Below are positions 1-64,000 of a stretch of 64,000 bases of DNA, piece after piece; positions within the stretch are counted from its first letter, which is position 1; the number at the start of each line of letters is the position of its first letter. The DNA lies in the IMG/VR virus record IMGVR_UViG_3300042691_029887, positions 10,845 through 74,844 of that record. One strand, written 5' to 3'. Both the position numbers and the translations under genes were made by a program. This DNA comes from a virus. Its lineage: Duplodnaviria; Heunggongvirae; Uroviricota; Caudoviricetes. The notes under the pieces were generated by a model. The model did not search any database, was not told where the DNA came from, and worked only from the letters and a program-made list of their open reading frames with translations.

Positions 1-144
1 AATTGATCTCTTGTTACTGGTGCAAAGTCTACATATTCTAAAACATAGGCCATGCCTGAACAACCAGTGGTCTTAACACCTATTCGTATGCCTAAACCCT
101 TGCCCCTACGTTCTAAATTTTGTTTGATTTTAGATGCTGCAATT

Positions 145-534
145 TCAGTTAACAAGATCATGCTTTTCTTTATAATCTTTTATGGCCGCTTGAATCGCGT
201 CTTCAGCAAGAATTGAGCAATGTATTTTAACTGGGGGGAGTGCAAGCTCTGTGGCGATCTCAGAATTCTTAATAGATCCTGCTTCTGCCAACGTCTTACC
301 TTTGAGCCACTCCGTAACGAGTGATGAACTTGCGATTGCTGATCCACATCCGTAAGTTTTGAATTTCGCATCTTCAATGATTCCTTCATCGTTTACCTTT
401 ATTTGTAATTTCATTACATCACCACAGGCAGGTGCTCCTACCATACCAGTACCAATGTTAGCATCATTTTTGTCAAAGCTACCAACGTTGCGAGGGTTCT
501 CGTAGTGATCTATAACTTTGTCGCTGTACGCCAT
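145..534 (-). CDS. iscU: Fe-S cluster assembly scaffold protein IscU/NifU-like
   Basis: 129 aa; conserved IscU Cys motifs [24 protein letters not shown] and LPPVK. Confidence 0.92.
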
Positions 535-547
535 ATCTTATTCCTAA

Positions 548-877
548 TTAAACTGAAAAACTGCTACCACATCCGCAGGTAGTCTGAGCGTTTGGATTCT
601 TAATTGTAAAACTATTACCAGTCAAATCCTCAGTGTAATTGATCTCTGCGCCGATTAGATACTGATAACTCATAGAATCTACTAATATTTTAACACCAGA
701 TTTTTCTATCACAAAATCGTCCTCATTTTGTTCTTCATCAAAAGTAAATCCGTATTGAAATCCTGAGCATCCGCCACCTTGGACAAATGTTCTTAATTTT
801 AAATTAGGATTATTTTCTTCTGCTAACAAATCGGCAATTTTTGTCACTGCTGATTCTGTAACTATAATTGACTCCAT
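548..877 (-). CDS. iscA: IscA/HesB/ErpA-family Fe-S cluster insertion (A-type carrier) protein
   Basis: 109 aa; family-typical C-terminal CGCGSSF motif; immediately upstream of iscU. Confidence 0.85.
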
Positions 878-878
878 A

Positions 879-1436
879 TCAAGTTCCTAATCTAATGTTA
901 ACAACGTCCCAGTCTATGATACGCCATATATTTGCAAGATATTTGGCTTTATCTTGCTGGTAATCTAATGCCCAGGCATGTTCCCAAGCATCTATTAATA
1001 GTGCGATTTTCATATTCTTTTTGTATTCGTGATTATGTATAGTGTGTAGTTTTCCAGAGGTATCCATATAAATCCAATTAGACCCTTGTGCTACCATAAA
1101 TTCTTTTTCAAAAGCATCTTTAAACTTTTCAAAACTACCATATACTTCATCTATTGTTGTCTTAGAAGTGCCATTTGGTTTGTTTGCTGCTCTGGCAGGG
1201 GCCAGATTGCCAAAAAACAAATTATGTAAAATAGCGCCGCCGTAGTTAAAGTCAGCATCACCTTCTCCTTTGTTGTAACGTTCGTAGTATTTGGCTGCTA
1301 ATCCATCGTAATGATATTTTATAGTAGCCTCACTCATAACAGGATCAAGCTCATTTTTGCTGTATTTGAGCCTGTTCTGATTAATTTCTCTAATGTCCGA
1401 AGACTCTTTTAAACTTTTAATAAATCTCATATTCAT
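879..1436 (-). CDS. Fe/Mn superoxide dismutase
   Basis: 185 aa; N-terminal HHDKHH-like region ([11 protein letters not shown]...) and C-terminal DAWEHAW..Y metal-ligand motif. Confidence 0.88.
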
Positions 1437-1444
1437 AATGCTAT

Positions 1445-2449
1445 TTATTTTAATTTTTTTAAGTATTCTGCTAAATTAATCATATCGTCTTTGGTATTAT
1501 TATGATCCCATTTCACTTTAATCACTCCTTTAGTAGAGTACTGGAGTATGTATTCATCAATATCAAAAAACCCGAATTCTACATCAAAATCTTTTAAAAA
1601 ATCATAGTTCTTATCTAAATCCATATTATCAGTGTAAAAACTTATGATTCCGGCTTTATAATATTCTGGACATAAAATCTTAATGTGATCACAGTCCTGT
1701 AGTTCGCCTAGGAGAGTAGCACTTAATAGTAGATATTTTGTTTTAAGATCATCAACTCCTTGATCCAAAATATCAGTTAAACTTTCTATGACAAATGTTA
1801 AAAAATTAGAATTTATTTTTTCTAACTCTAATCTATTTGGTAACATAAGACTTTTGGTGCTTTTAGTAAAAATGGGGTTTAATTTTTCTAACTTTTTGTA
1901 ATCCCCGTATAAAAATCCTAATCCCTCGCCAACACCGATATTCTCAGAATCAAAGAACAAGAAATCTGTGGATTGATCTTGTACGTTTATAGGTTCACTG
2001 ACTATACTATCGTTACAGTTTAATACAGTAATACCTTCATATTTTTTAACTAAAGAAAATAGTTCTTTTATTGGTTGAAGGATGCCTGTAATTTCATTTA
2101 CATGCGATATGAAAAATAAAATTCTACCTTCAGAATTTTCTAAAAGTTCTTCTAAATGAGCTAAATCCAATGTCCCATTTTTGATGACATTAACACGTTC
2201 TAACGAGCAGTTACTTTTATTTTGTAAGTGTTGCAGTGCAGAAGTATATTTTGGTAATTCATTTTCAGGAAATAGTATAAGGTCTCTAGGCCTCCAAACT
2301 ATGCCCTGCGTAATAATATTGATCGAATGAATTGAATCTGCTGTAAAGATTATTTCATTTGATTTTCGTGCATTGATCAGTTGTTTGATTTTGTTTCTTA
2401 CAGTTTCTTTTAATTCTGAATTAACTGTTGAAAAATTCTTTGACTTCAT
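1445..2449 (-). CDS. aminotransferase class V / cysteine desulfurase (SufS/IscS)-like protein, probably degenerate (PLP lysine replaced)
   Basis: 334 aa; colinear with SufS/IscS fold (IIFTADS...; VNEITG...; GITVLNCNDSIV) but the SGHK PLP-Lys motif reads DSEN. Confidence 0.5.
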   Translation of the reverse strand: MKSKNFSTVNSELKETVRNKIKQLINARKSNEIIFTADSIHSINIITQGIVWRPRDLILFPENELPKYTSALQHLQNKSNCSLERVNVIKNGTLDLAHLEELLENSEGRILFFISHVNEITGILQPIKELFSLVKKYEGITVLNCNDSIVSEPINVQDQSTDFLFFDSENIGVGEGLGFLYGDYKKLEKLNPIFTKSTKSLMLPNRLELEKINSNFLTFVIESLTDILDQGVDDLKTKYLLLSATLLGELQDCDHIKILCPEYYKAGIISFYTDNMDLDKNYDFLKDFDVEFGFFDIDEYILQYSTKGVIKVKWDHNNTKDDMINLAEYLKKLK

Positions 2450-3245
2450 CTTTTAGATCTTCAAATTCAATTAAATTTAAAATTAAACCTCGATGTGATT
2501 CTAATAATATTTCTTTGGCTCTTTGAACTTCAATTCCTCTGGTTCTCAAGTACCACAATTGTTCCTCGTCAAATTCCCCAATACTACAACTATGATTAGC
2601 TTCTACTTTACCGCAGTCGATAGCTAACTGTGGTATACTAAATGCCTGTCCACTTTCGTCAGTAATAATACTTGCATTATTAATTTGTGTATAACTGTTT
2701 ATCATATCTTCTACGATTCTTACATGCCCTTGAAATACAGTTCTGCTCTCTTTTCCTGAAACGCAATTTACTATTTGATTGGTTTCGACATTAGGGCCTT
2801 CATGATGAATTTTTGATATAATTTCGCTACTACCACCTTCTGTATTTTCTGCGATTCCAAATATACTGATAGAACTATTTTCGCCAGCTGAACATTCAAA
2901 AATGTGTTTATTTAATTTTCCGTTTTTGATAAAAACGCCAATATTTAAATTTGAATCAGGTTGTGCTTCGATATGATACAAAAAAACTTGCTGGGTAGTT
3001 GAATCACCTTCACACAAAATAAACAAATTTAAGTTGCTAGATTCTTTACCTATAATCTGTAAATGTTTACATAATAGATCGGATTCAGTAGGATTTAATC
3101 TTAAAACAACACTGTCGTCTGTTCCTTCTTTTATCATTAAACAGTTAGCATCAATTACCTTAAACTGTTTTCCAAAATAATGATTAGGACTATAAGTCCA
3201 ATCCGGATCTCTTTCGTCAACTTTTAAAAAACTTTCAATAGCCAT
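2421..3245 (-). CDS. SufB/SufD-family Fe-S cluster assembly protein
   Basis: 274 aa; C-terminal GEFDEEQLWYLRTRGIEVQRAKEIL matches the conserved SufB/D motif (GqlDeEaLFYLrSRGi..eeA). Confidence 0.72.
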   Translation of the reverse strand: MAIESFLKVDERDPDWTYSPNHYFGKQFKVIDANCLMIKEGTDDSVVLRLNPTESDLLCKHLQIIGKESSNLNLFILCEGDSTTQQVFLYHIEAQPDSNLNIGVFIKNGKLNKHIFECSAGENSSISIFGIAENTEGGSSEIISKIHHEGPNVETNQIVNCVSGKESRTVFQGHVRIVEDMINSYTQINNASIITDESGQAFSIPQLAIDCGKVEANHSCSIGEFDEEQLWYLRTRGIEVQRAKEILLESHRGLILNLIEFEDLKDEVKEFFNS

Positions 3246-3948
3246 TAGTTCTTATCCTTTTAAGAATTTTTTTGTCACCTGTCTTAACTATTTTTCCATT
3301 AGACATTAAATGAACTTTAGTTGGCGATAGTGAATCTAGTATTTTTGTACTACTAGTGAATATTAGAACAATTTTATCATTGTTTTTTAGAAAATTTTGT
3401 ATTTCGTTAGATATAAATTTTACAGTATCCTCGTCAACACCATCTTCTAAATCGTCTATCAAAATTAATTCAGGATTAGAACTAATCATTTGAGCGATTT
3501 CATTTTTCTTTCTTTCAGAAGGAGTACTTCCTAAATTAAAATCTTTATCTTTCCATTCAGAACCTAACTCAAACTGTTTGATCAAATTTTTATAACTTTG
3601 TAAAATATCAGTTTTGCTCTTTGAATTTCTTTTTGTTTTTGACATTTCAACAATTAATGAAGAATTTGAAATCCCCAAAATATCAGGTGGATTTTGAAAA
3701 GAAAGAAAAATTCCTAAATTGTTTCTTTCTTCAGAATTTAGGTTAAAAATATTTTTTCTTTTAAAAGTGATTTTACCAGAATCAGCTCTATATCTAGGAT
3801 GCCCTGCAATAATATTACCTAGGGTACTTTTCCCACATCTTTTAGGCCCAATGATAGCATGGATTTCTCCGGGCGTTGCTTCTAAGTTAATATTTTCTAA
3901 TATTAAGATTCCATTTGAAGAGACGCTTACATTTTCTATTTTTAGCAT
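3235..3948 (-). CDS. sufC: SufC-like ABC ATPase of the Fe-S cluster assembly system
   Basis: 237 aa; Walker A GPKRCGKST, ABC signature, Walker B LILIDDLEDGVD; gene order sufC-sufD-sufS-like. Confidence 0.82.
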   Translation of the reverse strand: MLKIENVSVSSNGILILENINLEATPGEIHAIIGPKRCGKSTLGNIIAGHPRYRADSGKITFKRKNIFNLNSEERNNLGIFLSFQNPPDILGISNSSLIVEMSKTKRNSKSKTDILQSYKNLIKQFELGSEWKDKDFNLGSTPSERKKNEIAQMISSNPELILIDDLEDGVDEDTVKFISNEIQNFLKNNDKIVLIFTSSTKILDSLSPTKVHLMSNGKIVKTGDKKILKRIRTNGY

Positions 3949-4106
3949 TTGACTATTTTACCTTAATTATTATTTTTATAGTCTGTGTGTACACACTATT
4001 GTACGTTGTTTAACGGGTTAAGTCAATCTCCTTTTTTTGATACTTTCAAAATTTATTTATCGCTCTTAAACAAGGCATAATTAATAGACAAGGAGGTTAC
4101 GTAACC

Positions 4107-4463
4107 ATGGAAATTATTATTGCATTAATCGTAGTTGTTGTTTTTGGAGCTATGTTCTACTTCAATAGATCTAGTAATAGTCTAGACGTCAATTCTGACG
4201 GAAAAGTAGATTTAGCTGATGCCAAGACCGCTCTAGTAAACACTGTTTCTGGAGTCAAAAAAGCAGCTGATGCTGACGGTGACGGGAAAGTCACAGTTAA
4301 GGACGCTAAAGCAGCCGCTAAAAAGGTGAAGGAATCAGCAGCCAAAACCGTAGCAAAAGCAAAAACAAAAGTAGCTACCAAAACTGCTGCCAAAGCAAAA
4401 CCAAAAACTGCTAAAGTAGCAACAGCAAAACCCAAGACTACCAGAAAAAAGAAGGAAGTCTAA
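4107..4463 (+). CDS. small membrane-anchored protein with two dockerin/EF-hand-like DxDxDGKV motifs and a histone-H1-like Lys/Ala-rich tail
   Basis: 118 aa; strong RBS AGGAGG 8 nt upstream; N-terminal TM helix; motifs DVNSDGKVDLAD and DADGDGKVTVKD; KA-rich C-terminus; followed by a hairpin terminator. Confidence 0.7.
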   Translation: MEIIIALIVVVVFGAMFYFNRSSNSLDVNSDGKVDLADAKTALVNTVSGVKKAADADGDGKVTVKDAKAAAKKVKESAAKTVAKAKTKVATKTAAKAKPKTAKVATAKPKTTRKKKEV

Positions 4464-4469
4464 TAAAAA

Positions 4470-4496
4470 CGAAAAGGGCGTAAGCCCTTTTTGTTT
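4470..4496. terminator. bidirectional intrinsic terminator hairpin (AAGGGC-GTAA-GCCCTT flanked by A/T runs)
   Basis: perfect 6-bp GC-rich stem with GNRA loop, T-run downstream on the plus strand and A-run upstream, lying between convergent genes. Confidence 0.7.
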
Positions 4497-4499
4497 GAG

Positions 4500-4691
4500 T
4501 TAATTTTCTAGTAGTTTTTTAGATTTTGTGATTTCGTCCAAAGTCTTTAATTTTTTCTTTTTTAAATAGTTTACTAGTGCATCATCTTTGTATCTAGAGT
4601 GATCTTCTTGAATTTGCTTATCTAAGTCATCATGTAATTTCTGTAAGTAAGCTATTCGATTGTTTATCTTTACTGAGGTTAGATTTTTCAT
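4500..4691 (-). CDS. hypothetical protein (start uncertain)
   Basis: ORF directly after the terminator; Lys-rich; 5' end overlaps the uvdE-like gene. Confidence 0.3.
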   Translation of the reverse strand: MKNLTSVKINNRIAYLQKLHDDLDKQIQEDHSRYKDDALVNYLKKKKLKTLDEITKSKKLLEN

Positions 4692-5712
4692 TTGATACTC
4701 CTGTAAAATATTTGTGTAATTCAAATGATGCAAGATTTTTGGCTTTACTTTCACACATGACGTCTGCCCATTGCCAGTGTGTAGCTGCCCAACTATTTAC
4801 TGCATCATTCCAATAGAAGTTAGAATGTGCTCGTAATTTTGCTTTCTTATGTCCTGATTCTAGGAGGGCCTGAAGAGCGGGACGGGTGTGTCCGGGATGT
4901 TCTCCAAGTAAATTTTCCCTAGAAACAGAGTAGTGTATGACAGGACGCACACCGCGCCAACTATCAATAATCCTTTTAATACGGTCGTCATTTTCTTCAA
5001 TATATTCTCCTGTGTGTATCCAATGATGGTGTATGTCTAGCACCAAAGCGAGATCGTTTGCCAATTCGAGGCTGGCGTCGATTCCCCAACTGATTTCGTC
5101 GTTTTCGATAGTAATACAGTTTCTCGCTTCTGGTGAGAGACGCCTAAGTGCGGCTTTGATACCGGCTGGACCGGCTCTACCCGCGATGTGGACATTGATT
5201 TTAAAGTCCTGGAACGATGTGCCATAGCCCATCCATCTAACCATATCTGCATGATATTCAAACTCCTCTATACTACGCTGAACAATATCAGCATTGTCAC
5301 TTGCCAACACAGTGAATTGACCAGGATGAAAACTAAGCCGAACGTTACGGGCTCTAGCAATATCTCCCACTTCTCTAAAATGTTTGCTGGCATAATCCTG
5401 TACATCAGCTTGACGCCAAAACCAGCACCAATCGCGCTGAGTATACACAGGAAGAAGGTCACTGCTAAGACGTACCATACGTAGCTCATTATCTAAATTA
5501 CCTACTCTTTCTACTAATAGTCTAGTTGATTCAATGTTTTGTTTTACCAATGACCAAAGTTTTTCAACGGCAACGTCTTTACTTTGTCTATTTAACCAAG
5601 ATACTGTAGTAGCACCGGTATTGTATTTTTTACAGTCATCTTTGGGGCTGATTCCATCTACTTGATCAGGGCGATCAATCCATTTACAGGCGAAACCGAT
5701 ACGTTTAGTCAT
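4630..5712 (-). CDS. uvdE: UV damage endonuclease (UvdE family, TIM-barrel)
   Basis: Start chosen at MTKRIGFAC; UvdE-like motifs RIGFAC, ENDEISWG, LDIHHHW, HSNFYWNDA. Confidence 0.68.
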   Translation of the reverse strand: MTKRIGFACKWIDRPDQVDGISPKDDCKKYNTGATTVSWLNRQSKDVAVEKLWSLVKQNIESTRLLVERVGNLDNELRMVRLSSDLLPVYTQRDWCWFWRQADVQDYASKHFREVGDIARARNVRLSFHPGQFTVLASDNADIVQRSIEEFEYHADMVRWMGYGTSFQDFKINVHIAGRAGPAGIKAALRRLSPEARNCITIENDEISWGIDASLELANDLALVLDIHHHWIHTGEYIEENDDRIKRIIDSWRGVRPVIHYSVSRENLLGEHPGHTRPALQALLESGHKKAKLRAHSNFYWNDAVNSWAATHWQWADVMCESKAKNLASFELHKYFTGVSNEKSNLSKDKQSNSLLTEIT

Positions 5713-5965
5713 GATGAATAATAAGAAAGGACATAAAGCTATTATAGCAGTATGCCCTTTGTTTGTCAAGGATAAATCTACCAATGTCTAATTACATTAG
5801 CGATGATAAAAAAGCAAGTTATGATGTGTATTATTACCCAAAATGTTTTGAAAAATAATGCTATCCTTGCTTCTCTAACCGTTAAAATGGGAATATCTGG
5901 ACGATCATCGTCAGTTTTTCCCATTAAGTGCCCAGTTGCCCGAGCCCAGATTTTTTCAAAACTGT

Positions 5966-6481
5966 TCATCCTTCGTATGTAGCTGAGTTAGCACCGTGTT
6001 CAAATACTTCAACTGATTTAACTCTTACTGTTGGATTAATTGGATAGCGCATTGTGCCTGATGCTAATAGTTCAGCCATTTTGTCAAAACACATTTTAGC
6101 AAACATTTCGCAACCTACACCATCTACTACTCGCAAATCACAAATCGCACCACGTTCGTGTGGAACATTGCTGTCTGGATTTGCAGAACCCATGTTAACT
6201 GTTGATGCAAGGTGTTTAAAAACATCTAGCATTGGATCGTCTTTGGCAACAACCAGTGTATGATCAAACATGTGATCGGCCCATGCTTTGAATTCTTTAA
6301 GACCGCCAAAGTCCATACACCAGTTTTTGTCATCTAGTGTGTCACATTCAAATACAAGTTTGATACCAATCGAGTATCCGTGCAGTGTTGAGCAATGACT
6401 GTGTGTTGCTCTCCACTGTCTAAAACAGCATGACAGCCCTCTGTCGTTACCGTAAGTTTTTGTTGAATAAAATTTTGCCAT
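5966..6481 (-). CDS. 6-pyruvoyl-tetrahydropterin synthase / QueD-family protein
   Basis: 171 aa; CxxxHG(Y) zinc-site-like motif CSTLHGY plus downstream E/D/H residues typical of the PTPS fold. Confidence 0.5.
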   Translation of the reverse strand: MAKFYSTKTYGNDRGLSCCFRQWRATHSHCSTLHGYSIGIKLVFECDTLDDKNWCMDFGGLKEFKAWADHMFDHTLVVAKDDPMLDVFKHLASTVNMGSANPDSNVPHERGAICDLRVVDGVGCEMFAKMCFDKMAELLASGTMRYPINPTVRVKSVEVFEHGANSATYEG

Positions 6482-6582
6482 TGTTATCTCCTCAAAGTTA
6501 GCAATGGCATGCAGAATATTTAAAGAGGGATGAATGCCTAAAGTCCTCTGTGTGTACTATTTTACATGAAATATTTATTATG

Positions 6583-6897
6583 TCAATCTTTTTTGGAAAT
6601 TTTCTTTATATCCATTTTGACATGAGATATTTCTTCTGACATCTGTTTGAGCATGGTGTAAAATTCTTTATGACTGATCAGTAGTGATTGGAATATTTTC
6701 AAAGTCCAAAGCCACCATATCAAGCAAGTAATGACGAATAAAAACCAACCAATTATCATTACTGTCATTGTTTGATTTAAAATAAAATGGAATGCGATAA
6801 AGATTACTAAAAAGAAAGCAGGGGTGATAATGCCGTAAAATTTCCATGCTGATGCCTGTGCGCCTAATTGTTCGAATTTTTCTAAAATTTTTTTCAT
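6583..6897 (-). CDS. hypothetical membrane protein
   Basis: 104 aa, three predicted TM helices. Confidence 0.45.
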   Translation of the reverse strand: MKKILEKFEQLGAQASAWKFYGIITPAFFLVIFIAFHFILNQTMTVMIIGWFLFVITCLIWWLWTLKIFQSLLISHKEFYTMLKQMSEEISHVKMDIKKISKKD

Positions 6898-6900
6898 GAT

Positions 6901-7980
6901 TTATTCCTGTATTATGCCAAATTGTAGCCATTTGCCGGGAGACCCTGAAACAACACAGACCCACCCAATCGGCGAATTTGTCTGTGGATTTTCGTTCCAA
7001 ACTATGTCTCCTCTTTTATAGTTACCTTTATTTGGAGGAGAATTATCTACCATGAAAAGTTTTCCAGAAATTTTTATACTGCCTCGTATGTCTAAATCAA
7101 CTTCGGGATTTTTAACATTAATACCTACTTTCCCCCATACTCTTGTGGTGACGTCTTCTTTATATTCATTGCCAATAGTTAATACTCCTTTTGGCTCTAA
7201 AGTGATCAATGTAAGATCACCGACGGTTAAATCAAATGGTCTGTTATTAAAAGTTCCTATTCGAGCCCTACCATTATCTACATCAATATTCATGATAACA
7301 TCTTGTTCGATGTCACTGATAGTAATGGTACCTACTGGTTGTTCGGTATTGATAGCTATTCTTTGTTGATCAGAACTGAATCGCACAAATTCAGATAAGT
7401 TCACATCTCCAGTTACATTTAAACTGTGTAATGTGCCAACTTCTCTTAGGCTACTTTTTCTTATTGTAGATCCTAATGTATTTTTGTTTAGTACATCTAC
7501 ACCATCTATTTTGTAAGATTTTTCTGGCGGCAAATCAAAATTTTCTGTAGAAAAGAATCTATCTGGATTATTTTTAAAAACAAATAGTTTGGTATAGTCT
7601 CTACCCTTCCAAATCAATCCACTGCCGTTGGGATTAACAGAAACATCTATAGGCTGAAATTCCAGATACATTTTATCATATGTTCTATCTGAAACCAATT
7701 CTGTGACTTTTAATTTTTCTATTCTTAATTCACCAGTAACGTGAAGATTGCCTAGTAATTGTACATCACCGTCAATTCTTTTAGTTTCGATTATATCTAC
7801 TTCTATTTTATTGTCTTTAATAACTAAAGAAGTTTTAGTAGATTGATCAGATATTCCTGTACTGGAAAAGGAAGAGACGCAACCTCCGGAAATTAAATCT
7901 CCGGAGATTTCGCCATTATTGATGTTTAATTGATTAAACTTTATATTTTTTAATAATTCACTACTGTTAAATGCTGGCAT
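6901..7980 (-). CDS. hypothetical protein (beta-rich, possibly structural)
   Basis: 359 aa ORF, ATGA-coupled to clpP; no recognisable motif. Confidence 0.5.
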
Positions 7981-8566
7981 TTGGTCGTTTATCTACTATA
8001 TGATCCACTAGTCCGTAATCTAAGGACTCTTGTGCATTCATATACTTATCACGCTCCATATCCAAGCTCAGTTGATCAAAAGTTTTTTCTTTGCTGTTGT
8101 GTTTAACATAAATTCCTGTCAGCTCTTTTTTGATCTTTAGTATTTCTTCAACTTGAATCTGCATGTCTGTAGCCTGCCCTCGGGCACCACCACTAGGTTG
8201 ATGTATCATGTGTCGAGCATTAGGCAACATATATCGTTTTCCTGGAGTGCCTGATTGTGCTAACAAACTGCCCATACTACAGGCCTGTCCCATGACATAT
8301 GTACAGACATCAGGTTTAATGAATTGCATGGTATCATAGATACTCATACCTGCAGTAACTACTCCGCCAGGACTATTGATATACATGTGTATATCACCTT
8401 CCCCTTCACTTTCTAAGAACAGTAATTGCGCTACAATTAAATTAGCCATGTAATCTTCAACTTGTCCATTTAAAAAGATTACACGATCTTTCAATAGACG
8501 ACTATAGATATCATAGGAACGCTCACCTTGACTACTTTTTTCTACTACGATTGGTACTAAACTCAT
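7967..8566 (-). CDS. clpP: ATP-dependent Clp protease proteolytic subunit ClpP
   Basis: 199 aa; ClpP motifs INSPGG, catalytic Ser in GQACSMGS, His in MIHQP. Confidence 0.93.
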
Positions 8567-8853
8567 TGATTTTCTCCTAAAATTTTGACAAGATTACGTT
8601 TTTCTTCTTGATATTTGTTCCAAGAACGTTTGATTCCAGAATAGATAAGCAAATAACCTATCCAATAAAATACTATTAGGCATGCCAAGAAGAGTCTACT
8701 AATAGCTTCTATAGTTGTGCCTTTGTCTGCGCTAAAAAACATTGATGTAAAGAAGCAGGTAAAAATCCATCCCCATTGCCAACTATCCCAAGATTTCACA
8801 TCAGCAACAATTTTACGCCAACACCATTTAAGAAAATATATTTTTTCACTCAT
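8563..8853 (-). CDS. hypothetical membrane protein
   Basis: 96 aa, TM helices, overlaps clpP by 4 nt. Confidence 0.45.
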
Positions 8854-9296
8854 TGATACTTGTCATCCAAATCTACGTTAGATAATCCGGCCACTAATTG
8901 AAAGTTTTCCCATGCTTTTTGAGCGGCAGGATTGGTTTCTAATTCACTGCTAGGCAACACAGTCTCTAACCAAATTTCTGATCGACGAACAGGATAAGCT
9001 CCAAACTGTCTAGGTTGATGTAGCTTACCACTTTCCCAAAGTTCAATGCTTACTTTTCGATACTTTTCTTCATCTTCATCAGAAGTTCCATACCATTCTG
9101 GGTTACTTCCACCAAACATACCTCGAACTGGGTCGCTGTTTGAACCTCCACAATAACCAACCCAAATACCTTGCCATTGCTTATCATCACGTGGATCAAA
9201 ATCTGTACGAGCAATGATTATCAGTATGTCGTCGATCTCTACTTTGCCTTCGATAATATCTCGAATACATCTACTATAGCTAAGTCCAATTTTCAT
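8850..9296 (-). CDS. hypothetical protein
   Basis: 148 aa ORF in an operon with 4-nt overlaps. Confidence 0.45.
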   Translation of the reverse strand: MKIGLSYSRCIRDIIEGKVEIDDILIIIARTDFDPRDDKQWQGIWVGYCGGSNSDPVRGMFGGSNPEWYGTSDEDEEKYRKVSIELWESGKLHQPRQFGAYPVRRSEIWLETVLPSSELETNPAAQKAWENFQLVAGLSNVDLDDKYQ

Positions 9297-9563
9297 TTAT
9301 TTTCCTTCTTTAGGTATATTGATATCAGCTTTGTACTGACTTTCAATACTGTTTTTTACTTCTGGGCTAGGATATTTGATATTACTTTCTACAGTAAGTC
9401 CAAATGCTTGTCGAATATTTTTACGATCTGCTTGACTGCCGCATATTTGAGCACATTCTTCTGCTACCAGAGCAACTACAAACTCAATTCGATGTTGGCA
9501 TTCTTCAGTGATATACTTGTGTGTTCCAGAATCTTCTATTAGTTTTTTAAGTCTACTATTCAT
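9297..9563 (-). CDS. hypothetical protein
   Basis: 88 aa. Confidence 0.4.
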   Translation of the reverse strand: MNSRLKKLIEDSGTHKYITEECQHRIEFVVALVAEECAQICGSQADRKNIRQAFGLTVESNIKYPSPEVKNSIESQYKADINIPKEGK

Positions 9564-9780
9564 ATTCTACCTTTAGTATTCTCTATTTGAGTAGTAACAC
9601 AAGTTCCTTCCATCTCCCTAATTTCACCTTTACCAGCTTTCTTTACTAATTGTATCATATGTTGTTTTTGTTTTTCTAATGAAATTCTGCATTTAGTTTC
9701 GGAGGTATAATGTATATCAGGCGACATAAATTCACAATTAGCGTTAATACAAATCCATAATACAGGAATAAAAATTTCAA

Positions 9781-10014
9781 TCATTCTTTAACTCCGAAAT
9801 GTCTTTTGATTGCAGAACTACATTCTCTAGCAAACATAGCAGTAGGAGCCTCATCGTGTAGAAATCTTCCACCTTCTACAACTCCTACACATTCTTTCAC
9901 AATCAACTCAACGAACTTTTCCATAGTGCGTTCCCATTTAGTTCTATCTAGGCCGAGACCATAAATCTCAAGTCCAGACTCTTTTTCAAATTGTCGAATT
10001 TTTTCGTTCATCAT
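9781..10014 (-). CDS. small protein, MNERI...FGVEE paralog family member 1
   Basis: 77 aa; N-terminal MMNEKIRQFE, central ELIVKEC, C-terminal HFGVKE. Confidence 0.55.
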   Translation of the reverse strand: MMNEKIRQFEKESGLEIYGLGLDRTKWERTMEKFVELIVKECVGVVEGGRFLHDEAPTAMFARECSSAIKRHFGVKE

Positions 10015-10248
10015 AATGCCTATTATCGTAGAATATAAAATCCAAATTGTAACTTAAAAGTTCTATATCAAAATTGAATCCTGCATGGTCTTGTTTGAAT
10101 CCTGTGATACCAAAAGAACCACCAATAATTGCATTGGTGCGATACAACCCAATCTCAATTGTTTTATTCTTAGACACTGGAAAAACCCAGTCTTTAAGCA
10201 TCCTATGTAATTGCTGGAAAGGATTGCGAATAGCAAAGCCAATATAAA

Positions 10249-10431
10249 TCATTCTTCAACTCCGAAATCTTTTTTAAGTATGTTCCACACATTCCATTTG
10301 TCATGATGAATATAAGCACCTGCTACCATCAGCATATTATGTGCGTGGTCAATGTCATGAGGCATTACTACCTTTCGACCTTCATATAGGTCTTGCAGTT
10401 TTGCTTCGAGTTCTTGAATTCGTTCGTTCAT
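10249..10431 (-). CDS. small protein, MNERI...FGVEE family member 2
   Basis: 60 aa; MNERIQELEAKL...FGVEE. Confidence 0.5.
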   Translation of the reverse strand: MNERIQELEAKLQDLYEGRKVVMPHDIDHAHNMLMVAGAYIHHDKWNVWNILKKDFGVEE

Positions 10432-10850
10432 AGTGCAACTTCTTCTCGAGCGTGAGCATCGCAGGCAGTGTAGATCCAGCTACGACCTCTCCTGGTACCA
10501 GGAGCACCGCATTCTTCACAAGTGACAGCACTCATTGATTCAGCCATACGTATCATACCATCGATTCGATCATCACCGCCGTTGGTGTAAAATCTCAGTG
10601 TGCCAAACTTTTCTTTGATCTGCACAGCCACAACCTGTGAACAGCCTTCGCCTCGTCCATACTTTTCTTTCTGTTCCTGCGCCCAATCTATATGATGTTG
10701 TATGTTGGCACAGAGTTGGTTGATAATATTATACCAACCATCCCCGCACTCAAAGCCCCAACACATTAACGTTTCTTTTGGATCACCGTGACGATTAACA
10801 AAAATCTTGGGATAACGTTGGCACAACAGGTCGTCTAGTTCTGGTTTCAT
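10428..10850 (-). CDS. hypothetical Cys-rich protein
   Basis: 140 aa; CWGFECGDGW and CEECGAPG Cys motifs, possibly metal-binding. Confidence 0.5.
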   Translation of the reverse strand: MKPELDDLLCQRYPKIFVNRHGDPKETLMCWGFECGDGWYNIINQLCANIQHHIDWAQEQKEKYGRGEGCSQVVAVQIKEKFGTLRFYTNGGDDRIDGMIRMAESMSAVTCEECGAPGTRRGRSWIYTACDAHAREEVAL

Positions 10851-11050
10851 TCCTCAACTCCAAAATTGTCTTTAATCTTATCGATACAATCATCAGCACC
10901 TGCAAGGTCAACTTCATCACAAAGTCGGATACATTCTTTAACAATCAACTCGGCGAACTTTTCTGGGTCAAACCCTATCAACTTCATTGCGGCTTTGTTA
11001 ATTTCATCGTAGCCAGCGACTTTGGCTAGGGTCTTAATTCGTTCGTTCAT
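10847..11050 (-). CDS. small protein, MNERI...FGVEE family member 3
   Basis: 67 aa; MNERIKTLAK..FAELIVKEC..NFGVEE. Confidence 0.55.
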   Translation of the reverse strand: MNERIKTLAKVAGYDEINKAAMKLIGFDPEKFAELIVKECIRLCDEVDLAGADDCIDKIKDNFGVEE

Positions 11051-11304
11051 TCTTCAACTCCGAAATGTTCTTTCATACGCTGATTAATAGTGTGAGCAGT
11101 ATGCACTGGTTCTATCGCATAGTTATTCATCTTGCCAACCCAAGTAGAACACGCCATACATTCCCTAACAATCAACTCGGCGAACTTTGTATCATATGAT
11201 GCTGAATACACTTTCAATGCTTGTTCTTTGTCTGTGATTTTAATCATAGCATCAAGAGCATACTTTTTAGCCTGTTCAGCAAGTTCTCGAATTCGTTGGT
11301 TCAT
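11047..11304 (-). CDS. small protein, MNERI...FGVEE family member 4
   Basis: Start placed at MNQRIRELAEQ (ATGA overlap with the upstream gene); FAELIVREC...HFGVEE. Confidence 0.5.
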   Translation of the reverse strand: MNQRIRELAEQAKKYALDAMIKITDKEQALKVYSASYDTKFAELIVRECMACSTWVGKMNNYAIEPVHTAHTINQRMKEHFGVEE

Positions 11305-11507
11305 ACTGGATAATCCATCCCAAAGTGTATATCCTGTAGGCACTTGGCCGCATCGTCGTAGCCATTGCTACGCAAGGTCCGTATGCAGTCCTGGATGATT
11401 AGTGTGTTGAACTTCTGTGTATCAAAATGTAGATGCCCGTCAATCAGTGCTCCGTCAATATAGTGACTCCAGCATTGTTTTTCAAGCTCTTTAATTCGTT
11501 CGTTCAT
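11301..11507 (-). CDS. small protein, MNERI family member 5 (divergent C-terminus)
   Basis: 68 aa; MNERIKELEKQ N-terminus. Confidence 0.45.
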   Translation of the reverse strand: MNERIKELEKQCWSHYIDGALIDGHLHFDTQKFNTLIIQDCIRTLRSNGYDDAAKCLQDIHFGMDYPV

Positions 11508-11959
11508 ACAATCTTACCCAATCCTAACCAAATCAATTGATCCAATTCTACTTGATAATCCTTGCCTAGTCTACGTTTCTCATAGAGAGACATTAGAATG
11601 TCTTTACCATCGCCATAGTCGGTGGTGCCAGCGCCACGGCTTTCCAATTCTTCAATTAGATCGTCTGTGTCGAAGTCGCTGAGATCAACATCAACTTCGA
11701 ATTCTTTGTAAACTGTCTTATACATTTTCTTCCTTTCCTTTTAAAAGGAACCTATGCAAGTCCTCTATTCGTTCTTGGAAAACATCCGGGGCACTTTCTG
11801 AGGCACGATTCATATCCCAATCGCTTGGGTAATGCCGCAACATATTTCGAGCAGTCTCTCTAATGAGCTTAGGTACTCTGGGAGTATGTTGAGGATTGCA
11901 TAAATCTAATAAAAATCTGCGAGTTTGTACTACAGCACGATATCTTTCATCTGGTAATG

Positions 11960-13180
11960 TCATTTATAAACTTTCAAAATTACAACATCTTCATTGAAGC
12001 GACCATTGAGTTTGATTTCTGTAGTCTTTACTTCTTTCTCAAACCAAGTTTGACTACGCTTTTGTGTATTCATATCTTTGAACGCTTTCAGTTGTTCTGC
12101 AGGCTTACGCAAAGTCTTTTGTACACTCTTGTCAGTGAAATTAGTAACAGTAGTACCTTTGACTCCAAACCCTTCGCTGTTCAGTGCAATATACTGTCCA
12201 AACTTACGAGTTTTAGTGTTGTATACATACATAGCCTGAGCACCAATGATCTGTGCAGGTGGCACTGACACAATACCAAGACTGTCATCTGTTTTACAGA
12301 ACTTCAATCGCTTGATCAAATCTTCTGCAGGCTTGACTTTTTTAGCACGTGGCTTTTTATTGAGTTTAGCTTCAGCACCAATCTGCTCACAAGCATCCAT
12401 AATAGCTTGATAAAACTCCATCAGCTTTCGAATATTCTTACGAGCCACATGACTGTAGGCTTCTCGGAGTTGATCATCCGCTTCACCACTGGCAAGCTCC
12501 GTGAGTTCATTTTGACCAAACGTATAAAATCCTTTGATCATTCGAGCATGTGCAGGTTTCACACCTTTACCACGCAACAGACTAGCAACTTTGAACGCTT
12601 TGGGGTCAAAGCCTTCAGGGTCAGTAATCCAAGTGTCAATAGCAACATCTAGTTCTTCTGTCATGTTGCCTGCGGCTTCACGTAGACGATCTTGTATGCT
12701 GGGAACATATACTTCAACTTTAACTTTTTGTTTTTCAGCTTCTACAAGCTCTTCGTCAATATCAAGACCGCCTTCTTCGATAGCCTTTTGAATAGCATTG
12801 CGCAACCACTCTGCACTGTTACGACCTTCGTTAAAATCTTTACGAACCTCAGGCATACCACGAAGCAAACATGCGGCGAGACCGCCCATAGTACTATTAC
12901 AACGATGGTCTTTGGTTTTCTTAAAAGATTTGATAACATCTTTATCGTAACCAACTTTGCCCATCCAATCAATTACTTTGGGCTTGAGATCCTTACTGCT
13001 GAATTCTAAACGATAGAATTCCATAGCACGACGCCAATGTATGTTAAACTCGTCACTGGTCATTTTATCACAGTCATCCCAACGTGGGCTGTTATCACGC
13101 TTGGAACTTGCGCGATGTTCTGCTACCATAGATTTAGTAACACGGGTTTTCTTAACAGTTTTAGTGGCGGTACGTGCCAT
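11960..13180 (-). CDS. hypothetical protein
   Basis: 406 aa, basic N-terminus; no motif recognised. Confidence 0.5.
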   Translation of the reverse strand: MARTATKTVKKTRVTKSMVAEHRASSKRDNSPRWDDCDKMTSDEFNIHWRRAMEFYRLEFSSKDLKPKVIDWMGKVGYDKDVIKSFKKTKDHRCNSTMGGLAACLLRGMPEVRKDFNEGRNSAEWLRNAIQKAIEEGGLDIDEELVEAEKQKVKVEVYVPSIQDRLREAAGNMTEELDVAIDTWITDPEGFDPKAFKVASLLRGKGVKPAHARMIKGFYTFGQNELTELASGEADDQLREAYSHVARKNIRKLMEFYQAIMDACEQIGAEAKLNKKPRAKKVKPAEDLIKRLKFCKTDDSLGIVSVPPAQIIGAQAMYVYNTKTRKFGQYIALNSEGFGVKGTTVTNFTDKSVQKTLRKPAEQLKAFKDMNTQKRSQTWFEKEVKTTEIKLNGRFNEDVVILKVYK

Positions 13181-13256
13181 TTCAAGCTCCTTTGTTTAAC
13201 AGTATGTATATATTATAAAGCCAGAATGGTAGAAAGTCAACCATTGATTTTACCGA

Positions 13257-13820
13257 TTATTCAAATTTAACCCAATCTCCGTCAGGGGAGATGCCCCACC
13301 CAAGACTCTGAAGATCTATACGAATTTCTTCAGTAATACATCCTTCTGGAACGTAGCCAGTTTTGGTTTGCCATTCTTGGAAAGTCTCTTCATCTTTATT
13401 CCATCCACCCGCAAGCCCGCCCATACCGCTACAATACCAATCAATGTAGTCACCTTTTTCCAGCATATCTGCTACAATTCCTCCGGCATACCTCCAACTG
13501 ACTCCCCACTCTTCTTCCTTTAAAATAGGAATAACTTCTAATTTTATGAATCCATTATTACACATGGCTGCATATAAATTTTGAGCATACGAATCTCTTG
13601 ATCGAACTTTTTCTAAAATCCAGTCAGTAGTCAATAGATCATATTCCATATTGTTAACACGACTTTGGGGATCGTTAAACTTATTATTATGTTCTTCTAA
13701 AACTTGTTCAAACCAATCAAGATAATTTTCGTTGACGGGTTCTCCCTTTTCTTCCTGTCGTTTAACATATCCCTCTTTTTGGAAGGTATGACGTTCTGGG
13801 CTTTTTGATACTTTAGTCAT
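13257..13820 (-). CDS. hypothetical protein
   Basis: 187 aa. Confidence 0.45.
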   Translation of the reverse strand: MTKVSKSPERHTFQKEGYVKRQEEKGEPVNENYLDWFEQVLEEHNNKFNDPQSRVNNMEYDLLTTDWILEKVRSRDSYAQNLYAAMCNNGFIKLEVIPILKEEEWGVSWRYAGGIVADMLEKGDYIDWYCSGMGGLAGGWNKDEETFQEWQTKTGYVPEGCITEEIRIDLQSLGWGISPDGDWVKFE

Positions 13821-14722
13821 TGGTCAGGGTTTACAGCGAGGCCACGCCATTCTTTAATTTTTAATTCTTCAGTTTCGGGAACATCATCATGCCAGTTACC
13901 GATCCATCGAGATCCAGTCCACTTAGCTTGATGTGTATAACTACTCTTTCCAGGAGTTTTAATTTCGTAAAGTCCTTCTTTCGCTGGTTTAATTTTTTTA
14001 GAGAACCAAGGAGTCATCTCATACTCGATACTGTCCATGTCTTTGTACATTTCCCATTTGCTGTCTTTTTGTGATCCAGCAATATAGAAACCAAAGTCTG
14101 AACTCTTACCGTTGGTACCACCACCGTTGTTATCAACATCCTCACCGTCGTATGTGACTGCATTTACAATTTCGTTACCGTCAATCTCGTCGTAATTGAG
14201 ACATAACTTAGAAGGATCAAAAGGTTGCTTCAATTCAATTTCGCCTTCGAAGAAGGTTCCCTTTTCATTGCTAACACCGATGAACACTACTGTACCTGGT
14301 GGTTGTGAATTAATCCAAACTTCATCACCACCTTGCCATTCGGGACTATCATCACTATAACCGTCAATGTCCTCTAGACTGCGTTCATATATGGTATTTC
14401 CGTTCTCGTCACATATTTGTAGTGTTCCAGCGTTACGGTCAACACCGCTCGCATGTCCCATATTATCACACTCGTACCAACTGCCAGGAGGAAATGGCCA
14501 CATATTTTCAGGAATATTATTTTGCTCTGCGTAGTCAGTATCCCAAGCAAAATCACTTACACTGAGCCTTCTATGTTTAAAATAATCATAAATTTCTCGA
14601 GTAACTGTTCCCATAACATATTCACCACCATAACCCCACATTTGTAAAGAATATGTGCAGGGAGTAAATTTTAAAATGTCAATTAGTTCTTGTTTTTCTT
14701 TATTAGTAGCCATTATACACAA
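13817..14722 (-). CDS. hypothetical protein
   Basis: 301 aa, 4-nt overlap with the downstream gene. Confidence 0.45.
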   Translation of the reverse strand: MCIMATNKEKQELIDILKFTPCTYSLQMWGYGGEYVMGTVTREIYDYFKHRRLSVSDFAWDTDYAEQNNIPENMWPFPPGSWYECDNMGHASGVDRNAGTLQICDENGNTIYERSLEDIDGYSDDSPEWQGGDEVWINSQPPGTVVFIGVSNEKGTFFEGEIELKQPFDPSKLCLNYDEIDGNEIVNAVTYDGEDVDNNGGGTNGKSSDFGFYIAGSQKDSKWEMYKDMDSIEYEMTPWFSKKIKPAKEGLYEIKTPGKSSYTHQAKWTGSRWIGNWHDDVPETEELKIKEWRGLAVNPDQ

Positions 14723-15102
14723 TCTCCTTCTTGAGCTGCCTTAATTGTTTGAGATCTTTCTTTGGAAGTTTGTTTTTGTTTTCGAAATTGTTCAACATCC
14801 TTGATAGCATTTTTTAAAGTTTCAGAATAATTATATGCGGTCTGTTGATTCATTGTCAACACAGTTTGATGTTCAAGATAACCTTTAGTTAACAAAGTCC
14901 AAATCTGTTTGAAGCGATTTGTAGACCACCAAGGTGATTTTACAGTAGCATATATGGTTACATTGACCCCAATGTCTTCGGCTTCCACCCAAAGATCGTG
15001 AACGTGATCATCGGCGCCGCAGTCGCATACCACATGATACATTTTGGTATCACCCCAATCATTCTTTTTAAGAATACCCTCTGCAGGTGTTTGGTTCTTC
15101 AA
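14713..15102 (-). CDS. hypothetical protein
   Basis: 129 aa. Confidence 0.4.
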   Translation of the reverse strand: MKNQTPAEGILKKNDWGDTKMYHVVCDCGADDHVHDLWVEAEDIGVNVTIYATVKSPWWSTNRFKQIWTLLTKGYLEHQTVLTMNQQTAYNYSETLKNAIKDVEQFRKQKQTSKERSQTIKAAQEGDCV

Positions 15103-15506
15103 TGGAAAACTCCTTGCTCTGGAAGTAATTTTTTAACATCATTTCTCATATTACTGATGCTGTCAATCATTTTATTGTATTCATTATCGTCCAACACTGT
15201 TCGATATATACTTAAAGATTGTGCTAATATAACAGCAGCCAACTCTAAAGGTTCATATTCTATTAATTTTTTTGAATGAAATACCCAATAGTCTTGATAG
15301 AGGCTGTCTAAATGGTCTTGCCCTTCGTTCTTTATTGTCATTATTTTTCCTTTTTTATTCGATATTTGAATTCTCTTCGAAGCCACCATTTAAATTTATT
15401 GAAATATTCTTTTTCAGTATATTTAGGTTCTCTAAGGTCAACATGCTCAAAACAGTTTTCTATCCATAGATTGTGTACCCAATTTCTAAATAAAGAATTT
15501 TTCATA

Positions 15507-16331
15507 TCATGTCCAAAGACTTTCACGAATTTTGATAAGACGAATCATCATTTCCTCATCTTCTTTGTTATATGCCGCTTCAATTTCATTGCTCTTATCC
15601 AAAGCAGTTCTGCACATTTCAGCTTCTTCCGGTGTTTTATCTTCCATGTCTAACAGATGATAACCTTTTTGTCTACGCATGTCGCAATATGCGCTCCAGC
15701 CACTAGCATCATGCGGGTCCGGACGTTTTGGATATACTTCCTTCCACCAAGTATAAAGCTCGATAATTTCTTTAGCAGCCTTGGCTTGATAAGTTGGTTC
15801 AGCTTCGTGCTTTTTATCATCGTCTAGGAATTCTTCGTTAGTTAGTGTTGCCGCCCAGCGTAGATATTCTAAGCCAGCTTCTGGGCAACGCCATGTACGC
15901 CAGCGCAACCAGCCCTTACGATACCAAGGTACATTGAACTTGGTCTTTGCTTCGTCGCTCCATATACAGTGATGCCAAGCCTGTTCTATCTCAATAAAAT
16001 CCACAAGCTCATTGAAAAGACAAGGTAAAAAACGATTGCCAACATCACACCAATTACCAGGTTGTATGTCTCGAGGATGGGCTGTAAGAGCATGGCTACG
16101 ACTAACCCAGCGGTTATTAATATAATAGCGAACATCATTAATCCTTTCAGGTATCCAACACCATACAGTTTGAATTTTATCCAAACCTTCTTCAGCTACC
16201 CACCAACGGATAGGGTATTTGGCTTTAGCAGCCTTTTCCCATTCTGCCCATTCTTTTCCAGTACCACATTTTAATTTAGTAGTACCTCGAATCCAATCAG
16301 CGAAGGGAGAACAAGTCCAGTAATTACGCAT
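15507..16331 (-). CDS. hypothetical Trp-rich protein
   Basis: 274 aa. Confidence 0.45.
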   Translation of the reverse strand: MRNYWTCSPFADWIRGTTKLKCGTGKEWAEWEKAAKAKYPIRWWVAEEGLDKIQTVWCWIPERINDVRYYINNRWVSRSHALTAHPRDIQPGNWCDVGNRFLPCLFNELVDFIEIEQAWHHCIWSDEAKTKFNVPWYRKGWLRWRTWRCPEAGLEYLRWAATLTNEEFLDDDKKHEAEPTYQAKAAKEIIELYTWWKEVYPKRPDPHDASGWSAYCDMRRQKGYHLLDMEDKTPEEAEMCRTALDKSNEIEAAYNKEDEEMMIRLIKIRESLWT

Positions 16332-16589
16332 TTTATCTTCCTACTTTTATGTTTATAATTTTTGGTCCAGGAGTTTTGAATTCTAGTCCAGCACTCCTTC
16401 CAATGTATTCTTCACTCCATTCATCAAAATGCATGGTAAGTTTAATTGCTTTATTAATGCTTACCTGACAGATATCCCCTTCTTTAAAATCTAGAACATC
16501 TGCAGTCATTTTTCTGCCATTATCTATACAAGTAACTTCACAAACATCATCAATACGTTGATTCATTTTAACTCCTGTGTTAAAGCAGT

Positions 16590-16676
16590 TGGTGCCCGGA
16601 GCCGGAATCGAACCGGCACGCCCTTTCGAGCGAGAGATTTTAAGTCTCTTGTGTCTACCTATTTCACCATCCGGGC
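16590..16676 (-). tRNA. tRNA-Leu(TAA), type II with long variable arm, CCA encoded
   Basis: Acceptor GCCCGGA/TCCGGGC; anticodon arm AGAGA-CTTAAAA-TCTCT; T-arm CCGGTTCGATTCCGG; 3' ACCA. Confidence 0.85.
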
Positions 16677-16730
16677 AGTAAGTTACATTAAATTATAGTG
16701 TCAATGTTTTTGTTAGTCAAGAATTATTTT

Positions 16731-16822
16731 TGGTACCTCGGGCGGGAGTCGAACCCACATTGGCCAATTATCTGTTGCACACGGGATATAAATCCGCTGT
16801 TTTACCGTTAAACTACCGAGGT
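16731..16822 (-). tRNA. tRNA-like gene, ~92 nt, long variable region, anticodon uncertain (loop TTTATAT, possibly Ile-UAU type); unusual A1-U72 start
   Basis: Perfect 7-bp acceptor ACCTCGG/CCGAGGT + ACCA; D-arm GTTT-AACGGTA-AAAC; T-arm GTGGG-TTCGACT-CCCGC; the anticodon stem has a mismatch and there is a 22-nt variable segment. Confidence 0.55.
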
Positions 16823-16934
16823 GCAAATTTAAATTAGCGTATTCGTATTCGAGGTGATAATCGTGAAGAAACGACCTGCGACTGTGCAGTCTGGAAATTA
16901 TCTAATTTGATAACGGTCGTTTTCATAAATTTAT

Positions 16935-17558
16935 TTATCTTTCTTTTTCTACTTCAGGTAGAACTTTAATGATCTTCTTCAACAATCTTTTTATGGTAGG
17001 GTTATTTGTCCCACCAAATAAATTCATATAAGCCCAAAGATTTACGCTCTGTTCAATAGTTATTTTACTAGCATCAGCTAATAATGTCAATACATTTTGA
17101 GCATCTGTGTAATCCAAAAGTTCATTAGCAATATTGTAACTATAGGCATCAATTTCATCTTTATTACTTAGATATGAAATTGGGTCATCTACGTTTACAT
17201 TATATGTATCTTCCCAAAATCTACTTCTATATTGTCTTTGATGTATCTGTTCATGACTTATTGTATCACATAGTCTTTTGATTACATTACTGAACAGTTC
17301 ATCGTCAAAAATAAGAGTCTTATCTAATGGGTTGAAGACAAAATAAACCTGAATACAAGGTCTATTCATGCTATCTAATTCATAGTCATAATATGCTGAG
17401 AAATTAAGATCTCCGATATCAACTTCATTAGCATCGCATGTAAGTATATCTGCTCGAAACGTTTCAGATATTGGTTTTCCGATTATTTCTGCTATTTCAT
17501 TTTTAGTTCTAGGTACCCCAATTAAATCTTTTTTTAGATTTAACATTAGGTCATGCAT
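16935..17558 (-). CDS. hypothetical protein with HExxH motif (possible zinc metallopeptidase-like)
   Basis: Start chosen at MHDLMLNL giving ATG/TGA coupling with the upstream ORF; motif TISHEQIHQRQ. Confidence 0.4.
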   Translation of the reverse strand: MHDLMLNLKKDLIGVPRTKNEIAEIIGKPISETFRADILTCDANEVDIGDLNFSAYYDYELDSMNRPCIQVYFVFNPLDKTLIFDDELFSNVIKRLCDTISHEQIHQRQYRSRFWEDTYNVNVDDPISYLSNKDEIDAYSYNIANELLDYTDAQNVLTLLADASKITIEQSVNLWAYMNLFGGTNNPTIKRLLKKIIKVLPEVEKER

Positions 17559-17757
17559 CTGTTTCCGAGTTACCGGCTTCGTCGACCACTTTTTTTTCGA
17601 GCGTGAACGTGCCATTTTTGTTATCCTTCCAAAGGATTGTGTCCCCAATTTTCCAGCCAATTTCTTCAAGCATCTCATCTGTAAATTGGATGTAGTAATC
17701 ATCCGTTTCTTCTTCGTATTTAACTTCCAGACTATAACTCTTATTCATGAATGACAT
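17551..17757 (-). CDS. small acidic hypothetical protein
   Basis: 68 aa. Confidence 0.4.
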   Translation of the reverse strand: MSFMNKSYSLEVKYEEETDDYYIQFTDEMLEEIGWKIGDTILWKDNKNGTFTLEKKVVDEAGNSETDA

Positions 17758-17993
17758 CTACTTTTTGAACATTAGCAACTCTAAACGAACGCCATTGTTT
17801 TTTGTCCATGCACCAAACACTGATGACATCTTGATTAACAGGTTTATCGTCTTTGGCATCTTTTTCAACCAATACAGGAAGTTCTGATTCCAATAAAGTG
17901 CAAGGCATTACTCTAACTTCACCATTGACTTTAGTAAATGTTACCTCACAAATATTGTTTTTGAGCAAAGAACTCAATTGATTATAATCTAGT

Positions 17994-18404
17994 TTATCCA
18001 TCAACATTTTCCTTATGTAAATTAAACCAAGAAAGAACTTCCCATCCGTCGTATTCTTTCATAGAAATCAAATGCTGTGAAAGAAGTCTTGACAGCATAC
18101 TATAATGTCCACTGGCGGTGGAAACACTTTCTAAAATTTCATCCCAATTTCGATGACCAAATGCTCCGGAATGATATGCTATACTAAATTCCTTCCAAGC
18201 ACGATCTTTCATAGTAGGTGTGGCCCAAATTCCCAGATACTTTTCACAAGCAATCATCATTGCTTGATTTCTAGTCATGTAGATACCATTCCAAACTGCG
18301 AGATTACAGTCACTTGCTTTGTCAAAAAAGCATATAGGTCTAGGGTCTAGTAAACTCCAACTATGATACTTAGAAAGCAACGTCGTAGTCTGATTCTGTT
18401 CCAT
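17994..18404 (-). CDS. hypothetical protein
   Basis: 136 aa. Confidence 0.4.
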   Translation of the reverse strand: MEQNQTTTLLSKYHSWSLLDPRPICFFDKASDCNLAVWNGIYMTRNQAMMIACEKYLGIWATPTMKDRAWKEFSIAYHSGAFGHRNWDEILESVSTASGHYSMLSRLLSQHLISMKEYDGWEVLSWFNLHKENVDG

Positions 18405-19017
18405 TGAATTTCCAATTAAAGTTATGATGATTTTCGATAATGTTTTTCACCGTTTCACTTTTAGGTACATATCCATAAGTAACATATTTTATAAGTCGTT
18501 TTACAATATCTGAATGAGGATGTTCTTTGGTGAATTCTAAAACATGATCTTTGATATGTTGAGCAGTTTTCTCTCCTAATTCTAAGGAATGACCATCAGT
18601 GACTAACTGACATACTGTGATATCAAACTTATCAATGATTTCCTTAGCAGTTGAGAACCATTCTTTTCTAATTAATTGAACTCTCTTCAATGCACCGTTG
18701 TCAGAATGTACATGTAAGGTAATAGCATTGTCAGAGTTATAAACCATATTGGCTTTACCTTTTGACATCAATTCACCAAAACAAACATCGAATTGCTTTT
18801 GATCTTTAAAAAATACATCAATATCACTATCTTCGATAGACTGATTCTTATACCAATTTAGAACAGCACCACCGGCAATCCAAGGTCCTGTTTTCATGTT
18901 TGGGGATATAAATGTGACTACCGGTCTATCTAACTCATGTACAGTTTTAAGTTTATTAGTTGATTGCCCCCAATCCCCATTAAAATTAAAACCAGGAAGT
19001 CTGTTGGTCCAAGACAT
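18370..19017 (-). CDS. putative nucleotidyltransferase (pol-beta superfamily-like GG...DxD motif)
   Basis: Start placed at MSWTNRL; motif IAGGAVLNW-x9-DSDIDVFF resembles the hG[GS]...DhD NTase signature. Confidence 0.35.
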   Translation of the reverse strand: MSWTNRLPGFNFNGDWGQSTNKLKTVHELDRPVVTFISPNMKTGPWIAGGAVLNWYKNQSIEDSDIDVFFKDQKQFDVCFGELMSKGKANMVYNSDNAITLHVHSDNGALKRVQLIRKEWFSTAKEIIDKFDITVCQLVTDGHSLELGEKTAQHIKDHVLEFTKEHPHSDIVKRLIKYVTYGYVPKSETVKNIIENHHNFNWKFNGTESDYDVAF

Positions 19018-19018
19018 A

Positions 19019-19849
19019 TTACACCTCAAAACTAAAATTAGGATCGAAATTGTTTGCTTGCGTTTCGTAACCCATATACCCACGCGGGTTAGTAACAACT
19101 CGTGTGTCACCTATCATGTAATCGCAGGGATCATGCATGTGGCCATGACACCATACTTTGATCTGTGGATGATCTAAAATAAAATTTTCTAGATTACTAC
19201 GATAACCACCATTCATATAATAGTCTTTTTTGTAGCATTCATTGACGCTGAGTTCGCTTGGAGCGTGGTGAGTTATCACAACACACTTGTCATCCTTGTG
19301 ATTTTTTAACCACGCTGACATTATCGAAATTGTTTCGTGAAAAATACCTTTAGCATATTCTGGATTAAATTTGCTAGTATAATATCCATCATATTGGTTA
19401 CCGACTTTTACGCCATGCCCCATTTTAATCGAACCAGCAAAGTCACTCATAGCTTGTTTAAGATGATGCATACTGATAGGATCACCTTTGTTCATGTCAG
19501 TCCACATTGTAGCACCAAAAAAATGTACGTCGTCAATCTGAATTTCGTCATTCTCAAGCAGATGTACGTTGTCTGGCATTTCACGAAGCAAACGAGCGTG
19601 TGTGTCATGATAGGCATTCCTATAGTGTTCGTGGTTGCCTTTAACATACAGCACTTTTTGATATTTGATTAATTCTTCATTTATAAAACGTCGATACCTA
19701 TCAGCAATATCAGTGTTATGTTGAGCGTTATCTGCTTGGCGTAGATGACCTGCTTCCATTATATCACCTGCCATAATTAGAATATCCCCGCCAGGCATTT
19801 TTATGTCTGCGAAGTTTAGGTGCATGTCACTTACAAGATTTATTTTCAT
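19019..19849 (-). CDS. calcineurin-like metallophosphoesterase
   Basis: 276 aa; motifs VSDMH, MAGDI, VKGNHEH, CHGHMH characteristic of MPP superfamily phosphoesterases. Confidence 0.75.
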   Translation of the reverse strand: MKINLVSDMHLNFADIKMPGGDILIMAGDIMEAGHLRQADNAQHNTDIADRYRRFINEELIKYQKVLYVKGNHEHYRNAYHDTHARLLREMPDNVHLLENDEIQIDDVHFFGATMWTDMNKGDPISMHHLKQAMSDFAGSIKMGHGVKVGNQYDGYYTSKFNPEYAKGIFHETISIMSAWLKNHKDDKCVVITHHAPSELSVNECYKKDYYMNGGYRSNLENFILDHPQIKVWCHGHMHDPCDYMIGDTRVVTNPRGYMGYETQANNFDPNFSFEV

Positions 19850-19863
19850 ATTACTTCCAAATT

Positions 19864-19940
19864 TGGCCTGACCGGAGGGGCTCGAACCCCCGACCCACAG
19901 CTTAGAAGGCTGTTGCTCTATCCAACTGAGCTACGGTCAG
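19864..19940 (-). tRNA. tRNA-Arg(TCT), CCA encoded
   Basis: D-arm GCTC-AGTTGGATA-GAGC; anticodon arm ACAGC-CTTCTAA-GCTGT; T-arm GGGGG-TTCGAGC-CCCTC; acceptor CTGACCG/CGGTCAG. Confidence 0.88.
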
Positions 19941-20327
19941 AAAAATCAGTGCAGATTCGAAATGTTTCTTCGTAACGAAGATTTCGTAGCTTCGATATTT
20001 AACAGAGCTTTTCCAGTTAAAGAAATAGTATCTTTAGGATCGAGCCCAGTTAAATTATTAGATTCGGTCATTCCCAAATCTTCAAGTAGTTCTAAAACAG
20101 GGACTTCTTCTTTACCTTCCAATTTCTTTTGGTAAAGAATGTCCAAAATTAAACATTTAAGTTCAATAAGTGCGTTATCTATTGTGTCCATGCTATTATT
20201 ATAGCACCACGTTTTATTTAGAGCAAGTGGTAGTTTTTCCAATATACTCAAAAGGCAAATAATAGACGTGCAAAAAGTACTTGACAGATAAATCAAACCA
20301 AAAAAATGGATTCATAATTTTTTAAAC

Positions 20328-20354
20328 CACAAAAAAAGGGCACTTAAAGTGCCC
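20328..20354 (-). terminator. intrinsic terminator (GGGCAC-TTAAA-GTGCCC followed by TTTTTTT on the minus strand)
   Basis: GC-rich hairpin plus a 7-U tract immediately downstream of the minus-strand gene ending at 20364. Confidence 0.75.
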
Positions 20355-20363
20355 TTTGTAGTA

Positions 20364-20882
20364 TTACAGTTCCTCGTCGGGTGGTTGAATTGGCATAGGT
20401 TTGCCAGTTGAACTCATTGTTGGCGAGCTAGGTGCTGCGAAACTTGAAGCTGCAGGCATCGAACTTGCCATTGGTGCTGACATACTAGGAGCAGTAGGAC
20501 TCTTATAACTCATATTGACTCCGCCAATACTAGCACTTGCACTGAAGCCGCCGCCTGATGGTGAACTGGGGGCTGGGGGTGGGGCTGATTTAGAAGCATT
20601 GTCTAATGCTTTAGCACGGAGATCTTTGTCATCACCAGCTAACATAATACCAGACAGTGTACCAGTTAAGAATGTGGCAATGGGAATAATAAGTTCGAAG
20701 AATTTATTGTCTACTGGACTCATCCCATTCATTGGCTGTGTTACAAATATAAGACTGTATAACACAACAAATACAATACCAAATAATGTTAGGCCTAATA
20801 TTAGACCAATAAAAAATTTCAATCTAGCATTTAGCTCTTCGGTGGTATATTTCTCACCTCTAAACAAACTATCTAGCATCAC
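20364..20882 (-). CDS. membrane protein with Ser/Pro/Ala-rich C-terminal tail
   Basis: 172 aa; two TM helices; low-complexity PPAPSSPSGGG...MSAPMASSMPAASS tail. Confidence 0.5.
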   Translation of the reverse strand: MMLDSLFRGEKYTTEELNARLKFFIGLILGLTLFGIVFVVLYSLIFVTQPMNGMSPVDNKFFELIIPIATFLTGTLSGIMLAGDDKDLRAKALDNASKSAPPPAPSSPSGGGFSASASIGGVNMSYKSPTAPSMSAPMASSMPAASSFAAPSSPTMSSTGKPMPIQPPDEEL

Positions 20883-21120
20883 AACCTCCTTTATTCGTGA
20901 TCTGCGGGCTTACTACTTGCTTAGTACTAGTCCCGGCAGTTTTATCTTTCTCATAATGTGTTAAATCCTCTGGGCAAGTGCCGTTAGCACTACAGTAAGG
21001 TTTTTGACATATTTTTTGTCCCCAATTTTCAGGGTCTTGGCAGGGATAGCGATAATTTTCATCACACCCTGTTAATAATAGTATAGCTGGCGCTAACCAT
21101 AGAAACCATTTTTTACTCAT
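20869..21120 (-). CDS. small Cys-rich lipoprotein
   Basis: 83 aa; lipobox LLTGC after a signal peptide; 8 Cys. Confidence 0.5.
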   Translation of the reverse strand: MSKKWFLWLAPAILLLTGCDENYRYPCQDPENWGQKICQKPYCSANGTCPEDLTHYEKDKTAGTSTKQVVSPQITNKGGCDAR

Positions 21121-21151
21121 CGCCGCTCCTTCTTCTATGTAAACGTATTTA

Positions 21152-21177
21152 ACAAAAAAGCCCAGAAAAACTGGGCT
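21152..21177 (-). terminator. intrinsic terminator (AGCCCAG-AAAAA-CTGGGCT + U-tract on the minus strand)
   Basis: 7-bp stem and TTTTTTG after the minus-strand gene ending at 21205. Confidence 0.7.
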
Positions 21178-21204
21178 TAGGTAAAACCTTATTAAATGCT
21201 ACTA

Positions 21205-21684
21205 TTACTTGGTTGCTAACGGATTATCTAATGCTTTTTGGATCTTGGTATCGATCTCTTTGCGCAACTGACGTATGTCCTGCTCAACTTCTCTAGACAT
21301 CTGCTTGTTACCACGCTCTACATCTTCGACTACCTTTTCTAATCTACGCAGATCAGTCTTGATATCGTTTTTAATATCTCTAGTATAATCATTAGTTTTG
21401 GCTGCAGATTCTTCTACTACTGTTAACCGCTTATCAAATTCAGATAGATCTGGCGCCACATATGTGGCTATTTTCTGCTTCATATCTTGATAACCTTTAT
21501 ATACTTCAAAAGCACCGTACAGCCCACCTAGTACTGATGAAATAATACCCCCAGCAATCATAAGTTTAGCAGGAGTGAAACTGTATCCTCCTATACTAAT
21601 TACTGTGTTGGCGCTAAGATATTTTTCTTTAGCTGCTTCTAACTCGTCAATCTGTTTGTTTACGTCTTTAATTTCTTCTCCCAT
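21205..21684 (-). CDS. membrane-anchored coiled-coil protein (tandem paralog A)
   Basis: 159 aa; shares EAAKEKYLSANTVISIGGYSFTPAKLMIAGGIISSVLGGLYGAFEVYK block with the neighbouring gene. Confidence 0.55.
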   Translation of the reverse strand: MGEEIKDVNKQIDELEAAKEKYLSANTVISIGGYSFTPAKLMIAGGIISSVLGGLYGAFEVYKGYQDMKQKIATYVAPDLSEFDKRLTVVEESAAKTNDYTRDIKNDIKTDLRRLEKVVEDVERGNKQMSREVEQDIRQLRKEIDTKIQKALDNPLATK

Positions 21685-21694
21685 TTTCCCCTCC

Positions 21695-22303
21695 TTAGTT
21701 AGACAATGGGTTGTCTAACGCTTTTTTAATTTTATCATCTACTTCTTTTCTCATGGCACGTATTTCAGCCTGAGTTTCTTTCTGATTTCTAGCCATCTCT
21801 TGATTGCTTCTGGCTATTTCTTGATTGATCTCTTTAACAGTTTGATCACTATATCTTCTAACTTCTTTAAGAGTACCGTCAACATCTCGTTTGATCTCCT
21901 TAACTGTTTGCTCAGTATCTCTTGCTGTCTGCTTGGAACTGCGCTCAGTATTTTCAACTACGTTTTCTAATCTGCGTACATCGTTCTTTAGATCGATTTT
22001 GATGTTGTCTGTATATTCTACCATCTTACTTGTATTGGCATCTAATACTTCCATCTTTTTATAGATCTCAGTTAAGTCAGGTGTAACATAATTTGCGATC
22101 TTGTCTTTCATATCCATGTAATCTTTATAGACTTCAAAAGCACCATATAAGCCACCTAATACTGTACTGACTATAGTGGCAGCGATCATTAACTTAGCCG
22201 GGGTAAAGGCATATCCACCAATACTGATCACAGTATTTTCGCTTAGATATTTTTCTTTAGCTACTTCTAATTCGTCTACTTTCTCGTCAATATTTTTTGA
22301 CAT
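21695..22303 (-). CDS. membrane-anchored coiled-coil protein (tandem paralog B)
   Basis: 202 aa; ~70% identical N-terminal half to 21205..21684, extended charged coiled-coil C-terminus. Confidence 0.55.
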   Translation of the reverse strand: MSKNIDEKVDELEVAKEKYLSENTVISIGGYAFTPAKLMIAATIVSTVLGGLYGAFEVYKDYMDMKDKIANYVTPDLTEIYKKMEVLDANTSKMVEYTDNIKIDLKNDVRRLENVVENTERSSKQTARDTEQTVKEIKRDVDGTLKEVRRYSDQTVKEINQEIARSNQEMARNQKETQAEIRAMRKEVDDKIKKALDNPLSN

Positions 22304-22527
22304 TTTAAAACTCCTAATTATTTTAGACCTTGTTCACGTCTAAGTTTTTCTGCCATTTTATGCATGGCTAATGCTTGAGCCGCCGTTGGCCCGTTATTAA
22401 CTGGTTGTTCTACTGTTCTAATCTCTTGCTTTGGCTCTTTATAATACCAAACTGCTACTGCTATTAAACACAGAACTTCTAACAAATAAAATACCATAAA
22501 AGATTCAAATAGTAATGTTGTTTCCAT

Positions 22528-25056
22528 TTATTTTTCCATTTTATATTGTTGATCTATCATCTCAGAGTGTAGTCTATCTGACCCTGTCATCAATCTTCTA
22601 CCAGAAGGTGTGTCAATATTTCTTTGACCTGGATATATTTCGAAAGGTCTATAACCTTGTGTATCTGGAAGCATCACTCTGCCATACGAATCAAAACCAG
22701 GCGTAAATCCCATAGCTTGTATGACCACATTTTGTACTGCTATTTGCGCTTCCATTGTGGCAGCTTCTCCCATTTTATTTGCTAATTGTTTGCCTTGTTC
22801 CACTGCCTTCTCTTTGGCAGCGGCTTCACGTTTTTCTTGTATCTCTTGTCGAGCAGTTTTAGGTTTATCTTTATCACCAGCATCAGATGATCCCGCTGAT
22901 CTAGTTGCTGGACCTTGACCCGAAGGCGCTACTTCAGTTTTAGCACCTTCCTTTTTCTTATCTTCTTTAGAAGACGCTGCCGCCATAGGCATTGCTGGCC
23001 CAGCAGTTGAACTTGGCGATTGTGAATTAGAATTAGATGGTGTTAGTTTTACGGTTGCTGTAGTGTCACTAGGAGATGCTGATGTTGCCTGTCTATCAAC
23101 TACACTATCTACACTGCTGTCACCAGTCTTAGAAATATTAGTTTCTACTTTACCTGAAGAACTAACAGCCACAGTTGGTTCTGATACTGACACTTTTGAA
23201 GATCCGCCAATTGATGCAGATTTGGTTGTGCTGTAACCTGGACACATAGTATTACTTTGAGGGTTCGATCCACAAGACGAGAGAGTTGTTGTATAACTTG
23301 GGCAGTATGTATACGTTAAAGAATTAGCTGTACAAGCATTATTAGCCGCAGTATATCCAGAACATAATGTATTACTCATTGGATTGGTAGAACAAGTATT
23401 CAATGCTGATTGATATCCAGGACAATAACTTTGACTCAGTGCATTAGCACTACAGGAAGCAGTAGCAGTTTGATATGTTGGACAAAGATTATTGAATAAT
23501 GGATCTGTAGAGCAATAGTTTAATTCTGTCTGATACGTTGGACAATAATTATATAAAAGTCCATTTGTTGCACATTGATTTACAGCAGTAGTGTAACCCG
23601 GGCAATATGCTGCATACAAAGGATTTGCATTACATTGAGTTGTCGCTGTCTGGTAGTTGGAACATTTAGAATCATATAATGGGTTGATAGAGCACTGTTG
23701 ATTAAGGTATGCTTGAGCATACCCAGGACAGCTAGGTGAATATAAAGGATTAGCATTACATTGTTGAGTCAAATAAGCAGCGGCATATCCAGGACATGAA
23801 GTATCGTAAAGAGCATTAGCTGTACATTGTTGTGTGAAAAATGCTTGGGCATATCCAGGACATGAAGTATCGTAAAGAGCATTAGCTGTACATTGTTGTG
23901 TGAAAAATGCTTGGGCATATCCAGGACATTGAGAGCTGGTTAAAGGATTTGTGTTACATATATCTGGAGTAAAATTGAAGCCCATATAAGGAGTTACGGC
24001 TGCTATACCACCTGTATACGTACTAATGCTGGCTGCACCTAGTGTAGAAATATCTCTGCTGGTACTACCTAATAATATTTCTCTTCGAAAACTTCCACTG
24101 ATATTTTGCCCAGAAGTATGATTACTGTCGGTCAATATAGTATTAGCATTGTTGTCTGTAATAGCTAAAGCACCGCCCACATAACTGTCAGACCAAGCAA
24201 AGCATATACCGATCAGACTGAATCCAGAACAGTAGTTACCACCTATATTATAGTCATATCCCCAATTCACACTGTGTACACGCACACCTGTATTACCAAA
24301 TCCTAGAGCTTGATTTATAGCGAACGTAGAACCGTAAACAGATGTTAAGTCTCCACTATACCACATGTCTGAATTACTATAACCAGCACAACTAGGACTG
24401 TATCTAGGATTTCCCGCACAAGGATCTACTGTATATTGCAAACCTATAGTTGGATTTCTAACTTGTGGTCCATAGTAGCCTGCCCAAAATCTTGCGTCCT
24501 TGCCAGTGAAAGAAAGTTCCAAGGTGGATAGATTCGCCAATGTATAATCTTGTGGAAACCACTGTGTGCCAGAGAAGTTTATAAACCCTCCGCTTTGTTG
24601 TGGATAGTTGTAGTTGTAGGTCTGGAGAGCATTTCCTACAGCATCTTTTAATACAACTTGACCTGTTAATGTTCCATATTGACCAGATGCTGGATCATTA
24701 TTGACACTCCAAGAATAATTATAACCACCAACTTGTATTCCAGTTCCTGATAATGCTTGATTAATAGCCATTGTTTGTGCAGTCGTAGCTGTTGTGTAAC
24801 CAAATATAATCGTATTTGTTGTCGGATTAAATGCAGGAGTATTTCCTCCAGAAAACCCACCATTTTGTCCTTGGACTGTCCCAGTCCAAGAATTTACTGT
24901 TGGATTTAATAAATTTGGTGTTGTTATATACGTTGAATTAGGAGATGGTTGTGTCCCTACTACTTGGGCATTAGAGTAAGAGAATGAGCAGAAGAATAGC
25001 ACTACCACTAATGCCCCAAAATGTTTTGCTATTCTTTTCATTGTTCTGCTCATCAA
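22528..25056 (-). CDS. large secreted Cys-repeat protein (~12 tandem CPGY-x-C-x-N-x-LY repeats; Lys/Glu-rich C-terminal region)
   Basis: 842 aa; signal peptide; repeats CPGYAQAFFTQQCTANALYDTS (x2 identical), CPGYAAAYLTQQCNANPLYSPS, etc.; Ser/Thr-rich linker; KE-rich segment. Confidence 0.7.
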   Translation of the reverse strand: MMSRTMKRIAKHFGALVVVLFFCSFSYSNAQVVGTQPSPNSTYITTPNLLNPTVNSWTGTVQGQNGGFSGGNTPAFNPTTNTIIFGYTTATTAQTMAINQALSGTGIQVGGYNYSWSVNNDPASGQYGTLTGQVVLKDAVGNALQTYNYNYPQQSGGFINFSGTQWFPQDYTLANLSTLELSFTGKDARFWAGYYGPQVRNPTIGLQYTVDPCAGNPRYSPSCAGYSNSDMWYSGDLTSVYGSTFAINQALGFGNTGVRVHSVNWGYDYNIGGNYCSGFSLIGICFAWSDSYVGGALAITDNNANTILTDSNHTSGQNISGSFRREILLGSTSRDISTLGAASISTYTGGIAAVTPYMGFNFTPDICNTNPLTSSQCPGYAQAFFTQQCTANALYDTSCPGYAQAFFTQQCTANALYDTSCPGYAAAYLTQQCNANPLYSPSCPGYAQAYLNQQCSINPLYDSKCSNYQTATTQCNANPLYAAYCPGYTTAVNQCATNGLLYNYCPTYQTELNYCSTDPLFNNLCPTYQTATASCSANALSQSYCPGYQSALNTCSTNPMSNTLCSGYTAANNACTANSLTYTYCPSYTTTLSSCGSNPQSNTMCPGYSTTKSASIGGSSKVSVSEPTVAVSSSGKVETNISKTGDSSVDSVVDRQATSASPSDTTATVKLTPSNSNSQSPSSTAGPAMPMAAASSKEDKKKEGAKTEVAPSGQGPATRSAGSSDAGDKDKPKTARQEIQEKREAAAKEKAVEQGKQLANKMGEAATMEAQIAVQNVVIQAMGFTPGFDSYGRVMLPDTQGYRPFEIYPGQRNIDTPSGRRLMTGSDRLHSEMIDQQYKMEK
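23785..23942. repeat. perfect 66-bp tandem duplication inside the Cys-repeat gene (plus older degenerate copies upstream to ~23200)
   Basis: catatccaggacatgaagtatcgtaaagagcattagctgtacattgttgtgtgaaaaatgcttggg occurs twice in tandem; encodes the identical CPGYAQAFFTQQCTANALYDTS units. Confidence 0.85.
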
Positions 25057-25614
25057 TTACTTTGGGTCTGAAGACTCTTTTCTTTCTTCAGACTTAGATG
25101 CTTCTTTTAAATCTACTGTTGGAGGTCTTACAGCATAATATCCAACATTGTCTTTCTTTTGATTGCTAACCACACCTCTTTTTTCCCATTCTTGTTTAGC
25201 TTGTTCACCAATCTTACCGTCAATTGGACAAGGCGTTCCAGCAGCCAACATGGCAGCGAACACTCGCTCATCCTGACATAGAGTAGCAACAGCCGCTACT
25301 TTCATGCCCATGTCAAATAAATTTTTACTAAGTTTGATTCTTTCGCAATTCATATCCCTCATGGTTCCGCCCATGCTGATACCAAGAATCTGCGTTTGCA
25401 CAGCACCTGATGCTGCCACAGCACAAACATCATTGTTTATGGTAGTAACTGCAGGTGCTACGGCTGTAGGTGGTGGAGATTTAACAGTAGTGGTACTGTT
25501 ATTTTCAGTGATGCTTCTAGATGTACTATCTGTTCTTATTGTGTTGTCTGTTGTTTGTGCAAGCACAGACAACGAGCTCGCTGCAAGAATCGCAGACACT
25601 ATAATTTTTTTCAT
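25057..25614 (-). CDS. secreted hypothetical protein
   Basis: 185 aa; signal peptide MKKIIVSAILAASSLSVLA; Thr-rich linker; ATG abuts the stop of the Cys-repeat gene. Confidence 0.5.
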   Translation of the reverse strand: MKKIIVSAILAASSLSVLAQTTDNTIRTDSTSRSITENNSTTTVKSPPPTAVAPAVTTINNDVCAVAASGAVQTQILGISMGGTMRDMNCERIKLSKNLFDMGMKVAAVATLCQDERVFAAMLAAGTPCPIDGKIGEQAKQEWEKRGVVSNQKKDNVGYYAVRPPTVDLKEASKSEERKESSDPK

Positions 25615-25729
25615 ATTTTTCGCTCCTTGGGTGACCCAAAATTATTTACCCAAGGAGGACTGATGAATTATGTGTATAGTGAATTATTATAAAAATTAAC
25701 TTCTTAATAGTAATAGTTAATTTTGAATG

Positions 25730-27151
25730 TTACGGTTTAACAACTTTACGTCTAGTTCTAGTTTCTTTACCGTAAGTAATTTTTGGAGCTTGTCCAGTTG
25801 GATTGGTCCAATTGAATAGATCACTACCTAATTCGTAATTGTCCCAATTAGCAGAAATTTGTTTGCTGTCAGTTACTAATTGATAAGAATTATCACCTTG
25901 ATTTATAAACAATATCCCATGCATTTTGGCGCCAGTCTTTTTATCAGCAGTCGTTAATACATAATAATCATAGCTGAATAAAAACCAATTTTTTCTAAAT
26001 GTTTCTACATCAAATCCGTTATCATCAAAAGAATTTAAAATTTTCTTTCTCATGGAAACGGTGCTCATAGGATATAAAACTTGTAATACGCCGTCAAACG
26101 CTTCTACTAATAGATCTTTTTTCTTTGGATTTTTACTAACTCTTAAAGCATCACTTAGAGCCTTTAAACTTTTCTTACCAAAATGGAAATATTTCTTTAG
26201 ACTATAACCACTTTCTTCCAGATACATCATACCTTCTTTACCAAGTGCTTCGAAGACTTTAGTAGCCCATGGAGTATACATCACGGCTGCATTACCGTAA
26301 ACCTCACCTCCGCCAAATCCTTTTAATCTAGCACCAATAGCTTTAACTTCTATTTCTAATCCGTTGATGTTTAAATCTCCAGGACTGAGTTTTTGTACAG
26401 GATTACCAAGAATAGTGATTAAATCTTCACCTGCTCCTTTGTTAGCAGAGCTTACTTGTGTGGGGAAATCTTTTCTATTTCTTAGTTTTAAGAATAGATT
26501 GATTACTGCTTTATTAGCTTTGTATTTTGGCAATATCAAATCTAATAACGATCCTTGGCCTGGTGAATCAAATTTAGTTAGATCTAATACACCGCCTTTT
26601 AAAAGTATATTTGATAAGTCGTTTCTTTGATGGAATGTTGCAGGTAATTCATAAAATAAACTTGCCAGTAAATCGGCGCCTTCTGCTTTATACATTTTCA
26701 TTGACATCAATTCTTTACAGTTTCTTACAATATTTTCTCTGTAAGCAAAAGTAATGATATCCATAACTTCTTGAGAATTTGCACCCTGTTGCATCAAAAC
26801 TTTTTTCAATTGATCAGCGTTTGTTTTAGAATATGTTAATGCTTCTAAGGTAGCAGTTTCAGGAGGCTGCTGTACAGGTGTCTGTGATTTTCCTGGTATT
26901 TTAGGTTCTACAGACTGTGGTTGATCTACTGATTTTTGATTATTTGGAGCAACCTTTGTAGTAGGCTCAGCATTCGTAGTCTGTTTTGAAGAAGACATTA
27001 TTTGCTGTAGTTGCGCCATAGCCTTTTTAGCAATGTCTGGATCTATTTCACCAGTCTGTATATCCTTTAAGAACTGAGCAGGGCTATCGTTTGACACTTC
27101 GGCAAACTCACGAAGTATTTGTTTAGCAGGTTTAAATTCATTAAATCTCAT
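25730..27151 (-). CDS. hypothetical protein
   Basis: 473 aa; Gln/Pro-rich linker; no recognisable motif. Confidence 0.5.
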   Translation of the reverse strand: MRFNEFKPAKQILREFAEVSNDSPAQFLKDIQTGEIDPDIAKKAMAQLQQIMSSSKQTTNAEPTTKVAPNNQKSVDQPQSVEPKIPGKSQTPVQQPPETATLEALTYSKTNADQLKKVLMQQGANSQEVMDIITFAYRENIVRNCKELMSMKMYKAEGADLLASLFYELPATFHQRNDLSNILLKGGVLDLTKFDSPGQGSLLDLILPKYKANKAVINLFLKLRNRKDFPTQVSSANKGAGEDLITILGNPVQKLSPGDLNINGLEIEVKAIGARLKGFGGGEVYGNAAVMYTPWATKVFEALGKEGMMYLEESGYSLKKYFHFGKKSLKALSDALRVSKNPKKKDLLVEAFDGVLQVLYPMSTVSMRKKILNSFDDNGFDVETFRKNWFLFSYDYYVLTTADKKTGAKMHGILFINQGDNSYQLVTDSKQISANWDNYELGSDLFNWTNPTGQAPKITYGKETRTRRKVVKP

Positions 27152-27157
27152 AATAAA

Positions 27158-27841
27158 CTATTTACCAATTTCAGGGAACAGACAATCTTGTATGAATACA
27201 CGTACATCTTCCTCATTTAGCCCTAAACTAGCCATTACACGCGGTGTATGGGGGTTTTGCTTTTGATTGTATGCGTAGTAGTTTTGTTCTTCTTTAGTAT
27301 TGTTAGCAGTATTGTTAGTTTCGCCTACAGTTTCTAAATAGTGATTAATACTGTCTTTAGCAAACTGTACAATCTGATCTAGTTCTTCCTGCTTTTGCAC
27401 GTTACCTGCGGCTATCATACTTCCGCTAAAAATACGCTCTGCCCAATCAGGAAGTTTGCGTACTTTATTCCATTCTAGTTTCTGTGCTTCGTCCGCAAAG
27501 TAGTCTAGCATTGGATGTTCTTTATCGCCGCCTGGACTGTAGTCTATGAAACAGCCAGTAATTTTATTCTTGCCTGCGATAACATCGAACCCAAATATCG
27601 GTGCCGGATTATGTGTATGAGGGAAGACACAACAGTGCATCATCCACAAGCCTTTAGTCTCTCTAGCATCTACTACATCTATATGTGCTCTGCGATAATT
27701 ATCAGAAGTCCATACACGATTGACCCAACCAGGCTGATTGAATCTATCCATTCCTGGTTCTTGTGTTTCTACACCTGTGTTATTGAAACTCTCTTCCAGT
27801 AGTGTCTGTATTTGAATCAATGTATTCCAGACTTGGCTCAT
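27158..27841 (-). CDS. ferredoxin-dependent bilin reductase (PebA/PebS/PcyA family)
   Basis: 227 aa; FDBR signature LWMMHCCVFPHTHNPAPIFGFDVIAG...CFIDYSP (HxxxFP...PIFGxDxV...DxSP) and N-terminal W..RRAHIDVVDA block. Confidence 0.72.
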   Translation of the reverse strand: MSQVWNTLIQIQTLLEESFNNTGVETQEPGMDRFNQPGWVNRVWTSDNYRRAHIDVVDARETKGLWMMHCCVFPHTHNPAPIFGFDVIAGKNKITGCFIDYSPGGDKEHPMLDYFADEAQKLEWNKVRKLPDWAERIFSGSMIAAGNVQKQEELDQIVQFAKDSINHYLETVGETNNTANNTKEEQNYYAYNQKQNPHTPRVMASLGLNEEDVRVFIQDCLFPEIGK

Positions 27842-28379
27842 TATAAAGTTCCTTCATCATTTTAATTGCCCACTCAAAAGCCACACGAGCTTCGTCGCCA
27901 AGATCATCAGTTAGTTCAGATCTTATAGAAACTTTGAGTTCTTCTGGATTTTTAAAATCATAGAAGCGACCTTTTGAAATATGAGCTACTTGTTTCTTGA
28001 TTATCTGACCTCCGTATAAATCACCCATGTGTCTACAATACAAGTGTGCTTTTATTTTTGGTCTCTGTTGTGGATCACGTACTAGATCTAATAGATAATT
28101 GTAATACTCTAATGTTCCAGGCAACCATTTGTATTTGTGATCAACACCTGCGATTTCAATAAAATCTTGATAGATTTCATGAGTGCGTTCTAATCCTGGA
28201 AGTTTAGTAAAATTTCCTTCTACACGATTACCGAGTTCTATGATGTTGTAAATTAATACCATTTGATAAAGATAATTTGCATAATCTTCTTTATCTATTT
28301 TGCCACTTAATAAAAGTTTAGCAAACTTTGTAGTTTCTGCGTCATGATGAAGATCTTTTGTGATTTCTTTTAAGCTCAT
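27780..28379 (-). CDS. heme oxygenase
   Basis: 199 aa; HO N-terminal helix with proximal His (LKEITKDLHHDAETTKFAK), YxxxxxxY and GDLYGGQ-like motif (MGDLYGGQII). Confidence 0.75.
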   Translation of the reverse strand: MSLKEITKDLHHDAETTKFAKLLLSGKIDKEDYANYLYQMVLIYNIIELGNRVEGNFTKLPGLERTHEIYQDFIEIAGVDHKYKWLPGTLEYYNYLLDLVRDPQQRPKIKAHLYCRHMGDLYGGQIIKKQVAHISKGRFYDFKNPEELKVSIRSELTDDLGDEARVAFEWAIKMMKELYNEPSLEYIDSNTDTTGREFQ

Positions 28380-28382
28380 AAA

Positions 28383-28685
28383 TCATTCCGATTCAATTTT
28401 GACAGTTAATGGATGACCAGCGGCTCTTGCGATAGCAGTAGTTTCTATTCCTTTCTGCTCGGCGATTTCAAAAGGATAAACACCCACAACAGCAAACCCG
28501 TCGTTGTGAATTTTTAATGTTAAATTTTGACTGACTTCTTCATTGTGATGAAATATATTCACCAGAACTTCTATGACAAAATCCATAGGAGTTTTATCAT
28601 CATTTACAAAAATAACTTTAAACTTTCTTGGTTCTATGATATTAGTAGTAACGAGATTTTTTTGTTCAGTTGCTGTATCAGCCAT
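28383..28685 (-). CDS. clpS: ATP-dependent Clp protease adaptor ClpS
   Basis: 100 aa; NDDKTPMDFVIEVL...LKIHNDGFAVVGVY...AGHPL collinear with ClpS. Confidence 0.85.
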   Translation of the reverse strand: MADTATEQKNLVTTNIIEPRKFKVIFVNDDKTPMDFVIEVLVNIFHHNEEVSQNLTLKIHNDGFAVVGVYPFEIAEQKGIETTAIARAAGHPLTVKIESE

Positions 28686-28765
28686 TGCGTATCCTGTAAG
28701 TTGTTTGTTTTTATATTATACTAATATTGGGGGAAAGTTGCAAGAACACTCTCCCCCAATAATAT

Positions 28766-29209
28766 TTACTCAGAGTATTTGACGTCTATTCTTCTAGGCT
28801 TCAAAGATTCTGGAACGATCTTTTCTAGCCTAATAGTCAATACACCATTTTTCTGCTCAGCATCAACAACTTCAATATGATCGGCAAGTGGAAAATGACG
28901 CTTGAAATTACGCTGTGCAAGCCCACGATGGATAAAATTCTTTTCATCGCTATCGTCATTTCTTTCAGCTGTAATGATCAAGATATTTTGGTCAATCTCT
29001 ACACTGACTTCTTCTTTATTGAATCCAGTGACTGCTACTTGGATTTCGTACTTGTTTTCTTCCACTTTTACAACATTATGTGGAGGATAGTTGTTACTTA
29101 ATTGATTAGCAAAACGTCTTTCAAAATTATTAAAAACGTCGTCAAAACCAATAAGTGCTCTGTTTAGAGCGTTAAGTGCATTTGTATCAAATCTTACTAA
29201 TTGTGTCAT
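28766..29209 (-). CDS. small heat-shock protein Hsp20/IbpA family
   Basis: 147 aa; alpha-crystallin domain YEIQVAVTGFNKEEVSVEI...GVLTIRL; strong RBS AAAGGAGA. Confidence 0.85.
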   Translation of the reverse strand: MTQLVRFDTNALNALNRALIGFDDVFNNFERRFANQLSNNYPPHNVVKVEENKYEIQVAVTGFNKEEVSVEIDQNILIITAERNDDSDEKNFIHRGLAQRNFKRHFPLADHIEVVDAEQKNGVLTIRLEKIVPESLKPRRIDVKYSE

Positions 29210-29261
29210 TTTTTATCTCCTTTTAAAGTAAGAAAAAATTGAGCCCTATGACGGTGCTCGC

Positions 29262-31148
29262 TTATTCAGGCTTAGTTGCATCCTTAAATTCAGCCTCTAC
29301 AACATCACTCTGTTCTTTAGACTGATTTGTTTCAGAATTCATCTTGGCCTGTATCAAAGCTGAACTTGATTCTAAAAGTTCAGTCAGTGATTTGTTGATG
29401 GTTTCAACATCATCAAGTTTGACTTTTTCTTCTAAGTCTTTGATAGCATCTTCGATCTTAGTTTTTTCATCTACTGTGATCTTGTCACCATGTTCAGAAA
29501 GTTCTTTTTTAACAGTATGTAATTGACCTTCTGCGTTATTTCTAATATCAATAAGTTCTCGCTGTTTCTTATCTGATTCAGCATTTTCTTCTGCTTCACG
29601 AATCATATTTTGAATTTCAGCATCACTTAATCCACTATTTGCTTTAATAGTAATTTTATTTTCCTTGTTAGTCTTTTTATCTTTAGCACTAACACTTAAA
29701 ATACCGTTGGCATCAATGTCAAACGTAACCTCAATTTGAGGCATGCCACGTGGTGCTGGATCAATACCTTCTAGATTAAATTCACCTAGTATTTTGTTGT
29801 ATCGGAATAGTTCTCTTTCACCTTGACCAACTTTGATAGTAACAGCAGGTTGATTGTCGTCAGCGGTTGAAAACACCTGACTTGCTTTAGTTGGTATAGT
29901 TGTGTTTTTCTGAATCAACTTTGTAAAAACACCACCCATTGTTTCAATGCCCAAGCTCAATGGAGTAACATCCAATAATAGAACATCTTTACGATCACCG
30001 CCTAGAACAGCTCCTTGAACTGCTGCGCCAGCTGCCACTGCTTCATCCGGATTAACATCTTTACGTGGAGCCTTACCAAACAGTTTTTCAACTGCTTCTT
30101 GTACTTTAGGCATACGAGTTTGACCACCAACCAAGATAACTTCATCAATGTCATTAGCACTCACACCAGCATCTTTCATTGCGATCTTACAAGGTTCAAT
30201 AGAACGCTGGATAAGATCATCAACTAATGATTCTAGTTTTGATCTAGTTATTTTAATATTTAGATGTTTTGGTCCACTGGCATCTGCTGTGATGTATGGT
30301 AGATTAACTTCTGTTTGATTACTATTTGATAATTCAATTTTTGCTTTTTCAGCAGAATCTTTTAGCCTTTGTAGAGCTAATTGATCATTTTTTAGATCGA
30401 CTCCGTTTTCTTTCTTAAATTCATCAACCAAGTAATCCATAATACGTTGGTCAAAGTCTTCACCACCTAGGAATGTATCACCATTAGTGCTTAGAACTTC
30501 AATTTGTTTATCGCCATCTACATTAGCGATTTCAATAATACTTACATCAAATGTACCACCACCAAGGTCGTAAACAGCCACTTTGCGATCAGCTTTATCA
30601 TTTTTATCAACACCATAAGCAAGAGCTGCCGCAGTAGGCTCGTTAATAATACGGAGTACTTCTAGTCCTGCAATCTTACCTGCATCCTTAGTTGCTTGGC
30701 GCTGGCTGTCATTAAAGTACGCAGGAACAGTAATAACTGCTTGAGTAACTGTTGTCCCAAGATAGTCTTCGGCAGTTTTCTTCATCTTGCGAAGAACTTC
30801 TGCACTAATCTGAGGTGGGGCTAAATCTTTGTCATTAGCCTTAATCCAAGCATCACCATTAGATGCTTCCATAATTTGATATGGCATTAGATTAATGTCT
30901 TTTTGTACAGCATCTTCTTTGAACTTTCGTCCAATCAAACGCTTGGATGCATAAATCGTATTTTTAGGGTTAGTAACTGCTTGACGCTTTGCTGAGGCTC
31001 CAACTAGGACTTCGTCATTAGCGTAGGCAACAATACTGGGAGTAGTCCTAGCACCCTCGCTGTTTTCAATAATTTTAGGAATTCCGTTTTCGACGATAGC
31101 CACGCATGAATTGGTGGTGCCGAGGTCAATACCGATGATCTTTGACAT
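29262..31148 (-). CDS. dnaK: molecular chaperone DnaK (Hsp70)
   Basis: Start at [14 protein letters not shown]; Hsp70 signatures [27 protein letters not shown]; 628 aa. Confidence 0.97.
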
Positions 31149-31178
31149 ACATATCTCCTTATAAAGTAAGATCAATTT

Positions 31179-31195
31179 TGACTAATTTTTAGTCA
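31179..31195. promoter_or_regulatory. inverted repeat TGACTA-N5-TAGTCA in the dnaK upstream region (candidate operator)
   Basis: 6-bp perfect arms, 30-45 nt upstream of the dnaK start codon on the coding strand. Confidence 0.3.
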
Positions 31196-31236
31196 TTGCT
31201 GAATCCCATGATGGTAATCCAGCGAAATTTATTTAT

Positions 31237-31264
31237 ATCTAAAAGTGGGGAGTATCCTCCCCAC
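31237..31264 (-). terminator. intrinsic terminator (GTGGGGAG-TATC-CTCCCCAC + TTTT on the minus strand)
   Basis: 8-bp GC-rich stem downstream of the minus-strand ORF ending at 31346, upstream of the dnaK promoter region. Confidence 0.7.
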
Positions 31265-31345
31265 TGCTTCAATTAAATGTATAATGAGCTATGCTCGTAA
31301 TATATAATATAATACAATATTTATTACAAGAAAAAAATTCACTCT

Positions 31346-31582
31346 TTAAAATTGTAATTCACCCGTTTCGATGATTTTACGCTCACGATAATGGACATTA
31401 ATAAACTTTTTAGCGGAATCGATAGTACTAAATTTTCTTATGACATTGAGACTATGATCTTCTGGATGAGTATGTTTCACAGGCTCCCAAAAAGTCCACC
31501 ATAAGAATTTACGTTCTATCCAAATTTCGTAATGAACATCACCATTACCGTCTTTTTCTTCTACAATTTTATACTGAGTCAT
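31346..31582 (-). CDS. hypothetical protein
   Basis: 78 aa. Confidence 0.4.
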   Translation of the reverse strand: MTQYKIVEEKDGNGDVHYEIWIERKFLWWTFWEPVKHTHPEDHSLNVIRKFSTIDSAKKFINVHYRERKIIETGELQF

Positions 31583-31591
31583 CCCCCACCT

Positions 31592-32398
31592 TTATTTTGC
31601 AATATTGATCAATGGTGATGAATTGATTGGAACTATCATCAATGATCCTTTCTTAGCTGCCTCTAACATAGCTTCTGCTTTCTTTTCTTCAATTTGCAAA
31701 CGTTTAAATTCTAATGACTGCGAGGTATTCCCTGAAGCCAATGCTTGCATTCTTCGACTTTCAGCTTCGGCAGTCTTTACTTCTACTTCTTTTTGTTTAA
31801 GTTCGTTCTTAGAACGTACAAGATCATTGGCACTGGCTACAACTGAATCTGCTGGTACAACATTACGAATCAGCACTTGACTAATAGTAATGCTACCGTC
31901 CAGTTTTTCTTCAGACAAATTGCGAACGATCTCATCACGAATGATCTGTTCCATTGCTTCACGGTTGTCTGCCATGTCCAATGCTTCATACTTACGTGCG
32001 GCTTTGTAAATAGCATTACGAGCATTTTGAACAATGTAGTTGTACATCACGTATGTATCACCCCGTTGTTCAGCATGAAAACTTTTATTCTTAGTAGAAT
32101 AAAGTTCAGCCACTTGTTGAGAATTGATGTTATAAACAACTACAGCATCAAAGTCTTTCATAGTTGAGTTGTCTTTAGCTACCGGAGTCATATTTTCAAG
32201 TACCACATTAACGTCTTTGACCGGAAAGGTTAATACATCACCAATGATGACTTGATTAAACGAACCAGGTAGTAGTTCACCTGGTACTACTTGCTTGTCA
32301 AAACCAATTCTTACGCCAACTTCACCAGTTTCAATACGGGTGCAGCCTGTAGCAAGAACAGCGGCGGCGAGAATAGAGAGAGTAAAAATACGTTTCAT
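31592..32398 (-). CDS. SPFH/band-7 (HflC/prohibitin-like) lipoprotein
   Basis: 268 aa; lipobox LATGC; SPFH-domain core followed by a long coiled coil. Confidence 0.6.
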   Translation of the reverse strand: MKRIFTLSILAAAVLATGCTRIETGEVGVRIGFDKQVVPGELLPGSFNQVIIGDVLTFPVKDVNVVLENMTPVAKDNSTMKDFDAVVVYNINSQQVAELYSTKNKSFHAEQRGDTYVMYNYIVQNARNAIYKAARKYEALDMADNREAMEQIIRDEIVRNLSEEKLDGSITISQVLIRNVVPADSVVASANDLVRSKNELKQKEVEVKTAEAESRRMQALASGNTSQSLEFKRLQIEEKKAEAMLEAAKKGSLMIVPINSSPLINIAK

Positions 32399-32413
32399 GT
32401 GTTTCCTTTAAAT

Positions 32414-32590
32414 TTAAAAAATTAAAACAATGGCGATCATTGTTGCCAAAGTTATTATACTTAGAAAAAAACTATAAGTCAATGACTTGATTAGATTTAA
32501 TTGATCCCATTCAGCCATATTTCTTACAGTCTTTATACCAAAGAAGAACACACTGAAAATAATTATAAAACATAAGACGATTTTAAACAT
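32414..32590 (-). CDS. small membrane protein (58 aa; below the ORF-track cutoff)
   Basis: MFKIVLCFIIIFSVFFFGIK...; two TM helices; lies between guaC and the SPFH gene in the same orientation. Confidence 0.35.
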   Translation of the reverse strand: MFKIVLCFIIIFSVFFFGIKTVRNMAEWDQLNLIKSLTYSFFLSIITLATMIAIVLIF

Positions 32591-32598
32591 TTAGAACC

Positions 32599-33678
32599 TT
32601 ATTTGATAAAGACATCATTTATCTGTCTACTAACTTTTACGAATGTTGTACATTTTGATAACTGTTTCAATGAAGGAGCACCAACATATGTACATGAACT
32701 CCTAAGACCACCTAGTAAGTCTAATATTGTTTCCTTAACAGAACCACGATAAGGTACACGTACAGTTCTTCCTTCACTACTACGATAATCAGCAACACCA
32801 CCGTGATGCTTATTCATTGCTGTGTCAGAACTCATACCATAAAATTCTACAAACTTGCGTACTTCATAATCGTTAGATAACATTCCTGATTGTAGTTTTG
32901 CAAGTTCATACATTTCTTCAATAATTGTTCCACCACCTTCATCATGCCCGGCTAGCATGCCTCCCAGCATCACAAAGTCCGCACCAGCCCCGAAAGCCTT
33001 AGCAACATCGCCAGGACATACACATCCGCCATCAGCAATAATATGACCACCAATACCGTGAGCGGCATCGGCACACTCAATAATAGCACTAAGTTGAGGG
33101 TACCCAACACCAGTTTGTATACGAGTAGTGCAAACGCTACCAGGACCAATCCCCACTTTAATAATGTCAGCGCCACGTAAAATTAACTCCTGTGTCATGT
33201 CTGCGGTAACCACGTTACCAGCAATAATTGTTTTATTTGGAAATACTGAACGCACTTTAGCTACAAAGTCTCCAAAATGCTCACTATAACCGTTGGCTAC
33301 GTCAATACACACGAAACTTATTTCTGGATGAGATTGTAGAATAAGTTTTAATCTTTCGAGATCTTTTTCACCAGTTCCTGTGCTGACGGCAAAATAATTA
33401 CCACCAATATCTTGTAGTGTCGTATCAAAGTATTCCGTACTGATATTTTTTACAAGGCAAGTGAACATCTTATGTTTATACAGTGCATGGGCCATCCCTA
33501 ATGTTCCAACGCCATCCATATTACTAGCCATGATAGGAACACCAGACCATTCATGCTGACTGTGTTTGAATTTATATGTTCTTTGTAAGTCTACTTCTTT
33601 ACGACTACTAAGAGTACTGCGTTTTGGTCTAATAAGAACATCCTTAAAATCTAATTTGATTTCATCTTCAATTCTCAT
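32599..33678 (-). CDS. guaC: GMP reductase (IMPDH/GuaC family)
   Basis: 359 aa; near-collinear with E. coli GuaC: [45 protein letters not shown], catalytic Cys loop. Confidence 0.95.
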
Positions 33679-34262
33679 GATTTAATAACGGCTCCCTTGA
33701 CACCCTCACTGAAATCGTATTCTTCTTTTAGATAAAGATCGTCTAATTCTTCACGAAGGTGATGTTCATCAATAGCTGTCTGTAGCACTTGCTCAATTAA
33801 TTGATTAAGTGTAATATCTTTTTCATGTGCGATCTTCATTAATTCAAACAGTTCATCATCAGGAAGTTCTAGAGGAACTTGTACTCGAGTATCATACTCC
33901 TCTCCAGATTTAATAGAGATGCCTTTTTGTATGAAGTCGTCGTCATTGTCTAAGTCAACATAGTTGACATCATCCCAGGCTTCATTTTTGTTGATGTCAC
34001 GACGCTTAGATTCTTTCTTCATTTTTTTGGCAAAATCTTCATTGACCATACGATATGCACGATTGTGAAGATAATCGTGTGCCTGTACTTCGTAGACTGT
34101 TTGATCTTTGGTGTCAAAGATAATGCTGAAACTATAGCCTTTATGGTCACCGTTCCAGGAATCTAATGTATAGGCGTTTGGTCCGTAACATTCCCAGCAA
34201 TAGTCACTACCTTCAGTAATTTTGTAGTTGACTAATTCCATCCATTCTTTCATTGTAATCAT
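33675..34262 (-). CDS. hypothetical acidic protein
   Basis: 195 aa. Confidence 0.45.
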
Positions 34263-34949
34263 TATAATCCTCCAAGTAATGCAATAAGATGATATAATCC
34301 AAGGATTGCAAGAACAATACTCCAGTTTAACGAACTGCTATTCTTTTTATCTTCAATTTTGTCTACCTTATAGGCACACCAATGGAACCCAGATAGAAAG
34401 ATTAAAGCAAAACAAGCTAGTAATTGTATTAGGAGTAACATTTTGATTCCTTAGTATTAATATAATGATTATAGCACAGTCTAATGAACATAGTCAAGAA
34501 AATTACCATCTTAACTCAAAAAGAAGTGCATCTTTTGATTCTCTAAAATAAAATTGATAATTGGATATAAACCATCTATCTCCCGGCGGGCCGAATACAT
34601 CATTGCACCATTTAATCACTGGAGCTACATTCCCTTCTACAGTTATTACATCATAAGTAACTTCGGGTTGAACACAATTTGGAATCATTATGACCATCTC
34701 AAAAGGAAAAAAGTCATCTGTTTTTTATTTTTAAATTGAAAGGTATCAAAGCTAACTCTGCGACCACAATTATGATCTTCACACCATTTTTGTATTGGCT
34801 CCATATCCTTTTCATTCACCCCTACTTCCCAACCACGTGGCAATACTTCTGTTCTTACTGATAAACTTAATCTACGACTGGTACTAATCCATTTTAGTTT
34901 TTTATTAACATCAGACATTTCATCAATCCAAATGTGTCTAAATTCTGAC

Positions 34950-35819
34950 TTATATGTTTCCATTAGGCACTGCCCAATCTAAAAACTTTTTCCACCATGA
35001 TTGCTCTTGATGAATTTTTTCTTGTTCAATATCTTGTTCTATAACAGAAAAATGTTTTTCAATTAATTTTTTTGCTACATCGTATCTATGATTTTTATCG
35101 TTGGCACCCAATACCACTACTACGAATCTTTTTCCATGCTTTTCAATCACCATTCCTACTGACCATCCTGCAGGATTTGTAAACCCTGTTTTGCTGAACT
35201 TTATTTCATCAAATGCTGCCAATAGCATTTTATTAGTATTGTCTAAAATAACTTTATATTTTTTCTTTTTAATTTCTACATGCTTTAAAATACTAGTGTC
35301 TGATAGAATTGGCTGTAATGCTGCCACACGTATCATTATAGCTACTTCTCCCACAGTAGATGTATTACTCGAACTCAAGCCAGATGGGTCTACAAATCTA
35401 GTATTAATCATACCTATTTCTTCAGCCTTTTTGTTCATGGCTTTGATAAATGCCTTCCTGCCACCTGGATAGTCAGCAGCCAAAAATTCTGCGGCCTGAT
35501 TGTCGCTCCTAACTAACATAGCTGTGAAAACTTCACCTCGTAGATTATTACCAGCAGGCAATCTCGAACCACCAGCAATTTTCATTTCTCTGTTCATATT
35601 GCTGTCATATTCTAATGCTACCATTGCCGTCATAACTTTAGTCAAACTGGCTATAGGTCTAGTAACATTTGCTTCACTTGCTGATATCACTACATCACTG
35701 GTCTCATCATAAACAAAGGTGCTGGCAGGTTTTTTAGCGTGTGCGTTGATACTTACTACCAGTAATATAATCGTTGACCAAATCTTCATGGCCAGACCCG
35801 ATGCTTTTCTGCCACCCAC
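34950..35819 (-). CDS. D-alanyl-D-alanine carboxypeptidase (peptidase S11, PBP5/6-like)
   Basis: 289 aa; signal peptide; SxxK (ASLTK), SxN (RSDN) and KTG (KTGFTNPAG) motifs. Confidence 0.7.
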   Translation of the reverse strand: MGGRKASGLAMKIWSTIILLVVSINAHAKKPASTFVYDETSDVVISASEANVTRPIASLTKVMTAMVALEYDSNMNREMKIAGGSRLPAGNNLRGEVFTAMLVRSDNQAAEFLAADYPGGRKAFIKAMNKKAEEIGMINTRFVDPSGLSSSNTSTVGEVAIMIRVAALQPILSDTSILKHVEIKKKKYKVILDNTNKMLLAAFDEIKFSKTGFTNPAGWSVGMVIEKHGKRFVVVVLGANDKNHRYDVAKKLIEKHFSVIEQDIEQEKIHQEQSWWKKFLDWAVPNGNI

Positions 35820-36062
35820 TCAATGCCATCGTAGTCTTCTATTTGCCATTCCACATCATCTGGGACATCCACTATCATTAATTCAGCAAATCTACCATCT
35901 GCTGATTGACCGAATTCTTCTATCAAAGATACTAAAATAGGATCAGATCTATCTAAATTTCCATGCCACCAATCAGGATCATTGATTCCTTTTCTTTCTT
36001 TATAAATCTGTTCAGCTTTATCACTAAGACTAAACCCGCCGTAACAACGATTTATTACTATT

Positions 36063-36593
36063 TTAGTCATTTTGTTTTTCCTTTGATAATTCGGCTACCA
36101 TCAAAAATTGATCGAATGCTTTTTTTACAGCTGGATTCTTCAATAATTCATTTGCTTCTATCATCATTGCTGTGATACCAGCCTCAGCAATATCCCGAGA
36201 AGAATTTATATTTAGGGTGGCCAAATCATCACCAAACTCTTTGGCTAGCTTGCGCCAAGCTCGACGTTGGCCTTCGGTAATAGGAGTTTTTTGAGGACGC
36301 ATCTCACTGGCCTTAGAAATTGCATTACTGATTGCATCTTCAGCAACACGCCCGGCAGCTATCATGGCCGCATAATTTGGATCAATTTTAAATCGTCGAC
36401 TAGAGCCACCAGGATATACAGATACTAAATGATAGCCTTTTGGAAAACTATCTAATAGTTCATTATCGTATTCTGCTACTGGAAAGTATCTGCGCCCTCT
36501 TTTTTCATAGTAAATTTTTTTCATGGTCAACCCAATCGTATGTTTTTTCAAAAATAGCACGATCACAGATATACAATTCTCCGTCAATTCCAC
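36063..36593 (-). CDS. hypothetical protein
   Basis: 176 aa. Confidence 0.4.
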   Translation of the reverse strand: MELTENCISVIVLFLKKHTIGLTMKKIYYEKRGRRYFPVAEYDNELLDSFPKGYHLVSVYPGGSSRRFKIDPNYAAMIAAGRVAEDAISNAISKASEMRPQKTPITEGQRRAWRKLAKEFGDDLATLNINSSRDIAEAGITAMMIEANELLKNPAVKKAFDQFLMVAELSKEKQND

Positions 36594-36909
36594 GCATTAG
36601 ATAATCACCAGATTTTCCTTGCTTGTAATTTCCTTCTAATGTGTTTACACGAAATTCACTGTCAATCTGTAGTGCTTGAACTACAATAGGTCGCTTCATA
36701 CAATTTTTCATACCTATCACATCTTCATAAGTATCAAAAGTTTTCATTTGGGTTCACCACTTTCAAAAAGTTTAATTAGATCTTTGGTTAATCTAATTTC
36801 TCTAAGTATTGCCTCTTTAGCTTCATTTAACTCTATCAGTTTACAATGCAACCGATCTAATTCAGATGAGTCTCGCTTTGTTGGGAACTGATAGATTTCG
36901 GCCATGATA

Positions 36910-37083
36910 TTATTTAAAATACTTTGTATCAAAAATAATAACTAATCCTACAATTATCCAAAATACAGCGGCTACCATATTTCCATAACTGGCGCCTAAT
37001 ATTCCATTTAAAATATTAAGACCGCCAATAGTATATCCAATCGACGTGCGATTTGTTTGAAACCATTCTAAAAATTTATTCAT
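36910..37083 (-). CDS. small membrane protein (57 aa; below the ORF-track cutoff)
   Basis: MNKFLEWFQTNRTSIGYTIGGLNILNGILG...; ATGA-coupled to the exonuclease stop codon. Confidence 0.35.
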   Translation of the reverse strand: MNKFLEWFQTNRTSIGYTIGGLNILNGILGASYGNMVAAVFWIIVGLVIIFDTKYFK

Positions 37084-37616
37084 TTTCTTGCCACCTTTCT
37101 GAACATGTTTTGTACTCCCACTGCCTGCCTGTAAGCATCTTCTAATGCGTTATGCTTGGCATGTTTTGGCATTTCAGGATCATACCCTAAGTCAAATATT
37201 GTCCTAGTATCCCTGATCTGCCAAAAGTTCCAAGGAAAAGCCTTGCCTAGTTTTCTGTAATACGTTTCTAGAATCATGATATCAAAAACACTACCATGAC
37301 TCCAAAATGCATCACACCCCCAAGCAAATTTATGGAACTCATCTATGACTTGATTGATTGGAAATCTGTTTTCTGGATTAAAGGCTTCGTCAATAATTTC
37401 AGGGGATTGTTTCCCCCACCACTCCAGTGTACCTGGATCTATGATCATTCCTAAAGTTTCACAACTTTCTGTTTCAATTCGACGATAAAGGATGTTATGT
37501 TCACTTCTATCAACATTAGGTCCCCAAGGATCGAATTTGACTGCGCCCAATGTAAGTATCACAGAATTTGGAGTGGTCGCTAAAGTCTCCAAATCAACCA
37601 TAAGATGTTTTGCCAT
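37080..37616 (-). CDS. DEDDh-family 3'-5' exonuclease (DnaQ-like)
   Basis: 178 aa; Exo I VDLETL, Exo II HGSVFDIMIL, Exo III HNALEDAYRQA. Confidence 0.65.
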   Translation of the reverse strand: MAKHLMVDLETLATTPNSVILTLGAVKFDPWGPNVDRSEHNILYRRIETESCETLGMIIDPGTLEWWGKQSPEIIDEAFNPENRFPINQVIDEFHKFAWGCDAFWSHGSVFDIMILETYYRKLGKAFPWNFWQIRDTRTIFDLGYDPEMPKHAKHNALEDAYRQAVGVQNMFRKVARK

Positions 37617-37647
37617 ACTGTTATTATAGTACAGCTAGACTAAAAAG

Positions 37648-37884
37648 TCAATAATTTTTTGGGGGTAATTTGTTCTTTTCGAGCTTTTTAAGCCAACGTG
37701 CCCTTGCGGCACCAGCAGCTCTTTTGCGTCTTTCGCTGGGCTTTACATAGAACTGCTTTTCCATCAAATCTTGTAAAGTACCGTTCTCTTCGACTTTCTT
37801 TTTGAATTTTCGTAATGCTTTATTAAAATCTCCATCAACGTAAACAGTTGATCCTTGCAATTTATTCTCTTTAAATTTTGCCAT
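37648..37884 (-). CDS. rpsU: 30S ribosomal protein S21 (bS21) homolog
   Basis: Basic ~78 aa; [22 protein letters not shown]...[19 protein letters not shown] collinear with bS21; start may alternatively be 37911. Confidence 0.72.
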
Positions 37885-39091
37885 ATTCTTTCTTTTTATT
37901 GTCAAAGACAAATATTGGTAATCCTTGTTTGTTAACTGATTCTTTATTTACCAAAATCTTCTTTAAACCCTTTTTGGATAAATCCTGTGCTTCAAATTGA
38001 TAAGGTATTAATAGTTTTTCTATGGTAGTTCTCAAACCTCGAGCATTTGTTTTTGATACTATGCTAGATTCTACTATCTCTATCAACGCATCATCTTCAA
38101 ATTCTAGTTCGATACCATCTAATTCAAATAAAAATTTATATTGTGATATCAAGTTGTTTCTAGGCTCTATTAGTATTCTTACTAGGTCTTCTTTTTTAAG
38201 TTCTTCTACTGACGTTAGTATATTAAATCTGCCTACAAATTCCGGAATAAGTCCAAATTTAATTAAATCTTTTTGAGTTACTTTAGAGTAAATTTCATCG
38301 GAAGATGACAGCCCTCCTAAGTCACTATTAAATCCTATTGACGTAGGATTCAATCTCTGCCTAATAATGTTTTCTATTCCTATAAAACTACCACCAACAA
38401 TGAACAATATATTTTTGGTATCTACTTCGACTTCTTCTTTCTTCTTACCAAAAATCAAATTAACTATGGTTCCTTCGATCATCTTTAATAAAGACTGCTG
38501 TACACCTTCTCCACCAACATCTTTAACATTTGTATTGATATCACCTTTTTTACTAATCTTGTCTATTTCATCTATATAAATGATTCCGCGACTAGTAGCT
38601 TCAATGTCACCTTCAGCTCTTATCAAAAGTTGTTGGATAATATTTTCTACATCATCACCTACGTAACCTGCCTCAGTCAATGCTGTAGCATCGCAGTGTG
38701 CAAAAGGCACATCAATATATTCTGCAATTTTTTTGATCATTAATGTTTTCCCACATCCAGTAGGACCAATAATCATTACATTACTTTTATCTAAATCAAC
38801 ATAACTGGTTAAAGAAGTAATGCGTTTATAGTGTTGACTTACTCCAACTGACAATGCTATTTTTGCCTCATCTTGACCTATAACAAACTCATCAAGATAT
38901 TCTTTTATTTTAACAGGATTGAATTTTGATATGTCCTGCTCTTTAATTTTTCCGTTTTGCTCTTTTAAAATTTTATCACAGAGCTCCACACATTCATTAC
39001 AAATGGCGCCATTTTGTCCTACGACCATTTTTTCGACATCTTCTTTGCTCTTTCCGCAGAAATCACAGTTTTTAGTTTTCATCGTGCTCAA
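37871..39091 (-). CDS. clpX: ATP-dependent Clp protease ATP-binding subunit ClpX
   Basis: 406 aa; N-terminal C4 zinc finger CDFCGK...CNEC; Walker A GPTGCGKT; LIDEIDK; sensor/arginine-finger region. Confidence 0.93.
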
Positions 39092-39476
39092 TTGGTACCA
39101 CCCTGTCTAAAAATTCTTCGATGCTGTCAACTTTTGATGTATTTACTAATTTAAATATTTCAAACATGTTATCGTCTTTTAAAGAATAATAACAATTTTC
39201 ATAACTAAGAATAAAACTAGATAAAAATTGAGCATTATCTCTAGTATTTGATAGATTGATATATTTGCATTTTGCTATGGCATTTGCAGCCACTAACCAC
39301 TGTAAATTATTTTCGTTATTATAAAAATAAATTGTTATTTCTTTTTTTAGAGATTTTGAAGATAGCCAATGTGAAATTATATCTTGCTCTTCTTCAGTGG
39401 TATTAATTAATATGATACTATAGTTATTGTTCACATGTACATCGGGTGGGCTTACTAAAGTTATCTTACCGCTCAT
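39072..39476 (-). CDS. hypothetical protein
   Basis: 134 aa. Confidence 0.4.
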
Positions 39477-39692
39477 CTTTATCCTTTAAATATTTTTCAA
39501 TTTCAAAAAGTTCTTGTGATGACAATGACGCGACATCTATCTTTCCAGATTCGATATCCATAACAGTCTGTCTCATTTTAGCGTCGTAGACTTTCTTTTG
39601 ATAGTCCTCTTGACTCAATGATCTAATAGATTCTTGCCAAAGATTACTTTCCTGCTGTTCTTCATTTTGAACATAGACACTGATTTCTTCAG

Positions 39693-40985
39693 TCAGTTCT
39701 TTTTTTTTGGATCTTCCTCGTCCACACTATCCCAAGGCAATGATTTGATTTCACCCGAATCATACGCTCTTTGAATTTCATAGAGGTCAGCGTCCGGATT
39801 TGAATCTCTCCACTTTTGTAAAGAATCAGTCCAAACAACATTGGCTAAAACTTTTTCACGTTCGGCAGCTTTTTCCGCCTCGGCGATCATTTTATTCCAT
39901 GTATCTACTCCAGTTGGCAATTCATCTTCTAAAATTGTATCGTCAGATGATTTGTTATCATTGCCGTTTTCGACTAATATTAATTTGATATTGTTATCTT
40001 TAAATACCGAGTCAGCTAATTTTAAATCTAAAGGCAATGCATCAACATTAAAGTTCTGATAACTTACTTCTGATTTGTTTTGGGATTCGGTCGACTGTTC
40101 TTTTTGATCTTGTCCATCGCCTTCTCGGTCGCCGGGCTCAGCCGATGTGGCGTCCTCTGGCTCTGAGGTTCTTTGGGGTGTTTCTGGGGTTTGTGATTGA
40201 ACCAACTCATCTTTTCGCTCTCCCTTTTCTTGTCTAGACCATTGAAAACTCATTTGGCTAGCCAACAGCAAAAGTACTGCCAGTGGATCAAAGACGAAAA
40301 CGATAGTTATAATTACCCATGTGACTGCTTTTTCTAAAATGTTAGCGTCAGGGTTGTCACCGTAGATAAGTTTAGCGATGTACTTAATAGGTCCTACTTC
40401 TGCTTCTACTTTTCTAACCTCAGTAGCAATAGGTGCTCTTTCTTCGTTAAGTACAGAGATTCGTTTTTGACTTTGTTCAATGTCTGATAGTAAGCGATTT
40501 CTTTCTTTTTGCTGTGATCGGCGAATTTGTACAGCACGTTCTGCTCCTTTTTCATCCGATGAACGGCCCATAACTTGATCAACTGCTTCATCAAGTTGTT
40601 TTAAGGCTTTTCGATTAGCTTCAATGTTGTCTTTTTCGGTCTTAATTTTTTCGTCGTAGATAGCTACCTTAGCCACTACGTCACCTGAAATCAAGTTTTG
40701 ATCTGTGTGTGCTTTTGATAGGAATCCAAAGATACCCATGCTAGTAATAACCATTAAAACAAAAACAGCTACCAGCATGTAGGATTTTAAAAGGACAGGA
40801 GCCCTTTCCCAATTAGATTTTAGCCACCAAGCAGTAACTAATTTAGATAGTTCTAATATAGTTCCCATAACAATAATGGGAATAACTGCCGCAGAAAATA
40901 TGGCGGCGAGGCCAATAACTGAATAGTAAATGGCCACCGCAGAGATGGCCAATCCTGTTAATAATGTCAAATAAGCTAATGCCAT
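39693..40985 (-). CDS. polytopic membrane protein with long coiled-coil and acidic C-terminal region
   Basis: 430 aa; 4-5 TM helices, central coiled coil, D/E-rich tail. Confidence 0.5.
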   Translation of the reverse strand: MALAYLTLLTGLAISAVAIYYSVIGLAAIFSAAVIPIIVMGTILELSKLVTAWWLKSNWERAPVLLKSYMLVAVFVLMVITSMGIFGFLSKAHTDQNLISGDVVAKVAIYDEKIKTEKDNIEANRKALKQLDEAVDQVMGRSSDEKGAERAVQIRRSQQKERNRLLSDIEQSQKRISVLNEERAPIATEVRKVEAEVGPIKYIAKLIYGDNPDANILEKAVTWVIITIVFVFDPLAVLLLLASQMSFQWSRQEKGERKDELVQSQTPETPQRTSEPEDATSAEPGDREGDGQDQKEQSTESQNKSEVSYQNFNVDALPLDLKLADSVFKDNNIKLILVENGNDNKSSDDTILEDELPTGVDTWNKMIAEAEKAAEREKVLANVVWTDSLQKWRDSNPDADLYEIQRAYDSGEIKSLPWDSVDEEDPKKKN

Positions 40986-41003
40986 AGTAAAGTATTTATG
41001 GTG

Positions 41004-41474
41004 TTAATAACCTTTATAAACTTGCCATTTTTCGTCTTGACCATAACACATAATGTAGTTTGATCTATCTATGCTGGAAGATCGATACTTTGCTACAACA
41101 ATATCTCTGCACCATCCTGCGTTCGAAAGAGGTCTTGACCAAGAAACAACAGCAAATCCTTTAGTGTTGTTTTTAATGTCGTACCACTCTACTTTAAACC
41201 CGTCTGGAGCATAAGTCAATGCCGTGTCAATGGCTTGTCTTTCATTCCAATTACAGCTCACGGAAGTTCCAGCACCCCAACGATGTTTCCATTGGTAAAG
41301 TTCACAATCATCAAAAACTGTTCTGGAAGCATCCTTACAGTAAGTTTTCGATTCCTTGATTATTTTTTCGGTGCCATCAGCTTCAAGTATCCTGGTAGTA
41401 AAACTATCATTGTTACAATTCGCTAATGCTTGCACAGGCAAAAGTAAAATAACAGCCAATAGAAAAGTTTTCAT
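41004..41474 (-). CDS. secreted hypothetical protein
   Basis: 156 aa; signal peptide; 6 Cys. Confidence 0.45.
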   Translation of the reverse strand: MKTFLLAVILLLPVQALANCNNDSFTTRILEADGTEKIIKESKTYCKDASRTVFDDCELYQWKHRWGAGTSVSCNWNERQAIDTALTYAPDGFKVEWYDIKNNTKGFAVVSWSRPLSNAGWCRDIVVAKYRSSSIDRSNYIMCYGQDEKWQVYKGY

Positions 41475-41637
41475 TTAAATAGACGGTGATTTGTTTTCCA
41501 GATATTCTTTGACAAATTTAATTGCTTTCCCTGCAGTTGTAAAGACGAAGTCCTTATCTTCATCTTCCATCTTCAAAGTAACAATTACTCCATTTTCAAC
41601 TTTCCGAATTTCGATTGATTCAAACATGCAGTTCTCC

Positions 41638-42225
41638 TTATTGCACTCGTGGTCGAGAAATTTGTTGATCTAGTTCTTTGAACGCATCTCGACTGCGCTC
41701 AACAGAACCTCGTTGTAAATCTTCGTTTAATTTATTTTTTCGAAGAGTATTTGCCTCGCCCATGGGCAGAGACATCAAAACATACGTGCGATATCGACCG
41801 CCTTCTTCTACACGTTTGATATCAAAAACTTCTGCACCTGTTACATCAACTCGGCGGCAGAGGCTTCGAATAGCCAGTTCTGAATTTTCTACTCCTGAAG
41901 TAGTAGTATCTGCTTGATACACTTTAGAAGATTTGTCAATTTCTCCGCCTGCACTCATACACAGATTTCCCAAGGCAATTGTTTTTGCCTTTTCATCTGC
42001 CATATTGAAAGAAATGCTTACGGCTGTGCCGTTGGCGTAAACTGCATTGGTAGATTTTGGAAGTTCAGTCATCCATTTAGGAGCCTTATCCAAAGAGCGT
42101 TCAACAAGTTTAGAACGTTGTTCTTGCTCTTTTTCTGAACGTTGGTCGTATATATCTTTCGATCCAAACGTACCGCAGGCACTGAGACTGACTACCAAAG
42201 GTAGAACTACTAGGGTCTTTTTCAT
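41638..42225 (-). CDS. lipoprotein, hypothetical
   Basis: 195 aa; lipobox SLSACG. Confidence 0.5.
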   Translation of the reverse strand: MKKTLVVLPLVVSLSACGTFGSKDIYDQRSEKEQEQRSKLVERSLDKAPKWMTELPKSTNAVYANGTAVSISFNMADEKAKTIALGNLCMSAGGEIDKSSKVYQADTTTSGVENSELAIRSLCRRVDVTGAEVFDIKRVEEGGRYRTYVLMSLPMGEANTLRKNKLNEDLQRGSVERSRDAFKELDQQISRPRVQ

Positions 42226-42242
42226 TTTAAACCTTTCTTTGC

Positions 42243-42365
42243 TTAACGAGTTTTAATCCAATCACCGGCTTTCTGAAGATCAGTGCCAGCACCTGAAACT
42301 GCACCTCCCAAAGTACCGCAGGCACTAAGGGAAAGTGCAACTAATACAACAAAAACTTGCTTCAT
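42243..42365 (-). CDS. entericidin (EcnA/EcnB)-like small lipoprotein (40 aa; below the ORF-track cutoff)
   Basis: MKQVFVVLVALSLSACGTLGGAVSGAGTDLQKAGDWIKTR; lipobox + Gly/Ala-rich amphipathic segment as in entericidins; RBS AAGGA. Confidence 0.5.
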   Translation of the reverse strand: MKQVFVVLVALSLSACGTLGGAVSGAGTDLQKAGDWIKTR

Positions 42366-42450
42366 AATAATTCCTTATGTGAATGTGTGTGTAAGTATAA
42401 TAGCAAAGAGTTTAGGTTTTGTCAATGGTTAAGAGCCTATTTTGGTAAAA

Positions 42451-42795
42451 TTACTTGAAAAATACTAGCATCATCAAAACAGCTTGGAAAATAAAACCAA
42501 TTCCAATTGTGAAAATATTGAGCATATCTTTCAAAATGGCAGCTCTAATAAACAGCAATGTAAGTCCTGTCCAAATTAATAGTACCAAATCCACTGGTGG
42601 TGGAGTATCTGTAAGTCCAGTCATCATAGCTAGAAGACTAGGAATGGTAGCGCCGTGTAAACACAATATTGCTACCCAGCCTATAGTTTCTGATGAAAAT
42701 TTTGAAATATGAGTTCCGAAAAATCTTCTCACATTATCTGTCATAGTGTAAAAAGAAAATTTATTGTATTCCGGCAAGTTTTGCATGATCTCCAC
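42451..42795 (-). CDS. hypothetical membrane protein
   Basis: 114 aa, three TM helices (holin-like size and position next to the hydrolase; speculative). Confidence 0.4.
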   Translation of the reverse strand: MEIMQNLPEYNKFSFYTMTDNVRRFFGTHISKFSSETIGWVAILCLHGATIPSLLAMMTGLTDTPPPVDLVLLIWTGLTLLFIRAAILKDMLNIFTIGIGFIFQAVLMMLVFFK

Positions 42796-43339
42796 CTTTC
42801 TGTTTATAAAAAATATGATTTCCTATCTGTGTGATTTTTTCCAATTTCCATCGGGGTTGCACATAGTTTGCATGATAGTACAGTGCATCTTTTAAACTGT
42901 CAAGTCTAAATTTTTCTAAGTAGACTTTTTTGGCTACTTCATACGATTCTTGATATACCACGGGATTAATTGGTCGATTCATGTGGACTGAATCACAGTA
43001 CCAGCTGAATTGGCACACCACTCTCTGCATCACCACTGATTTTTGATAAACTACTCCACAGATAGTATTTGGGAAATCTGGGTGAGAAGCTCTATTCATC
43101 GTCACTTGTGCTACAGCTATTCTACCTTCCAGAGGCTCATAACCTGCTTCGCGATAGATATTAATGGCCATACAATCAAGTTCTTTCTTCATTGTGGTTA
43201 CGCTGACGGTGTTTTTATTCATCATCAACGATGCCATTTGTAAATGTTCGAATTTATAAATTGTGACTACTTTTAACAGTAGTGCTACACAAAAGAATCC
43301 GAGTAGGTAGTACAACACTCTTCGGTTAGAAAACTCCAT
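42761..43339 (-). CDS. cell-wall hydrolase, SleB family (Hydrolase_2 domain)
   Basis: 192 aa; N-terminal signal-anchor; AINIYREAGYE...AVAQVTMNR...FPNTICGVVYQ...CQFSW...ALYYHANYVQPRW matches SleB-domain conserved blocks. Confidence 0.65.
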   Translation of the reverse strand: MEFSNRRVLYYLLGFFCVALLLKVVTIYKFEHLQMASLMMNKNTVSVTTMKKELDCMAINIYREAGYEPLEGRIAVAQVTMNRASHPDFPNTICGVVYQKSVVMQRVVCQFSWYCDSVHMNRPINPVVYQESYEVAKKVYLEKFRLDSLKDALYYHANYVQPRWKLEKITQIGNHIFYKQKGGDHAKLAGIQ

Positions 43340-43374
43340 GTTTTTCTCCTTTTTAAGTTTTTAGATTACCGCTG

Positions 43375-44301
43375 TCATTTTTTATACACGGATATTACGG
43401 TATGACCGTGTGGTTTAAAAGCGTCCGGAAGAGTTCTTCCAAAGACCTTAGATAAAGCATTGGCAATAAAATGTGGGATCCAATGCCGTTTGCGTTTAAG
43501 CAAACTGTGTTTAATTTTTAGTAAACTATTTAACTGAAAAACAAATAGACTATTAAAATACCACGAAATATGGAAGAAATCGAGCGGTTCGTGGTGAATA
43601 TCTACGTGTTTAACTCCAAATAGCTTAGAAATGTTTATTAAACATTTGTCAGTCCATTTAGTAACATGATGCGGAGGCATATTAAGACAAAAGTCTTGTT
43701 TATACTGTATCCAACTATCTTCGGACGGAGTAGTAATTATCAGTGTACCGCCTGGCTTTAAAACTTTTATACAACTTTCAATAAAGCTCTTTGGATCACT
43801 AGTGTGTTCCAAAACTTGGAAACTGCATACTACATCATATTGATTTTCATTTTCTTTGGCATGATCTTCGATACTTTGTTGTTTAATATTCCTGCCGTAC
43901 CATCGACCTAACCGAACAGCATTTTCACTAAATTCCAGACCAACATAATTAGAAGATCTTATTCGGTTAGAAAATGTTCCAGTACCACAACCAATTTCTA
44001 AAACACTGTCATTAGTTTTGATTAACTTACTGCTAACATACTCATACTCATACTTGTCCGATTTATAATACCATTCAAACTTTTGTAAACTCGTATAAAA
44101 AGATTGTCCACCTGTTTGGCATGGGTCGAAAAATTTTATATCGCAGACATGACAATGTATAAGATGCATGTCTTCTTTGATATCATCTAAAACATCAATA
44201 CCGTATTCTTTTACATATGCCTTATTCAAAAGATTTTTTGGTATATGATCGATTTTAGAAATATGTTGACTACCGCATAAAATGCATGAATTTTTATTCA
44301 A
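43375..44301 (-). CDS. class I SAM-dependent methyltransferase with N-terminal zinc-ribbon
   Basis: 308 aa; motif I VLEIGCGTGTFS; post-I acidic residue; CxxC...CxxC N-terminus. Confidence 0.62.
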   Translation of the reverse strand: MNKNSCILCGSQHISKIDHIPKNLLNKAYVKEYGIDVLDDIKEDMHLIHCHVCDIKFFDPCQTGGQSFYTSLQKFEWYYKSDKYEYEYVSSKLIKTNDSVLEIGCGTGTFSNRIRSSNYVGLEFSENAVRLGRWYGRNIKQQSIEDHAKENENQYDVVCSFQVLEHTSDPKSFIESCIKVLKPGGTLIITTPSEDSWIQYKQDFCLNMPPHHVTKWTDKCLINISKLFGVKHVDIHHEPLDFFHISWYFNSLFVFQLNSLLKIKHSLLKRKRHWIPHFIANALSKVFGRTLPDAFKPHGHTVISVYKK

Positions 44302-44302
44302 A

Positions 44303-44695
44303 TTAACCTCGTCTCATTCTACTAATTTCAATTGCTTCATCATCACTAAACACTGGAACTGCATTACTTTTATGCATGGTAGCAATTCCTTTGACTTTAG
44401 TTCCTGTATAAACTTTGGCAGGAGCCAAAGTAGCGTTGCCTAAACCACTGTCCAAACTTTTAATGTGGGCAGTAGTGTTACGGCCTTCTGGTATCCTTAG
44501 ATTATACTTAGTAGATACCAATGTGTCAAGTTTAGTTTTTTTAGTAGATTTTGGAACTTCATATTTTTTGAGCAAGTCTTGCCAACTTTCCTGTAACTCA
44601 CGAGACTTGCGAGCTTGTTCTGCGTTACGAAATTTGCGTTTAGTTTTTTGTTTGCCTGTAGTGCTAAGCCACGGGCCTTCCAAATGCATACTCAT
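44303..44695 (-). CDS. hypothetical basic protein
   Basis: 130 aa. Confidence 0.4.
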   Translation of the reverse strand: MSMHLEGPWLSTTGKQKTKRKFRNAEQARKSRELQESWQDLLKKYEVPKSTKKTKLDTLVSTKYNLRIPEGRNTTAHIKSLDSGLGNATLAPAKVYTGTKVKGIATMHKSNAVPVFSDDEAIEISRMRRG

Positions 44696-44823
44696 ATTAG
44701 TCCTCAGTCAAAATATCTCTAAGATGGCACGTAGTACAAGGGCCGACCCATCTTGAAGCATAAATGATAGGTCGCCCTGCCGTATGGTTTTCACACGGCT
44801 CTTGTGTACGCTGTAAGTCACTG

Positions 44824-45168
44824 TTAAACAGTAACAGCAGTCTTAGCAGTAGTGACTTTCTTTTCTTGCTCGTACAAGAATTCAGCTTGAGAAGTAATGT
44901 CTTTCATCAAACTACGTGGGATGCCTGTACCACGGTGGAATTCACCGTTAATGTCTACTTTGATAGAACCAGCAACTGCCCAAATTTGACGGCCGCTGAC
45001 ATCCGTGCCTGCCAATTTACGAATGACCCCATTAATTGTGCCGTTAGCTGTAGGACGACCAATTTCAAATTGATAAGTGTTAGACTTACCAATCCAAGTG
45101 TTAGTTGTACCAGTGCTCTTTACACAGTGTTCTTTAAAAAGTTCGATAGCGTGTTCTGCCTTATTCAT
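44824..45168 (-). CDS. hypothetical protein
   Basis: Start placed at MNKAEH with RBS AAGGAGAA; 114 aa. Confidence 0.45.
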   Translation of the reverse strand: MNKAEHAIELFKEHCVKSTGTTNTWIGKSNTYQFEIGRPTANGTINGVIRKLAGTDVSGRQIWAVAGSIKVDINGEFHRGTGIPRSLMKDITSQAEFLYEQEKKVTTAKTAVTV

Positions 45169-45272
45169 GCCTATTCTCCTTAGTTTGTTTGAGTTGGAAA
45201 TTACCAACATGTTCAAAGTTTATGGTATTATCATGATAAAGTCAACCTTTTTGGTAAAATCAATATTTCAAG

Positions 45273-45301
45273 TTGACAAAAGGCAATTGCCTAAGTATAA
45301 T
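45273..45301 (+). promoter_or_regulatory. consensus sigma70-type promoter TTGACA-N17-TATAAT driving the plus-strand radical-SAM operon
   Basis: TTGACA at 45273-45278, 17-nt spacer, TATAAT at 45296-45301; lies in the divergent intergenic region. Confidence 0.75.
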
Positions 45302-45326
45302 AACTATTATTTTACTAGGAGACATC

Positions 45327-45641
45327 GTGTCCGAATTTTTGGAAGGAATAATTTTTGGAATTTTCTTTTGGATAGTTGGAGTTAATTTACTTAGGTATTG
45401 GATTCTATCTAAGATAGAAAATGATCCAGAAATTCAAAAAATGGTAAATCAAAAAATTAAAGAACTTGAATTAGTGGAACTTGTTGTAGAGAAACATCAA
45501 GATACATTATACTGTTATAAAAAAGAAAATGATGAGTTTGTTGCTCAAGGCAAAACCTTAGAAGACATTTTGGAAATCTGCAGGAAAAAATTTCCAAAAG
45601 ATTCTTTTAGAATTATCAAAGAAGAAAAAATTGAAACTTGA
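45327..45641 (+). CDS. small membrane protein (first gene of the operon; GTG start)
   Basis: RBS AGGAG 5 nt before GTG at 45327; the ORF-track start at 45273 coincides with the -35 box and is therefore too early. Confidence 0.5.
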   Translation: MSEFLEGIIFGIFFWIVGVNLLRYWILSKIENDPEIQKMVNQKIKELELVELVVEKHQDTLYCYKKENDEFVAQGKTLEDILEICRKKFPKDSFRIIKEEKIET

Positions 45642-45653
45642 TAAAGGGAGATT

Positions 45654-46541
45654 ATGAGAAGTTTAGTTATTGGTATGGGTATAGGACAATTATACAAATC
45701 TGTACTTGAGGGCATGGGGCATGAAGTTTTGACTTTAGATACTGATCCAACAAAGTCTACAGACTTTAAGGATATTAGAGATGCCAGTCTTCGTTTAAAT
45801 CATTTTAATACCGTACATATATGTACTCCGAATTTCACACATAAAGAGATCGCAGAAGCTATAGCTCCTTCATCAAATATAATTTTTGTTGAAAAGCCTG
45901 GTTTTAGAAACAGCATCGAATGGCAAGATTTTGTAAAATACAGACCATTAACTCATATAATGATGGTAAAAAATAATCAGTGGAGATCTAATATCTCTGA
46001 TATGATAAGACTAAAAGAGCAAGCCTTGGTCATAGAAATACGCTGGCACAATAAAGACCGTGTTCCTAATCCTGGAACTTGGTTTACTACCAAGGAGTTA
46101 GCTTTTGGCGGTGTTAGTAGAGACCTTATGCCACATCTTTTGAGCTTGTTTATGGTCATGGAGCCAAACTATCAACAGGCTGTAAAAATGAGATATTTTT
46201 CCGAACAAAACTGGATATTAGATGATGTAAAAAATACTGATTATGGCATAGTTAATCCCAACGGCACGTATGATGTTGATGATCATTGTAGAATAGAGTA
46301 TGCTATAGATGATAAGATTTGGATACTGGATGCTAATTGGCGAACTCTAAAAGAAGATGATAGGGCTATCATTTTTACTATGAAAGATGGAACTACCAAA
46401 AGAATTGAATTAGGCCTGTGCCCAGAGGAAGCATATAAAAATATGATTAACGATACATTGTTAAGTATGCGAGAAAATATTTTTTGGAAAAAACAACACA
46501 CACAAGATTTGTGGATACATGAGACTATCGAAAAACTATGA
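45654..46541 (+). CDS. NAD(P)-binding oxidoreductase (Gfo/Idh/MocA-like)
   Basis: 295 aa; N-terminal Rossmann G-x-G-x-x-G (VIGMGIGQ) and EKP motif (FVEKPG). Confidence 0.55.
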   Translation: MRSLVIGMGIGQLYKSVLEGMGHEVLTLDTDPTKSTDFKDIRDASLRLNHFNTVHICTPNFTHKEIAEAIAPSSNIIFVEKPGFRNSIEWQDFVKYRPLTHIMMVKNNQWRSNISDMIRLKEQALVIEIRWHNKDRVPNPGTWFTTKELAFGGVSRDLMPHLLSLFMVMEPNYQQAVKMRYFSEQNWILDDVKNTDYGIVNPNGTYDVDDHCRIEYAIDDKIWILDANWRTLKEDDRAIIFTMKDGTTKRIELGLCPEEAYKNMINDTLLSMRENIFWKKQHTQDLWIHETIEKL

Positions 46542-47443
46542 AAGTTAAACTACTTAGAACTTACGGCAATGGTAAATTTGTAGAAGAAGATTGGGTTAAA
46601 CCAGAGCCTAGTGATAACGAAATTGAAGTCAAAGCTCTGATGACTGGTATATGTCGCAGTGACATAGATATGATGACCGGTAAATTTCCTACTTTGCCAG
46701 CACATATGAATGGTCACGAAGGATTAGGAATGGTAACCAAAGTAGGAAAGAATGTTTTAAATACTTGCTTTGGTGATATTGTGGCCACAAGAGGCGAGCC
46801 TGCTTATGCTGATTATTACAATGTTCGAGATAAAGAATTTGTAGTAGTTCCTACAATTGATCCTAAATACATTCTAGAGCCTGTGGCTTGCGGTGTAAAT
46901 CTTGTTAAACAGAATATTGATTTAATTAAGAGCAAAAGTCACGGTCGCTGCCTAATTATTGGCAGCGGGTTTCTGGCCTGGGTAGCTTACCATACTATTA
47001 AATTAGAATATATTAAATTCGAAACATTAGAAGTATGGGGTAATAGTAATAAAGAACTTTGGAATAAAGAAGGTGTATTAGTCAGTGAACCTACTCATGA
47101 TCAATATGATGTGATTATTGACATACGTGAACACGACTTAGTTCTGAAAAGAAATTTACTAGCACCTCTAGGACTTTGGGTCATTGCTGCCGAAAAAGAA
47201 CCAGTAGTAACTACATTTGGTCAACTACTTTGGAATGCTAATACTATTGTTATGCCTAGTCCAAGACACCCAAAATTTTATGATTCCATGTGTGATGCAA
47301 AGATATGGGTGTCAACAGGAAGTTTAAAAGTTGATAACTTTTGGACTAAATCATATGATAGGAATACTGAATGGGAAAAGGCTTTTGAAGATGGATTGAA
47401 TAGGCCTGATGGTTATAGTCGAGGATTTATTGTTTGGAAATGA
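46538..47443 (+). CDS. zinc-type medium-chain alcohol/threonine dehydrogenase family protein
   Basis: 301 aa; catalytic Zn motif GICRSD...H-E-G-x-G, Rossmann IIGSGFLA. Confidence 0.6.
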   Translation: MKVKLLRTYGNGKFVEEDWVKPEPSDNEIEVKALMTGICRSDIDMMTGKFPTLPAHMNGHEGLGMVTKVGKNVLNTCFGDIVATRGEPAYADYYNVRDKEFVVVPTIDPKYILEPVACGVNLVKQNIDLIKSKSHGRCLIIGSGFLAWVAYHTIKLEYIKFETLEVWGNSNKELWNKEGVLVSEPTHDQYDVIIDIREHDLVLKRNLLAPLGLWVIAAEKEPVVTTFGQLLWNANTIVMPSPRHPKFYDSMCDAKIWVSTGSLKVDNFWTKSYDRNTEWEKAFEDGLNRPDGYSRGFIVWK

Positions 47444-47901
47444 ATCGAATACTTTATAAAATAGTCAAAGATGAAATTGTTTCTTTCGACAGATATATCT
47501 CAGGGCAATTACTAGCTCTGGATAGAAGTGTCCTATCTGGCTTTATATCTTGGAACGCTAAAGAGAAATTTTCCTACACAGACTGGGTACAAAAAATAAA
47601 TTCTTTTACTGTAGTAAAAGTAGAAGGATTGGAAGATAATAAAAACATTTGTAAATATTTTAGAAAATTTAAAATCAAAGATATACATTTGTTTAATAGC
47701 ATCAAAACTGACTATAGTTTTGGATGGCATCACGATACTGTAAACGTTTACTTGTATGTCCTAAAAGGAAAGAAACGTGTTAGTATAAAAAATAAAACAG
47801 TTGTGTTAAATGCCGGACAAGGAATCCTTATTCCAAAAGGGAATAAACATCGTGTGTTTAACTACAAAAATACATGGGCTTTGAGTATTGGGTTAAAATG
47901 A
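47434..47901 (+). CDS. cupin / JmjC-like Fe(II) oxygenase-fold protein
   Basis: 155 aa; HxD...H arrangement (GWHHDTVNVYLYVLKG ... NKHRV). Confidence 0.45.
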   Translation: MEMNRILYKIVKDEIVSFDRYISGQLLALDRSVLSGFISWNAKEKFSYTDWVQKINSFTVVKVEGLEDNKNICKYFRKFKIKDIHLFNSIKTDYSFGWHHDTVNVYLYVLKGKKRVSIKNKTVVLNAGQGILIPKGNKHRVFNYKNTWALSIGLK

Positions 47902-48950
47902 AAGAATTAATGATTTATCTCAAAACTACAGAAACTTGTAATTTGAACTGCAAGCATTGTTTTACCAATGGAACCAATGGAGCAAAGATATATTGGGATC
48001 ACATTAAAGTAACAAAATGGTTACAGGAATTTAGCAAAATCACTAATAATTCATCACATGTACATTTAGAATTTCATGGCGGTGAACCCTTCCTAGCAGA
48101 TATAAAATCTTTGCAATATGTATATGATAATTGTTTTGATCTTTGGGCAAGTCAGAGCTGGGGGATCACTACAAATTTAGTTTTCAAACTAGATCAAGAA
48201 AAAATAGATTTTATACAAGGGCCTTTAGGAAATAGAATTGGCACTAGTTGGGATCCTGATATTAGATTTTCTAATCCAAAGCAGTATGATCTTTGGAGGA
48301 AAAATATTGATACATTAATTTCTTTAGGGGTTGATATCAAATTGTTTATTAGTGTTACCAAAGGCACAGTTAACATGGAACCTATCGACTTACTAGAATG
48401 GGTCAGAGATTTAGGAATTAAAGAGTTAGCTCTGGAAAGACTTACTATGAATGGCTCTGCTCTAGAGAATCTAGATATCTTTCCGACTAATTTAGAACAA
48501 GATCAGTGGTTCTTAAAAATGCATCATCAAATTTTAGAAAATGATGCAAGAGATTGGTTTTCTAATGAATTTATGGAGACAATTTATTCCAAGTTTGAGC
48601 AAGGAATAACTTCAGAAGGCACGTTCTGTAGAGATTGCGAAGAAAAATTATTCACTATCAATGCGGATGGATCTATTGCTGGTTGTCCTAATAGTGCTCC
48701 TGAGGATAAGTACGCACATATTGATGACAATATTCAAGATATTTTTATCAATGAAAAGCGACTTCACATTATGGCCTGTGAAAAATCAAGGGATCCCAGG
48801 TGCTACGAATGTCCAGTTTTTGAATACTGTGGTGGAGATTGTCACCAACTAGAATGGCAAGATAATATCTGTGGAGCCCCCAAAAGTCTAATGACATTGC
48901 TCAGCGGAAAAAATAAATATATCAAAGTGATTAATTTAAAGGAAATTTAA
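47898..48950 (+). CDS. radical SAM enzyme with C-terminal SPASM/twitch-like Cys cluster (rSAM-1)
   Basis: CNLNCKHC (Cx3Cx2C) near the N-terminus; C-terminal CRDCEEK...CPNS...CEKSRDPRCYECPVFEYCGGDC. Confidence 0.75.
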   Translation: MKELMIYLKTTETCNLNCKHCFTNGTNGAKIYWDHIKVTKWLQEFSKITNNSSHVHLEFHGGEPFLADIKSLQYVYDNCFDLWASQSWGITTNLVFKLDQEKIDFIQGPLGNRIGTSWDPDIRFSNPKQYDLWRKNIDTLISLGVDIKLFISVTKGTVNMEPIDLLEWVRDLGIKELALERLTMNGSALENLDIFPTNLEQDQWFLKMHHQILENDARDWFSNEFMETIYSKFEQGITSEGTFCRDCEEKLFTINADGSIAGCPNSAPEDKYAHIDDNIQDIFINEKRLHIMACEKSRDPRCYECPVFEYCGGDCHQLEWQDNICGAPKSLMTLLSGKNKYIKVINLKEI

Positions 48951-48951
48951 T

Positions 48952-49551
48952 ATGGTAAGAGCAACTAGCTTAACGGATCCGATTAGTGGGTCAAATATAA
49001 CCTACAGATTCAACTCAATCGTCATTAGTTCAGTAAACGCTGGTATTACCTTTGGTACTAACAATAAACCATTCAGCGAAGCTCCTAACAGTTTTTTTGG
49101 CGGGACTACGTCAGGGTACAATGATTTGACATCAGTACTCCCAGTAGGCAATGAAATAAATGCCACAGAGCTGATAGATACTATGGTAATACTGACGCAA
49201 GCATTTACCAATGTTAGAAATGCACAGTTTAAATTGAATCTCACTTCCAGCGGTTCCGCTCCTTATAATGTATCCCAAGGACCTAGAACTGGAAGTCCAG
49301 GGATCATTGAAAATGTCACTGGTAAATCTATTTTAAGTGGCGGTTATATACAAAGTGGAGTTATTTCTATTGACTCTGGCGGCGTTTCTGAAGGGCTACT
49401 AATAACAAAAACATCTATTAACAGTGATTTGTTAGCAGCTTGTAAAGACGAGTATATTTCTGCTGCCGGGAACACGGCTATAATGCCTACAGTGAATGTC
49501 TGCCATGCCAGCTGTCATAGTAGTTGTCATAATTCAAGAAGTAGACGATGA
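48952..49551 (+). CDS. Gly/Ser/Thr/Asn-rich protein with C-terminal Cys/His repeat CHASCHSSCHNSRSRR (candidate modification substrate)
   Basis: 199 aa; starts 2 nt after the rSAM-1 stop; low-complexity beta-rich body; tail VNVCHASCHSSCHNSRSRR. Confidence 0.6.
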   Translation: MVRATSLTDPISGSNITYRFNSIVISSVNAGITFGTNNKPFSEAPNSFFGGTTSGYNDLTSVLPVGNEINATELIDTMVILTQAFTNVRNAQFKLNLTSSGSAPYNVSQGPRTGSPGIIENVTGKSILSGGYIQSGVISIDSGGVSEGLLITKTSINSDLLAACKDEYISAAGNTAIMPTVNVCHASCHSSCHNSRSRR

Positions 49552-50237
49552 TAAAGAAATTATTGAACACAGAAAAAATAATTAGTGAAACAATAGAAAA
49601 TACTCCTTGGCAATACAAAATAATCGATAATATCTTAGAAGAAAGTTTCTTCTTAAAATTAAAGAATTCAGTAGAAAAATTATCTCAAATTCAAAAAGAT
49701 GAAGATTTTTATTCTGATGGAATATGGCCCAATGAGTTTGAATCTTTCAATATTAATAAAGAACTATATGATTCAGTAGTACAATGTCAAAGTGAATTTT
49801 TATCTATCAAAAATGAGTTGTTCTCACAATTTGATTTCTATTTGCGATCAGAATTAGGATATTTTGGGATACCTAAAATTAATTATTCTATGAACAATTT
49901 AGATAGTGCTATCCATGACGAGGGTAAGACAAAATCTCTGGCATTGATCATTTATCTAAGTCCAGAAAAAACATTGGGAACAAGATTGTATGAACAGCAA
50001 TCTTCCGATTCATTAATAAAAGAAGTTGACTGGAAACCTAATAGAGGATTCCTAATGTGTAGTCAACCAGGAGTAACCTGGCATAGTTATAAAAACAATG
50101 GGTCTCCTAGATATACTCTTAATTTATACTGCGAAAAAATGGAAGGTTTAGAAAGTGTACGATCCAATTCTACTGTAGACAGATATGCTTGGTTCTTAAA
50201 TAACATGAACGATTTATCACTAGTCACATACGGTTAA
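49548..50237 (+). CDS. 2OG-Fe(II) oxygenase-like protein, paralog 1 of 3
   Basis: 229 aa; IHDEGKTKSLALIIYLSPEKTLGTRLY...WKPNRGFLMCSQPGVTWHSY shared with 53525..54217 and 54204..54965. Confidence 0.45.
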   Translation: MIKKLLNTEKIISETIENTPWQYKIIDNILEESFFLKLKNSVEKLSQIQKDEDFYSDGIWPNEFESFNINKELYDSVVQCQSEFLSIKNELFSQFDFYLRSELGYFGIPKINYSMNNLDSAIHDEGKTKSLALIIYLSPEKTLGTRLYEQQSSDSLIKEVDWKPNRGFLMCSQPGVTWHSYKNNGSPRYTLNLYCEKMEGLESVRSNSTVDRYAWFLNNMNDLSLVTYG

Positions 50238-50241
50238 AATT

Positions 50242-50943
50242 ATGAAAATTATAAAAACTATTGCACCCATCCCTATCGATGAATTAAAACAATTTTTCGT
50301 AGACAAAGATATAAAATTTGTAATTGATTATAAAAATAGTAAATTACAAGGAAGCAAACTTCTTATATATCTAAGTAATTTAGACATTCCCTGTGATATC
50401 GACATTGACGATGATCAAAATGCTGCATTTGAATTGTTAACTGAATATCTAAACAGTCACTTTTTAGTAAGCATTGAGCTCTTAGAAAAACTTGCTTTAG
50501 AAGCAGTATTATGTTACAAAAAGATATTAGTGAATCCTAATTTTGATAAATTTGTTGAAGATAATTTAGAAATTTTAGAAAGATGGTCTGATATTTTAAA
50601 CAGTTTAGCTCTTTATAATATCTCTACAGTATCAATACCTGAACTGAAAAAACAACTTAATCAATTTGAAGTAAACAATGATGATTCATCTAAAGGAATA
50701 AATTTTGTGAATCTTCTGAAACATGAAGTTTTTTATAATTTCTTTTCTTCTTTTGATAAGAGTAAATTAAAATATTATTCCAACTTCTTTGAAAACTCTG
50801 TTTTCAAAGGAAAAAATCTCTATCATTATTGGGCTAATGAAAACAACACTATGTTTATTTTAACATGGTCTATAGCAAATCCTAACATAGATCTGGATAA
50901 GTTTGATTCAATTTTTGAAACCATTCGTCAGAAAACTCAGTAG
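50242..50943 (+). CDS. hypothetical protein
   Basis: 233 aa. Confidence 0.45.
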   Translation: MKIIKTIAPIPIDELKQFFVDKDIKFVIDYKNSKLQGSKLLIYLSNLDIPCDIDIDDDQNAAFELLTEYLNSHFLVSIELLEKLALEAVLCYKKILVNPNFDKFVEDNLEILERWSDILNSLALYNISTVSIPELKKQLNQFEVNNDDSSKGINFVNLLKHEVFYNFFSSFDKSKLKYYSNFFENSVFKGKNLYHYWANENNTMFILTWSIANPNIDLDKFDSIFETIRQKTQ

Positions 50944-51547
50944 TTTTGTAATCACTAAACCAAGGACCTCCTAAGGTCCAATGAACTATTTTAGCATTTT
51001 TATTTGGACTATTAATTCCTACTAAATGATTCCACTCTGGTGGAATTTCTCCGATATCGCTATCATTTAACCATTTAAATTGATGTAGTTCTAAACCACT
51101 AGCGGTATTAATATAATCTAGAGTAAGGTTTCTACATTTATTATTGTTGAAGAGAATTAAACTACTCCAATTTTTTCTATCATAATAAGTCTGATAGTTG
51201 CCATTAAACTTTACATTATCTTTATATTGACATTTGTGTTTTACTACCATAGCAGAATACTGATCGTCATTTAAAGAAAATAATTCAAATATATCTGCTC
51301 TACACAACATATCAGAATCCATATATAAACTCCAACCTGAATAATCTGATAGATAAGGAACTAGCCACCTAGTAAATGCAGAATCAGTTGTTTGCAGTTT
51401 ATCTCTTTTTCTATATAATATATCATTGAGATCAGTTAGATTTAATAATGATATCTGTAAGTCTTTGGACGAGTTATTAATTATAGAATCAATCTGTATT
51501 CTAATATTTTTTTCGAATTGTTTATCATATCCTATAAAAATTTTCAT
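50882..51547 (-). CDS. GT-A fold glycosyltransferase (GT8-like, DxD motif)
   Basis: 221 aa; FTRWLVPYL...GWSLYMDSDML resembles the GT8 RL.IP.LL...YLDADII block. Confidence 0.5.
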   Translation of the reverse strand: MKIFIGYDKQFEKNIRIQIDSIINNSSKDLQISLLNLTDLNDILYRKRDKLQTTDSAFTRWLVPYLSDYSGWSLYMDSDMLCRADIFELFSLNDDQYSAMVVKHKCQYKDNVKFNGNYQTYYDRKNWSSLILFNNNKCRNLTLDYINTASGLELHQFKWLNDSDIGEIPPEWNHLVGINSPNKNAKIVHWTLGGPWFSDYKTTEFSDEWFQKLNQTYPDLC

Positions 51548-52359
51548 ATCTTAATCCATATATCATTTATCTTTTTAAATTTTATCCCTTTTATCTCACA
51601 TTCTTGGTTATTAAATTTTATACATTCACTTGGTAATAATTTTTTATTAATTTTCTTCCAATGCATTGAGTCATGAAAAGTTAAAAATGGTATTTCAAAT
51701 TTATCTAATATAGTTAAAAATTTTTCTTGTGCGAACAAAAATGGTCTATTCGTTGGAGAATTGGAGGATACTATATCACCGCAGTCTGTTTTATCTGTTA
51801 AATTTAAATACATGAATCTTGGTAATTTAGTTATTTTAAATAATGACAATAGTTCAATTACGCCATTTATTTCTTTGCATTTATAATCTAAAATAAACGG
51901 ATTAGCATCGATTCTTTTATCCCATACATATAGACCTTTTAATTCTTTCTGTGGAACCAAGTATGTTGAAACTAAAAATCTTGTTGTACCTGGATGAAAA
52001 GAATAAGAATTGTTAGTTTGTAATAATTGAAATAAAGATGTTAACCCATTATTTCTAATATCTTCTATTAACCAAGACAATTTAAGAAAAAGTTTGAGAT
52101 CCTGTAAATCATCATTCCATTGATCAATGTCAGTATCTAATACAAATTTATCAAGCTCAATTAAATCTTTATTTTCTAAATTTGATATTAAGATACTTAC
52201 AGACTTGATAACGTCAAAATCGATATAAGAAAAGGCAATTTCATTTGGTATTTCAAAATATATAAGTTTTGATTTGCCTTTATTTTTAAAAAATTTTCTT
52301 ATACTAATTATGTTTTTATAAAATACATTGATTTTTAATATTAATAAATCAATATTCAT
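51544..52359 (-). CDS. hypothetical protein
   Basis: 271 aa. Confidence 0.4.
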   Translation of the reverse strand: MNIDLLILKINVFYKNIISIRKFFKNKGKSKLIYFEIPNEIAFSYIDFDVIKSVSILISNLENKDLIELDKFVLDTDIDQWNDDLQDLKLFLKLSWLIEDIRNNGLTSLFQLLQTNNSYSFHPGTTRFLVSTYLVPQKELKGLYVWDKRIDANPFILDYKCKEINGVIELLSLFKITKLPRFMYLNLTDKTDCGDIVSSNSPTNRPFLFAQEKFLTILDKFEIPFLTFHDSMHWKKINKKLLPSECIKFNNQECEIKGIKFKKINDIWIKI

Positions 52360-52365
52360 GCAATT

Positions 52366-53478
52366 TTATTCTAATTCAAAAGGAGCTAATGAAATTAAAT
52401 GTCGATTATATTTTTTCTCTATCATAAAATATTCAACTAAAAACCCTCTAATATTTTCTTTATCTCTGGCACTCCAAAATTTATTGCCTTCTAATAAAGG
52501 ATATTTGTCCCTGCTAAGAAAACTATTCATTTCGGAATCTGATAAAACTCCTCTATGGCAGATATCTATTACTTCTTCAAATCGGGCACCAATATTTTCT
52601 ACGTAAGCGTCAATGAAATTGACTTGATCTTTTAACTGTTGAACCTGAGATGCGGTTAAAGATGTTATGTCCATAGGAGTATGAATTTCACCAACGCCTC
52701 CTAAAGATCTCCAAGCATTAGTTGATTTTAATGTATGCAATTGTGGATCATCAATCATCTCAAGCATATTTTCTAAGTTATATGATCTTAGATTCATTTG
52801 CTGTTGTGCCGGTTCGTAGAGTATTGATTCTTGGACCTGTCTCCATAATTCTTTTAATCTTTCCTCGGTGTATCGATTTATCATTAAATACATCAAAGAA
52901 CGAAGTTCTTCTTTATGTGATCCATTATAAAGATAAGACCCTATTAGATATTCAATACTTCTAAATCCAGAAACTGTGGATAGCATATCTGTTTTTTCTT
53001 GTTGCGTTACAGATATACTATCAAATACAGCTTGGAATTCTGCCTTACTAAACAGGAACTCTCTATACTGATCTTGAAGACCTTTTTCTGCCCGACCACC
53101 AATCAAAATTAGTTGATTAAAATATGCTAAGATTATTTTATAAGCAGCATCAGCACTGATATTAACAAAGATAGTCTTAAACCATTTAGAAGTTATATAC
53201 ATGAATGCTTCTTGATCACAGTAAATTACTATTTTAGAATCAGTGGAGTTGTTGTAATCAAAACAAAATTGCATCATATCTGTAAATGTTGGATAAACTC
53301 CATCAGATTTTATGATGTCATCAACGTTTTCCCCATAAGCAAACAGTCTACCAGAAAAAATATGAACAGCATTGTTGAGTATCTGAAATCCGTGATCCTT
53401 AGATATCACGATTCTGTCTAGATTTTTGTTGATAAATGAATCTATGCTTAGATAAGTCTTTTTAAATAAATGAAACAT
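52366..53478 (-). CDS. hypothetical protein
   Basis: 370 aa. Confidence 0.45.
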   Translation of the reverse strand: MFHLFKKTYLSIDSFINKNLDRIVISKDHGFQILNNAVHIFSGRLFAYGENVDDIIKSDGVYPTFTDMMQFCFDYNNSTDSKIVIYCDQEAFMYITSKWFKTIFVNISADAAYKIILAYFNQLILIGGRAEKGLQDQYREFLFSKAEFQAVFDSISVTQQEKTDMLSTVSGFRSIEYLIGSYLYNGSHKEELRSLMYLMINRYTEERLKELWRQVQESILYEPAQQQMNLRSYNLENMLEMIDDPQLHTLKSTNAWRSLGGVGEIHTPMDITSLTASQVQQLKDQVNFIDAYVENIGARFEEVIDICHRGVLSDSEMNSFLSRDKYPLLEGNKFWSARDKENIRGFLVEYFMIEKKYNRHLISLAPFELE

Positions 53479-53524
53479 TGGGGTCTCCGTATCCTATTGT
53501 AGTGTATTTATTACTTGAGATTCG

Positions 53525-54217
53525 TCAGTATTTGTTTGTAGTTAAGTGGTTTTTTCCGATTTGGTCCAGTAACCATAACATGCTCTCAAAATTATCGTTT
53601 TCTGCTGACTTTGTCATGGATTTCTCCATACATTCGATTTTTTCGCAGAAAATGTTCAAAGTTACTCTGGGTTCCCCATTAGTATTTTTCCATGTGTGCC
53701 ACGTTTCGTCATTGTTCCCATTTGGGCAAATTATTAAAGCTCTGTTTGGTTTCCATTCTATTTCTTTATGAAAATCAGATTCTTGTTGCCCTGTATATAA
53801 TCTAGTTCCTCGCTCAATTTCGGGTTCCAAATATATTACAATCAGCAAAACTTTATGACTGCTTTCTGAATGTATAGGATACATAAAATTTTTACCGCTT
53901 ACACCAAATTTTGGTAAAGAATAATAGCCGTGTAAAGATTTATTAGTAGTCGAGAATCCTGCTAGTATATCATCAATATTGTCTAAAATTTGATCTGTAA
54001 AATTGATTATACTGTCGACACAGTCCTGCTTTACCCCTAAAGTTAATGCTTCATTAATCCAGATGGGATTAGTTTTGCCATCGATGGTATATTTGGTCAG
54101 AAACTTCGCTGCTTCCTGAACTTTTTTAAAAACTTGGTCAGGCAATATATCGTCTACTACTTTATGTTCCCAAGGGTCGAGCAATATCGGTGAATTTATA
54201 ATTTTATCTATCGTCAT
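53525..54217 (-). CDS. 2OG-Fe(II) oxygenase-like protein, paralog 2 of 3
   Basis: 230 aa; IHSESSHKVLLIVIYLEPEIERGTRLY...WKPNRALIICP...TWHTW. Confidence 0.45.
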   Translation of the reverse strand: MTIDKIINSPILLDPWEHKVVDDILPDQVFKKVQEAAKFLTKYTIDGKTNPIWINEALTLGVKQDCVDSIINFTDQILDNIDDILAGFSTTNKSLHGYYSLPKFGVSGKNFMYPIHSESSHKVLLIVIYLEPEIERGTRLYTGQQESDFHKEIEWKPNRALIICPNGNNDETWHTWKNTNGEPRVTLNIFCEKIECMEKSMTKSAENDNFESMLWLLDQIGKNHLTTNKY

Positions 54218-54965
54218 AAATTGATAGAACCTTTCCCTCTAAAAATTGATTGTAAAACCAATTGATTTTTTCTATTCCTAAATTATTAATGTATTGCATA
54301 TTTTCCATTTTTTCATAATAAAAATTTAATGTTAGTCTAGATTGATGATCAGAATGAAAACTGTGCCAAGTTATACCTGGCTGACTGCACATTATAAATG
54401 CTCTATTAGGCTTCCATTCGACTTCTTTTACGAACGAATTATAATTTTCTTCAGTATAAAGCCTAGTTCCAATAGTTTTTTCAGGAGAAAGATACATAAC
54501 CATGGCTATGGTTTTGTTATTGCCTTCATCATGTATTGTCCCATCAACATTTGGACCAATGAAATTATATCTAGGAATACTAAAATATCCTATTTTACTA
54601 TTCATGGCATTTTGATATCTAGCCAAAACTTTGTTATGATTTTGTAAAAATTGTAAATTCAAATCCATAATTAAATTTATAGTGTCATTAGGAACACCAT
54701 ATTTGGCAGCATCGTGCATCCATATACCATTGGGATCACGTGGCTCTTGAGCGGCTGCTTCTGCTAAAATTTTTCCTCCTTCTAATATTTTATCATAAGA
54801 TTCTTTGGTTAAAATATTATCAACTAACTGATATTGCCAGGGGTTAGTAATGATAGGGGATTCTAATATGTTTTCTATATTAAGCATTGAATTTTTTTTT
54901 GGGCTTAGAAAATTATTTATGATAAATTTTAAGATAAATATGCTGTTAATGGATATTATATACAA
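54204..54965 (-). CDS. 2OG-Fe(II) oxygenase-like protein, paralog 3 of 3
   Basis: 253 aa; IHDEGNNKTIAMVMYLSPEKTIGTRLY...WKPNRAFIMCSQPGITWHSF. Confidence 0.45.
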   Translation of the reverse strand: MYIISINSIFILKFIINNFLSPKKNSMLNIENILESPIITNPWQYQLVDNILTKESYDKILEGGKILAEAAAQEPRDPNGIWMHDAAKYGVPNDTINLIMDLNLQFLQNHNKVLARYQNAMNSKIGYFSIPRYNFIGPNVDGTIHDEGNNKTIAMVMYLSPEKTIGTRLYTEENYNSFVKEVEWKPNRAFIMCSQPGITWHSFHSDHQSRLTLNFYYEKMENMQYINNLGIEKINWFYNQFLEGKVLSIYDDR

Positions 54966-56029
54966 TGAAAGATGAAGAGTTATACAATGTATTGATAGGC
55001 AATCAAAAACAAAATGAACAAGGTGAACTCATTGTAATTCTTTTTGAATTTTGTAATTTATCTTGTCAAGCCTGTTATCAAGACCACAGTAGTATGGCAG
55101 GGGTTGATAGCGTCCAAGAAAAATTTGATATTATTGCTCACGCATTAGATGTATTAAAAGGTAGGGGAAAAACTTCTGTAGCAGTAAACATTATGGGCGG
55201 CGAGCTCTTTGCGGACGAACTACCTGATACTATTTTCGATGATTATACTATCTTAGTGAATAGATTACGTGATTATAGTGAAAAAATAAATCTTCCTTCA
55301 AAATTTTCAGTTCCATCTAATATGATATGGACTAAAAAAGATAGAGTTAAAAAATTCTTGAATGATGCAATGGTAAGGTTAAACGCCAGTTATGATCCAG
55401 CTGGACGTTTTAATCCTAAAACTTTATCTATGTTTATCGATAATGTTAAAGAATTTAAACCTTACATCAATCAAATCGGTATAGTAATGACGAGGCCGAG
55501 TATTAAAAAGTTCATGAATTATTCTGCTAATCATTTTGATTTTTTATACGAAAATTTTGAAATAAATTTTGATCATTATACGCACAGTCAAAGAGCTAGT
55601 GTTGACCCAGAATTATTAATGCCTAAAGATACAGAACTTAGAGATTTTTACAAATTTATGATTGACCATTATCCTAATTGTTATCCATTTTGTGAAACAA
55701 TGGACAGCGGATCTCAACCAATGTTCTGTATGAGAACAATGTATGTCTTTCCTGACTCTACTTTTGGTTCGTGTGGAAGTGTTGAAAAATTAATTAATCC
55801 TTTATCAAAAATAGAAGATAAAAAAGTCATTCGTATAATCAATACCACTGACAGTCCCTTAGAAAAAACTATCGAAGCAAAATGGTATAAAGAATATGAT
55901 TGTTTAAATTGTGATCATCTTCAAAGATGCTCTATGAGTTGTTTTTTAAATAATCATTTTTATAATACTAGAACACAGGAAGAATGTTGGCTCAAAGAAG
56001 TTTATCAATATGTTGACAGTAAAAAATGA
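54965..56029 (+). CDS. radical SAM enzyme (rSAM-2)
   Basis: 354 aa; CNLSCQAC Cx3Cx2C motif; additional C-terminal Cys (CLNCDHLQRCSMSC). Confidence 0.7.
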   Translation: MKDEELYNVLIGNQKQNEQGELIVILFEFCNLSCQACYQDHSSMAGVDSVQEKFDIIAHALDVLKGRGKTSVAVNIMGGELFADELPDTIFDDYTILVNRLRDYSEKINLPSKFSVPSNMIWTKKDRVKKFLNDAMVRLNASYDPAGRFNPKTLSMFIDNVKEFKPYINQIGIVMTRPSIKKFMNYSANHFDFLYENFEINFDHYTHSQRASVDPELLMPKDTELRDFYKFMIDHYPNCYPFCETMDSGSQPMFCMRTMYVFPDSTFGSCGSVEKLINPLSKIEDKKVIRIINTTDSPLEKTIEAKWYKEYDCLNCDHLQRCSMSCFLNNHFYNTRTQEECWLKEVYQYVDSKK

Positions 56030-57645
56030 TAAAAATAGCGTTTATAAATCCGCCTCACGCTGATTGGATAACACCAAATTTAGCCACTTGGTTTTATATG
56101 AAGAGTCATTACGATAGAGTTGGCAAATATAAAAATCAAGTTCAATGGTTAACTCCTCCTTATCGATATAATCAGTATCAGAGTACTGAAGAAATATATG
56201 AGGAAATAAAAGAAGCTGATATTATAATTTTTAGTTCTTATTTTTGGAATTACGATATCTGTGATGAGATCGCAGCATTAGTAAAAACTAAAGATAAAGA
56301 TAAAATAAATTTAATAGGCGGACCGCATATTGGAATAATTGATGGATCATTTGATAAAAGAAAACATCTTTATGATTATTATTGTCAGCCAACTAAACCA
56401 GGTGAAGTGTTTATAGAAGATTTTATAAATTTGTTTATAGAATCTAAATCAAAACCAGATCCAGAATTAGTATCCTGGGAAATAAGATGTGTTTCTGGAA
56501 GAAAGCATGATTTTTCAGGCATTGCTATATACGAAGAAAATTTTAATATCCTAAAAGAAATATGTGATTATGCAAATCAATATGATTTAGAAAAATTTTC
56601 AGTAATAGAAACGACAAGAGGATGTCCATATCAGTGTACTTTCTGCGAGTGGGGTGGCGGGATAGGCACGAAGGTAATAAAACAAGAATTAGAAATAGTT
56701 AAACGAGACTTATTGGCTTTAAAAAAAGCAGGATATAAAAATGTTTTTTTAACTGATGCTAACTTTGGAATGTTTGAGGATAGAGATTTAGAAATTTTTA
56801 AATTTGCTTGGGAAAACGATATAAAACTAACTGACCTTAGCACAGTGAAAGTAAAAAATTTAGAAAGAAGAATAAGACTTATTGATGCTTGTTTTGAAAT
56901 CATGGGCAAAAATAAATCAGAATCTGGATACCCTACTCTAAGTATACAGACTTCAAGCGACGAAGCTATAAAGATCGCCAAACGAACCGACTTATCGTTT
57001 GATGATAAAATCAAATTATCAGAGCATATTTTTAAAAGATTTAAAGAAGGATATATTACTACTCCTACATTAGAATTAATTATGGGAATGCCTGGTTCCA
57101 CAATAGATGATTTTTATAAAGAATTTGATATGTTGTATAATTTTCAATCTTGGAATAGTTATAGACATGACTATATGTTTTTGCCTGATGCAGAAATAAG
57201 TCGCCCGGAATATTTAAAAAAGTACGGTATAGAACTTGTAGAAGTTTATAGTGATTTAATAGATGAAGATTCAGTTGATAACTTTAACAGTTTTTATGGT
57301 AAAAGAAAAAGTTATTTTAAAACAATCTCACAATGTTTTTCTTTCACTAATGACGAGATATGTGAGATGTTTTTTATGAATCAAGCAGGAAATTGGATTT
57401 TAAAAGAAGTGTATTATTCAGGTTTTGAAAGTCTATTTTCTCCTTCAGAATTTACAAAAAAAAGTTATCAAATATTAAAAAAGTTAGACGGCTTCTCAGA
57501 AATATACAGCGACATAAAAGAAATTTACAACGTAGATAGTGAACCAAAAAATATTAAAAGAATTTTAAATGGAAAACGAAATGAAGTTATAGTAAATTTT
57601 TTAAAAAATAATAAAATATTTTTAACGAATGAAATGTTTAGATAA
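56026..57645 (+). CDS. B12-binding-domain radical SAM enzyme (class B-like; rSAM-3)
   Basis: 539 aa; N-terminal Rossmann-like cobalamin-binding region; TTRGCPYQCTFCEWG radical-SAM core. Confidence 0.7.
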   Translation: MIKIAFINPPHADWITPNLATWFYMKSHYDRVGKYKNQVQWLTPPYRYNQYQSTEEIYEEIKEADIIIFSSYFWNYDICDEIAALVKTKDKDKINLIGGPHIGIIDGSFDKRKHLYDYYCQPTKPGEVFIEDFINLFIESKSKPDPELVSWEIRCVSGRKHDFSGIAIYEENFNILKEICDYANQYDLEKFSVIETTRGCPYQCTFCEWGGGIGTKVIKQELEIVKRDLLALKKAGYKNVFLTDANFGMFEDRDLEIFKFAWENDIKLTDLSTVKVKNLERRIRLIDACFEIMGKNKSESGYPTLSIQTSSDEAIKIAKRTDLSFDDKIKLSEHIFKRFKEGYITTPTLELIMGMPGSTIDDFYKEFDMLYNFQSWNSYRHDYMFLPDAEISRPEYLKKYGIELVEVYSDLIDEDSVDNFNSFYGKRKSYFKTISQCFSFTNDEICEMFFMNQAGNWILKEVYYSGFESLFSPSEFTKKSYQILKKLDGFSEIYSDIKEIYNVDSEPKNIKRILNGKRNEVIVNFLKNNKIFLTNEMFR

Positions 57646-58715
57646 TGGAACTAATAATTAAGCCTACTGAGCTCTGTAATTTTAAATGTACATTTTGTTC
57701 AAGTACATATATCACTGAGGAAAAATCTAAAACATTAGATTTAGAATATATTTTTAAATTTCTAAAAAGATTTCCTGAAACAAACTCTATTATTGTAAAT
57801 GGCGGTGATCCCTTAATGGTTCCAACAGAATATTATTGGGAAATAATTAAGCACTTAGATGAAAATAATTTACCAGCTAATTTAAGTTTCACTAGCAATC
57901 TTTGGCCGTTCTATAAAAATCCAGATAAATGGACAGAGTTGTTTAATCATCCTAGGATGGGAGTCACTACAAGTTTTCAATACGGTGGCGGAAGATTAAA
58001 AGGTGATCTTACTGAATTTAGTGAAGAAGATTTTTGGGCTGTCAGTAATATGATGTTAGATAAAGTAGGATACCGACCAGACTTTATTGCAGTTATCACG
58101 GAAGAAAATGAACATTTAGCTATCAACAACGTAGAGCTTGCTAAACGTATGGGTGTTGAATGTAAACTCAATTATGCATTTAGTAGCGGTCCGCCTATTA
58201 AATTTAAAAATATTACCATGGGACAGGAAGGGCGTCCATATATGTTGGCCAAGATATACGAAATATATGTTCGTATCTGGGAACTGGGACTTGCTGAATG
58301 GGAATACAACACCAAACAAATGATTGGAAGATTAAAAAATAAAAGTACCACATGTCCGCAAAATAGAAAATGTGACGAAGGAATTAGAACTCTTCAACCC
58401 AGTGGAGATTATTATAGTTGCGGAGCATTTGGAGATGACAGAGTTTATTCTATCAATTTTCAAGAAGAGATGTCAGGTAAAAAAATATTTCCCATTCGAT
58501 ATCAACCAGAGTTACAAAGTTTAAAACAAAGTTGTTATACTTGTCCTATGTTTGAAATTTGCAATGGTTGTCGTAAAACTATTAAGGATCTCAAAGATCA
58601 TAATATGGTAGAAACACATTGTTTTAAAATGAAACAATTAGCTCCTAAAATTATAGAAGCCAATGGACTCAATAAAATATTAACTCCCACTGAGTACGTT
58701 CGAGAATATGCATGA
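57645..58715 (+). CDS. radical SAM enzyme with SPASM-like C-terminal Cys cluster (rSAM-4)
   Basis: 356 aa; CNFKCTFC; C-terminal CPQNRKCDEG...CGAFGDD...CYTCPMFEICNGC. Confidence 0.72.
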   Translation: MELIIKPTELCNFKCTFCSSTYITEEKSKTLDLEYIFKFLKRFPETNSIIVNGGDPLMVPTEYYWEIIKHLDENNLPANLSFTSNLWPFYKNPDKWTELFNHPRMGVTTSFQYGGGRLKGDLTEFSEEDFWAVSNMMLDKVGYRPDFIAVITEENEHLAINNVELAKRMGVECKLNYAFSSGPPIKFKNITMGQEGRPYMLAKIYEIYVRIWELGLAEWEYNTKQMIGRLKNKSTTCPQNRKCDEGIRTLQPSGDYYSCGAFGDDRVYSINFQEEMSGKKIFPIRYQPELQSLKQSCYTCPMFEICNGCRKTIKDLKDHNMVETHCFKMKQLAPKIIEANGLNKILTPTEYVREYA

Positions 58716-59620
58716 TAGTTTCTATTAATCCAACCTACTACTGCAATTTTAGATGTGATTTTTGTTATCTAACAGAACAACAACTAAGTGACCGAACATT
58801 ATTACCGTTAACTGTTTTAGAATCACGAATTAAGGAAATACAAGAAATTGATGAAATACAAATGATAGATTTGTATGGAGGTGAAGTAGGATTACTTCCA
58901 GAAACATATGTCAATGAACTTTGTTCTTTATTAAAGAATAATGGAATAGATGATATTAACATCATAACTAATTTGAGTATGGTAAATCAAGTTATAAGAA
59001 ACCCAGACTTTTATCTTACTGTAAGTTATGACTTTGATTGTAGGGAACAGAGTGAGCGTGTTTGGACTAACATGGCATTGTTAGATAGAGAATTTTCGAT
59101 ATTAATTTTAGCCAGTGATTGTTTGATTAAGAAAGATATTGATTTAATGATTAATCAATTAAATTTGTTAGGAAATCTTCAATCTGTAGAAATAAAACCA
59201 TATAGTACTAATCAAGCTAATTGTCATAATGTAAGTAATCTAGATTTTGAAAATTTTGTTAAAGGCTGGATACAGAGTACTATTAAGAAAAAATTTGAGT
59301 TTGTAAATGAAACCAATATTAATAAAACGTTAAATTATAAAAGAAATGCCTTTAGTAATGACCATGTTTATATAACCCCAAGCGGTGAATTTGCTGTACT
59401 GGAATTTGATCTTAACGACAATGAATATTTTAAATTAGTTAATTCTTATAAAGAATATAAAGACTGGGCAGATAATGAACCGTTAAAAAATGTTAGCAAT
59501 GTCTGCAAGTCTTGTACTTATTATGGTAGATGCTTGACAGAGCATTACAGATATGTTAAAAATTTAGATTACAGTTGTAATGGATTTAAAGGATTGATAG
59601 ATTGGTATGCAACTAGATAA
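58712..59620 (+). CDS. radical SAM enzyme (rSAM-5)
   Basis: 302 aa; CNFRCDFC; C-terminal CKSCTYYGRC. Confidence 0.68.
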   Translation: MIVSINPTYYCNFRCDFCYLTEQQLSDRTLLPLTVLESRIKEIQEIDEIQMIDLYGGEVGLLPETYVNELCSLLKNNGIDDINIITNLSMVNQVIRNPDFYLTVSYDFDCREQSERVWTNMALLDREFSILILASDCLIKKDIDLMINQLNLLGNLQSVEIKPYSTNQANCHNVSNLDFENFVKGWIQSTIKKKFEFVNETNINKTLNYKRNAFSNDHVYITPSGEFAVLEFDLNDNEYFKLVNSYKEYKDWADNEPLKNVSNVCKSCTYYGRCLTEHYRYVKNLDYSCNGFKGLIDWYATR

Positions 59621-60023
59621 CTTTTTCATTGATGGATATGTTTTATTAGAAGAATCAAATCTTCATGAAAAAACAGATATGCTTCAGTATCTTGAAGAAA
59701 AATACCTATCAATATTATTTCCAAAATGGAAATTAATAGGGTGTGAATACTCTGAATCAGTACTACCTGAAGACAGAATTACCTTTTGGCATAACGATTC
59801 TAAATTTGGTATGAATGTAACATTTTTATATTACATTGACGAAATGTCGCCAGAAGTAGGCGGATCAATATCTATTAGAAATGGATTCGATGAAATAAAA
59901 ATATATCCTAAATCTGGAACATTAATTTTGATGAGTCAAAAACCAAATATGCAACACAAGGCAGAATATTGCTCAATTCTTAGAAGAATGTATAATATAG
60001 ATTATTATATAGACGGTTACTAA
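59607..60023 (+). CDS. 2OG-Fe(II) oxygenase / cupin-like protein
   Basis: 138 aa; HxD (WHNDSK) and distal His in a beta-rich core. Confidence 0.4.
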   Translation: MQLDNFFIDGYVLLEESNLHEKTDMLQYLEEKYLSILFPKWKLIGCEYSESVLPEDRITFWHNDSKFGMNVTFLYYIDEMSPEVGGSISIRNGFDEIKIYPKSGTLILMSQKPNMQHKAEYCSILRRMYNIDYYIDGY

Positions 60024-60026
60024 AAT

Positions 60027-60431
60027 ATGAAAGAATATAAGATACGTCAGGAGATATATCATAGATTAAACAAGATCTATGATGATGACTTAAAAAATTT
60101 CCAAATAGAAATAACTGAAGACGTTGTCAAGGATGCTGTTAGGTATTTTACAACTAGAGATATAGGTTGGATTTATCCGGCAAAAAGTTATATGGTAGCA
60201 ATATGTTATGCTAAATGGCTATCTGAAGAATTTGGCGGTAGACCATTAGAATACTTAGATGATCCTGGATTACTCTATCATAACGATGATTACTTTAAAC
60301 ACTATAGCAGCGATCCAAAAACCTATGTAAAAATTTTAGAAAGTATAGGTGGGTGGAATTTTGATGAAAGCATGGGTCTTGTTCCTGATGTTAAAAAATA
60401 TTTTCTACTGGAATTTGGTGTCGAAGAATGA
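60027..60431 (+). CDS. hypothetical protein ending in the FGVEE junction motif
   Basis: 134 aa; C-terminus LEFGVEE* overlapping the next start ATGAAT, the same junction as in the 9.8-11.5 kb small-gene array. Confidence 0.45.
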   Translation: MKEYKIRQEIYHRLNKIYDDDLKNFQIEITEDVVKDAVRYFTTRDIGWIYPAKSYMVAICYAKWLSEEFGGRPLEYLDDPGLLYHNDDYFKHYSSDPKTYVKILESIGGWNFDESMGLVPDVKKYFLLEFGVEE

Positions 60432-61012
60432 ATTATGGATTAAATCATTGTTGGGCCACTGCTGTTAGGCTATCTAAAATAAAGAACACATCACTTTTAG
60501 AAGATCTTACTCAGGAAATATTAACCAGTTCTTACATGAAAAATCCGCCTAGCGATTTCCAAGAATTTGATATTTTAAAAGAAACCAGCAATATTTCTAG
60601 ACAATTTTTAAAAGACGAAGTAACCCTAGCTTTTCAAGAATACTTAAATGAAGTATTGGGAGTTGATTTAAAACAGTATCATGGATATGAATTGAGATCT
60701 TGGTTAGCCGGAACTGGAAATGGATACATGATACCAACACATAATCATAGCGGTGCTTCTCTTAGCGCAGTATTTTACTTACTTACAGATGATACTGGTA
60801 AAGGCGGTGAACTTGAGTTGATTGATCCAAGATCCAATGCTAATCGAGGTTATGACAGAAACTTTAAAAAACTTTTTGAAAAGCAAGTATTGACACCCAA
60901 AACTGGAGATGTTATAGTTTTTCCAAGTTTTGTGTATCACTACACTCTACCCTTTACTGGAAGCATAAGATTAGCAATACCTGTGGATCTGTTGCTTGAA
61001 TGTAAAGATTAG
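60428..61012 (+). CDS. 2OG-Fe(II) oxygenase family protein
   Basis: 194 aa; MIPTHNHSGASLSAVFYL...GGELELIDPR...GDVIVFPSFVYHYTLP typical of the small cyanophage-type 2OG-Fe(II) oxygenases. Confidence 0.55.
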   Translation: MNYGLNHCWATAVRLSKIKNTSLLEDLTQEILTSSYMKNPPSDFQEFDILKETSNISRQFLKDEVTLAFQEYLNEVLGVDLKQYHGYELRSWLAGTGNGYMIPTHNHSGASLSAVFYLLTDDTGKGGELELIDPRSNANRGYDRNFKKLFEKQVLTPKTGDVIVFPSFVYHYTLPFTGSIRLAIPVDLLLECKD

Positions 61013-61126
61013 TGTTGTGAAAATACAACAAAATTTCAGTTGACAGATTGAATATTTGGCTGTAAACTACAGGATAAGTAGTTAGAAATTTAGTTTTTAA
61101 AGATTTGTCAAAAGACAAAAAAGTAC

Positions 61127-61155
61127 TTGACAAAAGACTAAATAAAAATTACAAT
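61127..61155 (+). promoter_or_regulatory. sigma70-type promoter TTGACA-N17-TACAAT with an upstream direct repeat TTGTCAAAAGAC / TTGACAAAAGAC
   Basis: -35 at 61127-61132, -10 at 61150-61155; the repeated 12-mer suggests an operator. Confidence 0.6.
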
Positions 61156-61203
61156 AGCATATGACGCTGTAAAAAGCTCATAAATTTTTAGGAAAAAGAA
61201 ACA

Positions 61204-61356
61204 AATGAACTCAATTTCGTTGCATAGACAATTTAAATGTAAAGGAACAGCCCAAAAGGCAGGCTTTATGCCCACCTATTGGCCAGCCTATACAATTGTT
61301 AGTCTATCTAATGATCGTGAGTCAAGTAGGGGTCCAGTGGAGGACAGTGTAACGTA
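61204..61356 (+). CDS. possible 50-aa small protein inside the promoter-terminator cassette (alternatively an sRNA)
   Basis: ATG at 61204 to TAA; weak RBS; lies between the promoter at 61127 and the terminator at 61378. Confidence 0.25.
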
Positions 61357-61377
61357 AAAACAACGAAACACTACATC

Positions 61378-61412
61378 CAAAGGACCCCAGGACTAAACCC
61401 CCTGGGGTTTTT
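61378..61412 (+). terminator. strong intrinsic terminator (CCCCAGG-ACTAAACCC-CCTGGGG + TTTTTGTTT)
   Basis: 7-bp G/C stem followed by a U-tract. Confidence 0.8.
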
Positions 61413-61429
61413 GTTTGATAAAGGGTTCA

Positions 61430-61597
61430 ATGAAGGAAAAAGATTTATTAAAAATTAAAGATGCTTTTTGGTTTAATGAACATGAATTAAACGATGATCA
61501 ACTTGAACAGTTGATTGAAAATAAGTTTATTCGTGCTCGTGAATACTACGAAGCATTGACAAAAAGAGAAGAAAGAGTTTCAAAAAAACTTGATTAA
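61430..61597 (+). CDS. small acidic hypothetical protein
   Basis: 55 aa from ATG 61430 (RBS AAGGG); the ORF track starts it at TTG 61415. Confidence 0.4.
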   Translation: MKEKDLLKIKDAFWFNEHELNDDQLEQLIENKFIRAREYYEALTKREERVSKKLD

Positions 61598-61833
61598 TCT
61601 CAAAGTGTTATAGGAAACGAGGTCCTGGCTCTGCACTTAAAACATGGAGCGAACGGGCGGCCTACCGGATGGCTTATCCTTGTGTGGATAAAAAAATGGT
61701 AGCGTATTAAAGTGTATTAGCCACAGCCGAGAAACATAGATTTCGGGTTGCGTAGCAATATGTCGCTAGTGTACTTTAATACACACTCTCTGGTCACCCT
61801 TGACACGCATAGCGTGAGAGTGTTACAAATTAT

Positions 61834-61908
61834 TACTCGGTGGTGTTAACGGCAGCATGACGGTCTCCAAAACCGCTGGTGGGGGTTCGAATCCCTCCCG
61901 GGTAGCCA
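61834..61908 (+). tRNA. tRNA-Trp(CCA), CCA encoded
   Basis: Acceptor TACTCGG/CCGGGTA (one G-U); anticodon arm CGGT-CTCCAAA-ACCG; T-arm GGGGG-TTCGAAT-CCCTC; ends GCCA. Confidence 0.75.
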
Positions 61909-61928
61909 AAAATAATGTGTCAAAACTA

Positions 61929-61957
61929 TTGACAACAAAAAAATTTTAGTACATAAT
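61929..61957 (+). promoter_or_regulatory. sigma70-type promoter TTGACA-N17-CATAAT directed into the ORF-free structured region
   Basis: -35 at 61929-61934, 17-nt spacer, -10 at 61952-61957. Confidence 0.55.
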
Positions 61958-62440
61958 AGATGAATAGGGCAGTTTATTGTCCTGCAGGCGGCTTGCCGTT
62001 TGCGAAGAATAACTGTGGTGACACAGCCAAAGCTAGAATGCCTACATACTAGCGCCAGCAATGGTTCACGTAAACAAGCCTGCTCACTGTGGCGACACAG
62101 CGTTCACTGATAAGACCGGTGGATGTAATAGCAAAGCTGATGTATGGGAAAGAACATTGTTCGACGTGCCGCAAGGAACACGGGGCAATGAAAAGTAACA
62201 GGTGGTGCTGACTTCCATGCGAAACCAATCAGTCAGTTAGTATGAGAAAGGGTAGTGTATTGGTTCAAGGGGTCGCACCTAAGAGCTCGTATGCAATGTT
62301 AATGGTAAGTGGGTCCGGTAGAAATACCTGGGTACACATATCGTGAAACATCACTGAGTAGCTCGCGAGGCAAAAGGTATGTGGTGAGTTGTATTCGGCA
62401 GTCCAAAAGATTGTTGAGCAACAGAGGCAGCTCATCGCGG

Positions 62441-62513
62441 TAGGTTGATATAGGCTAATGGTAGGCCAATTCCCTGTTAAGGAATAGACTGTTGGTTCGA
62501 CTCCAACTATCTT
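62441..62513 (+). tRNA. tRNA-Asn(GTT)-like element without encoded CCA and with an imperfect acceptor and D region
   Basis: Perfect anticodon arm ATTCC-CTGTTAA-GGAAT; T-arm GTTGG-TTCGACT-CCAAC; D-loop TAATGGTAG; the acceptor pairs only with mismatches. Confidence 0.4.
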
Positions 62514-63123
62514 ACAAAAATGCAAAGACTGCCTCGGTCATGTGTGAAAAGCATCTAACACTCAAGTCGAAAGATAATTGAGTTTAGTGAAGCTCGCAAG
62601 GCAACACTAATTTGTGGTTGGGGGTTCGTAATTGGTTAGCACCAATGAATAGCTCGCAAGGTTAACGGAATGGATACCACAGAGTAACACATGATGTCAA
62701 GACTACTGCATGTCTTTAAACTGCGATGCTGGCAACAGACTAGGATACAGGTAACTGGTCTTAGTGGATGTCTAGAGAACGTATACTCGCAAGGTGTACG
62801 GTAATGCTAGAGGTGTTGCTGGCTAACGTGTAATCTCAGCGTTAGCACTATTCTAAAACACATTACTAAGAGTCCAGGTTCAGAGCGTGGCATAGTGTGT
62901 TTCAGAATAGAAGACCCTCTGTTACACTTTTCAGGAAGAAAGTGCGCCATTACCAAGCGATAGAAGGTACGGTGCTTTGGATCTACCGCAAGGTTCTCTT
63001 TAGGAACGACTTGAGAAATCACAAAGGCGGGGACGTTTCCCGTCTAGATGGAAAAGAACGTGGACAGAGCAACAGCTCAGTTTAGGGCTAGTGAGGACTA
63101 GTAGCTAGACACTTTATAAAAGC

Positions 63124-63236
63124 TCTTTGAAGTTTAACTACACTGGATAACACTAGTAGGTACTAAGTCGACTAACTACCGAAAGTGCTAGGAAGATACG
63201 GAGTTAAACAGTTTGGTTCGATTCCAACAGAGAGCC
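63124..63236 (+). ncRNA. ~112-nt tRNA-like structure (acceptor GCTCTTT/AGAGAGC plus T-arm TTTGG-TTCGATT-CCAAC) with ~40 extra internal nucleotides; no CCA
   Basis: 7-bp acceptor pairing across 105 nt, canonical T-loop, internal GTAG...CTAC and AGTCGACT palindromes; could be an intron- or insert-bearing tRNA or a tRNA-like RNA. Confidence 0.35.
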
Positions 63237-63251
63237 TCTATAAAGTTTCAT

Positions 63252-63341
63252 GGGCGGGCGGCGAAGATGGTGAGTGTCGCGGCGGACTGTAAATCCGTTA
63301 CTTAGGAACCGTAGGGGGTTCGAATCCCTCCCCTCCCACCA
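63252..63341 (+). tRNA. tRNA-Tyr(GTA), type II, CCA encoded
   Basis: D-arm GCGA...TCGC; anticodon arm GCGGA-CTGTAAA-TCCGT; 15-nt variable arm; T-arm GGGGG-TTCGAAT-CCCTC; 3' CCCTCCC-A-CCA. Confidence 0.8.
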
Positions 63342-63348
63342 AATTTAT

Positions 63349-63423
63349 GCACGGTTCGTCTATCGGTTAGGACACTGCCCTTTCACGGCAGGAAGAGGGG
63401 TTCGATTCCCCTACCGTGTACCA
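63349..63423 (+). tRNA. tRNA-Glu(TTC), CCA encoded
   Basis: Acceptor GCACGGT/ACCGTGT; anticodon arm CTGCC-CTTTCAC-GGCAG; T-arm AGGGG-TTCGATT-CCCCT. Confidence 0.85.
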
Positions 63424-63429
63424 GTTACT

Positions 63430-63504
63430 GGTCTCAAAGTGTTCATGGACGCACATATGCCTGTCACGCATAAAGAAGGGGATCGTTACCCCTTGAGACC
63501 GCCA
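63430..63504 (+). tRNA. tRNA-Asp(GTC), CCA encoded
   Basis: Acceptor GGTCTCA/TGAGACC + G + CCA; anticodon arm TATGC-CTGTCAC-GCATA; atypical T-loop ATCGTTA. Confidence 0.8.
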
Positions 63505-63546
63505 ATATTTTAAATCACAGTTTAAGTACGTGATAAGTAGATTTAC

Positions 63547-63620
63547 GCCCTTTTAGTTTAATGGTAAAACAACGGTTTTGTAATCCGTGGCTGGCAGTTC
63601 GATTCTGTCAAGGGGCACCA
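63547..63620 (+). tRNA. tRNA-Thr(TGT), CCA encoded
   Basis: Acceptor GCCCTTT/AAGGGGC; D-arm GTTT-AATGGTA-AAAC; anticodon loop TTTGTAA; T-arm GGCAG-TTCGATT-CTGTC. Confidence 0.78.
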
Positions 63621-63626
63621 AACATT

Positions 63627-63705
63627 CCGGGTGTAGCTTAGTCTGGCTTAAAGCGCCTGCTTTGGGAGCAGGAGATCGTGAGTTCGAATCCCACTTCCCG
63701 GACCA
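63627..63705 (+). tRNA. tRNA-Pro(TGG), CCA encoded
   Basis: Anticodon arm CCTGC-TTTGGGA-GCAGG (G37); T-arm GTGAG-TTCGAAT-CCCAC; the acceptor has two non-WC pairs. Confidence 0.7.
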
Positions 63706-63712
63706 TTTTTAT

Positions 63713-63789
63713 GCCTCAATAGCTCATTTGGTTAGAGCACCGTCTTGATAAGGCGGGGGTGCCTAGTTCGAATCTAGGTTGAGGCACCA
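63713..63789 (+). tRNA. tRNA-Ile(GAT), CCA encoded
   Basis: Acceptor GCCTCAA/TTGAGGC; D-arm GCTC...GAGC; anticodon arm CCGTC-TTGATAA-GGCGG; T-arm CTAGT-TCGAATC-TAGG. Confidence 0.85.
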
Positions 63790-63816
63790 AGCTATTTCTA
63801 GACTATTAAATACTTT

Positions 63817-64000
63817 TATGAAAGAACTTCTAGAAAAATTGCCACAAATTTTAGGAATGATGCCGCAAATTATATCATTCTTAAAATACATTCCTATTCT
63901 TATGATTTTGGCAGGCATAGTGTTCGGTGCTTACTATTATGCACAAAATCATAAAGATCCGTATATCTGTGTTAACAATCAAGTTTTTGAACAACTGAGA
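63817..64000 (+). CDS. partial ORF (5' end of a membrane protein; continues beyond the window)
   Basis: ATG at 63817, open to the window end; hydrophobic stretch ILMILAGIVFGAYYY. Confidence 0.35.

Follow-up and report, generated by a model that had tools for sequence, protein, structure and literature searches.

The question raised by this locus is whether a virus can boost Fe-S cluster assembly in its host with genes of its own, and so mature its own radical-SAM enzymes during infection, as the original prediction had proposed. The window (the whole 64-kb stretch of DNA that was analysed; the full genome measures at least 75 kb, perhaps some 340 kb) was predicted to encode six overlapping genes forming a hybrid SUF/ISC set. 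All six minus-strand open reading frames were present, the family of each was upheld by profile (HMM) scores, and the hybrid character of the set was borne out. The overlap, however, was confined to SufC/SufD (11 nt) and SufD/SufS (29 nt), the remaining genes lying 1-13 nt apart.

Gene content and phage context

The operon begins with a SufC-like ABC ATPase whose catalytic motifs are degenerate (SufC*; 3235..3948, minus strand); its score of 203 bits against TIGR01978 fell just short of the equivalog cutoff of 212.8, compared with 252.9 for L012, one of the class A relatives described below. It is followed on the same strand by a SufD-like short beta-helix protein of 274 aa (2421..3245; PF01458, 116 bits; TIGR01981, 129 bits, cutoff 222), a SufS-fold pseudoenzyme of 334 aa (SufS*; 1445..2449; PF00266, 108 bits; TIGR01979, 106 bits, cutoff 475), a divergent Fe/Mn superoxide dismutase (SOD; 879..1436; Pfam Sod_Fe_C, 76 bits; N-domain below cutoff at 22 bits against 27; NCBIfam, 40-63 bits against cutoffs above 300), an ErpA-type A-type Fe-S carrier (548..877; NF010147, 179 bits, cutoff 117) and the scaffold IscU (145..534; TIGR01999, 229 bits, cutoff 192). 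The carrier had been predicted to be IscA; it is indeed an A-type carrier, but NF010147 places it with the ErpA type. A seventh operon gene, for an A-type carrier of the IscA type, is cut by the window start after 53 codons (3..161, minus strand), and the translation of these is identical to residues 1-53 of a 108-aa open reading frame in a related contig (L001:8289-8615). A promoter-like site (3998..4026, minus strand; TTGACT-17-TACAAT, 10 of 12 matches) precedes the start codon of SufC* by 50 nt, but it is weak evidence of a promoter, the total of promoter-like sites being not above the shuffled expectation. No terminator-like site was found inside the module. The GC content of IscU was 0.42, whereas the SUF-derived genes, at 0.28-0.31, fall below the window average.

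That the block is of viral origin and not a host fragment was supported by its synteny in 38 IMG/VR loci and in other contigs of up to 355 kb; the same block was found in conserved synteny at 44 loci, which represent 37 distinct lineages. The order around the module is ClpP, fibre, QueD, UvdE, module and giant protein, and the phage context further includes eleven tRNAs and genes with relatives in large myoviruses. The bearer of the operon is a giant freshwater phage belonging to a jumbo-phage family. As defined for viral Fe-S auxiliary metabolic genes (AMGs), the module is embedded in a viral genome and kept among related viruses.

SUF-type components

Alignment of residues to E. coli SufC, together with family alignments, revealed that SufC* retains only Walker A (GPKRCGKST) and the Q-loop (FQ) of the full ABC catalytic set. 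The signature FSGGE has been replaced by STPSE, the Walker B plus Glu segment has changed from ILDE to LIDD with loss of the catalytic Glu, and the H-loop has changed from TH to TS with loss of the His. The original prediction of a working SufC was contradicted by these losses, which are of the kind it had itself named as speaking against it. Between SufC* and its L016 relative, dN was 0.25 with dS saturated, and comparison with L098 gave three synonymous and no nonsynonymous differences; judged by these substitutions, the gene is still under purifying selection. No relative carried a SufC more degenerate than that of the window.

The AF2 model of SufS* (pLDDT 87) had E. coli and B. subtilis SufS as its top Foldseek matches (TM 0.87-0.88), and the predicted structure has the fold-type I aminotransferase class V fold. 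About 55 N-terminal residues, the NxHRG segment included, are missing; the PLP Lys (E. coli K226) is gone (HK to EN), as is the catalytic Cys (E. coli C364), with FFDI in place of the GHHC loop, and further losses affect the His-His motif, D..Q, the beta-hairpin and EAGTP. The absence of the PLP lysine and the catalytic cysteine likewise overturned the expectation of a working SufS, again by a loss foreseen as adverse. Ten of the 16 nucleotide differences between the window and L098 fell in SufS* (P=0.0025), and a 99%-identical relative, L099, carried a 25-nt frameshifting deletion in this gene, which could be an assembly error. SufS* is probably vestigial in this lineage, and it appears dispensable because it is frameshifted or deleted in close relatives.

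The AF2 model of the SufD-like protein (pLDDT 92.5) comprises a beta-helix and three C-terminal helices, and its best structural matches were the SufD chains 5awf_B and 5awg_F (TM 0.75-0.78), the N-terminal domain of E. coli SufD being missing. In E. coli, the essential sulfur-acceptor/cluster-site residues are SufB C254, C405 and E434 together with SufD H360, an essential His at the SufB-SufD interface (PMC5571166). The equivalent of H360 is present in the window protein ('EANHSCS') and was kept at all five class A loci, at 8 of 12 class B loci and at 1 of 26 class D loci. The short SufD forms a discrete family without a close cellular member: only six full-length clusters at 50% identity were found among 1.84 billion representatives, a gap between 293 and 122 bits set the family apart from cellular SufB/D, and all located members lay in this phage synteny. 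Phage SufD was always about 274 aa long, with its strongest conservation in N-terminal turns unmatched in cellular SufD, and is translationally coupled to SufC*, a coupled pair that was found at 44 of 44 loci.

With bacterial SUF systems (E. coli SufABCDSE; SufBC2D, PDB 5AWF; SufC2D2, PDB 2ZU0) the window shares the fold, the C-D-S gene order and the SufD C-terminal 'YL(R/Q)SRG' helix region; it differs from them in having no SufB or SufE, in a SufD of 274 instead of 423 aa, and in the loss of the SufC motifs and the SufS active site. The SMS system (SmsC ATPase and SmsB) follows the same plan of an ABC-type ATPase and one short beta-helix protein, with a match in fold (SmsB, PDB 9H78, has 289 aa). 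The phage pair, however, derives from SufC/SufD and its ATPase signature is gone. Assignment of the pair as SmsCB was rejected, as the SmsB model gave 17.5 bits against a cutoff of 650 and SufC* scored higher with SufC (137 bits) than with MJ0035 (90 bits).

ISC-type components, missing partners and putative clients

The functional residues of IscU, the ErpA-type carrier and SOD were all kept, in line with the original prediction. IscU, about 86% identical to E. coli IscU and 81-91% identical among related phages, passed the TIGR01999 equivalog cutoff and, in an alignment to PDB 2L4X, retained C37, D39, C63, the LPPVK chaperone motif, H105 and C106. The ErpA-type carrier passed the NF010147 cutoff with its three Cys ligands in place (GGGCSG ... 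CGCG); its identity to the IscA-type carriers that related phages encode reached only 31-37%, and the nearest cellular ErpA proteins (70-75% identical) were from freshwater Betaproteobacteria. The full-length IscA-type carrier of L001 keeps the CGC motif and has the C-terminus CGCGESF, and its orthologues in L005 and L009 scored 131-153 bits with TIGR02011 (IscA). In alignments to solved SODs, all four metal ligands (His, His, Asp, His) were kept. The window SOD is orthologous to those of L005 and L012, and common to all three is a deletion in the N-terminal hairpin of about 18 aa compared with E. coli SodB. As the SOD gene of these two relatives sits upstream of sufC or sufB, that of the window lineage would have moved. 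From their residues, the divergent SOD, IscU and the carriers would be expected to be active in the host.

No SufB, SufE/SufU or IscS is encoded in the 64-kb window. IscS, HscB, ferredoxin, CyaY and glutaredoxin were not found among its open reading frames of at least 70 aa, HscA and IscR were not found in the window, and the phage Hsp70 is of the DnaK type, not HscA. Given the absence of SufB, SufE and IscS, the module would be unable to mobilise sulfur or to run a SUF scaffold. Neither pathway was complete within the window: on the ISC side IscS, HscB/HscA and ferredoxin were lacking, and on the SUF side so were SufB, a working SufS and SufE/SufU, all of which occur in the class A relatives L012, L101, L107 and L112. 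Genome regions outside these 64 kb might still code for a desulfurase, SufB or HscBA. In the ISC system, clusters pass along a relay of A-type carriers, from IscU to IscA/SufA and on to ErpA. The window, with IscU and its IscA-type and ErpA-type carriers, thus has the scaffold and two carrier tiers, whereas for IscS, HscB, HscA, ferredoxin, IscR and CyaY those of the host would be needed. Dependence on host IscS was assumed from the gammaproteobacterial type of the IscU and the betaproteobacterial type of the ErpA.

The five radical-SAM genes proposed as clients do exist (47874-48950, 54965-56029, 56026-57645, 57645-58715 and 58712-59620, plus strand; Pfam Radical_SAM, PHROG 1802), with CxxxCxxC in all five. 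The auxiliary clusters proposed for some of the enzymes are probable, several having Cys-rich C-termini or SPASM domains; the matches included one SPASM domain and one B12-rSAM-like match. These genes lie 44 kb from the module in a separate low-GC island, and no IMG/VR relatives were found for the one radical-SAM gene searched (56026-57645). A link between module and clients is plausible from their co-residence in one genome, and the idea of viral Fe-S assembly genes serving viral radical-SAM enzymes has already been published for other phages (PMC5332604).

Related phages and competing explanations

The relatives were sorted into classes, counted as distinct lineages (37 in total, from 44 loci). 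Class A (four lineages) has a complete SUF operon (sufB-C-D-S-E-(T)-sufA) with all motifs canonical and reaches the SufB and SufC equivalog cutoffs; class B (eight lineages) has SufC-D-S*-IscU-IscA, and class C (one lineage) has no SufS. In class D, the commonest (24 lineages), SufC'-SufD' stand alone as the sole Fe-S-related pair within about 7 kb on each side. The ABC signature was gone in every SufB-less lineage; the SufC' of class D mostly kept Walker A, ILDE and the H-loop His, with the signature uniformly missing. SufS was lost stepwise, beginning with the Cys, beta-hairpin and NxHRG segment and continuing with the PLP Lys, the N-terminus and finally the whole gene. All 60 of 60 NJ bootstraps recovered phage SufC as monophyletic, which makes the canonical motifs the ancestral state, and the decay of the SUF genes appears to have come after the loss of SufB. 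The order of conservation was SufC > SufS > SufD in class A and was inverted in class B (SufD > SufC* > SufS*). Between L102 and L103, where dS was unsaturated, omega was 0.05-0.06 for SufC, SufD and a Cys-less SufS*; for other pairs dN was far below a saturated dS, and SufC' and SufD' were intact open reading frames across 37 lineages at identities down to 36%. Against a view of these genes as a pure remnant, it was also observed that no other part of the module is as well conserved as the SufC*-SufD pair, which is retained in 37 lineages.

A complete, self-sufficient SUF/ISC hybrid, in which SufS provides sulfur, an ATP-driven scaffold is formed by SufC/SufD and the five radical-SAM enzymes are matured, could draw on the family assignments of all six genes, on the auxiliary-cluster-type Cys motifs of the five radical-SAM genes in the window and on the complete canonical operon of class A, but was very improbable: it was contradicted at the residue level by SufS*, without PLP Lys and catalytic Cys, and by SufC*, without signature, catalytic Glu and H-loop His, while SufB and SufE are absent and the essential residues of E. 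coli SufB have no counterpart (PMC5571166). The same losses, with folds and likely interaction surfaces conserved despite the disappearance of every catalytic residue and with the genes under purifying selection, would suit a decoy or dominant-negative role, in which dead SufC*, SufD and SufS* bind host SufB/SufE/SufS, shut down the stress-responsive SUF pathway of the host and redirect iron and sulfur to the IscU route of the phage. This too was judged improbable, since the apparently fully functional SUF of class A phages suggests that the ancestral genes were selected for supply, not for inhibition, and SufS*, frameshifted or deleted in close relatives, is dispensable. Contamination, a host-derived fragment or a chimeric assembly was scarcely credible; most GenBank 'phage' records with suf genes are host-contaminated, Staphylococcus and Listeria contigs among them, and the sufBCDS-iscU block of MaAM05 adjoins panBC at the record end, but identical synteny between phage-like genes in 44 independent contigs of up to 355 kb from many samples, the low GC of the SUF genes and a short SufD family without close cellular members all argue against it.

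Of more weight, though still unlikely, is a neofunctionalised phage-specific complex of SufC'-SufD' (with SufS* where present) that performs no SUF-style assembly, IscU, carriers and SOD being independent add-ons; its job might be to handle iron or clusters on behalf of IscU or to capture host SufB, or might have nothing to do with Fe-S. The translationally coupled pair at 44 of 44 loci, alone in 24 lineages, the constant SufD of about 274 aa with conserved N-terminal turns of its own, an omega of about 0.05 and a class D ATPase in which Walker A, ILDE and the H-loop His mostly survive but the signature never does are consistent with such a complex. However, the window SufC* is the most degenerate of all, and the location of SufC-SufD beside Fe-S genes in classes A, B and C suggests that a role in Fe-S persists. 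A SUF-derived trio that is non-functional junk pending deletion, leaving only IscU, the carriers and SOD to matter, was highly unlikely. Progressive motif loss, the deletion of SufS* in class C, the frameshifted L099 allele and the excess of substitutions in the window SufS* point that way; but SufC' and SufD' are intact in 37 lineages, at identities as low as 36%, with an omega of about 0.05 and a dN well under dS, and the description applies at most to SufS* of the window lineage.

The explanation we favour, with moderate confidence, is a phage-borne Fe-S cluster operon caught midway in reductive evolution, which adds scaffold, carrier and SOD capacity and uses host IscS. Its ISC-type scaffold, carrier and SOD genes look intact, whereas the three SUF-type genes appear, on sequence grounds, to have lost catalytic residues. 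The ancestor of the jumbo-phage family would have acquired a complete SUF operon; in the branch of the window, SufB, SufE and SufT would have been lost and an ISC-type IscU-IscA pair acquired, and the window lineage would also have gained the ErpA-type carrier and relocated the SOD gene into the operon. During infection, IscU would receive sulfur from host IscS, with host HscBA and ferredoxin, and the IscA-type and ErpA-type carriers would hand clusters to apo-proteins, maybe including the phage radical-SAM enzymes, while SOD would curb superoxide damage to exposed clusters. SufC*-SufD may have been retained as a non-catalytic or weakly catalytic complex, and SufS* would be vestigial in this lineage only.

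The operon resembles the viral Fe-S AMGs (IscU/NifU, A-type carriers and SufE) reported from marine viromes and from genomes of environmental viruses in its phage-encoded IscU and A-type carriers, in the gammaproteobacterial type of its IscU, in the co-occurrence of radical-SAM genes and ClpP, there in large T4-like genomes, and in the proposed role of supplying Fe-S clusters in infection (PMC5332604; PMC8940887). The published cases (PMC5332604; PMC8940887) are single genes or pairs, whereas a seven-gene operon with SUF-derived SufC, SufD and SufS and an Fe/Mn SOD was found here. Also unlike the published viral AMGs, relatives of this operon carry a complete sufBCDSE-T-A, and the decay series joins both states.

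Gene content of the module and state of its residues

The genes of the predicted Fe-S module were confirmed as six head-to-tail minus-strand ORFs, with their families named by Pfam and NCBIfam. They encode IscU (145-534; TIGR01999, 229 bits, cutoff 192), an ErpA-type A-type carrier (548-877; NF010147, 179 bits, cutoff 117), an Fe/Mn superoxide dismutase (SOD; 879-1436; Pfam C-domain 76 bits, N-domain under cutoff), a SufS-like protein (1445-2449; PF00266, 108 bits; TIGR01979, only 106 bits, cutoff 475), a SufD-like protein of 274 aa (2421-3245; TIGR01981, 129 bits, cutoff 222) and a SufC-like protein (3235-3948; TIGR01978, 203 bits, cutoff 212.8). The genes had been described as consecutively overlapping, which is true of some neighbours, but other module genes are separated by 1-13 nt. 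A seventh gene, for an IscA-type carrier, had been overlooked because the window edge truncates it; its first 53 residues are encoded on the same strand at 3-161, and the complete 108-aa gene is present in L001, an IMG/VR contig 99% identical to the window. A promoter/terminator scan gave one plausible promoter-like site upstream of the SufC-like gene and no terminator-like site inside the module block, with site counts not above shuffled expectation.

The block is a SUF/ISC hybrid, as had been read from the sequence; the ISC-type parts and SOD keep their residues, but from SufC and SufS catalytic residues are gone. C37, D39, C63, LPPVK, H105 and C106 are all kept in the window IscU, which shares 86% identity with its E. 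coli counterpart, and three Cys are kept in the ErpA-type carrier and likewise in the full-length IscA-type carrier of L001. The SOD metal ligands (His/His/Asp/His) are also all kept; its N-terminal hairpin is about 18 aa shorter than that of the sequence we take to be E. coli SodB, a deletion common to the orthologues in the related loci L005 and L012. The AF2 model of the SufS-like protein has the SufS fold (pLDDT 87; TM 0.87-0.88 versus solved SufS). The protein is missing about 55 N-terminal residues, the NxHRG segment included, together with the His-His motif, D..Q, the type-II beta-hairpin, EAGTP and the catalytic cysteine loop, and its PLP lysine is gone (HK to EN). Walker A (GPKRCGKST) and the Q-loop are kept in the SufC-like protein, in which the signature is changed from FSGGE to STPSE, ILDE to LIDD and the H-loop from TH to TS. 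The SufD-like protein was modelled as a beta-helix with three C-terminal helices (pLDDT 92.5; TM 0.75-0.78 versus E. coli SufD), and it has nothing that corresponds to the N-terminal domain of the E. coli protein. The counterpart of H360, a His essential in E. coli (PMC5571166), is still present in the window protein. SufB, SufE/SufU, IscS, HscB, ferredoxin, CyaY and glutaredoxin were not found among window ORFs of at least 70 aa.

Module classes and the order of loss

IMG/VR was scanned with a SufD-family alignment and the neighbouring genes were typed, which, together with the window and loci fetched earlier, gave 44 loci from 37 distinct lineages. Four types of gene content were distinguished: class A, [SOD]-SufB-SufC-SufD-SufS-SufE-(SufT)-SufA (4 lineages); class B, SufC-SufD-SufS-IscU-IscA, in which SufS has lost catalytic residues (8 lineages, the window included); class C, SufC-SufD-IscU-IscA (1 lineage); and class D, [SOD]-SufC'-SufD' only (24 lineages). 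All motifs are canonical in class A, where SufB and SufC exceed their equivalog cutoffs, and the ABC signature is gone from every lineage without SufB. The SufD His equivalent to H360 is kept in 5/5 loci of class A, 8/12 of class B and 1/26 of class D. SufD Cys at positions 35, 78, 118 and 161 (also 59, 211 and 220) are conserved in classes A-C, and class D SufD has none of them; the spacing of the first four, 40-43 residues, is about one beta-helix coil, and these Cys could be a structural ladder or ligands.

SufS decay proceeds through five states. Loci L100 and L102-108 are without the Cys, the beta-hairpin and the NxHRG segment, with HH and HK still there; the lysine is additionally gone in L005, further losses are seen in L003 and L008, the N-terminus is additionally gone in L016 and the window, and in class C the SufS gene is missing altogether. 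The order of loss is SufB, then the SufS Cys, the PLP Lys, the SufC catalytic residues and lastly the SufS gene. The conservation rank is SufC > SufS > SufD in class A and SufD > SufC > SufS in class B.

The SufD of L101, a class A locus, is 63-65% identical to class B sequences versus 54% to that of the class A locus L012, and class B therefore appears nested in class A diversity. The SufC neighbour-joining tree does not bear out this nesting, class A being monophyletic in 46/60 bootstraps. In the same tree phage SufC was monophyletic in 60/60 bootstraps, class D in 59/60 and A+B+C in 42/60. Rooting class D against class A by topology was rejected, as D and A+B+C form two sister clades, and polarity was therefore argued from motif irreversibility. 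Given that class A and cellular SufC carry canonical motifs and that their regain is implausible, the ancestor was taken to be canonical, and class B/C and class D were accordingly both derived by loss.

It has been published that viruses carry genes for IscU, A-type carriers, SufE and NifU, and that these co-occur with genes for radical-SAM (rSAM) enzymes and ClpP in large marine phages (PMC5332604; PMC8940887). In the literature searched, no report was found of a complete phage SUF operon, of SUF-derived pseudoenzymes in phages or of a SufB-free SufC'-SufD' pair. Phage IscU and A-type carriers are already known as auxiliary metabolic genes, and what is added here is the record of pathway decay and the conserved SufC'-SufD' core. 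Several candidate precedents were set aside. The Staphylococcus, Listeria and Enterococcus 'phage' suf records in GenBank look host-derived. Microcystis phage MaAM05 (MW495066.1, 262000-273876) carries sufB-sufC-sufD-sufS-iscU at the extreme end of a linear record, adjoining panB, panC and a gluconeogenesis factor; this arrangement is host-like and the record may be chimeric. The 'Moraphage' jumbo-phage paper nowhere mentions suf or Fe-S genes. Jumbo phages are able to carry an entire sufBCDSE-T-A operon, and the family provides a natural stepwise record of a multi-protein cofactor pathway being dismantled and apparently re-plumbed onto host enzymes, with enzymes becoming pseudoenzymes in a defined order. 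For annotation, virome 'sufS' and 'sufC' matches taken as sulfur-mobilising or ATP-driven functions over-call metabolic capacity.

The SufC'-SufD' pair and selection on SufS

Of all module components, only SufC'-SufD' occurs in every lineage (at least 37 jumbo-phage lineages); 24 of these have no other Fe-S-related gene pair within the 7-10 kb of flanks covered. The short 274-aa SufD forms a discrete family, with six full-length clusters and fragments among 1.84 billion representatives, and every member that could be located sits in this jumbo-phage synteny. A score gap from 293 to 122 bits separates it from cellular SufB/D, which are mostly about 380-450 aa long and leave the first 30-60 profile positions unmatched.

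As dS was saturated in all pairs of deep relatives, which yield only bounds, selection was estimated from the close pairs L102/L103 and window/L098. For L102/L103 (IMG/VR contigs 3300008108_003817 and 3300032307_000369; dS 0.3-0.8), omega was 0.058 for SufC, 0.048 for SufD and 0.053 for the Cys-less SufS, compared with 0.046 for UvdE and 0.010 for ClpP. These low values argue that the early Cys-less SufS and SufC'-SufD' are under selection rather than drift. SufC, SufD and SufS are 92-96% identical between L102 and L103, but IscU only 87% and IscA only 65%, and the latter pair has therefore seemingly been replaced by recombination or re-acquisition.

In the window lineage, 10 of the 16 nucleotide differences from L098 fall in SufS (binomial P=0.0025), 3 of these 10 being nonsynonymous. 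In L099 (IMGVR_UViG_3300047564_004182), which is 99% identical, SufS (1040-2035) carries a 25-nt frameshifting deletion between short AGA repeats, and the genes beside it are 99.8-100% identical to those of the window; the deletion is either a genuine pseudogenising allele or an assembly error. From these sequences SufS looks dispensable in the window lineage.

What SufC'-SufD' does was also considered. Its architecture is similar to that of archaeal SmsCB, but membership of the SMS system was ruled out by the scores. PADLOC gave only generic ABC and DndA/SspA-type similarity for the genes searched and assigned no defence system. Tentatively, and with considerable doubt, the pair might be a new phage-specific, SUF-derived two-protein machine with a job other than canonical SUF scaffolding, to which, in some lineages, Cys-less SufS (omega 0.05) would belong as a retained non-enzymatic subunit. 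To our knowledge, the part played by SufD and SufC ATP hydrolysis in SUF, possibly iron acquisition, is not fully settled, a question that can be approached through a SufCD that occurs naturally without SufB and is strongly selected.

Putative host-dependent route and genomic setting

Judged from its sequence, the module is predicted to be unable to mobilise sulfur or operate a SufB-based scaffold, and the ISC-type parts and SOD are predicted to be intact. IscU would then take sulfur from host IscS, with host HscBA and ferredoxin, the clusters would be passed on by the IscA-type and ErpA-type carriers, and SOD would shield them against superoxide; the five rSAM enzymes are possibly among the clients. 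A role for the phage DnaK in place of HscA was rejected on its scores (997 bits for the DnaK equivalog versus 626 for HscA). The original prediction, that the module may supply these rSAM enzymes, is as a whole partly supported. All five rSAM enzymes have CxxxCxxC, one with a SPASM domain, one with a borderline SPASM and one B12-rSAM-like, and their genes lie 44 kb from the module in a low-GC island; they may be clients, a link drawn from co-residence only. The island (50000-60000; GC 0.27-0.31) holds 4/5 of the rSAM genes, along with glycosyltransferase-like genes and unknown genes. The one rSAM searched, the 539-aa B12-rSAM-like protein (56026-57645), had no relative in the IMG/VR scan, and the island therefore looks lineage-specific. 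None of the window genes was identified as a QueE-type rSAM.

That the module belongs to a virus and not to a host fragment was borne out by its gene order, which recurs in contigs from many samples. From ClpP this order runs through a fibre-like gene, QueD, UvdE, [SOD] and the module to a 95-aa gene of opposite strand and a 2,900-3,200-aa protein; it was found in a 340,750-bp JGI contig and in IMG/VR contigs of 200-355 kb. The UV-damage endonuclease UvdE and the QueD-like 6-pyruvoyl-tetrahydropterin synthase (4630-5784 and 5966-6481) are constant module neighbours family-wide. The 95-aa protein, directly after the module on the opposite strand (L001, 8617-8904, minus; L005, 12767-13054, minus), is Zn-ribbon-like with two CxxC pairs, and the next gene (L005, 13136 onward) encodes 2,877-3,185 aa without a Pfam match.

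The SUF-derived genes have a GC of 0.28-0.31 versus a window mean of 0.355. The nearest cellular ErpA sequences are from freshwater Betaproteobacteria (70-75% identity). The nearest 'cellular' ErpA of all (75%) is on a 2.5-kb contig of a 'Thermoleophilia MAG' (JBAXNN010000048.1), where it adjoins an ATP-dependent DNA ligase-like gene; this looks like a phage contig mis-binned into the MAG.

The window also encodes a complete proteostasis set of ClpP, ClpS, Hsp20, DnaK and ClpX (7967-8566, 28383-28685, 28766-29209, 29262-31175 and 37871-39091), ClpP belonging to the conserved synteny beside the module. Heme oxygenase and ferredoxin-dependent bilin reductase genes adjoin and overlap at 27158-28379; cyanophages and other phages of aquatic habitats are known to carry such bilin-synthesis pairs, and the reductase requires reduced ferredoxin, an Fe-S protein. 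Eleven tRNAs lie at 16590-19940 and 61834-63789, eight of them arrayed at the 3' end, where GC climbs to 0.45. Ribosomal protein S21 (37648-37911; Pfam, 53 bits) adjoins a 3'-5' exoribonuclease (37080-37616), and a cell-wall hydrolase is also encoded. A 406-aa window gene has relatives in Caulobacter phage Cr30, Pseudomonas PA5oct jumbo phages and Sinorhizobium phiM12-type phages.

Follow-up and report, generated by a model that had tools for sequence, protein, structure and literature searches.

Several phage-encoded proteins, such as T5 Llp, phi80/N15 Cor, T4 Imm/Sp and T4 RI-T, are exported or membrane-bound, act at the envelope of the infected cell and are often encoded beside tail-fibre or lysis genes. 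The protein described here, which we refer to as B, is comparable to these in logic only, a likeness drawn from general knowledge; they are small, unrelated to B in sequence and possess neither a lectin head nor a repeat stalk nor the trio of genes A, B and D reported below. The superinfection-exclusion proteins known to us are likewise small, and none of them is like B.

A true distant homologue is gp53 of the cultured Pelagibacter phage HTVC115P, which is related to B via its C-terminal domain (hhalign 95.5%, E 1.5e-8) and which is encoded, together with gp54 and gp49, in the same A-B-...-D gene order. It is laid out as a head, a low-complexity linker, a Lys-rich stretch and the C-terminal domain, but its head is different from that of B and an acidic linker is found where B has its Cys-repeat stalk. 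The annotated gp53 carries no signal peptide, and an upstream in-frame start would add one.

For the individual parts of B, described counterparts exist in other contexts. The F-box-associated (FBA) domains of Fbs1/FBXO2, FBXO6 and FBXO44 as well as bacterial carbohydrate-binding modules (CBMs), including the CBM22 tandem, have the beta-sandwich fold in common with the B heads; unlike the FBXO proteins, B has no F-box, is predicted to be exported, is encoded by a phage and has its heads duplicated. The stalk shares with EGF-like repeats, TNFR cysteine-rich domains and the beetle antifreeze beta-helix the principle that short disulfide-locked tandem units form an extended extracellular rod, but its Cys pattern, consensus and predicted helix-loop structure all differ and no sequence or fold match connects them. 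With the twin Cx9C (CHCH) proteins, e.g. NDUFS5, it has in common the nine residues between Cys, the short helices and oxidative folding outside the cytoplasm, the latter being a prediction in the case of B.

Gene B and its predicted export

The window, i.e. the whole stretch of 64,000 nt of a large aquatic phage that was analysed, corresponds to positions 10,845 to 74,844 of the IMG/VR record IMGVR_UViG_3300042691_029887 (Caudoviricetes), and all features named below lie on its minus strand. Gene B, which is predicted to encode an exported modular protein, occupies 22528..25056 as the longest ORF, which gives 842 aa when read from its first TTG; public gene calls place the likely start 3 or 15 nt downstream, at the ATG at 25053 or 25041, resulting in 841 or 837 aa. 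The preliminary description had proposed an 842-aa secreted protein, of which the ORF was confirmed and the secretion is backed by a predicted, family-wide conserved Sec-type signal peptide (aa 1-30; 24967..25056). Read from the sequence, the N-terminus MKRIAKHFGALVVVLFFCSFSYSNA, followed by Q, resembles a Sec signal peptide with predicted cleavage between SNA and Q; Ala30 and Gln31 are conserved to at least 90% among 77 homologues, and a simple screen for an N-terminal hydrophobic run was passed by 100 of the 135 other Met-starting matches of the repeat search. Both the family-wide signal peptide and the even number of Cys in the mature protein (28) speak for export to the periplasm and for oxidative folding there, and we assume that B is exported via Sec with its Cys being oxidised.

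These features already bear on the idea that B is a virion-associated fibre or adhesin or, in a variant, that it matures in the periplasm and joins the particles only at lysis, which from our point of view is improbable. Dense disulfide cross-linking would suit an extracellular life, but tailed-phage virions are assembled in the cytoplasm, and both the conserved Sec signal peptide and the Cys, which require an oxidising compartment, are hard to reconcile with assembly at this place.

Paired heads, Cys-repeat stalk and conserved base

The part of B that had been described as a Ser/Thr/Gly-rich region (aa ~40-365) is not of low complexity, but is instead modelled by AF2 as two folded, homologous beta-sandwiches (pLDDT ~90). 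Head domain 1 (aa ~40-212; 24421..24939), delineated by AF2, Foldseek and phmmer, contains the FBA-type motif SFTGKDARFWAGYYGPQVRN, and head domain 2 (aa ~226-365; 23962..24381), which harbours a Cys276-Cys285 pair, is its paralogue (hhalign 97.6%). Between the two lies a lone loop motif, DPC213AGNPRYSPSC223AGY (24379..24426), and the repeat HMM touches aa 212-228 at this position.

The C-terminal strand of head 1 carries the motif G-x-D-x2-[FY]-W-A-G-x-Y-G-P-x-V (also written GKDxxFWAGxYGPxV); phmmer aligns SFTGKDARFWAGYYGPQVRN with GGKDTQFWAGWYGPRVTN of FBXO6, and only three PDB entries are matched by head 1 in this search, namely FBXO6, FBXO44 and FBXO2. In Foldseek searches the heads matched the tandem CBM22 (2e-7) and the sugar-binding domain of Fbs1/FBXO (~1e-5, TM ~0.6), with superposition on 4xup (2.3e-7), 1umh (6.6e-6, TM 0.60 on target), 8zuh and 8zqf, and additional matches were an alginate CBM and the receptor-binding tips of phage tail fibres, tailspikes and host-specificity proteins. 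A Pfam-A search with hmmscan (E<=1) assigned no family to B, FBA (PF04300) and the CBMs included. Beta-sandwiches of the CBM kind are ubiquitous, and the fold alone is no proof of glycan binding. According to the models, the B heads resemble carbohydrate-binding modules and have a putative glycan-binding function.

Among the folded parts of the B family, head 2 varies most (mean identity 37%), and it contains a hypervariable patch (aa ~274-337; 24046..24237) that became apparent from a comparison of strains: a pair sharing 99% identity over 14 kb shows 142 differences, of which 72 (51%) are concentrated in 24000-24249. Because all substitution classes and also indels occur in the patch, and not exclusively adenine-templated changes, a diversity-generating retroelement was rejected as its source. 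Some relatives carry an alternative head (DDGY..VPL.F.FPFYG), whose likeness to a NIDO domain found no support in Pfam.

The resemblance of the heads to such phage tips would speak for a fibre, as would the strain-level patch, which recalls the swapping of receptor-binding tips. The matches to fibre tips are, however, generic beta-sandwich ones, and neither a fibre or tailspike homology nor a virion annotation was found in any relative. B further has no match to a PHROG structural family and none by tblastn in 50,697 phage records.

The stalk (aa 366-608; 23233..23961), as defined by Cys spacing and AF2, consists of 12 C-x9-C loops that alternate with 11 short helices. Its 24 Cys, located at 367, 377, 389 ... 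605, are spaced by 10 or 12 residues, so that a leading loop is followed by 4 units of 22 aa and 7 units of 20 aa with the consensus C-S/T-x-N-P-L-Y-x3-C-P-G-Y-A-x-A-Y-x2-Q-Q; when aa 361-612 were shuffled 20,000 times, the longest comparable Cys run was 5. The initial count of ~12 tandem two-Cys repeats of 20-22 aa is thereby borne out. Across the B family, the array comprises 2 to 20 units with 4 to 40 Cys, and none of the homologues examined has an odd number; some relatives have a disordered or acidic linker in place of the array. The helix segment can be x7, x9 or x11 long, and the loop is x9 in nearly all units and rarely x8. As an isolated C-x9-C follows head 1 and loops are found at both ends of the array, loop-closing pairs are the sole nearest-neighbour scheme that leaves no Cys unpaired, and the spacing thus suggests that each C-x9-C loop is closed by its own disulfide.

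The repeat had been reported as a type not recognised, which holds for Pfam, PHROG, NCBIfam, PDB sequences and PDB folds: sequence and fold searches with the stalk retrieved neither a catalogued Cys-rich repeat, such as EGF-like ones, nor a solved repeat structure. A weak profile match to NDUFS5 (E 0.009) was obtained. In CHCH proteins, however, Cx9C lies inside a helix and two antiparallel helices, joined by a pair of disulfides, fold into a hairpin, an architecture that the stalk does not show and to which it has no fold match, whereas B is predicted to form self-closed loops, 12 of them in tandem. Modelled alone in AF2, the Cys array reaches a pLDDT of 92.6, which, like its variable length, would fit a role as a spacer. 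The stalk repeat is predicted to represent a new disulfide-locked fold.

Two units of the stalk (aa 377-398 and 399-420; 23797..23928) are identical over 66 of 66 nt (23863-23928 and 23797-23862), and TRF reports 2.7 copies over 23749-23929. The perfect 66-bp duplication noticed before is hence real in the window, and its coordinates, given as 23785-23942, were slightly off, as the exact identity at an offset of 66 spans 23782-23929. The duplication is also present in two more independent assemblies (L022 and L023), and L021, which is otherwise 99.8-100% identical, has a single copy and a protein of 815 aa. One could argue that tandem repeats can be mishandled by short-read assemblers and that the one-copy contig is a MEGAHIT-style assembly of the same strain, so that the duplication would be an artefact rather than a recent expansion. 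This is very unlikely, given that the window, L022 and L023, three assemblies made independently from different samples, all have the two-copy form and that reading frame and repeat register are kept in the one- and two-copy forms. The proposal that the repeat is still expanding is therefore supported in the sense that the copy number is still changing, both by this one-unit polymorphism between near-identical strains and by arrays of such different length in the family.

The stalk is followed, as claimed before, by a linker (aa 609-732; 22861..23232) that is first Ser/Thr/Pro-rich and then Lys/Glu-rich, is predicted to be disordered (pLDDT <50) and shows a mean identity of 28%. After the Lys/Glu stretch, we find a conserved C-terminal domain of ~110 aa (aa 733-842; 22531..22860) that had not been singled out earlier; based on conservation and hhalign, it is the domain shared with HTVC115P gp53. 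With a mean identity of 60% it is the best-conserved part of B, and its AF2 confidence is low. A word-indexed search with this domain alone returned short contig-end fragments only and no new architecture.

The A-B-D module and its neighbours

At 90% identity, the B family falls into more than 3,000 clusters and partner A into at least 8,000. In a set of one genome per species (185,579 species), seven bacterial matches were obtained, all of them MAG contigs, mostly short and assigned to unrelated taxa; the B module is restricted to phages and has no chromosomal copies in bacteria. No homology links a member of the family to a function, and a literature search on the A-B-D module, virion proteomics included, yielded context only and nothing about the B family.

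Directly upstream of B lies gene A (25057..25614), whose exported product of 185 aa contains a conserved 4-Cys domain. Downstream, the ORF list and hydropathy indicate gene C (22318..22527), a 69-aa single-pass membrane protein, followed by D1 (21695..22303), which crosses the membrane once and combines a long coiled coil with a DNPL motif at its C-terminus, and its tandem paralogue D2 (21205..21684), and a terminator-like hairpin (21158..21178) closes the A-B-C-D1-D2 unit. Among 13 divergent loci, A is located upstream of B, adjoining or at most two genes away, in 12, and the contig of the 13th starts at B; a D homologue follows B in 11, the contigs of the other two ending at B. In every one of these loci that is long enough, the order A-B-(small membrane protein)-D holds. 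The trio is found in freshwater and marine phages, in podoviruses as well as myoviruses, and A-B-D thus is a widespread, uncharacterised three-gene envelope module of phages. Mosig_00201, which has a signal peptide and is encoded between A and D homologues, was tried as a B homologue and rejected (hhalign 6.8%), being a positional analogue only.

The gene context also argues against a fibre of the virion. In the window, the module is surrounded by genes for DnaK, Hsp20, ClpS, haem oxygenase and bilin reductase, i.e. by chaperone and auxiliary instead of structural genes, and the only copy of the T4 late-promoter motif TATAAATA in it precedes dnaK rather than A or B. The constant partners of B are membrane or periplasmic proteins, and the identical module type occurs in podoviruses and myoviruses alike. 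Of a fibre one would expect a cytoplasmic protein that is free of an export signal and encoded in the structural module, and neither applies to B in the window. The HTVC115P homologue nevertheless resides in a late operon, directly after tail-fibre-like genes, which would be compatible with a virion role too, and the same placement after tail-fibre genes in a late operon is seen in Roseobacter phage CRP-810. Overall, B probably is not a virion fibre; what stands of the adhesin or fibre-like host-recognition protein originally suggested is the binding-type head with its hypervariable patch and the predicted disulfide modules.

The D proteins raise the question of whether the module controls lysis or disrupts the envelope, with D acting as a class III holin like T4 T or as an i-spanin-like protein, and with A and B assisting from the periplasm, as an antiholin-like sensor or as a bridge to the wall or outer membrane, to time or complete lysis. 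According to hydropathy and sequence, D1 and D2 span the membrane once, near the N-terminus, and place a coiled coil in the periplasm, as expected for the inner-membrane partner of a spanin pair; the short cytoplasmic N-terminus, single membrane segment and periplasmic domain of ~100-140 aa (D2, D1) correspond to the T4 holin T/i-spanin type. Downstream of D in the window are gene E (20869..21120), an 83-aa Cys-rich lipoprotein with the lipobox LLTGC, and gene F (20364..20882), a protein of 172 aa that has two membrane segments and a tail rich in Ser and Pro. E is kept in some relatives only, with F conserved alongside it, but the E homologues, as in L003 and L008, have no lipobox, and no o-spanin lipoprotein embedded in or beside D was found in the other loci searched, HTVC115P or Mosig. 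A PF11126 hit in L008, named 'Phage_DsbA', is the T4 dsDNA-binding protein and irrelevant to disulfide formation.

Lysis genes are close to the module in several lineages. In the Pelagibacter myophage Mosig, the A homologue adjoins a GTA_holin_3TM holin; in podovirus MW202481, the module is followed by a 3TM-holin-like gene and a T4-type lysozyme; and in L014, a GH19-like endolysin, recognised by eye from a sequence motif, lies 0.4 kb downstream of D. This neighbourhood favours a role in lysis and counts against the assumption that B acts as an envelope lectin. In the genome of the window, however, the endolysin-like ORF is 18 kb away, D has no match to holin or spanin families (PADLOC returned coiled-coil noise on D only), and a hypervariable lectin-like head on a stalk of variable length would be left unaccounted for, so that we consider this role unlikely, if less so than that of a fibre.

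Possible roles at the envelope of the infected cell

The explanation that we tentatively prefer is that B is a Sec-exported, oxidised and stalked lectin that alters how the envelope of the infected cell meets phages. B would be exported by the Sec pathway into the periplasm of the Gram-negative host, where its 14 Cys pairs could be oxidised. The two paralogous heads of the CBM/F-box-associated type may bind a variable envelope glycan (LPS, capsule or peptidoglycan), and the stalk, which is presumably rigid, could act as a spacer. As its length changes via gain or loss of 20-22-aa units, it is a candidate molecular ruler. The linker would serve as a flexible tether between the stalk and the C-terminal domain, which in turn may dock B to its partners, namely exported protein A with its 4-Cys domain and D, the coiled-coil protein of the inner membrane. 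The combination of a variable head (37%; 51% of the strain differences) with a conserved base (60%) is consistent with such a glycan-binding protein of the envelope. Its likeliest roles might be receptor masking or superinfection exclusion, or keeping the progeny from sticking to debris, and lysis control can also be named. What counts against it is that the path of a periplasmic B to receptors on the surface is left unexplained; the missing likeness to known superinfection-exclusion proteins and the low model confidence of the C-terminal domain also weigh against it.

It could also be imagined that B, as an exported lectin or adhesin, serves the physiology of the host cell by capturing polysaccharide nutrients or by making infected cells stick to particles or siblings. 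Aquatic myophages carry PstS, porin and curli genes, L006 has PstS-like and porin genes near the module, and in the window B resides in an auxiliary-gene neighbourhood. Moreover, curli secretion genes have been described in pelagimyophages together with an aggregation hypothesis (PMC7029224), which we count in favour. Yet there is no evident route through the outer membrane, CsgG and CsgF were not found among the scanned ORFs of the window, and the strict linkage to A and D as well as the strain-level diversification of the head would be unexpected for nutrient capture, making such a function highly doubtful.

If the heads of an envelope lectin bind envelope glycans and diversify at the strain level, B would be a new player in phage-host and phage-phage competition in lakes and oceans. 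One could further speculate, as a long shot, that A, B and D form an unrecognised envelope apparatus, in which a disulfide-locked stalk of new fold keeps a fast-diversifying lectin head spaced by a fixed length from the inner membrane; in its boldest version, particles would pick up this fibre, matured in the periplasm, at lysis. Tailed-phage virions would in that case acquire a receptor-binding appendage that is folded oxidatively and could not be produced in the cytoplasm. The carriers of the apparatus would include some of the most abundant aquatic phages, i.e. relatives of SAR11, Roseobacter and freshwater phages, and its B family is large and nameless, with no Pfam model and no solved relative. 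Experimental testing is possible, since a distant version of the module is present in the cultured HTVC115P and homologues of A are found in five further cultured SAR11 phages.

Architecture of gene B and its cysteine-repeat stalk

With the first TTG taken as start, gene B (22528-25056, minus strand) encodes a repeat protein of 842 aa; public gene calls on identical sequence use ATG starts that lie 3 or 15 nt further in and yield 841 or 837 aa. Its N-terminus, MKRIAKHFGALVVVLFFCSFSYSNA followed by Q, displays the n-h-c pattern of a Sec signal peptide, and Ala30 and Gln31 are conserved at 90% or more in an alignment of 77 homologues. The AlphaFold2 model built with this alignment comprises two beta-sandwich domains, heads 1 and 2 (aa ~40-212 and ~226-365, pLDDT ~90), a stalk of alternating helices and loops (aa 366-600, pLDDT 80-90), a disordered linker (aa 608-731) and a helical C-terminus modelled with low confidence. 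The architecture of B is hence modular, and we rate it as a putatively exported, disulfide-stabilised modular binding protein that would be oxidised in the periplasm.

A tandem repeat with two cysteines per unit had been recognised in the preliminary description, and 24 Cys indeed follow one another at a spacing of 10 or 12 residues between Cys367 and Cys605, arranged as one leading loop, four 22-aa units and then seven 20-aa units (longest comparable run in 20,000 shuffles of the array segment: 5). The unit consensus derived from the 77 homologues consists of a loop, C-[ST]-x-N-P-L-Y-x3-C, and a type-specific helix segment, namely P-G-Y-A-x-A-Y-x2-Q-Q in the 22-aa type and P-x-Y-Q-T-A-x3 in the 20-aa type. 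Every C-x9-C loop is probably closed by its own disulfide, in which case 14 pairs would leave mature B without a free Cys. This fits with the single isolated loop C213-x9-C223 directly after head 1, the presence of a loop at both start and end of the array, the even number of array Cys (4 to 40) in all homologues examined, a loop that is nearly always x9 and rarely x8 next to helix segments of x7, x9 or x11, and the additional pair C276/C285 within head 2.

The impression that the repeat type is unfamiliar was borne out by the homology searches. No family matching B was found in Pfam, PHROG, NCBIfam or PADLOC, and the array profile retrieved only weak compositional matches from all PDB sequences (SRCR segments and the Cx9C protein NDUFS5, E 0.009). 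When 1.84 billion representative proteins were searched exhaustively with this profile by HMMER, 433 clusters were returned, 317 of them at E<=1e-10. Among the listed new matches, 128 of 145 also carry the C-terminal domain of the family and the other 17 are fragments or divergent tails; the heads are either of the beta-sandwich type or of an alternative type (DDGY..VPL.F.FPFYG). Since most of these listed matches possess the family C-terminal domain and no library match exists, the repeat is confined to the B family and represents a new type as far as the searched libraries reach. The stalk is a confidently predicted new fold, and neither its repeat nor the three-gene module discussed below is described in the searched libraries or literature, while the fold class of the heads is already known.

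The stretches 23863-23928 and 23797-23862, which code for the first and second 22-aa units, are identical at 66 of 66 positions; the perfect 66-bp duplicate reported earlier is thus present, albeit at a slightly different position (23797-23928). The third and fourth 22-aa units match the duplicated ones at just 41-46 of 66 positions, and TRF detects merely 2.7 copies at the DNA level. Of three near-identical strains compared, L021, otherwise 99.8-100% identical to the window over 10 kb, carries one copy, whereas L022 and L023, both from other samples, carry two, without a single difference between them. This makes the duplication recent and polymorphic, with a small residual chance that the single copy in L021 reflects an assembly collapse. 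The perfect duplicate occurs in no other family member examined, and arrays range from 2 to 20 units across the family. The copy number of the repeat unit hence changes, in line with the repeat expansion that had been proposed.

Fold and diversification of the heads

The segment that had been regarded as a Ser/Thr/Gly-rich region turned out to consist of two folded, lectin-like domains, as judged by fold and sequence matches. Heads 1 and 2 are homologues (hhalign 97.6%), and a Foldseek comparison with the PDB matched them to tandem CBM22 (2e-7), to the sugar-binding domain of Fbs1/FBXO2/FBXO6 (~1e-5, target TM ~0.6), and further to an alginate CBM and phage receptor-binding tips. The first two matches in BFVD were uncharacterised 'uncultured Caudovirales' family members, followed by many tail-fibre, minor-tail and CBM proteins. 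At the sequence level, the sole PDB matches of head 1 were FBXO6, FBXO44 and FBXO2, which have the motif GKDxxFWAGxYGPxV in common with it. From our point of view, the heads would bind glycans.

Over 14 kb, the window and L022 are 99.0% identical, and 72 of the 142 differing columns fall within 24000-24249, corresponding to residues ~270-352, in the surroundings of the Cys276-Cys285 loop in head 2. This hypervariable patch has sharp borders and contains all substitution classes as well as small indels, a sequence pattern that looks like cassette exchange at a binding surface; retroelement mutagenesis does not fit the range of substitutions and the indels. Family-wide, too, head 2 shows the lowest mean identity of all folded parts (37%), whereas the C-terminal domain is the most conserved one (60%). 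Strain differences form smaller clusters inside dnaK (15 sites at 30500-30749) and inside the gene for bilin reductase (12 at 27250-27499); the background is ~1 difference per 250 bp.

In some members (P0027, P0036, P0044, L014 7593-9734 and L016 7236-9341), an alternative domain of ~200 aa (DDGY..VPL.F.FPFYG..F) without a Pfam match replaces or supplements the beta-sandwich heads, so that head types are exchanged while stalk and base stay the same.

The A-B-D module, its distribution and its possible role

In minus-strand order, B directly follows A (25057-25614), an exported protein of 185 aa with a four-Cys domain (C-x25-C-x22-C-x16-C; phrog_20531), and precedes C (69 aa, one membrane segment) and the tandem paralogues D1 and D2 (21205-22303), each of which combines a single membrane segment with a long coiled coil and carries a DNPL motif at its C-terminus. 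A terminator-like hairpin separates these from the minus-strand genes E, encoding a Cys-rich lipoprotein, and F, with two membrane segments, after which a second hairpin follows. Among 13 divergent freshwater and marine loci, the order A - B - (0-3 small ORFs, often membrane proteins) - D is kept wherever the contig is long enough: A is present in 12, as the 13th contig begins at B, and D in 11, as two contigs stop at B. The A-B-D linkage is hence conserved, and the C-terminal domain of B may dock to A and/or D. The C-terminal (D/E/K)NPL of D is kept out to Pelagibacter and Roseobacter phage homologues; NPL also occurs in the stalk loops of B, either by coincidence or as a binding motif common to both proteins. 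Compared with B, A is better conserved (70-90% versus 40-60% identity) and occurs still more widely, in at least 8,000 clusters at 90% identity. Cultured phages of Pelagibacter, Roseobacter and Ralstonia encode homologues of A, which shares 60-80% identity with proteins of the cultured Pelagibacter phages HTVC115P, HTVC023P, HTVC033P, HTVC202P, Baldr and Mosig.

Full-length B has >3,000 relatives at E<=1e-3 from just 8,000 scored candidates, all unnamed and without a Pfam domain. They reside on IMG/VR viral contigs and on metagenomic contigs, the longest of 359 kb, together with T4-like and pelagimyophage-like genes (ribosomal protein S21, RNase H, T4 DsbA, SegE, ribonucleotide reductase). A profile scan of 185,579 bacterial and archaeal species, one genome each, yielded merely 7 loci, all on MAG contigs; as these are mostly short and assigned to unrelated taxa, they probably represent mis-binned phage DNA. 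The family is thus restricted to phages.

A tblastn search with full-length B gave no match among the cultured phages in INPHARED; its C-terminal domain is homologous to the C-terminus of gp53 from the Pelagibacter podovirus HTVC115P (MN698247.1; hhalign 95.5%, E 1.5e-8). There, gp54 (A) is followed by gp53 (B-like) and, further on, by gp49 (D), within the late operon and right after tail-fibre-like genes. The annotated start of gp53 is probably too far downstream, as an in-frame upstream start gives the signal peptide MIKSKSLSIILSLWLLLLLLLVSPSKA, missed by the annotation. Likewise, CRP-810 gp51 (OR671924.1), labelled 'lysozyme', is probably misannotated, being homologous to D, the membrane protein with the coiled coil. 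In HTVC115P, gp46-gp47 (511-3024), immediately downstream of the module, encode a 685-aa Gln/Asn/Ala-rich protein and a HlyC-type toxin-activating lysine acyltransferase, a hint of a phage protein that is acylated and membrane-active. B belongs to a very abundant uncharacterised phage family for which cultured phages exist for testing.

Our tentative reading is that B could be an envelope-located stalked lectin of an accessory phage envelope module, which would most probably serve receptor masking, superinfection exclusion or progeny protection. We rank this above the virion fibre or adhesin of the preliminary description, which appears unlikely because B has a signal peptide and cysteines, its partners are membrane and periplasmic proteins, its neighbourhood in the window genome is non-structural, and the module occurs in podoviruses and myoviruses alike. 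A serious rival, if still somewhat improbable, is that the module controls lysis: the topology of D1 and D2 is that of T4 holin T or an i-spanin, and holin and endolysin genes are neighbours in some lineages. A GTA_holin_3TM gene adjoins the A homologue of Mosig, a holin-like gene and a lysozyme follow the module in podovirus MW202481, and a GH19-like gene, judged by eye, lies near it in L014; the endolysin-like ORF of the window lies at a distance of 18 kb, the association is inconsistent among lineages, and no lipoprotein partner for D was found outside the window lineage. Nutrient capture or aggregation, which we consider very improbable, would leave both the A-B-D linkage and the diversification of the heads unexplained. 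That the module constitutes a categorically new phage envelope apparatus is, in our opinion, doubtful.

In the window, the module sits among auxiliary genes for DnaK, Hsp20, ClpS, haem oxygenase, bilin reductase, ClpX, a ClpP-like protease, GMP reductase and UvdE. The chaperone, protease and bilin genes (27158-31175, minus strand; 37871-39091; 7967-8566), in which the ORFs for haem oxygenase and the ferredoxin-dependent bilin reductase overlap by 62 nt, form a block whose synteny is kept in relatives, on contigs as long as 359 kb. The T4 late-promoter-like motif TATAAATA is depleted, with a sole copy in 64 kb (31230-31237, minus strand, just upstream of dnaK) versus ~8.6 expected by chance. 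Lastly, a low-GC block on the opposite strand (~50000-60000; 27-31% versus ~36% elsewhere), with a radical-SAM protein (56026-57645), might represent a sugar or modification island that was acquired.

What the first reader, a model, noticed from the sequence alone, without database searches (positions are those of the whole stretch)
27780..39091. Extensive virus-encoded proteostasis set: ClpP (7967..8566), ClpX, ClpS, DnaK, Hsp20 and an SPFH protein, plus ribosomal protein S21
A complete ClpXP protease with its N-degron adaptor ClpS, a full-length Hsp70, a small HSP and a band-7 protein are all carried by one phage-like genome, together with a bS21 homolog placed directly after clpX. This implies active remodelling of host proteolysis, folding and translation initiation. 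The S21 start overlaps the 3' end of clpX by 14-41 nt depending on start choice.
Basis: partly seen in the sequence, partly recalled or inferred. Interest (0 to 1): 0.6.

Follow-up and report, generated by a model that had tools for sequence, protein, structure and literature searches.

The report
Large phage carries protein-quality-control genes
A large bacterial virus carries its own protein-folding, protein-degrading and ribosome genes, partly in a gene block shared by many related giant phages; the genes are real, but this kind of gene set is already recognised.

Summary
The DNA is viral, not host contamination or a chimera. Independent assemblies reproduce the gene junctions. Among 78 loci compared (nearly all IMG/VR contigs, some from contigs of 200-350 kb), 59 have bS21 downstream of ClpX. 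The full order is ClpX-(IF3)-bS21-Hsp20-ClpS. The cultured Pseudomonas jumbo phage PA5oct has ClpX-bS21-Hsp20-ClpS, with the same 14-nt clpX/S21 overlap.

This window holds a derived form of that block. It lacks IF3. About 8.7 kb is inserted between S21 and Hsp20, carrying an exonuclease, GMP reductase, an SPFH lipoprotein and DnaK. Its ClpX has lost the RKH loop. DnaK came from a betaproteobacterial (Burkholderiales-like) donor before this phage clade diversified.

One correction: ClpS is the adaptor of ClpA/ClpC, not of ClpX. PA5oct-like, Rak2-like and Atu_ph07-like phages encode their own ClpA. None lies in this window.

Phage-encoded Clp proteins, Hsp20, DnaK and bS21 are all published, so this is a new member of a known kind. 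The tight ClpX-IF3/bS21 linkage is the one under-described point. A GOLLD RNA lies at 62381-62842.

The parts
39693..40985 (-). orf430: membrane protein (N-terminal hydrophobic helices, then a predicted coiled coil). It is the conserved upstream neighbour of the cassette.
   Evidence: tblastn finds a homolog 1.7-3.4 kb upstream of the ClpX stop in 58 of 82 viral loci. There is no Pfam, PHROG or NCBIfam match above threshold.
39072..39476 (-). orf134: small conserved protein whose 3' end overlaps the clpX start. It has a flavodoxin-like alpha/beta fold.
37871..39091 (-). clpX (406-aa ORF from TTG; the likely start is the ATG at 39082, giving 403 aa).
   Evidence: It passes the NCBIfam ClpX equivalogs. 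The C4 zinc finger, Walker A/B, GYVG and SIGF loops are conserved. The RKH loop is shortened by 5-6 residues depending on the alignment and lacks Arg-Lys-His. Gene callers used the 403-aa start.
37648..37884 (-). rpsU-like gene for ribosomal protein bS21 (78 aa from the ATG; the ORF extends to a TTG at 37911).
   Evidence: It passes TIGR00030 at 55.6 bits against a cut-off of 28.95. It aligns to ribosome-bound bS21 chains. There is a 14-nt overlap with the clpX 3' end and no Shine-Dalgarno motif upstream.
37623..37651 (-). sigma-70-type promoter TTGACT-N17-TATAAT. It straddles the S21 stop codon and ends 6 nt before the ATG of the next gene.
   Evidence: It is one of 7 perfect matches in the window, against 0.39 expected. 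It is conserved in L164 and L001. This is a consensus match only; function is not shown.
37080..37616 (-). Rv2179c-like 3'-5' exoribonuclease, a frequent neighbour of the cassette.
   Evidence: PF16473 scores 118 bits. A homolog lies downstream of ClpX/S21 in many relatives.
32599..33678 (-). GMP reductase (guaC), part of the material inserted between S21 and Hsp20.
   Evidence: The NCBIfam equivalog scores 550 bits against a cut-off of 397. It is present at the same place in L001, L002 and L164-166.
31592..32398 (-). SPFH/Band-7 protein with an N-terminal lipoprotein-type signal (…LATGC…).
   Evidence: PF01145 scores 61 bits. phrog_200 'lipoprotein' matches at 1.3e-33. Homologs occur in relatives L009, L010, L056 and L164-166. 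The lipobox was read from the sequence.
29262..31148 (-). dnaK: full-length Hsp70 (628 aa from the ATG).
   Evidence: The NCBIfam DnaK equivalog scores 997 bits against a cut-off of 648. In the NJ tree it groups with L001 and L002 inside Burkholderiales DnaK. An identical protein with the same neighbours occurs in an independent ENA assembly.
28766..29209 (-). hsp20: small heat-shock protein, IbpA-like, with a C-terminal I-x-V motif.
   Evidence: PF00011 scores 69 bits. phrog_432 matches at 7e-40. The IbpA model scores 130 bits, below its equivalog cut-off. Hsp20 is followed by ClpS in 44 loci.
28383..28685 (-). clpS: N-degron adaptor of ClpA/ClpC-type unfoldases.
   Evidence: PF02617 scores 92 bits. 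Alignment to E. coli ClpS shows N34/D35/D36, T38, M40 and H66, and the ClpA-contact residues E79/E82/K84, all conserved (the residue roles are from my own knowledge).
27158..28379 (-). Heme oxygenase (27780-28379) and a PcyX-like ferredoxin-dependent bilin reductase (27158-27841), overlapping by 62 nt. Not proteostasis genes, but a conserved downstream neighbour of ClpS.
   Evidence: Pfam PF01126 and PF05996 match. Hsp20-ClpS-HemO-FDBR is conserved in L005, L012, L014 and L042 and in L338.
7967..8566 (-). clpP: stand-alone ClpP peptidase, about 30 kb from clpX.
   Evidence: PF00574 scores 257 bits. It passes NCBIfam subfamily NF001368 (300 against 249) but falls below the head-maturation ClpP model (99.7 against 120). 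The Ser-His-Asp context is conserved and there is no propeptide. Viral relatives are 73-85% identical, and one is 100% identical.

Best explanation
**What it is.** The window is part of a large T4-superfamily-related phage genome. The host is probably a Shine-Dalgarno-using proteobacterium, perhaps a freshwater betaproteobacterium. The phage carries a vertically inherited viral module for translation initiation and protein quality control.

**The core cassette.** The old core is ClpX-(IF3)-bS21-Hsp20-ClpS. It was assembled in viruses, because the order does not copy any bacterial operon. In this clade:
- IF3 is absent and S21 is fused onto the clpX 3' end by a 14-nt overlap.
- About 8.7 kb of accessory genes, including an SPFH lipoprotein and a betaproteobacterium-derived DnaK, has been inserted between S21 and Hsp20.
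- A bona fide ClpP sits elsewhere in the genome.

**Inferred mechanism (not shown here).**
- During a long jumbo-phage infection the phage supplies its own ClpXP protease. Loss of the RKH loop should change its tag specificity.
- ClpS redirects a ClpA-ClpP protease (phage- or host-encoded ClpA) towards N-degron and aggregated substrates and away from ssrA-type substrates.
- Hsp20 holds unfolded proteins and DnaK refolds them, using host or unseen phage DnaJ and GrpE.
- Phage bS21 enters host 30S subunits next to the anti-Shine-Dalgarno end of 16S rRNA and biases initiation towards phage mRNAs.
For: **Gene identity and intact motifs:**

**Viral origin**
- Relatives come from IMG/VR contigs of 164-353 kb.
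- PHROG hits and 11 tRNAs.
- The closest cultured homologs are in PA5oct-like and T4-like phages.
- T4 rIIB lies in the same neighbourhood in a 340-kb relative.

**Cassette conservation**
- ClpX-IF3-S21-Hsp20-ClpS: 26 loci.
- ClpX-S21-Hsp20-ClpS: 17 loci.
- ClpX-S21 only in reach: 11 loci.
- No cassette: 18 loci.
- The cassette-less ClpX cluster with bacterial ClpX in the tree, and cassette-bearing ones never mix with them.

**Cultured relatives**
- PA5oct is annotated ClpX/S21 (14-nt overlap)/2 hypothetical genes/heat-shock protein/ClpS, and later FtsH.
- PA5oct-like, Rak2-like, Atu_ph07 and Phosso phages encode ClpA.

**Not a chimera**
- Identical orf430-orf134-ClpX, ClpX-S21 and SPFH-DnaK-Hsp20-ClpS-HemO junctions occur in separate JGI, ENA and Logan assemblies.
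- Base composition is even across the region.

**DnaK history:** 81-82% identical to L001/L002 against 76% to the best bacterium, and nested in Burkholderiales.

**Host uses Shine-Dalgarno sites:** 48 of 69 starts have an SD-like motif.

**Host-type promoters:** 7 perfect TTGAC-N16-18-TATAAT sites against 0.39 expected.

**Literature**
- Phage bS21 is incorporated into ribosomes (PMC6375957).
- Hsp20 and Clp pVOGs lie within 10 genes of bS21 among 900 phages (PMC9723584).
- ClpS was proposed to feed the host ClpAP system (PMC7824862).
Against: - No function was tested. Expression timing is unknown, and the PA5oct supplementary tables were not available.
- No ClpA, DnaJ, GrpE or IF3 is in the 64-kb window. 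The partners of ClpS and DnaK therefore remain assumed.
- The ClpX tree is neighbour-joining with few bacterial outgroups and is unresolved at its base, so a single viral origin of the cassette is consistent with the data but not proven.
- The locus counts include near-duplicate contigs, so they overstate the number of independent lineages.
- The host assignment rests on one gene (DnaK) from a capped, pattern-biased scan.
- ClpS and Hsp20 score below the NCBIfam equivalog cut-offs.
Confidence: 0.7

Rival explanations
1. The proteostasis genes are host DNA: contamination, a mis-assembled chimera, or a very recent capture with no viral history.
For: DnaK is 70-76% identical to betaproteobacterial DnaK and nests among them. 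Several 'phage' database records with DnaK or ClpX are obvious host contamination.
Against: - The same junctions occur in independent assemblies.
- Viral relatives are closer than any bacterium: DnaK 81-82% against 76%, ClpX up to 84% against about 44%, ClpP 73-85%.
- Synteny is conserved across dozens of viral contigs and in PA5oct.
- The gene order is unlike the bacterial tig-clpP-clpX-lon, thrS-infC, rpsU-dnaG-rpoD or clpS-clpA operons (own knowledge).
- Base composition is uniform.
Confidence: 0.02
2. ClpP and ClpX serve virion morphogenesis rather than host remodelling. ClpP would be the prohead protease, and ClpX an unfoldase or translocase for scaffold removal or for loading packaged proteins.
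For: ClpP hits PHROG head-maturation protease families (phrog_94 at 2e-52). It lies directly upstream of, and overlaps, a tail-fibre-like gene at 6901-7980. Iyer et al. suggest that phage ClpA and ClpX may aid virion assembly (PMC7824862).
Against: - ClpP is a 199-aa stand-alone protein with no scaffold or capsid fusion.
- It passes the cellular ClpP subfamily model but falls below the ClpP-related head-maturation model (99.7 against 120).
- It matches bacterial ClpP over its full length (258 bits to the best PDB chain; roughly 60% identity read from the printed alignment), including the mature N-terminus.
- PA5oct uses a T4 gp21-type prohead protease (PMC7318152).
- ClpX sits among translation and chaperone genes, not structural genes.
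Confidence: 0.12
3. The module is mainly counter-defence. Phage Clp components and chaperones would destroy or neutralise host immunity proteins, or block protease- or chaperone-triggered abortive infection and toxin-antitoxin systems.
For: This idea is published for phage peptidases, ClpS and chaperones (PMC7824862, PMC12619734). Independent loss of the RKH loop in several phage ClpX lineages fits retargeting to new substrates.
Against: - Deep conservation of a fixed cassette together with IF3 and bS21 fits a housekeeping takeover role better than an arms-race gene, which would be expected to be patchy and fast-changing.
- No defence or anti-defence neighbours were seen.
- No target is known.
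Confidence: 0.12

Closest known systems
Pseudomonas jumbo phage PA5oct (Wroclawvirus, Arenbergviridae), gp255-gp260
   Same: The gene order is ClpX, bS21 overlapping the clpX 3' end by 14 nt, Hsp20, then ClpS, all on one strand. ClpX also lacks the RKH motif. QueD, a metallophosphoesterase and the phrog_11903 protein are shared with the window.
   Different: - ClpX is only 41% identical.
- Two small genes, not 8.7 kb, lie between S21 and Hsp20.
- PA5oct did not appear among the phage records with a DnaK homolog.
- No SPFH gene is annotated in the 12-kb stretch of PA5oct that was examined.
- PA5oct adds FtsH nearby and ClpA 21 kb away.
- The PA5oct paper does not discuss the cassette.
Uncultivated viral contigs with ClpX-IF3-bS21-Hsp20-ClpS (IMG/VR), and Atu_ph07/Phosso/AP-J-162 with ClpX-IF3
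   Same: They have the same flanking orf430, the same order ClpX ... S21, Hsp20, ClpS, and the same strand. ClpX adjacent to IF-3 is annotated in Phosso and Atu_ph07 and is noted for AP-J-162 (PMC11242549).
   Different: The window and its clade have no IF3. Most of these relatives keep a canonical GGRKHP loop. In Phosso, S21 and ClpS lie kilobases away from ClpX.
bS21-encoding phages of Bacteroidota (Chen et al. 2022) and pelagiphage HTVC008M (Mizuno et al. 2019)
   Same: These phages encode bS21. For HTVC008M, ribosome incorporation is shown. Huge-phage bS21 proteins have N-terminal basic or aromatic extensions, and the window's has one too (MAKFKENK...) (PMC6375957, PMC7162821, PMC9723584).
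   Different: In those phages bS21 sits among structural genes and the hosts lack Shine-Dalgarno use. Here it sits behind clpX, and the phage genes carry SD motifs.
Moraphages and other huge phages encoding DnaK, DnaJ, Hsp20 and ClpA
   Same: They are large aquatic phages with a full-length DnaK acquired from the host phylum, plus Hsp20 and ClpA (PMC12619734). Huge-phage and Lak records also carry DnaK.
   Different: Their DnaK is derived from Flavobacteriales and comes with DnaJ. Here the donor is Burkholderiales-like, and no J-domain protein is in the window.
Bacterial ClpXP, ClpAPS, DnaK and IbpA systems
   Same: The domain architectures and catalytic or binding residues are the same.
   Different: - The gene order is not bacterial.
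- The RKH loop is deleted.
- ClpP lacks a propeptide.
- ClpS is not next to clpA.
- dnaK is not next to grpE or dnaJ.

Membership tests
ClpX (AAA+ unfoldase of ClpXP) | Whole-protein score above the curated equivalog cut-offs | tested here: met
   NF003745 scores 478 against 359; TIGR00382 scores 439.5 against 370.75.
ClpX (AAA+ unfoldase of ClpXP) | N-terminal C4 zinc-binding domain, Walker A/B, pore-1 GYVG and pore-2 loop | tested here: met
   PF06689 scores 53 bits. All four Cys residues and the motifs align with E. coli ClpX.
ClpX (AAA+ unfoldase of ClpXP) | IGF loop for docking on ClpP | tested here: met
   The loop reads TSIGFNS. An [I/M/L]GF loop is kept in nearly all of the 93 sequences aligned; two exceptions read AGF and FGF.
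ClpX (AAA+ unfoldase of ClpXP) | RKH loop, which recognises ssrA-type tags in proteobacterial ClpX | tested here: not met
   E. coli GGRKHPQQEF corresponds to FGKKK------EE here. The same deletion is in L001, L002 and L164-168, and the loop was lost independently in PA5oct, L068 and L072. This argues for altered specificity, not for non-membership.
ClpP (S14 peptidase, cellular type) | Curated family score and the Ser-His-Asp triad | tested here: met
   PF00574 scores 257 bits. NF001368 scores 300 against 249, while the TIGR00493 equivalog scores 280 against 308.6 and is not reached. GQACSMG, MIHQP and ERD align with bacterial ClpP.
ClpP-related phage head-maturation protease | Score above the NF045542 cut-off, or fusion to a scaffold or capsid domain | tested here: not met
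   It scores 99.7 against 120. It is a 199-aa stand-alone protein.
ClpS (N-degron adaptor) | ClpS domain and N-degron pocket residues (N34, D35, D36, T38, M40, H66 in E. coli numbering) | tested here: met
   PF02617 scores 92 against 23. All the residues are conserved in the alignment to E. coli ClpS. The NCBIfam equivalog cut-offs are not reached (83.5 against 149).
ClpS (N-degron adaptor) | A cognate ClpA/ClpC partner with an N-domain | not testable with these tools
   The contact residues E79/E82/K84 are conserved. No ClpA lies in the window or within 10 kb of the cassette in relatives. ClpA is present in PA5oct-like, Rak2-like, Atu_ph07 and Phosso phages. The rest of this genome is not available.
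DnaK (bacterial Hsp70) | Equivalog score; nucleotide-binding domain, linker, substrate-binding domain and lid | tested here: met
   NF001413 scores 997 against 648; TIGR02350 scores 924 against 822.6. PF00012 covers residues 13-610.
DnaK (bacterial Hsp70) | Co-chaperones DnaJ (J-domain with HPD) and GrpE encoded alongside | tested here: not met
   No J-domain was found by phmmer, and no HPD motif in a J-domain context, in any of the six reading frames of the window. GrpE was not searched for. The co-chaperones may come from the host or from elsewhere in the genome.
Small heat-shock protein (Hsp20/IbpA type) | Alpha-crystallin domain and a C-terminal I-x-I/V motif | tested here: met
   PF00011 scores 69 against 20.8. 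phrog_432 matches at 7e-40. The C-terminus reads ...RRIDVKYSE. The IbpA equivalog is not reached (130 against 212).
SPFH/Band-7 | SPFH domain plus a membrane anchor | tested here: met
   PF01145 scores 61 against 23.6. The N-terminus MKRIFTLSILAAAVLATGC has a lipobox. It matches phrog_200 'lipoprotein'. A partner protease such as FtsH was not identified.
Ribosomal protein bS21 | Equivalog score and alignment to ribosome-bound bS21 | tested here: met
   TIGR00030 scores 55.6 against 28.95. It aligns to bS21 chains of several solved bacterial ribosome structures at E about 1e-7 to 1e-8.
Ribosomal protein bS21 | Incorporation into 30S subunits | not testable with these tools
   This has been shown only for the HTVC008M bS21 expressed in E. 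coli (PMC6375957).
Viral ClpX-(IF3)-bS21-Hsp20-ClpS cassette | Gene order and strand, with S21 immediately after ClpX (or after IF3) and Hsp20 followed by ClpS | tested here: met
   The order is kept. S21 overlaps clpX by 14 nt, as in PA5oct. Hsp20 to ClpS is an 80-nt gap. However, 8.7 kb separates S21 from Hsp20, against about 0.3-1.7 kb in most loci.
Viral ClpX-(IF3)-bS21-Hsp20-ClpS cassette | IF-3 gene between ClpX and S21 (the majority form) | tested here: not met
   tblastn with Phosso and Atu_ph07 IF-3 finds nothing in the window at E<0.1. The same IF3-less form is seen in 30 other loci.

The most novel reading that the evidence does not exclude
ClpX and the 30S-platform initiation proteins (bS21, and IF3 in most relatives) are a functional unit rather than mere neighbours. 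The phage unfoldase would extract or degrade the host's bS21 or IF3, or chaperone the phage copies onto 30S subunits, so that ribosomes are re-equipped for phage mRNAs.

The repeated loss of the RKH loop (window clade, PA5oct, L068, L072) would mark retargeting of ClpX to such substrates.

The evidence does not exclude this. The ClpX-IF3/S21 adjacency is tighter and more widely conserved than any other link in the set. It is often an overlap, and it does not derive from a bacterial operon.
Probability: 0.1. Interest if true: 0.75.

Novelty: new member of a known kind. Interest (0 to 1): 0.35.

Why it matters
Large phages that bring their own chaperones, proteases and ribosome parts blur the line between virus and cell. 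They also suggest which host functions become limiting late in a long infection.

For this window the practical value is threefold:
- It shows that the gene set is inherited viral equipment, not contamination.
- It corrects the pairing of ClpS: it works with ClpA, not ClpX.
- It shows that the set is a rearranged copy of a widespread cassette whose core links an unfoldase to translation-initiation proteins.

A cultured phage, PA5oct, carries the same arrangement. The idea that phage ClpX and phage bS21/IF3 act together is therefore directly testable by genetics, ribosome mass spectrometry and ClpP-trap proteomics.

Tried and rejected
- **Megablast against cultured phages.** Megablast of the 13-kb region found nothing.
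- **Exact look-up of ClpX.** The 406-aa ClpX look-up failed because gene callers start at the ATG (403 aa) or saw a truncated variant. This was solved through homolog P0001 and orf134.
- **ClpA.** It is not in the window or within 10 kb of the cassette in relatives. An IMG/VR scan with E. coli ClpA gave 80 contigs, none with the same name as a cassette contig (compared by eye).
- **ClpP co-occurrence.** Checking it on the same contigs as the cassette failed for the same reason.
- **J-domain search.** Negative.
- **ssrA-like C-terminal tags.** None among the 85 predicted window proteins. This is a weak test, and moot if the RKH loop is gone.
- **ClpX tree.** The neighbour-joining tree separates cassette-bearing from cassette-less and bacterial ClpX, but it does not resolve whether the cassette ClpX are monophyletic.
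- **orf134 fold search.** It gave only a generic flavodoxin-like fold. I considered it as a CpdR- or RssB-like receiver-domain adaptor for ClpX, but the best match is deoxyribosyltransferase-like, so I do not claim it.
- **PA5oct expression timing.** The PA5oct paper's supplementary tables are not held.
- **DnaK as HscA.** I considered that DnaK could be an HscA for the phage's Fe-S genes, but it passes the DnaK equivalogs and not the HscA equivalog.

Full report
**Observation**

- Pfam gives ClpP (7967-8566, 257 bits), ClpS (28383-28685, 92 bits), Hsp20 (28766-29209, 69 bits), Hsp70 (29262-31175, 866 bits), Band_7 (31592-32398, 61 bits), Ribosomal_S21 (37648-37911, 56 bits) and ClpX (37871-39091; zinc finger plus AAA_2).
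- With NCBI's curated cut-offs, ClpX, DnaK, bS21 and GMP reductase pass equivalog models.
- ClpP passes the cellular ClpP subfamily model but not the phage head-maturation model.
- ClpS and Hsp20 pass Pfam but not the NCBIfam equivalogs.
- The overlap is as described. The clpX stop is at 37871-37873. The TTG at 37911 gives 41 nt and the ATG at 37884 gives 14 nt. Gene callers in independent assemblies chose the 78-aa ATG form.
- The left end of the stated range (27780-28379) is actually a heme oxygenase. It overlaps a PcyX-like bilin reductase (27158-27841).

**Motifs**

*ClpX, aligned to E. coli ClpX*
- It keeps the four zinc-finger cysteines, Walker A/B, the GYVG pore loop, the pore-2 loop and the IGF loop that docks on ClpP.
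- The RKH loop is shortened and lacks Arg-Lys-His: GGRKHPQQEF becomes FGKKK------EE.
- This deletion is shared by the closest relatives (L001, L002, L164-168).
- Most other cassette-bearing viral ClpX keep GGRKHP.
- PA5oct, L068 and L072 lost the motif independently.
- From my own knowledge, RKH loops mediate recognition of ssrA-type tags. Altered substrate choice is therefore the likely consequence.

*ClpP*
- It has the Ser-His-Asp contexts and starts at the position of the mature bacterial N-terminus.

*ClpS*
- It keeps the N-degron pocket residues (N34/D35/D36, T38, M40, H66) and the residues E79/E82/K84.
- By my own knowledge, those last three residues contact the ClpA N-domain.

*bS21*
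- It aligns to bS21 chains from solved bacterial ribosome structures.
- It has a short basic and aromatic N-terminal extension, as reported for huge-phage S21 (PMC7162821).

**Is it viral, and is the assembly sound?**
- A ClpX-based scan of IMG/VR returned 80 viral loci. The closest (72-73% identity) come from contigs of 215 and 246 kb, and others from contigs up to 353 kb.
- The big protein database holds relatives up to 84% identical, one on a 340,750-bp contig whose neighbourhood includes T4 rIIB and Cpn10.
- The window has 11 tRNAs, tail-fibre-like and phage-family proteins and about 91% coding density.
- Its phrog_11903 protein has its best cultured homologs in PA5oct-like phages and in T4-like phages of alpha- and betaproteobacteria.
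- Independent JGI, ENA and Logan assemblies reproduce three junctions with identical proteins: orf430-orf134-ClpX, ClpX-S21-exonuclease, and SPFH-orf78-DnaK-Hsp20-ClpS-HemO-bilin reductase-orf473.
- GC content is even across the region.

**What it is: a conserved viral cassette**

I searched the sequence downstream of ClpX in 78 loci with at least 3 kb available, using iterated profiles. The set includes the window, PA5oct and Phosso.

| Architecture | Loci |
|---|---|
| ClpX-IF3-S21-Hsp20-ClpS | 26 |
| ClpX-S21-Hsp20-ClpS (includes the window and PA5oct) | 17 |
| ClpX-S21, with the rest out of reach | 11 |
| Partial forms | 6 |
| No cassette | 18 |

- Some loci are near-duplicates, so these are not counts of independent lineages.
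- The roughly 500-bp gene between ClpX and S21 in the majority form is translation initiation factor IF-3.
- In a neighbour-joining tree the 18 cassette-less ClpX cluster with E. coli, Acinetobacter and Listeria ClpX. The cassette-bearing ClpX form several deep groups that never mix with them. The base of the tree is unresolved.
- A membrane and coiled-coil protein (orf430) lies upstream in 58 of 82 loci.
- The order does not copy the bacterial operons tig-clpP-clpX-lon, thrS-infC, rpsU-dnaG-rpoD or clpS-clpA (own knowledge). It was therefore built in viruses.
- S21 overlaps or abuts ClpX wherever IF3 is absent: 14 nt here, 17 nt in L001/L002/L164, 14 nt in PA5oct, and 4 nt or a few nt of spacer elsewhere.
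- S21 has no Shine-Dalgarno motif, although 48 of 69 window genes do. This fits translational coupling.
- A strain variant (L167/L168) has a 26-nt deletion that truncates ClpX by 20 residues and removes the overlap.

**The cultured counterpart**

GenBank annotation of Pseudomonas jumbo phage PA5oct shows ClpX (gp255), S21 (gp256, 14-nt overlap), two hypothetical genes, a heat-shock protein, ClpS, and a few genes later an FtsH-interacting protein and FtsH.
- The PA5oct paper does not mention the Clp, S21 or heat-shock genes.
- Phosso and Atu_ph07 have ClpX followed by IF-3, with S21 and ClpS some kilobases away. The AP-J-162 paper notes the clpX/IF-3 adjacency (PMC11242549).
- Chen et al. counted Hsp20 (127 genomes) and two Clp pVOGs (50 and 47 genomes) within ten genes of bS21 among 900 phage genomes (PMC9723584).
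- Iyer et al. list ClpP, ClpS, ClpA, ClpX and Hsp20 in jumbo phages, and propose that ClpS feeds the host ClpAP system (PMC7824862).
- In the searchable library I found no paper that describes the cassette as such. The library is incomplete.

**What is particular to this window**
- Between S21 and Hsp20 there are about 8.7 kb carrying an Rv2179c-like exoribonuclease, a PGDYG protein, an S11 D-Ala-D-Ala peptidase, GMP reductase, the SPFH lipoprotein and DnaK.
- The same expansion is seen in L001 and L002.
- DnaK is 81-82% identical to that of L001/L002 and 76% to the best bacterial hits. In the tree the three viral sequences form one long branch inside Burkholderiales.
- DnaK genes of three other cassette-bearing contigs branch elsewhere. 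DnaK was therefore captured from a betaproteobacterium before this clade split, and independently in other phages.
- The scan behind this result was capped and pattern-biased, so the donor and host call is tentative.
- Full-length DnaK is otherwise found in huge phages, Lak phages and moraphages (PMC12619734).
- No J-domain protein is in the window.
- ClpP relatives in viral contigs are 73-85% identical, and one 26-kb contig is 100% identical.

**Correction on ClpS**
- ClpS is the adaptor of ClpA/ClpC, not of ClpX.
- The window has no ClpA.
- PA5oct-like, Rak2-like (121Q, GAP32, CBB), Atu_ph07 and Phosso phages all encode a near full-length ClpA about 43% identical to E. coli ClpA.
- The likely system is therefore ClpA-ClpS-ClpP alongside ClpX-ClpP, with ClpA coming from elsewhere in the phage genome or from the host.
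- ClpS is known to shift ClpAP away from ssrA-tagged and towards N-degron and aggregated substrates (own knowledge). That gives a rationale for the conserved Hsp20-ClpS pair.

**Transcription**
- Seven perfect TTGAC-N16-18-TATAAT sites occur, against 0.39 expected. The phage therefore probably uses the host sigma-70 polymerase, as PA5oct relies on the host RNA polymerase (PMC7318152).
- Near-consensus sites lie upstream of the exonuclease (37651-37623), of orf59/GuaC (34497-34468) and of SPFH (32482-32454). A weaker one lies before ClpS (28743-28715).
- The set therefore probably spans several transcription units. These are consensus matches only.

**Verdict**

This is a new member of a known kind: jumbo-phage auxiliary proteostasis and translation genes.

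The most interesting residue is the tight, widespread, non-bacterial linkage of an unfoldase gene to IF3 and bS21, together with repeated RKH-loop loss. This could mean that ClpX acts on the translation-initiation machinery. That is speculative (about 10%), but it is testable in PA5oct.

Noticed in passing
window 62381-62842 (+): A full-length GOLLD RNA (Rfam RF02032): 201 bits against a gathering score of 150, E=2.4e-55, model positions 1-416. A tRNA-Asn is embedded at 62445-62515, and the RNA sits at the head of a tRNA array (61834-63789). GOLLD is a large structured RNA of unknown function, known from lake metagenomes and phages.
   Followed up: no
window 145-3948 (-): A virus-encoded Fe-S cluster assembly set. 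It comprises an IscU/NifU-type scaffold (with an LPPVK motif), an A-type carrier, an Fe/Mn superoxide dismutase, a short class-V aminotransferase (SufS-like), SufB/D and the SufC ATPase. It may serve the radical-SAM cluster on the other side of the window.
   Followed up: partly
window 47874-59620 (+), with 49548-50237, 53525-54217 and 54204-54965: A cluster of at least five radical-SAM-like proteins, one of them 539 aa. It is interleaved with three paralogous proteins of about 230-250 aa, plus sugar and oxidoreductase genes. GC drops to 27-31% here. It looks like a modification or biosynthesis island.
   Followed up: no
window 27158-28379 (-): A heme oxygenase and a PcyX-like ferredoxin-dependent bilin reductase overlap by 62 nt. 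The pair is conserved directly after ClpS in relatives L005, L012, L014, L042 and L338. The same gene pair is reported in large freshwater phages (bioRxiv 10.1101/2020.02.13.942896).
   Followed up: partly
window 37623-37651 (-) and gene start 37616: A perfect TTGACT-N17-TATAAT straddles the S21 stop codon and ends 6 nt before the ATG of the exoribonuclease gene. This suggests a leaderless or near-leaderless mRNA. It is conserved in L164 and L001.
   Followed up: partly
window 38430-38480 region of clpX (protein residues about 208-225): Deletion of the RKH loop in this clade's ClpX. The motif was lost independently in PA5oct, L068 and L072. RKN replaces RKH in Atu_ph07, Phosso, L047, L058/L059 and L078.
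   Followed up: yes
L167 and L168, against window 37885-37915: Two independent samples carry a strain variant with a 26-nt deletion at the 3' end of clpX. It truncates ClpX to 386 aa and removes the overlap with S21.
   Followed up: yes
[not shown]
   Followed up: partly
window 39693-40985 (-): orf430 is a multi-pass membrane protein with a long predicted coiled coil and an acidic tail. It is conserved upstream of ClpX in 58 of 82 viral loci, yet matches no Pfam, PHROG or NCBIfam family.
   Followed up: partly
window 22528-25056 (-): An 842-aa secreted protein with about a dozen Cys-containing repeats of the type CPGYAQAFFTQQC...NALYD. No family match.
   Followed up: no
window 21205-21684 and 21695-22303 (-): Two adjacent paralogous genes encode membrane-anchored coiled-coil proteins with near-identical N-terminal halves. 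No Pfam match for the one tested.
   Followed up: no
window 16731-16822 (-); L081 11335-11427: A tRNA-Ile with anticodon TAT is present here. Phosso also carries one, a few genes after its ClpX-IF3 pair.
   Followed up: no
window 4630-5712, 5966-6481, 34950-35819, 42761-43339: Further host-like genes: a UvdE UV endonuclease, a QueD/PTPS, an S11 D-Ala-D-Ala carboxypeptidase with a signal peptide, and an SleB-type cell-wall hydrolase. In PA5oct, QueD lies directly upstream of ClpX.
   Followed up: no
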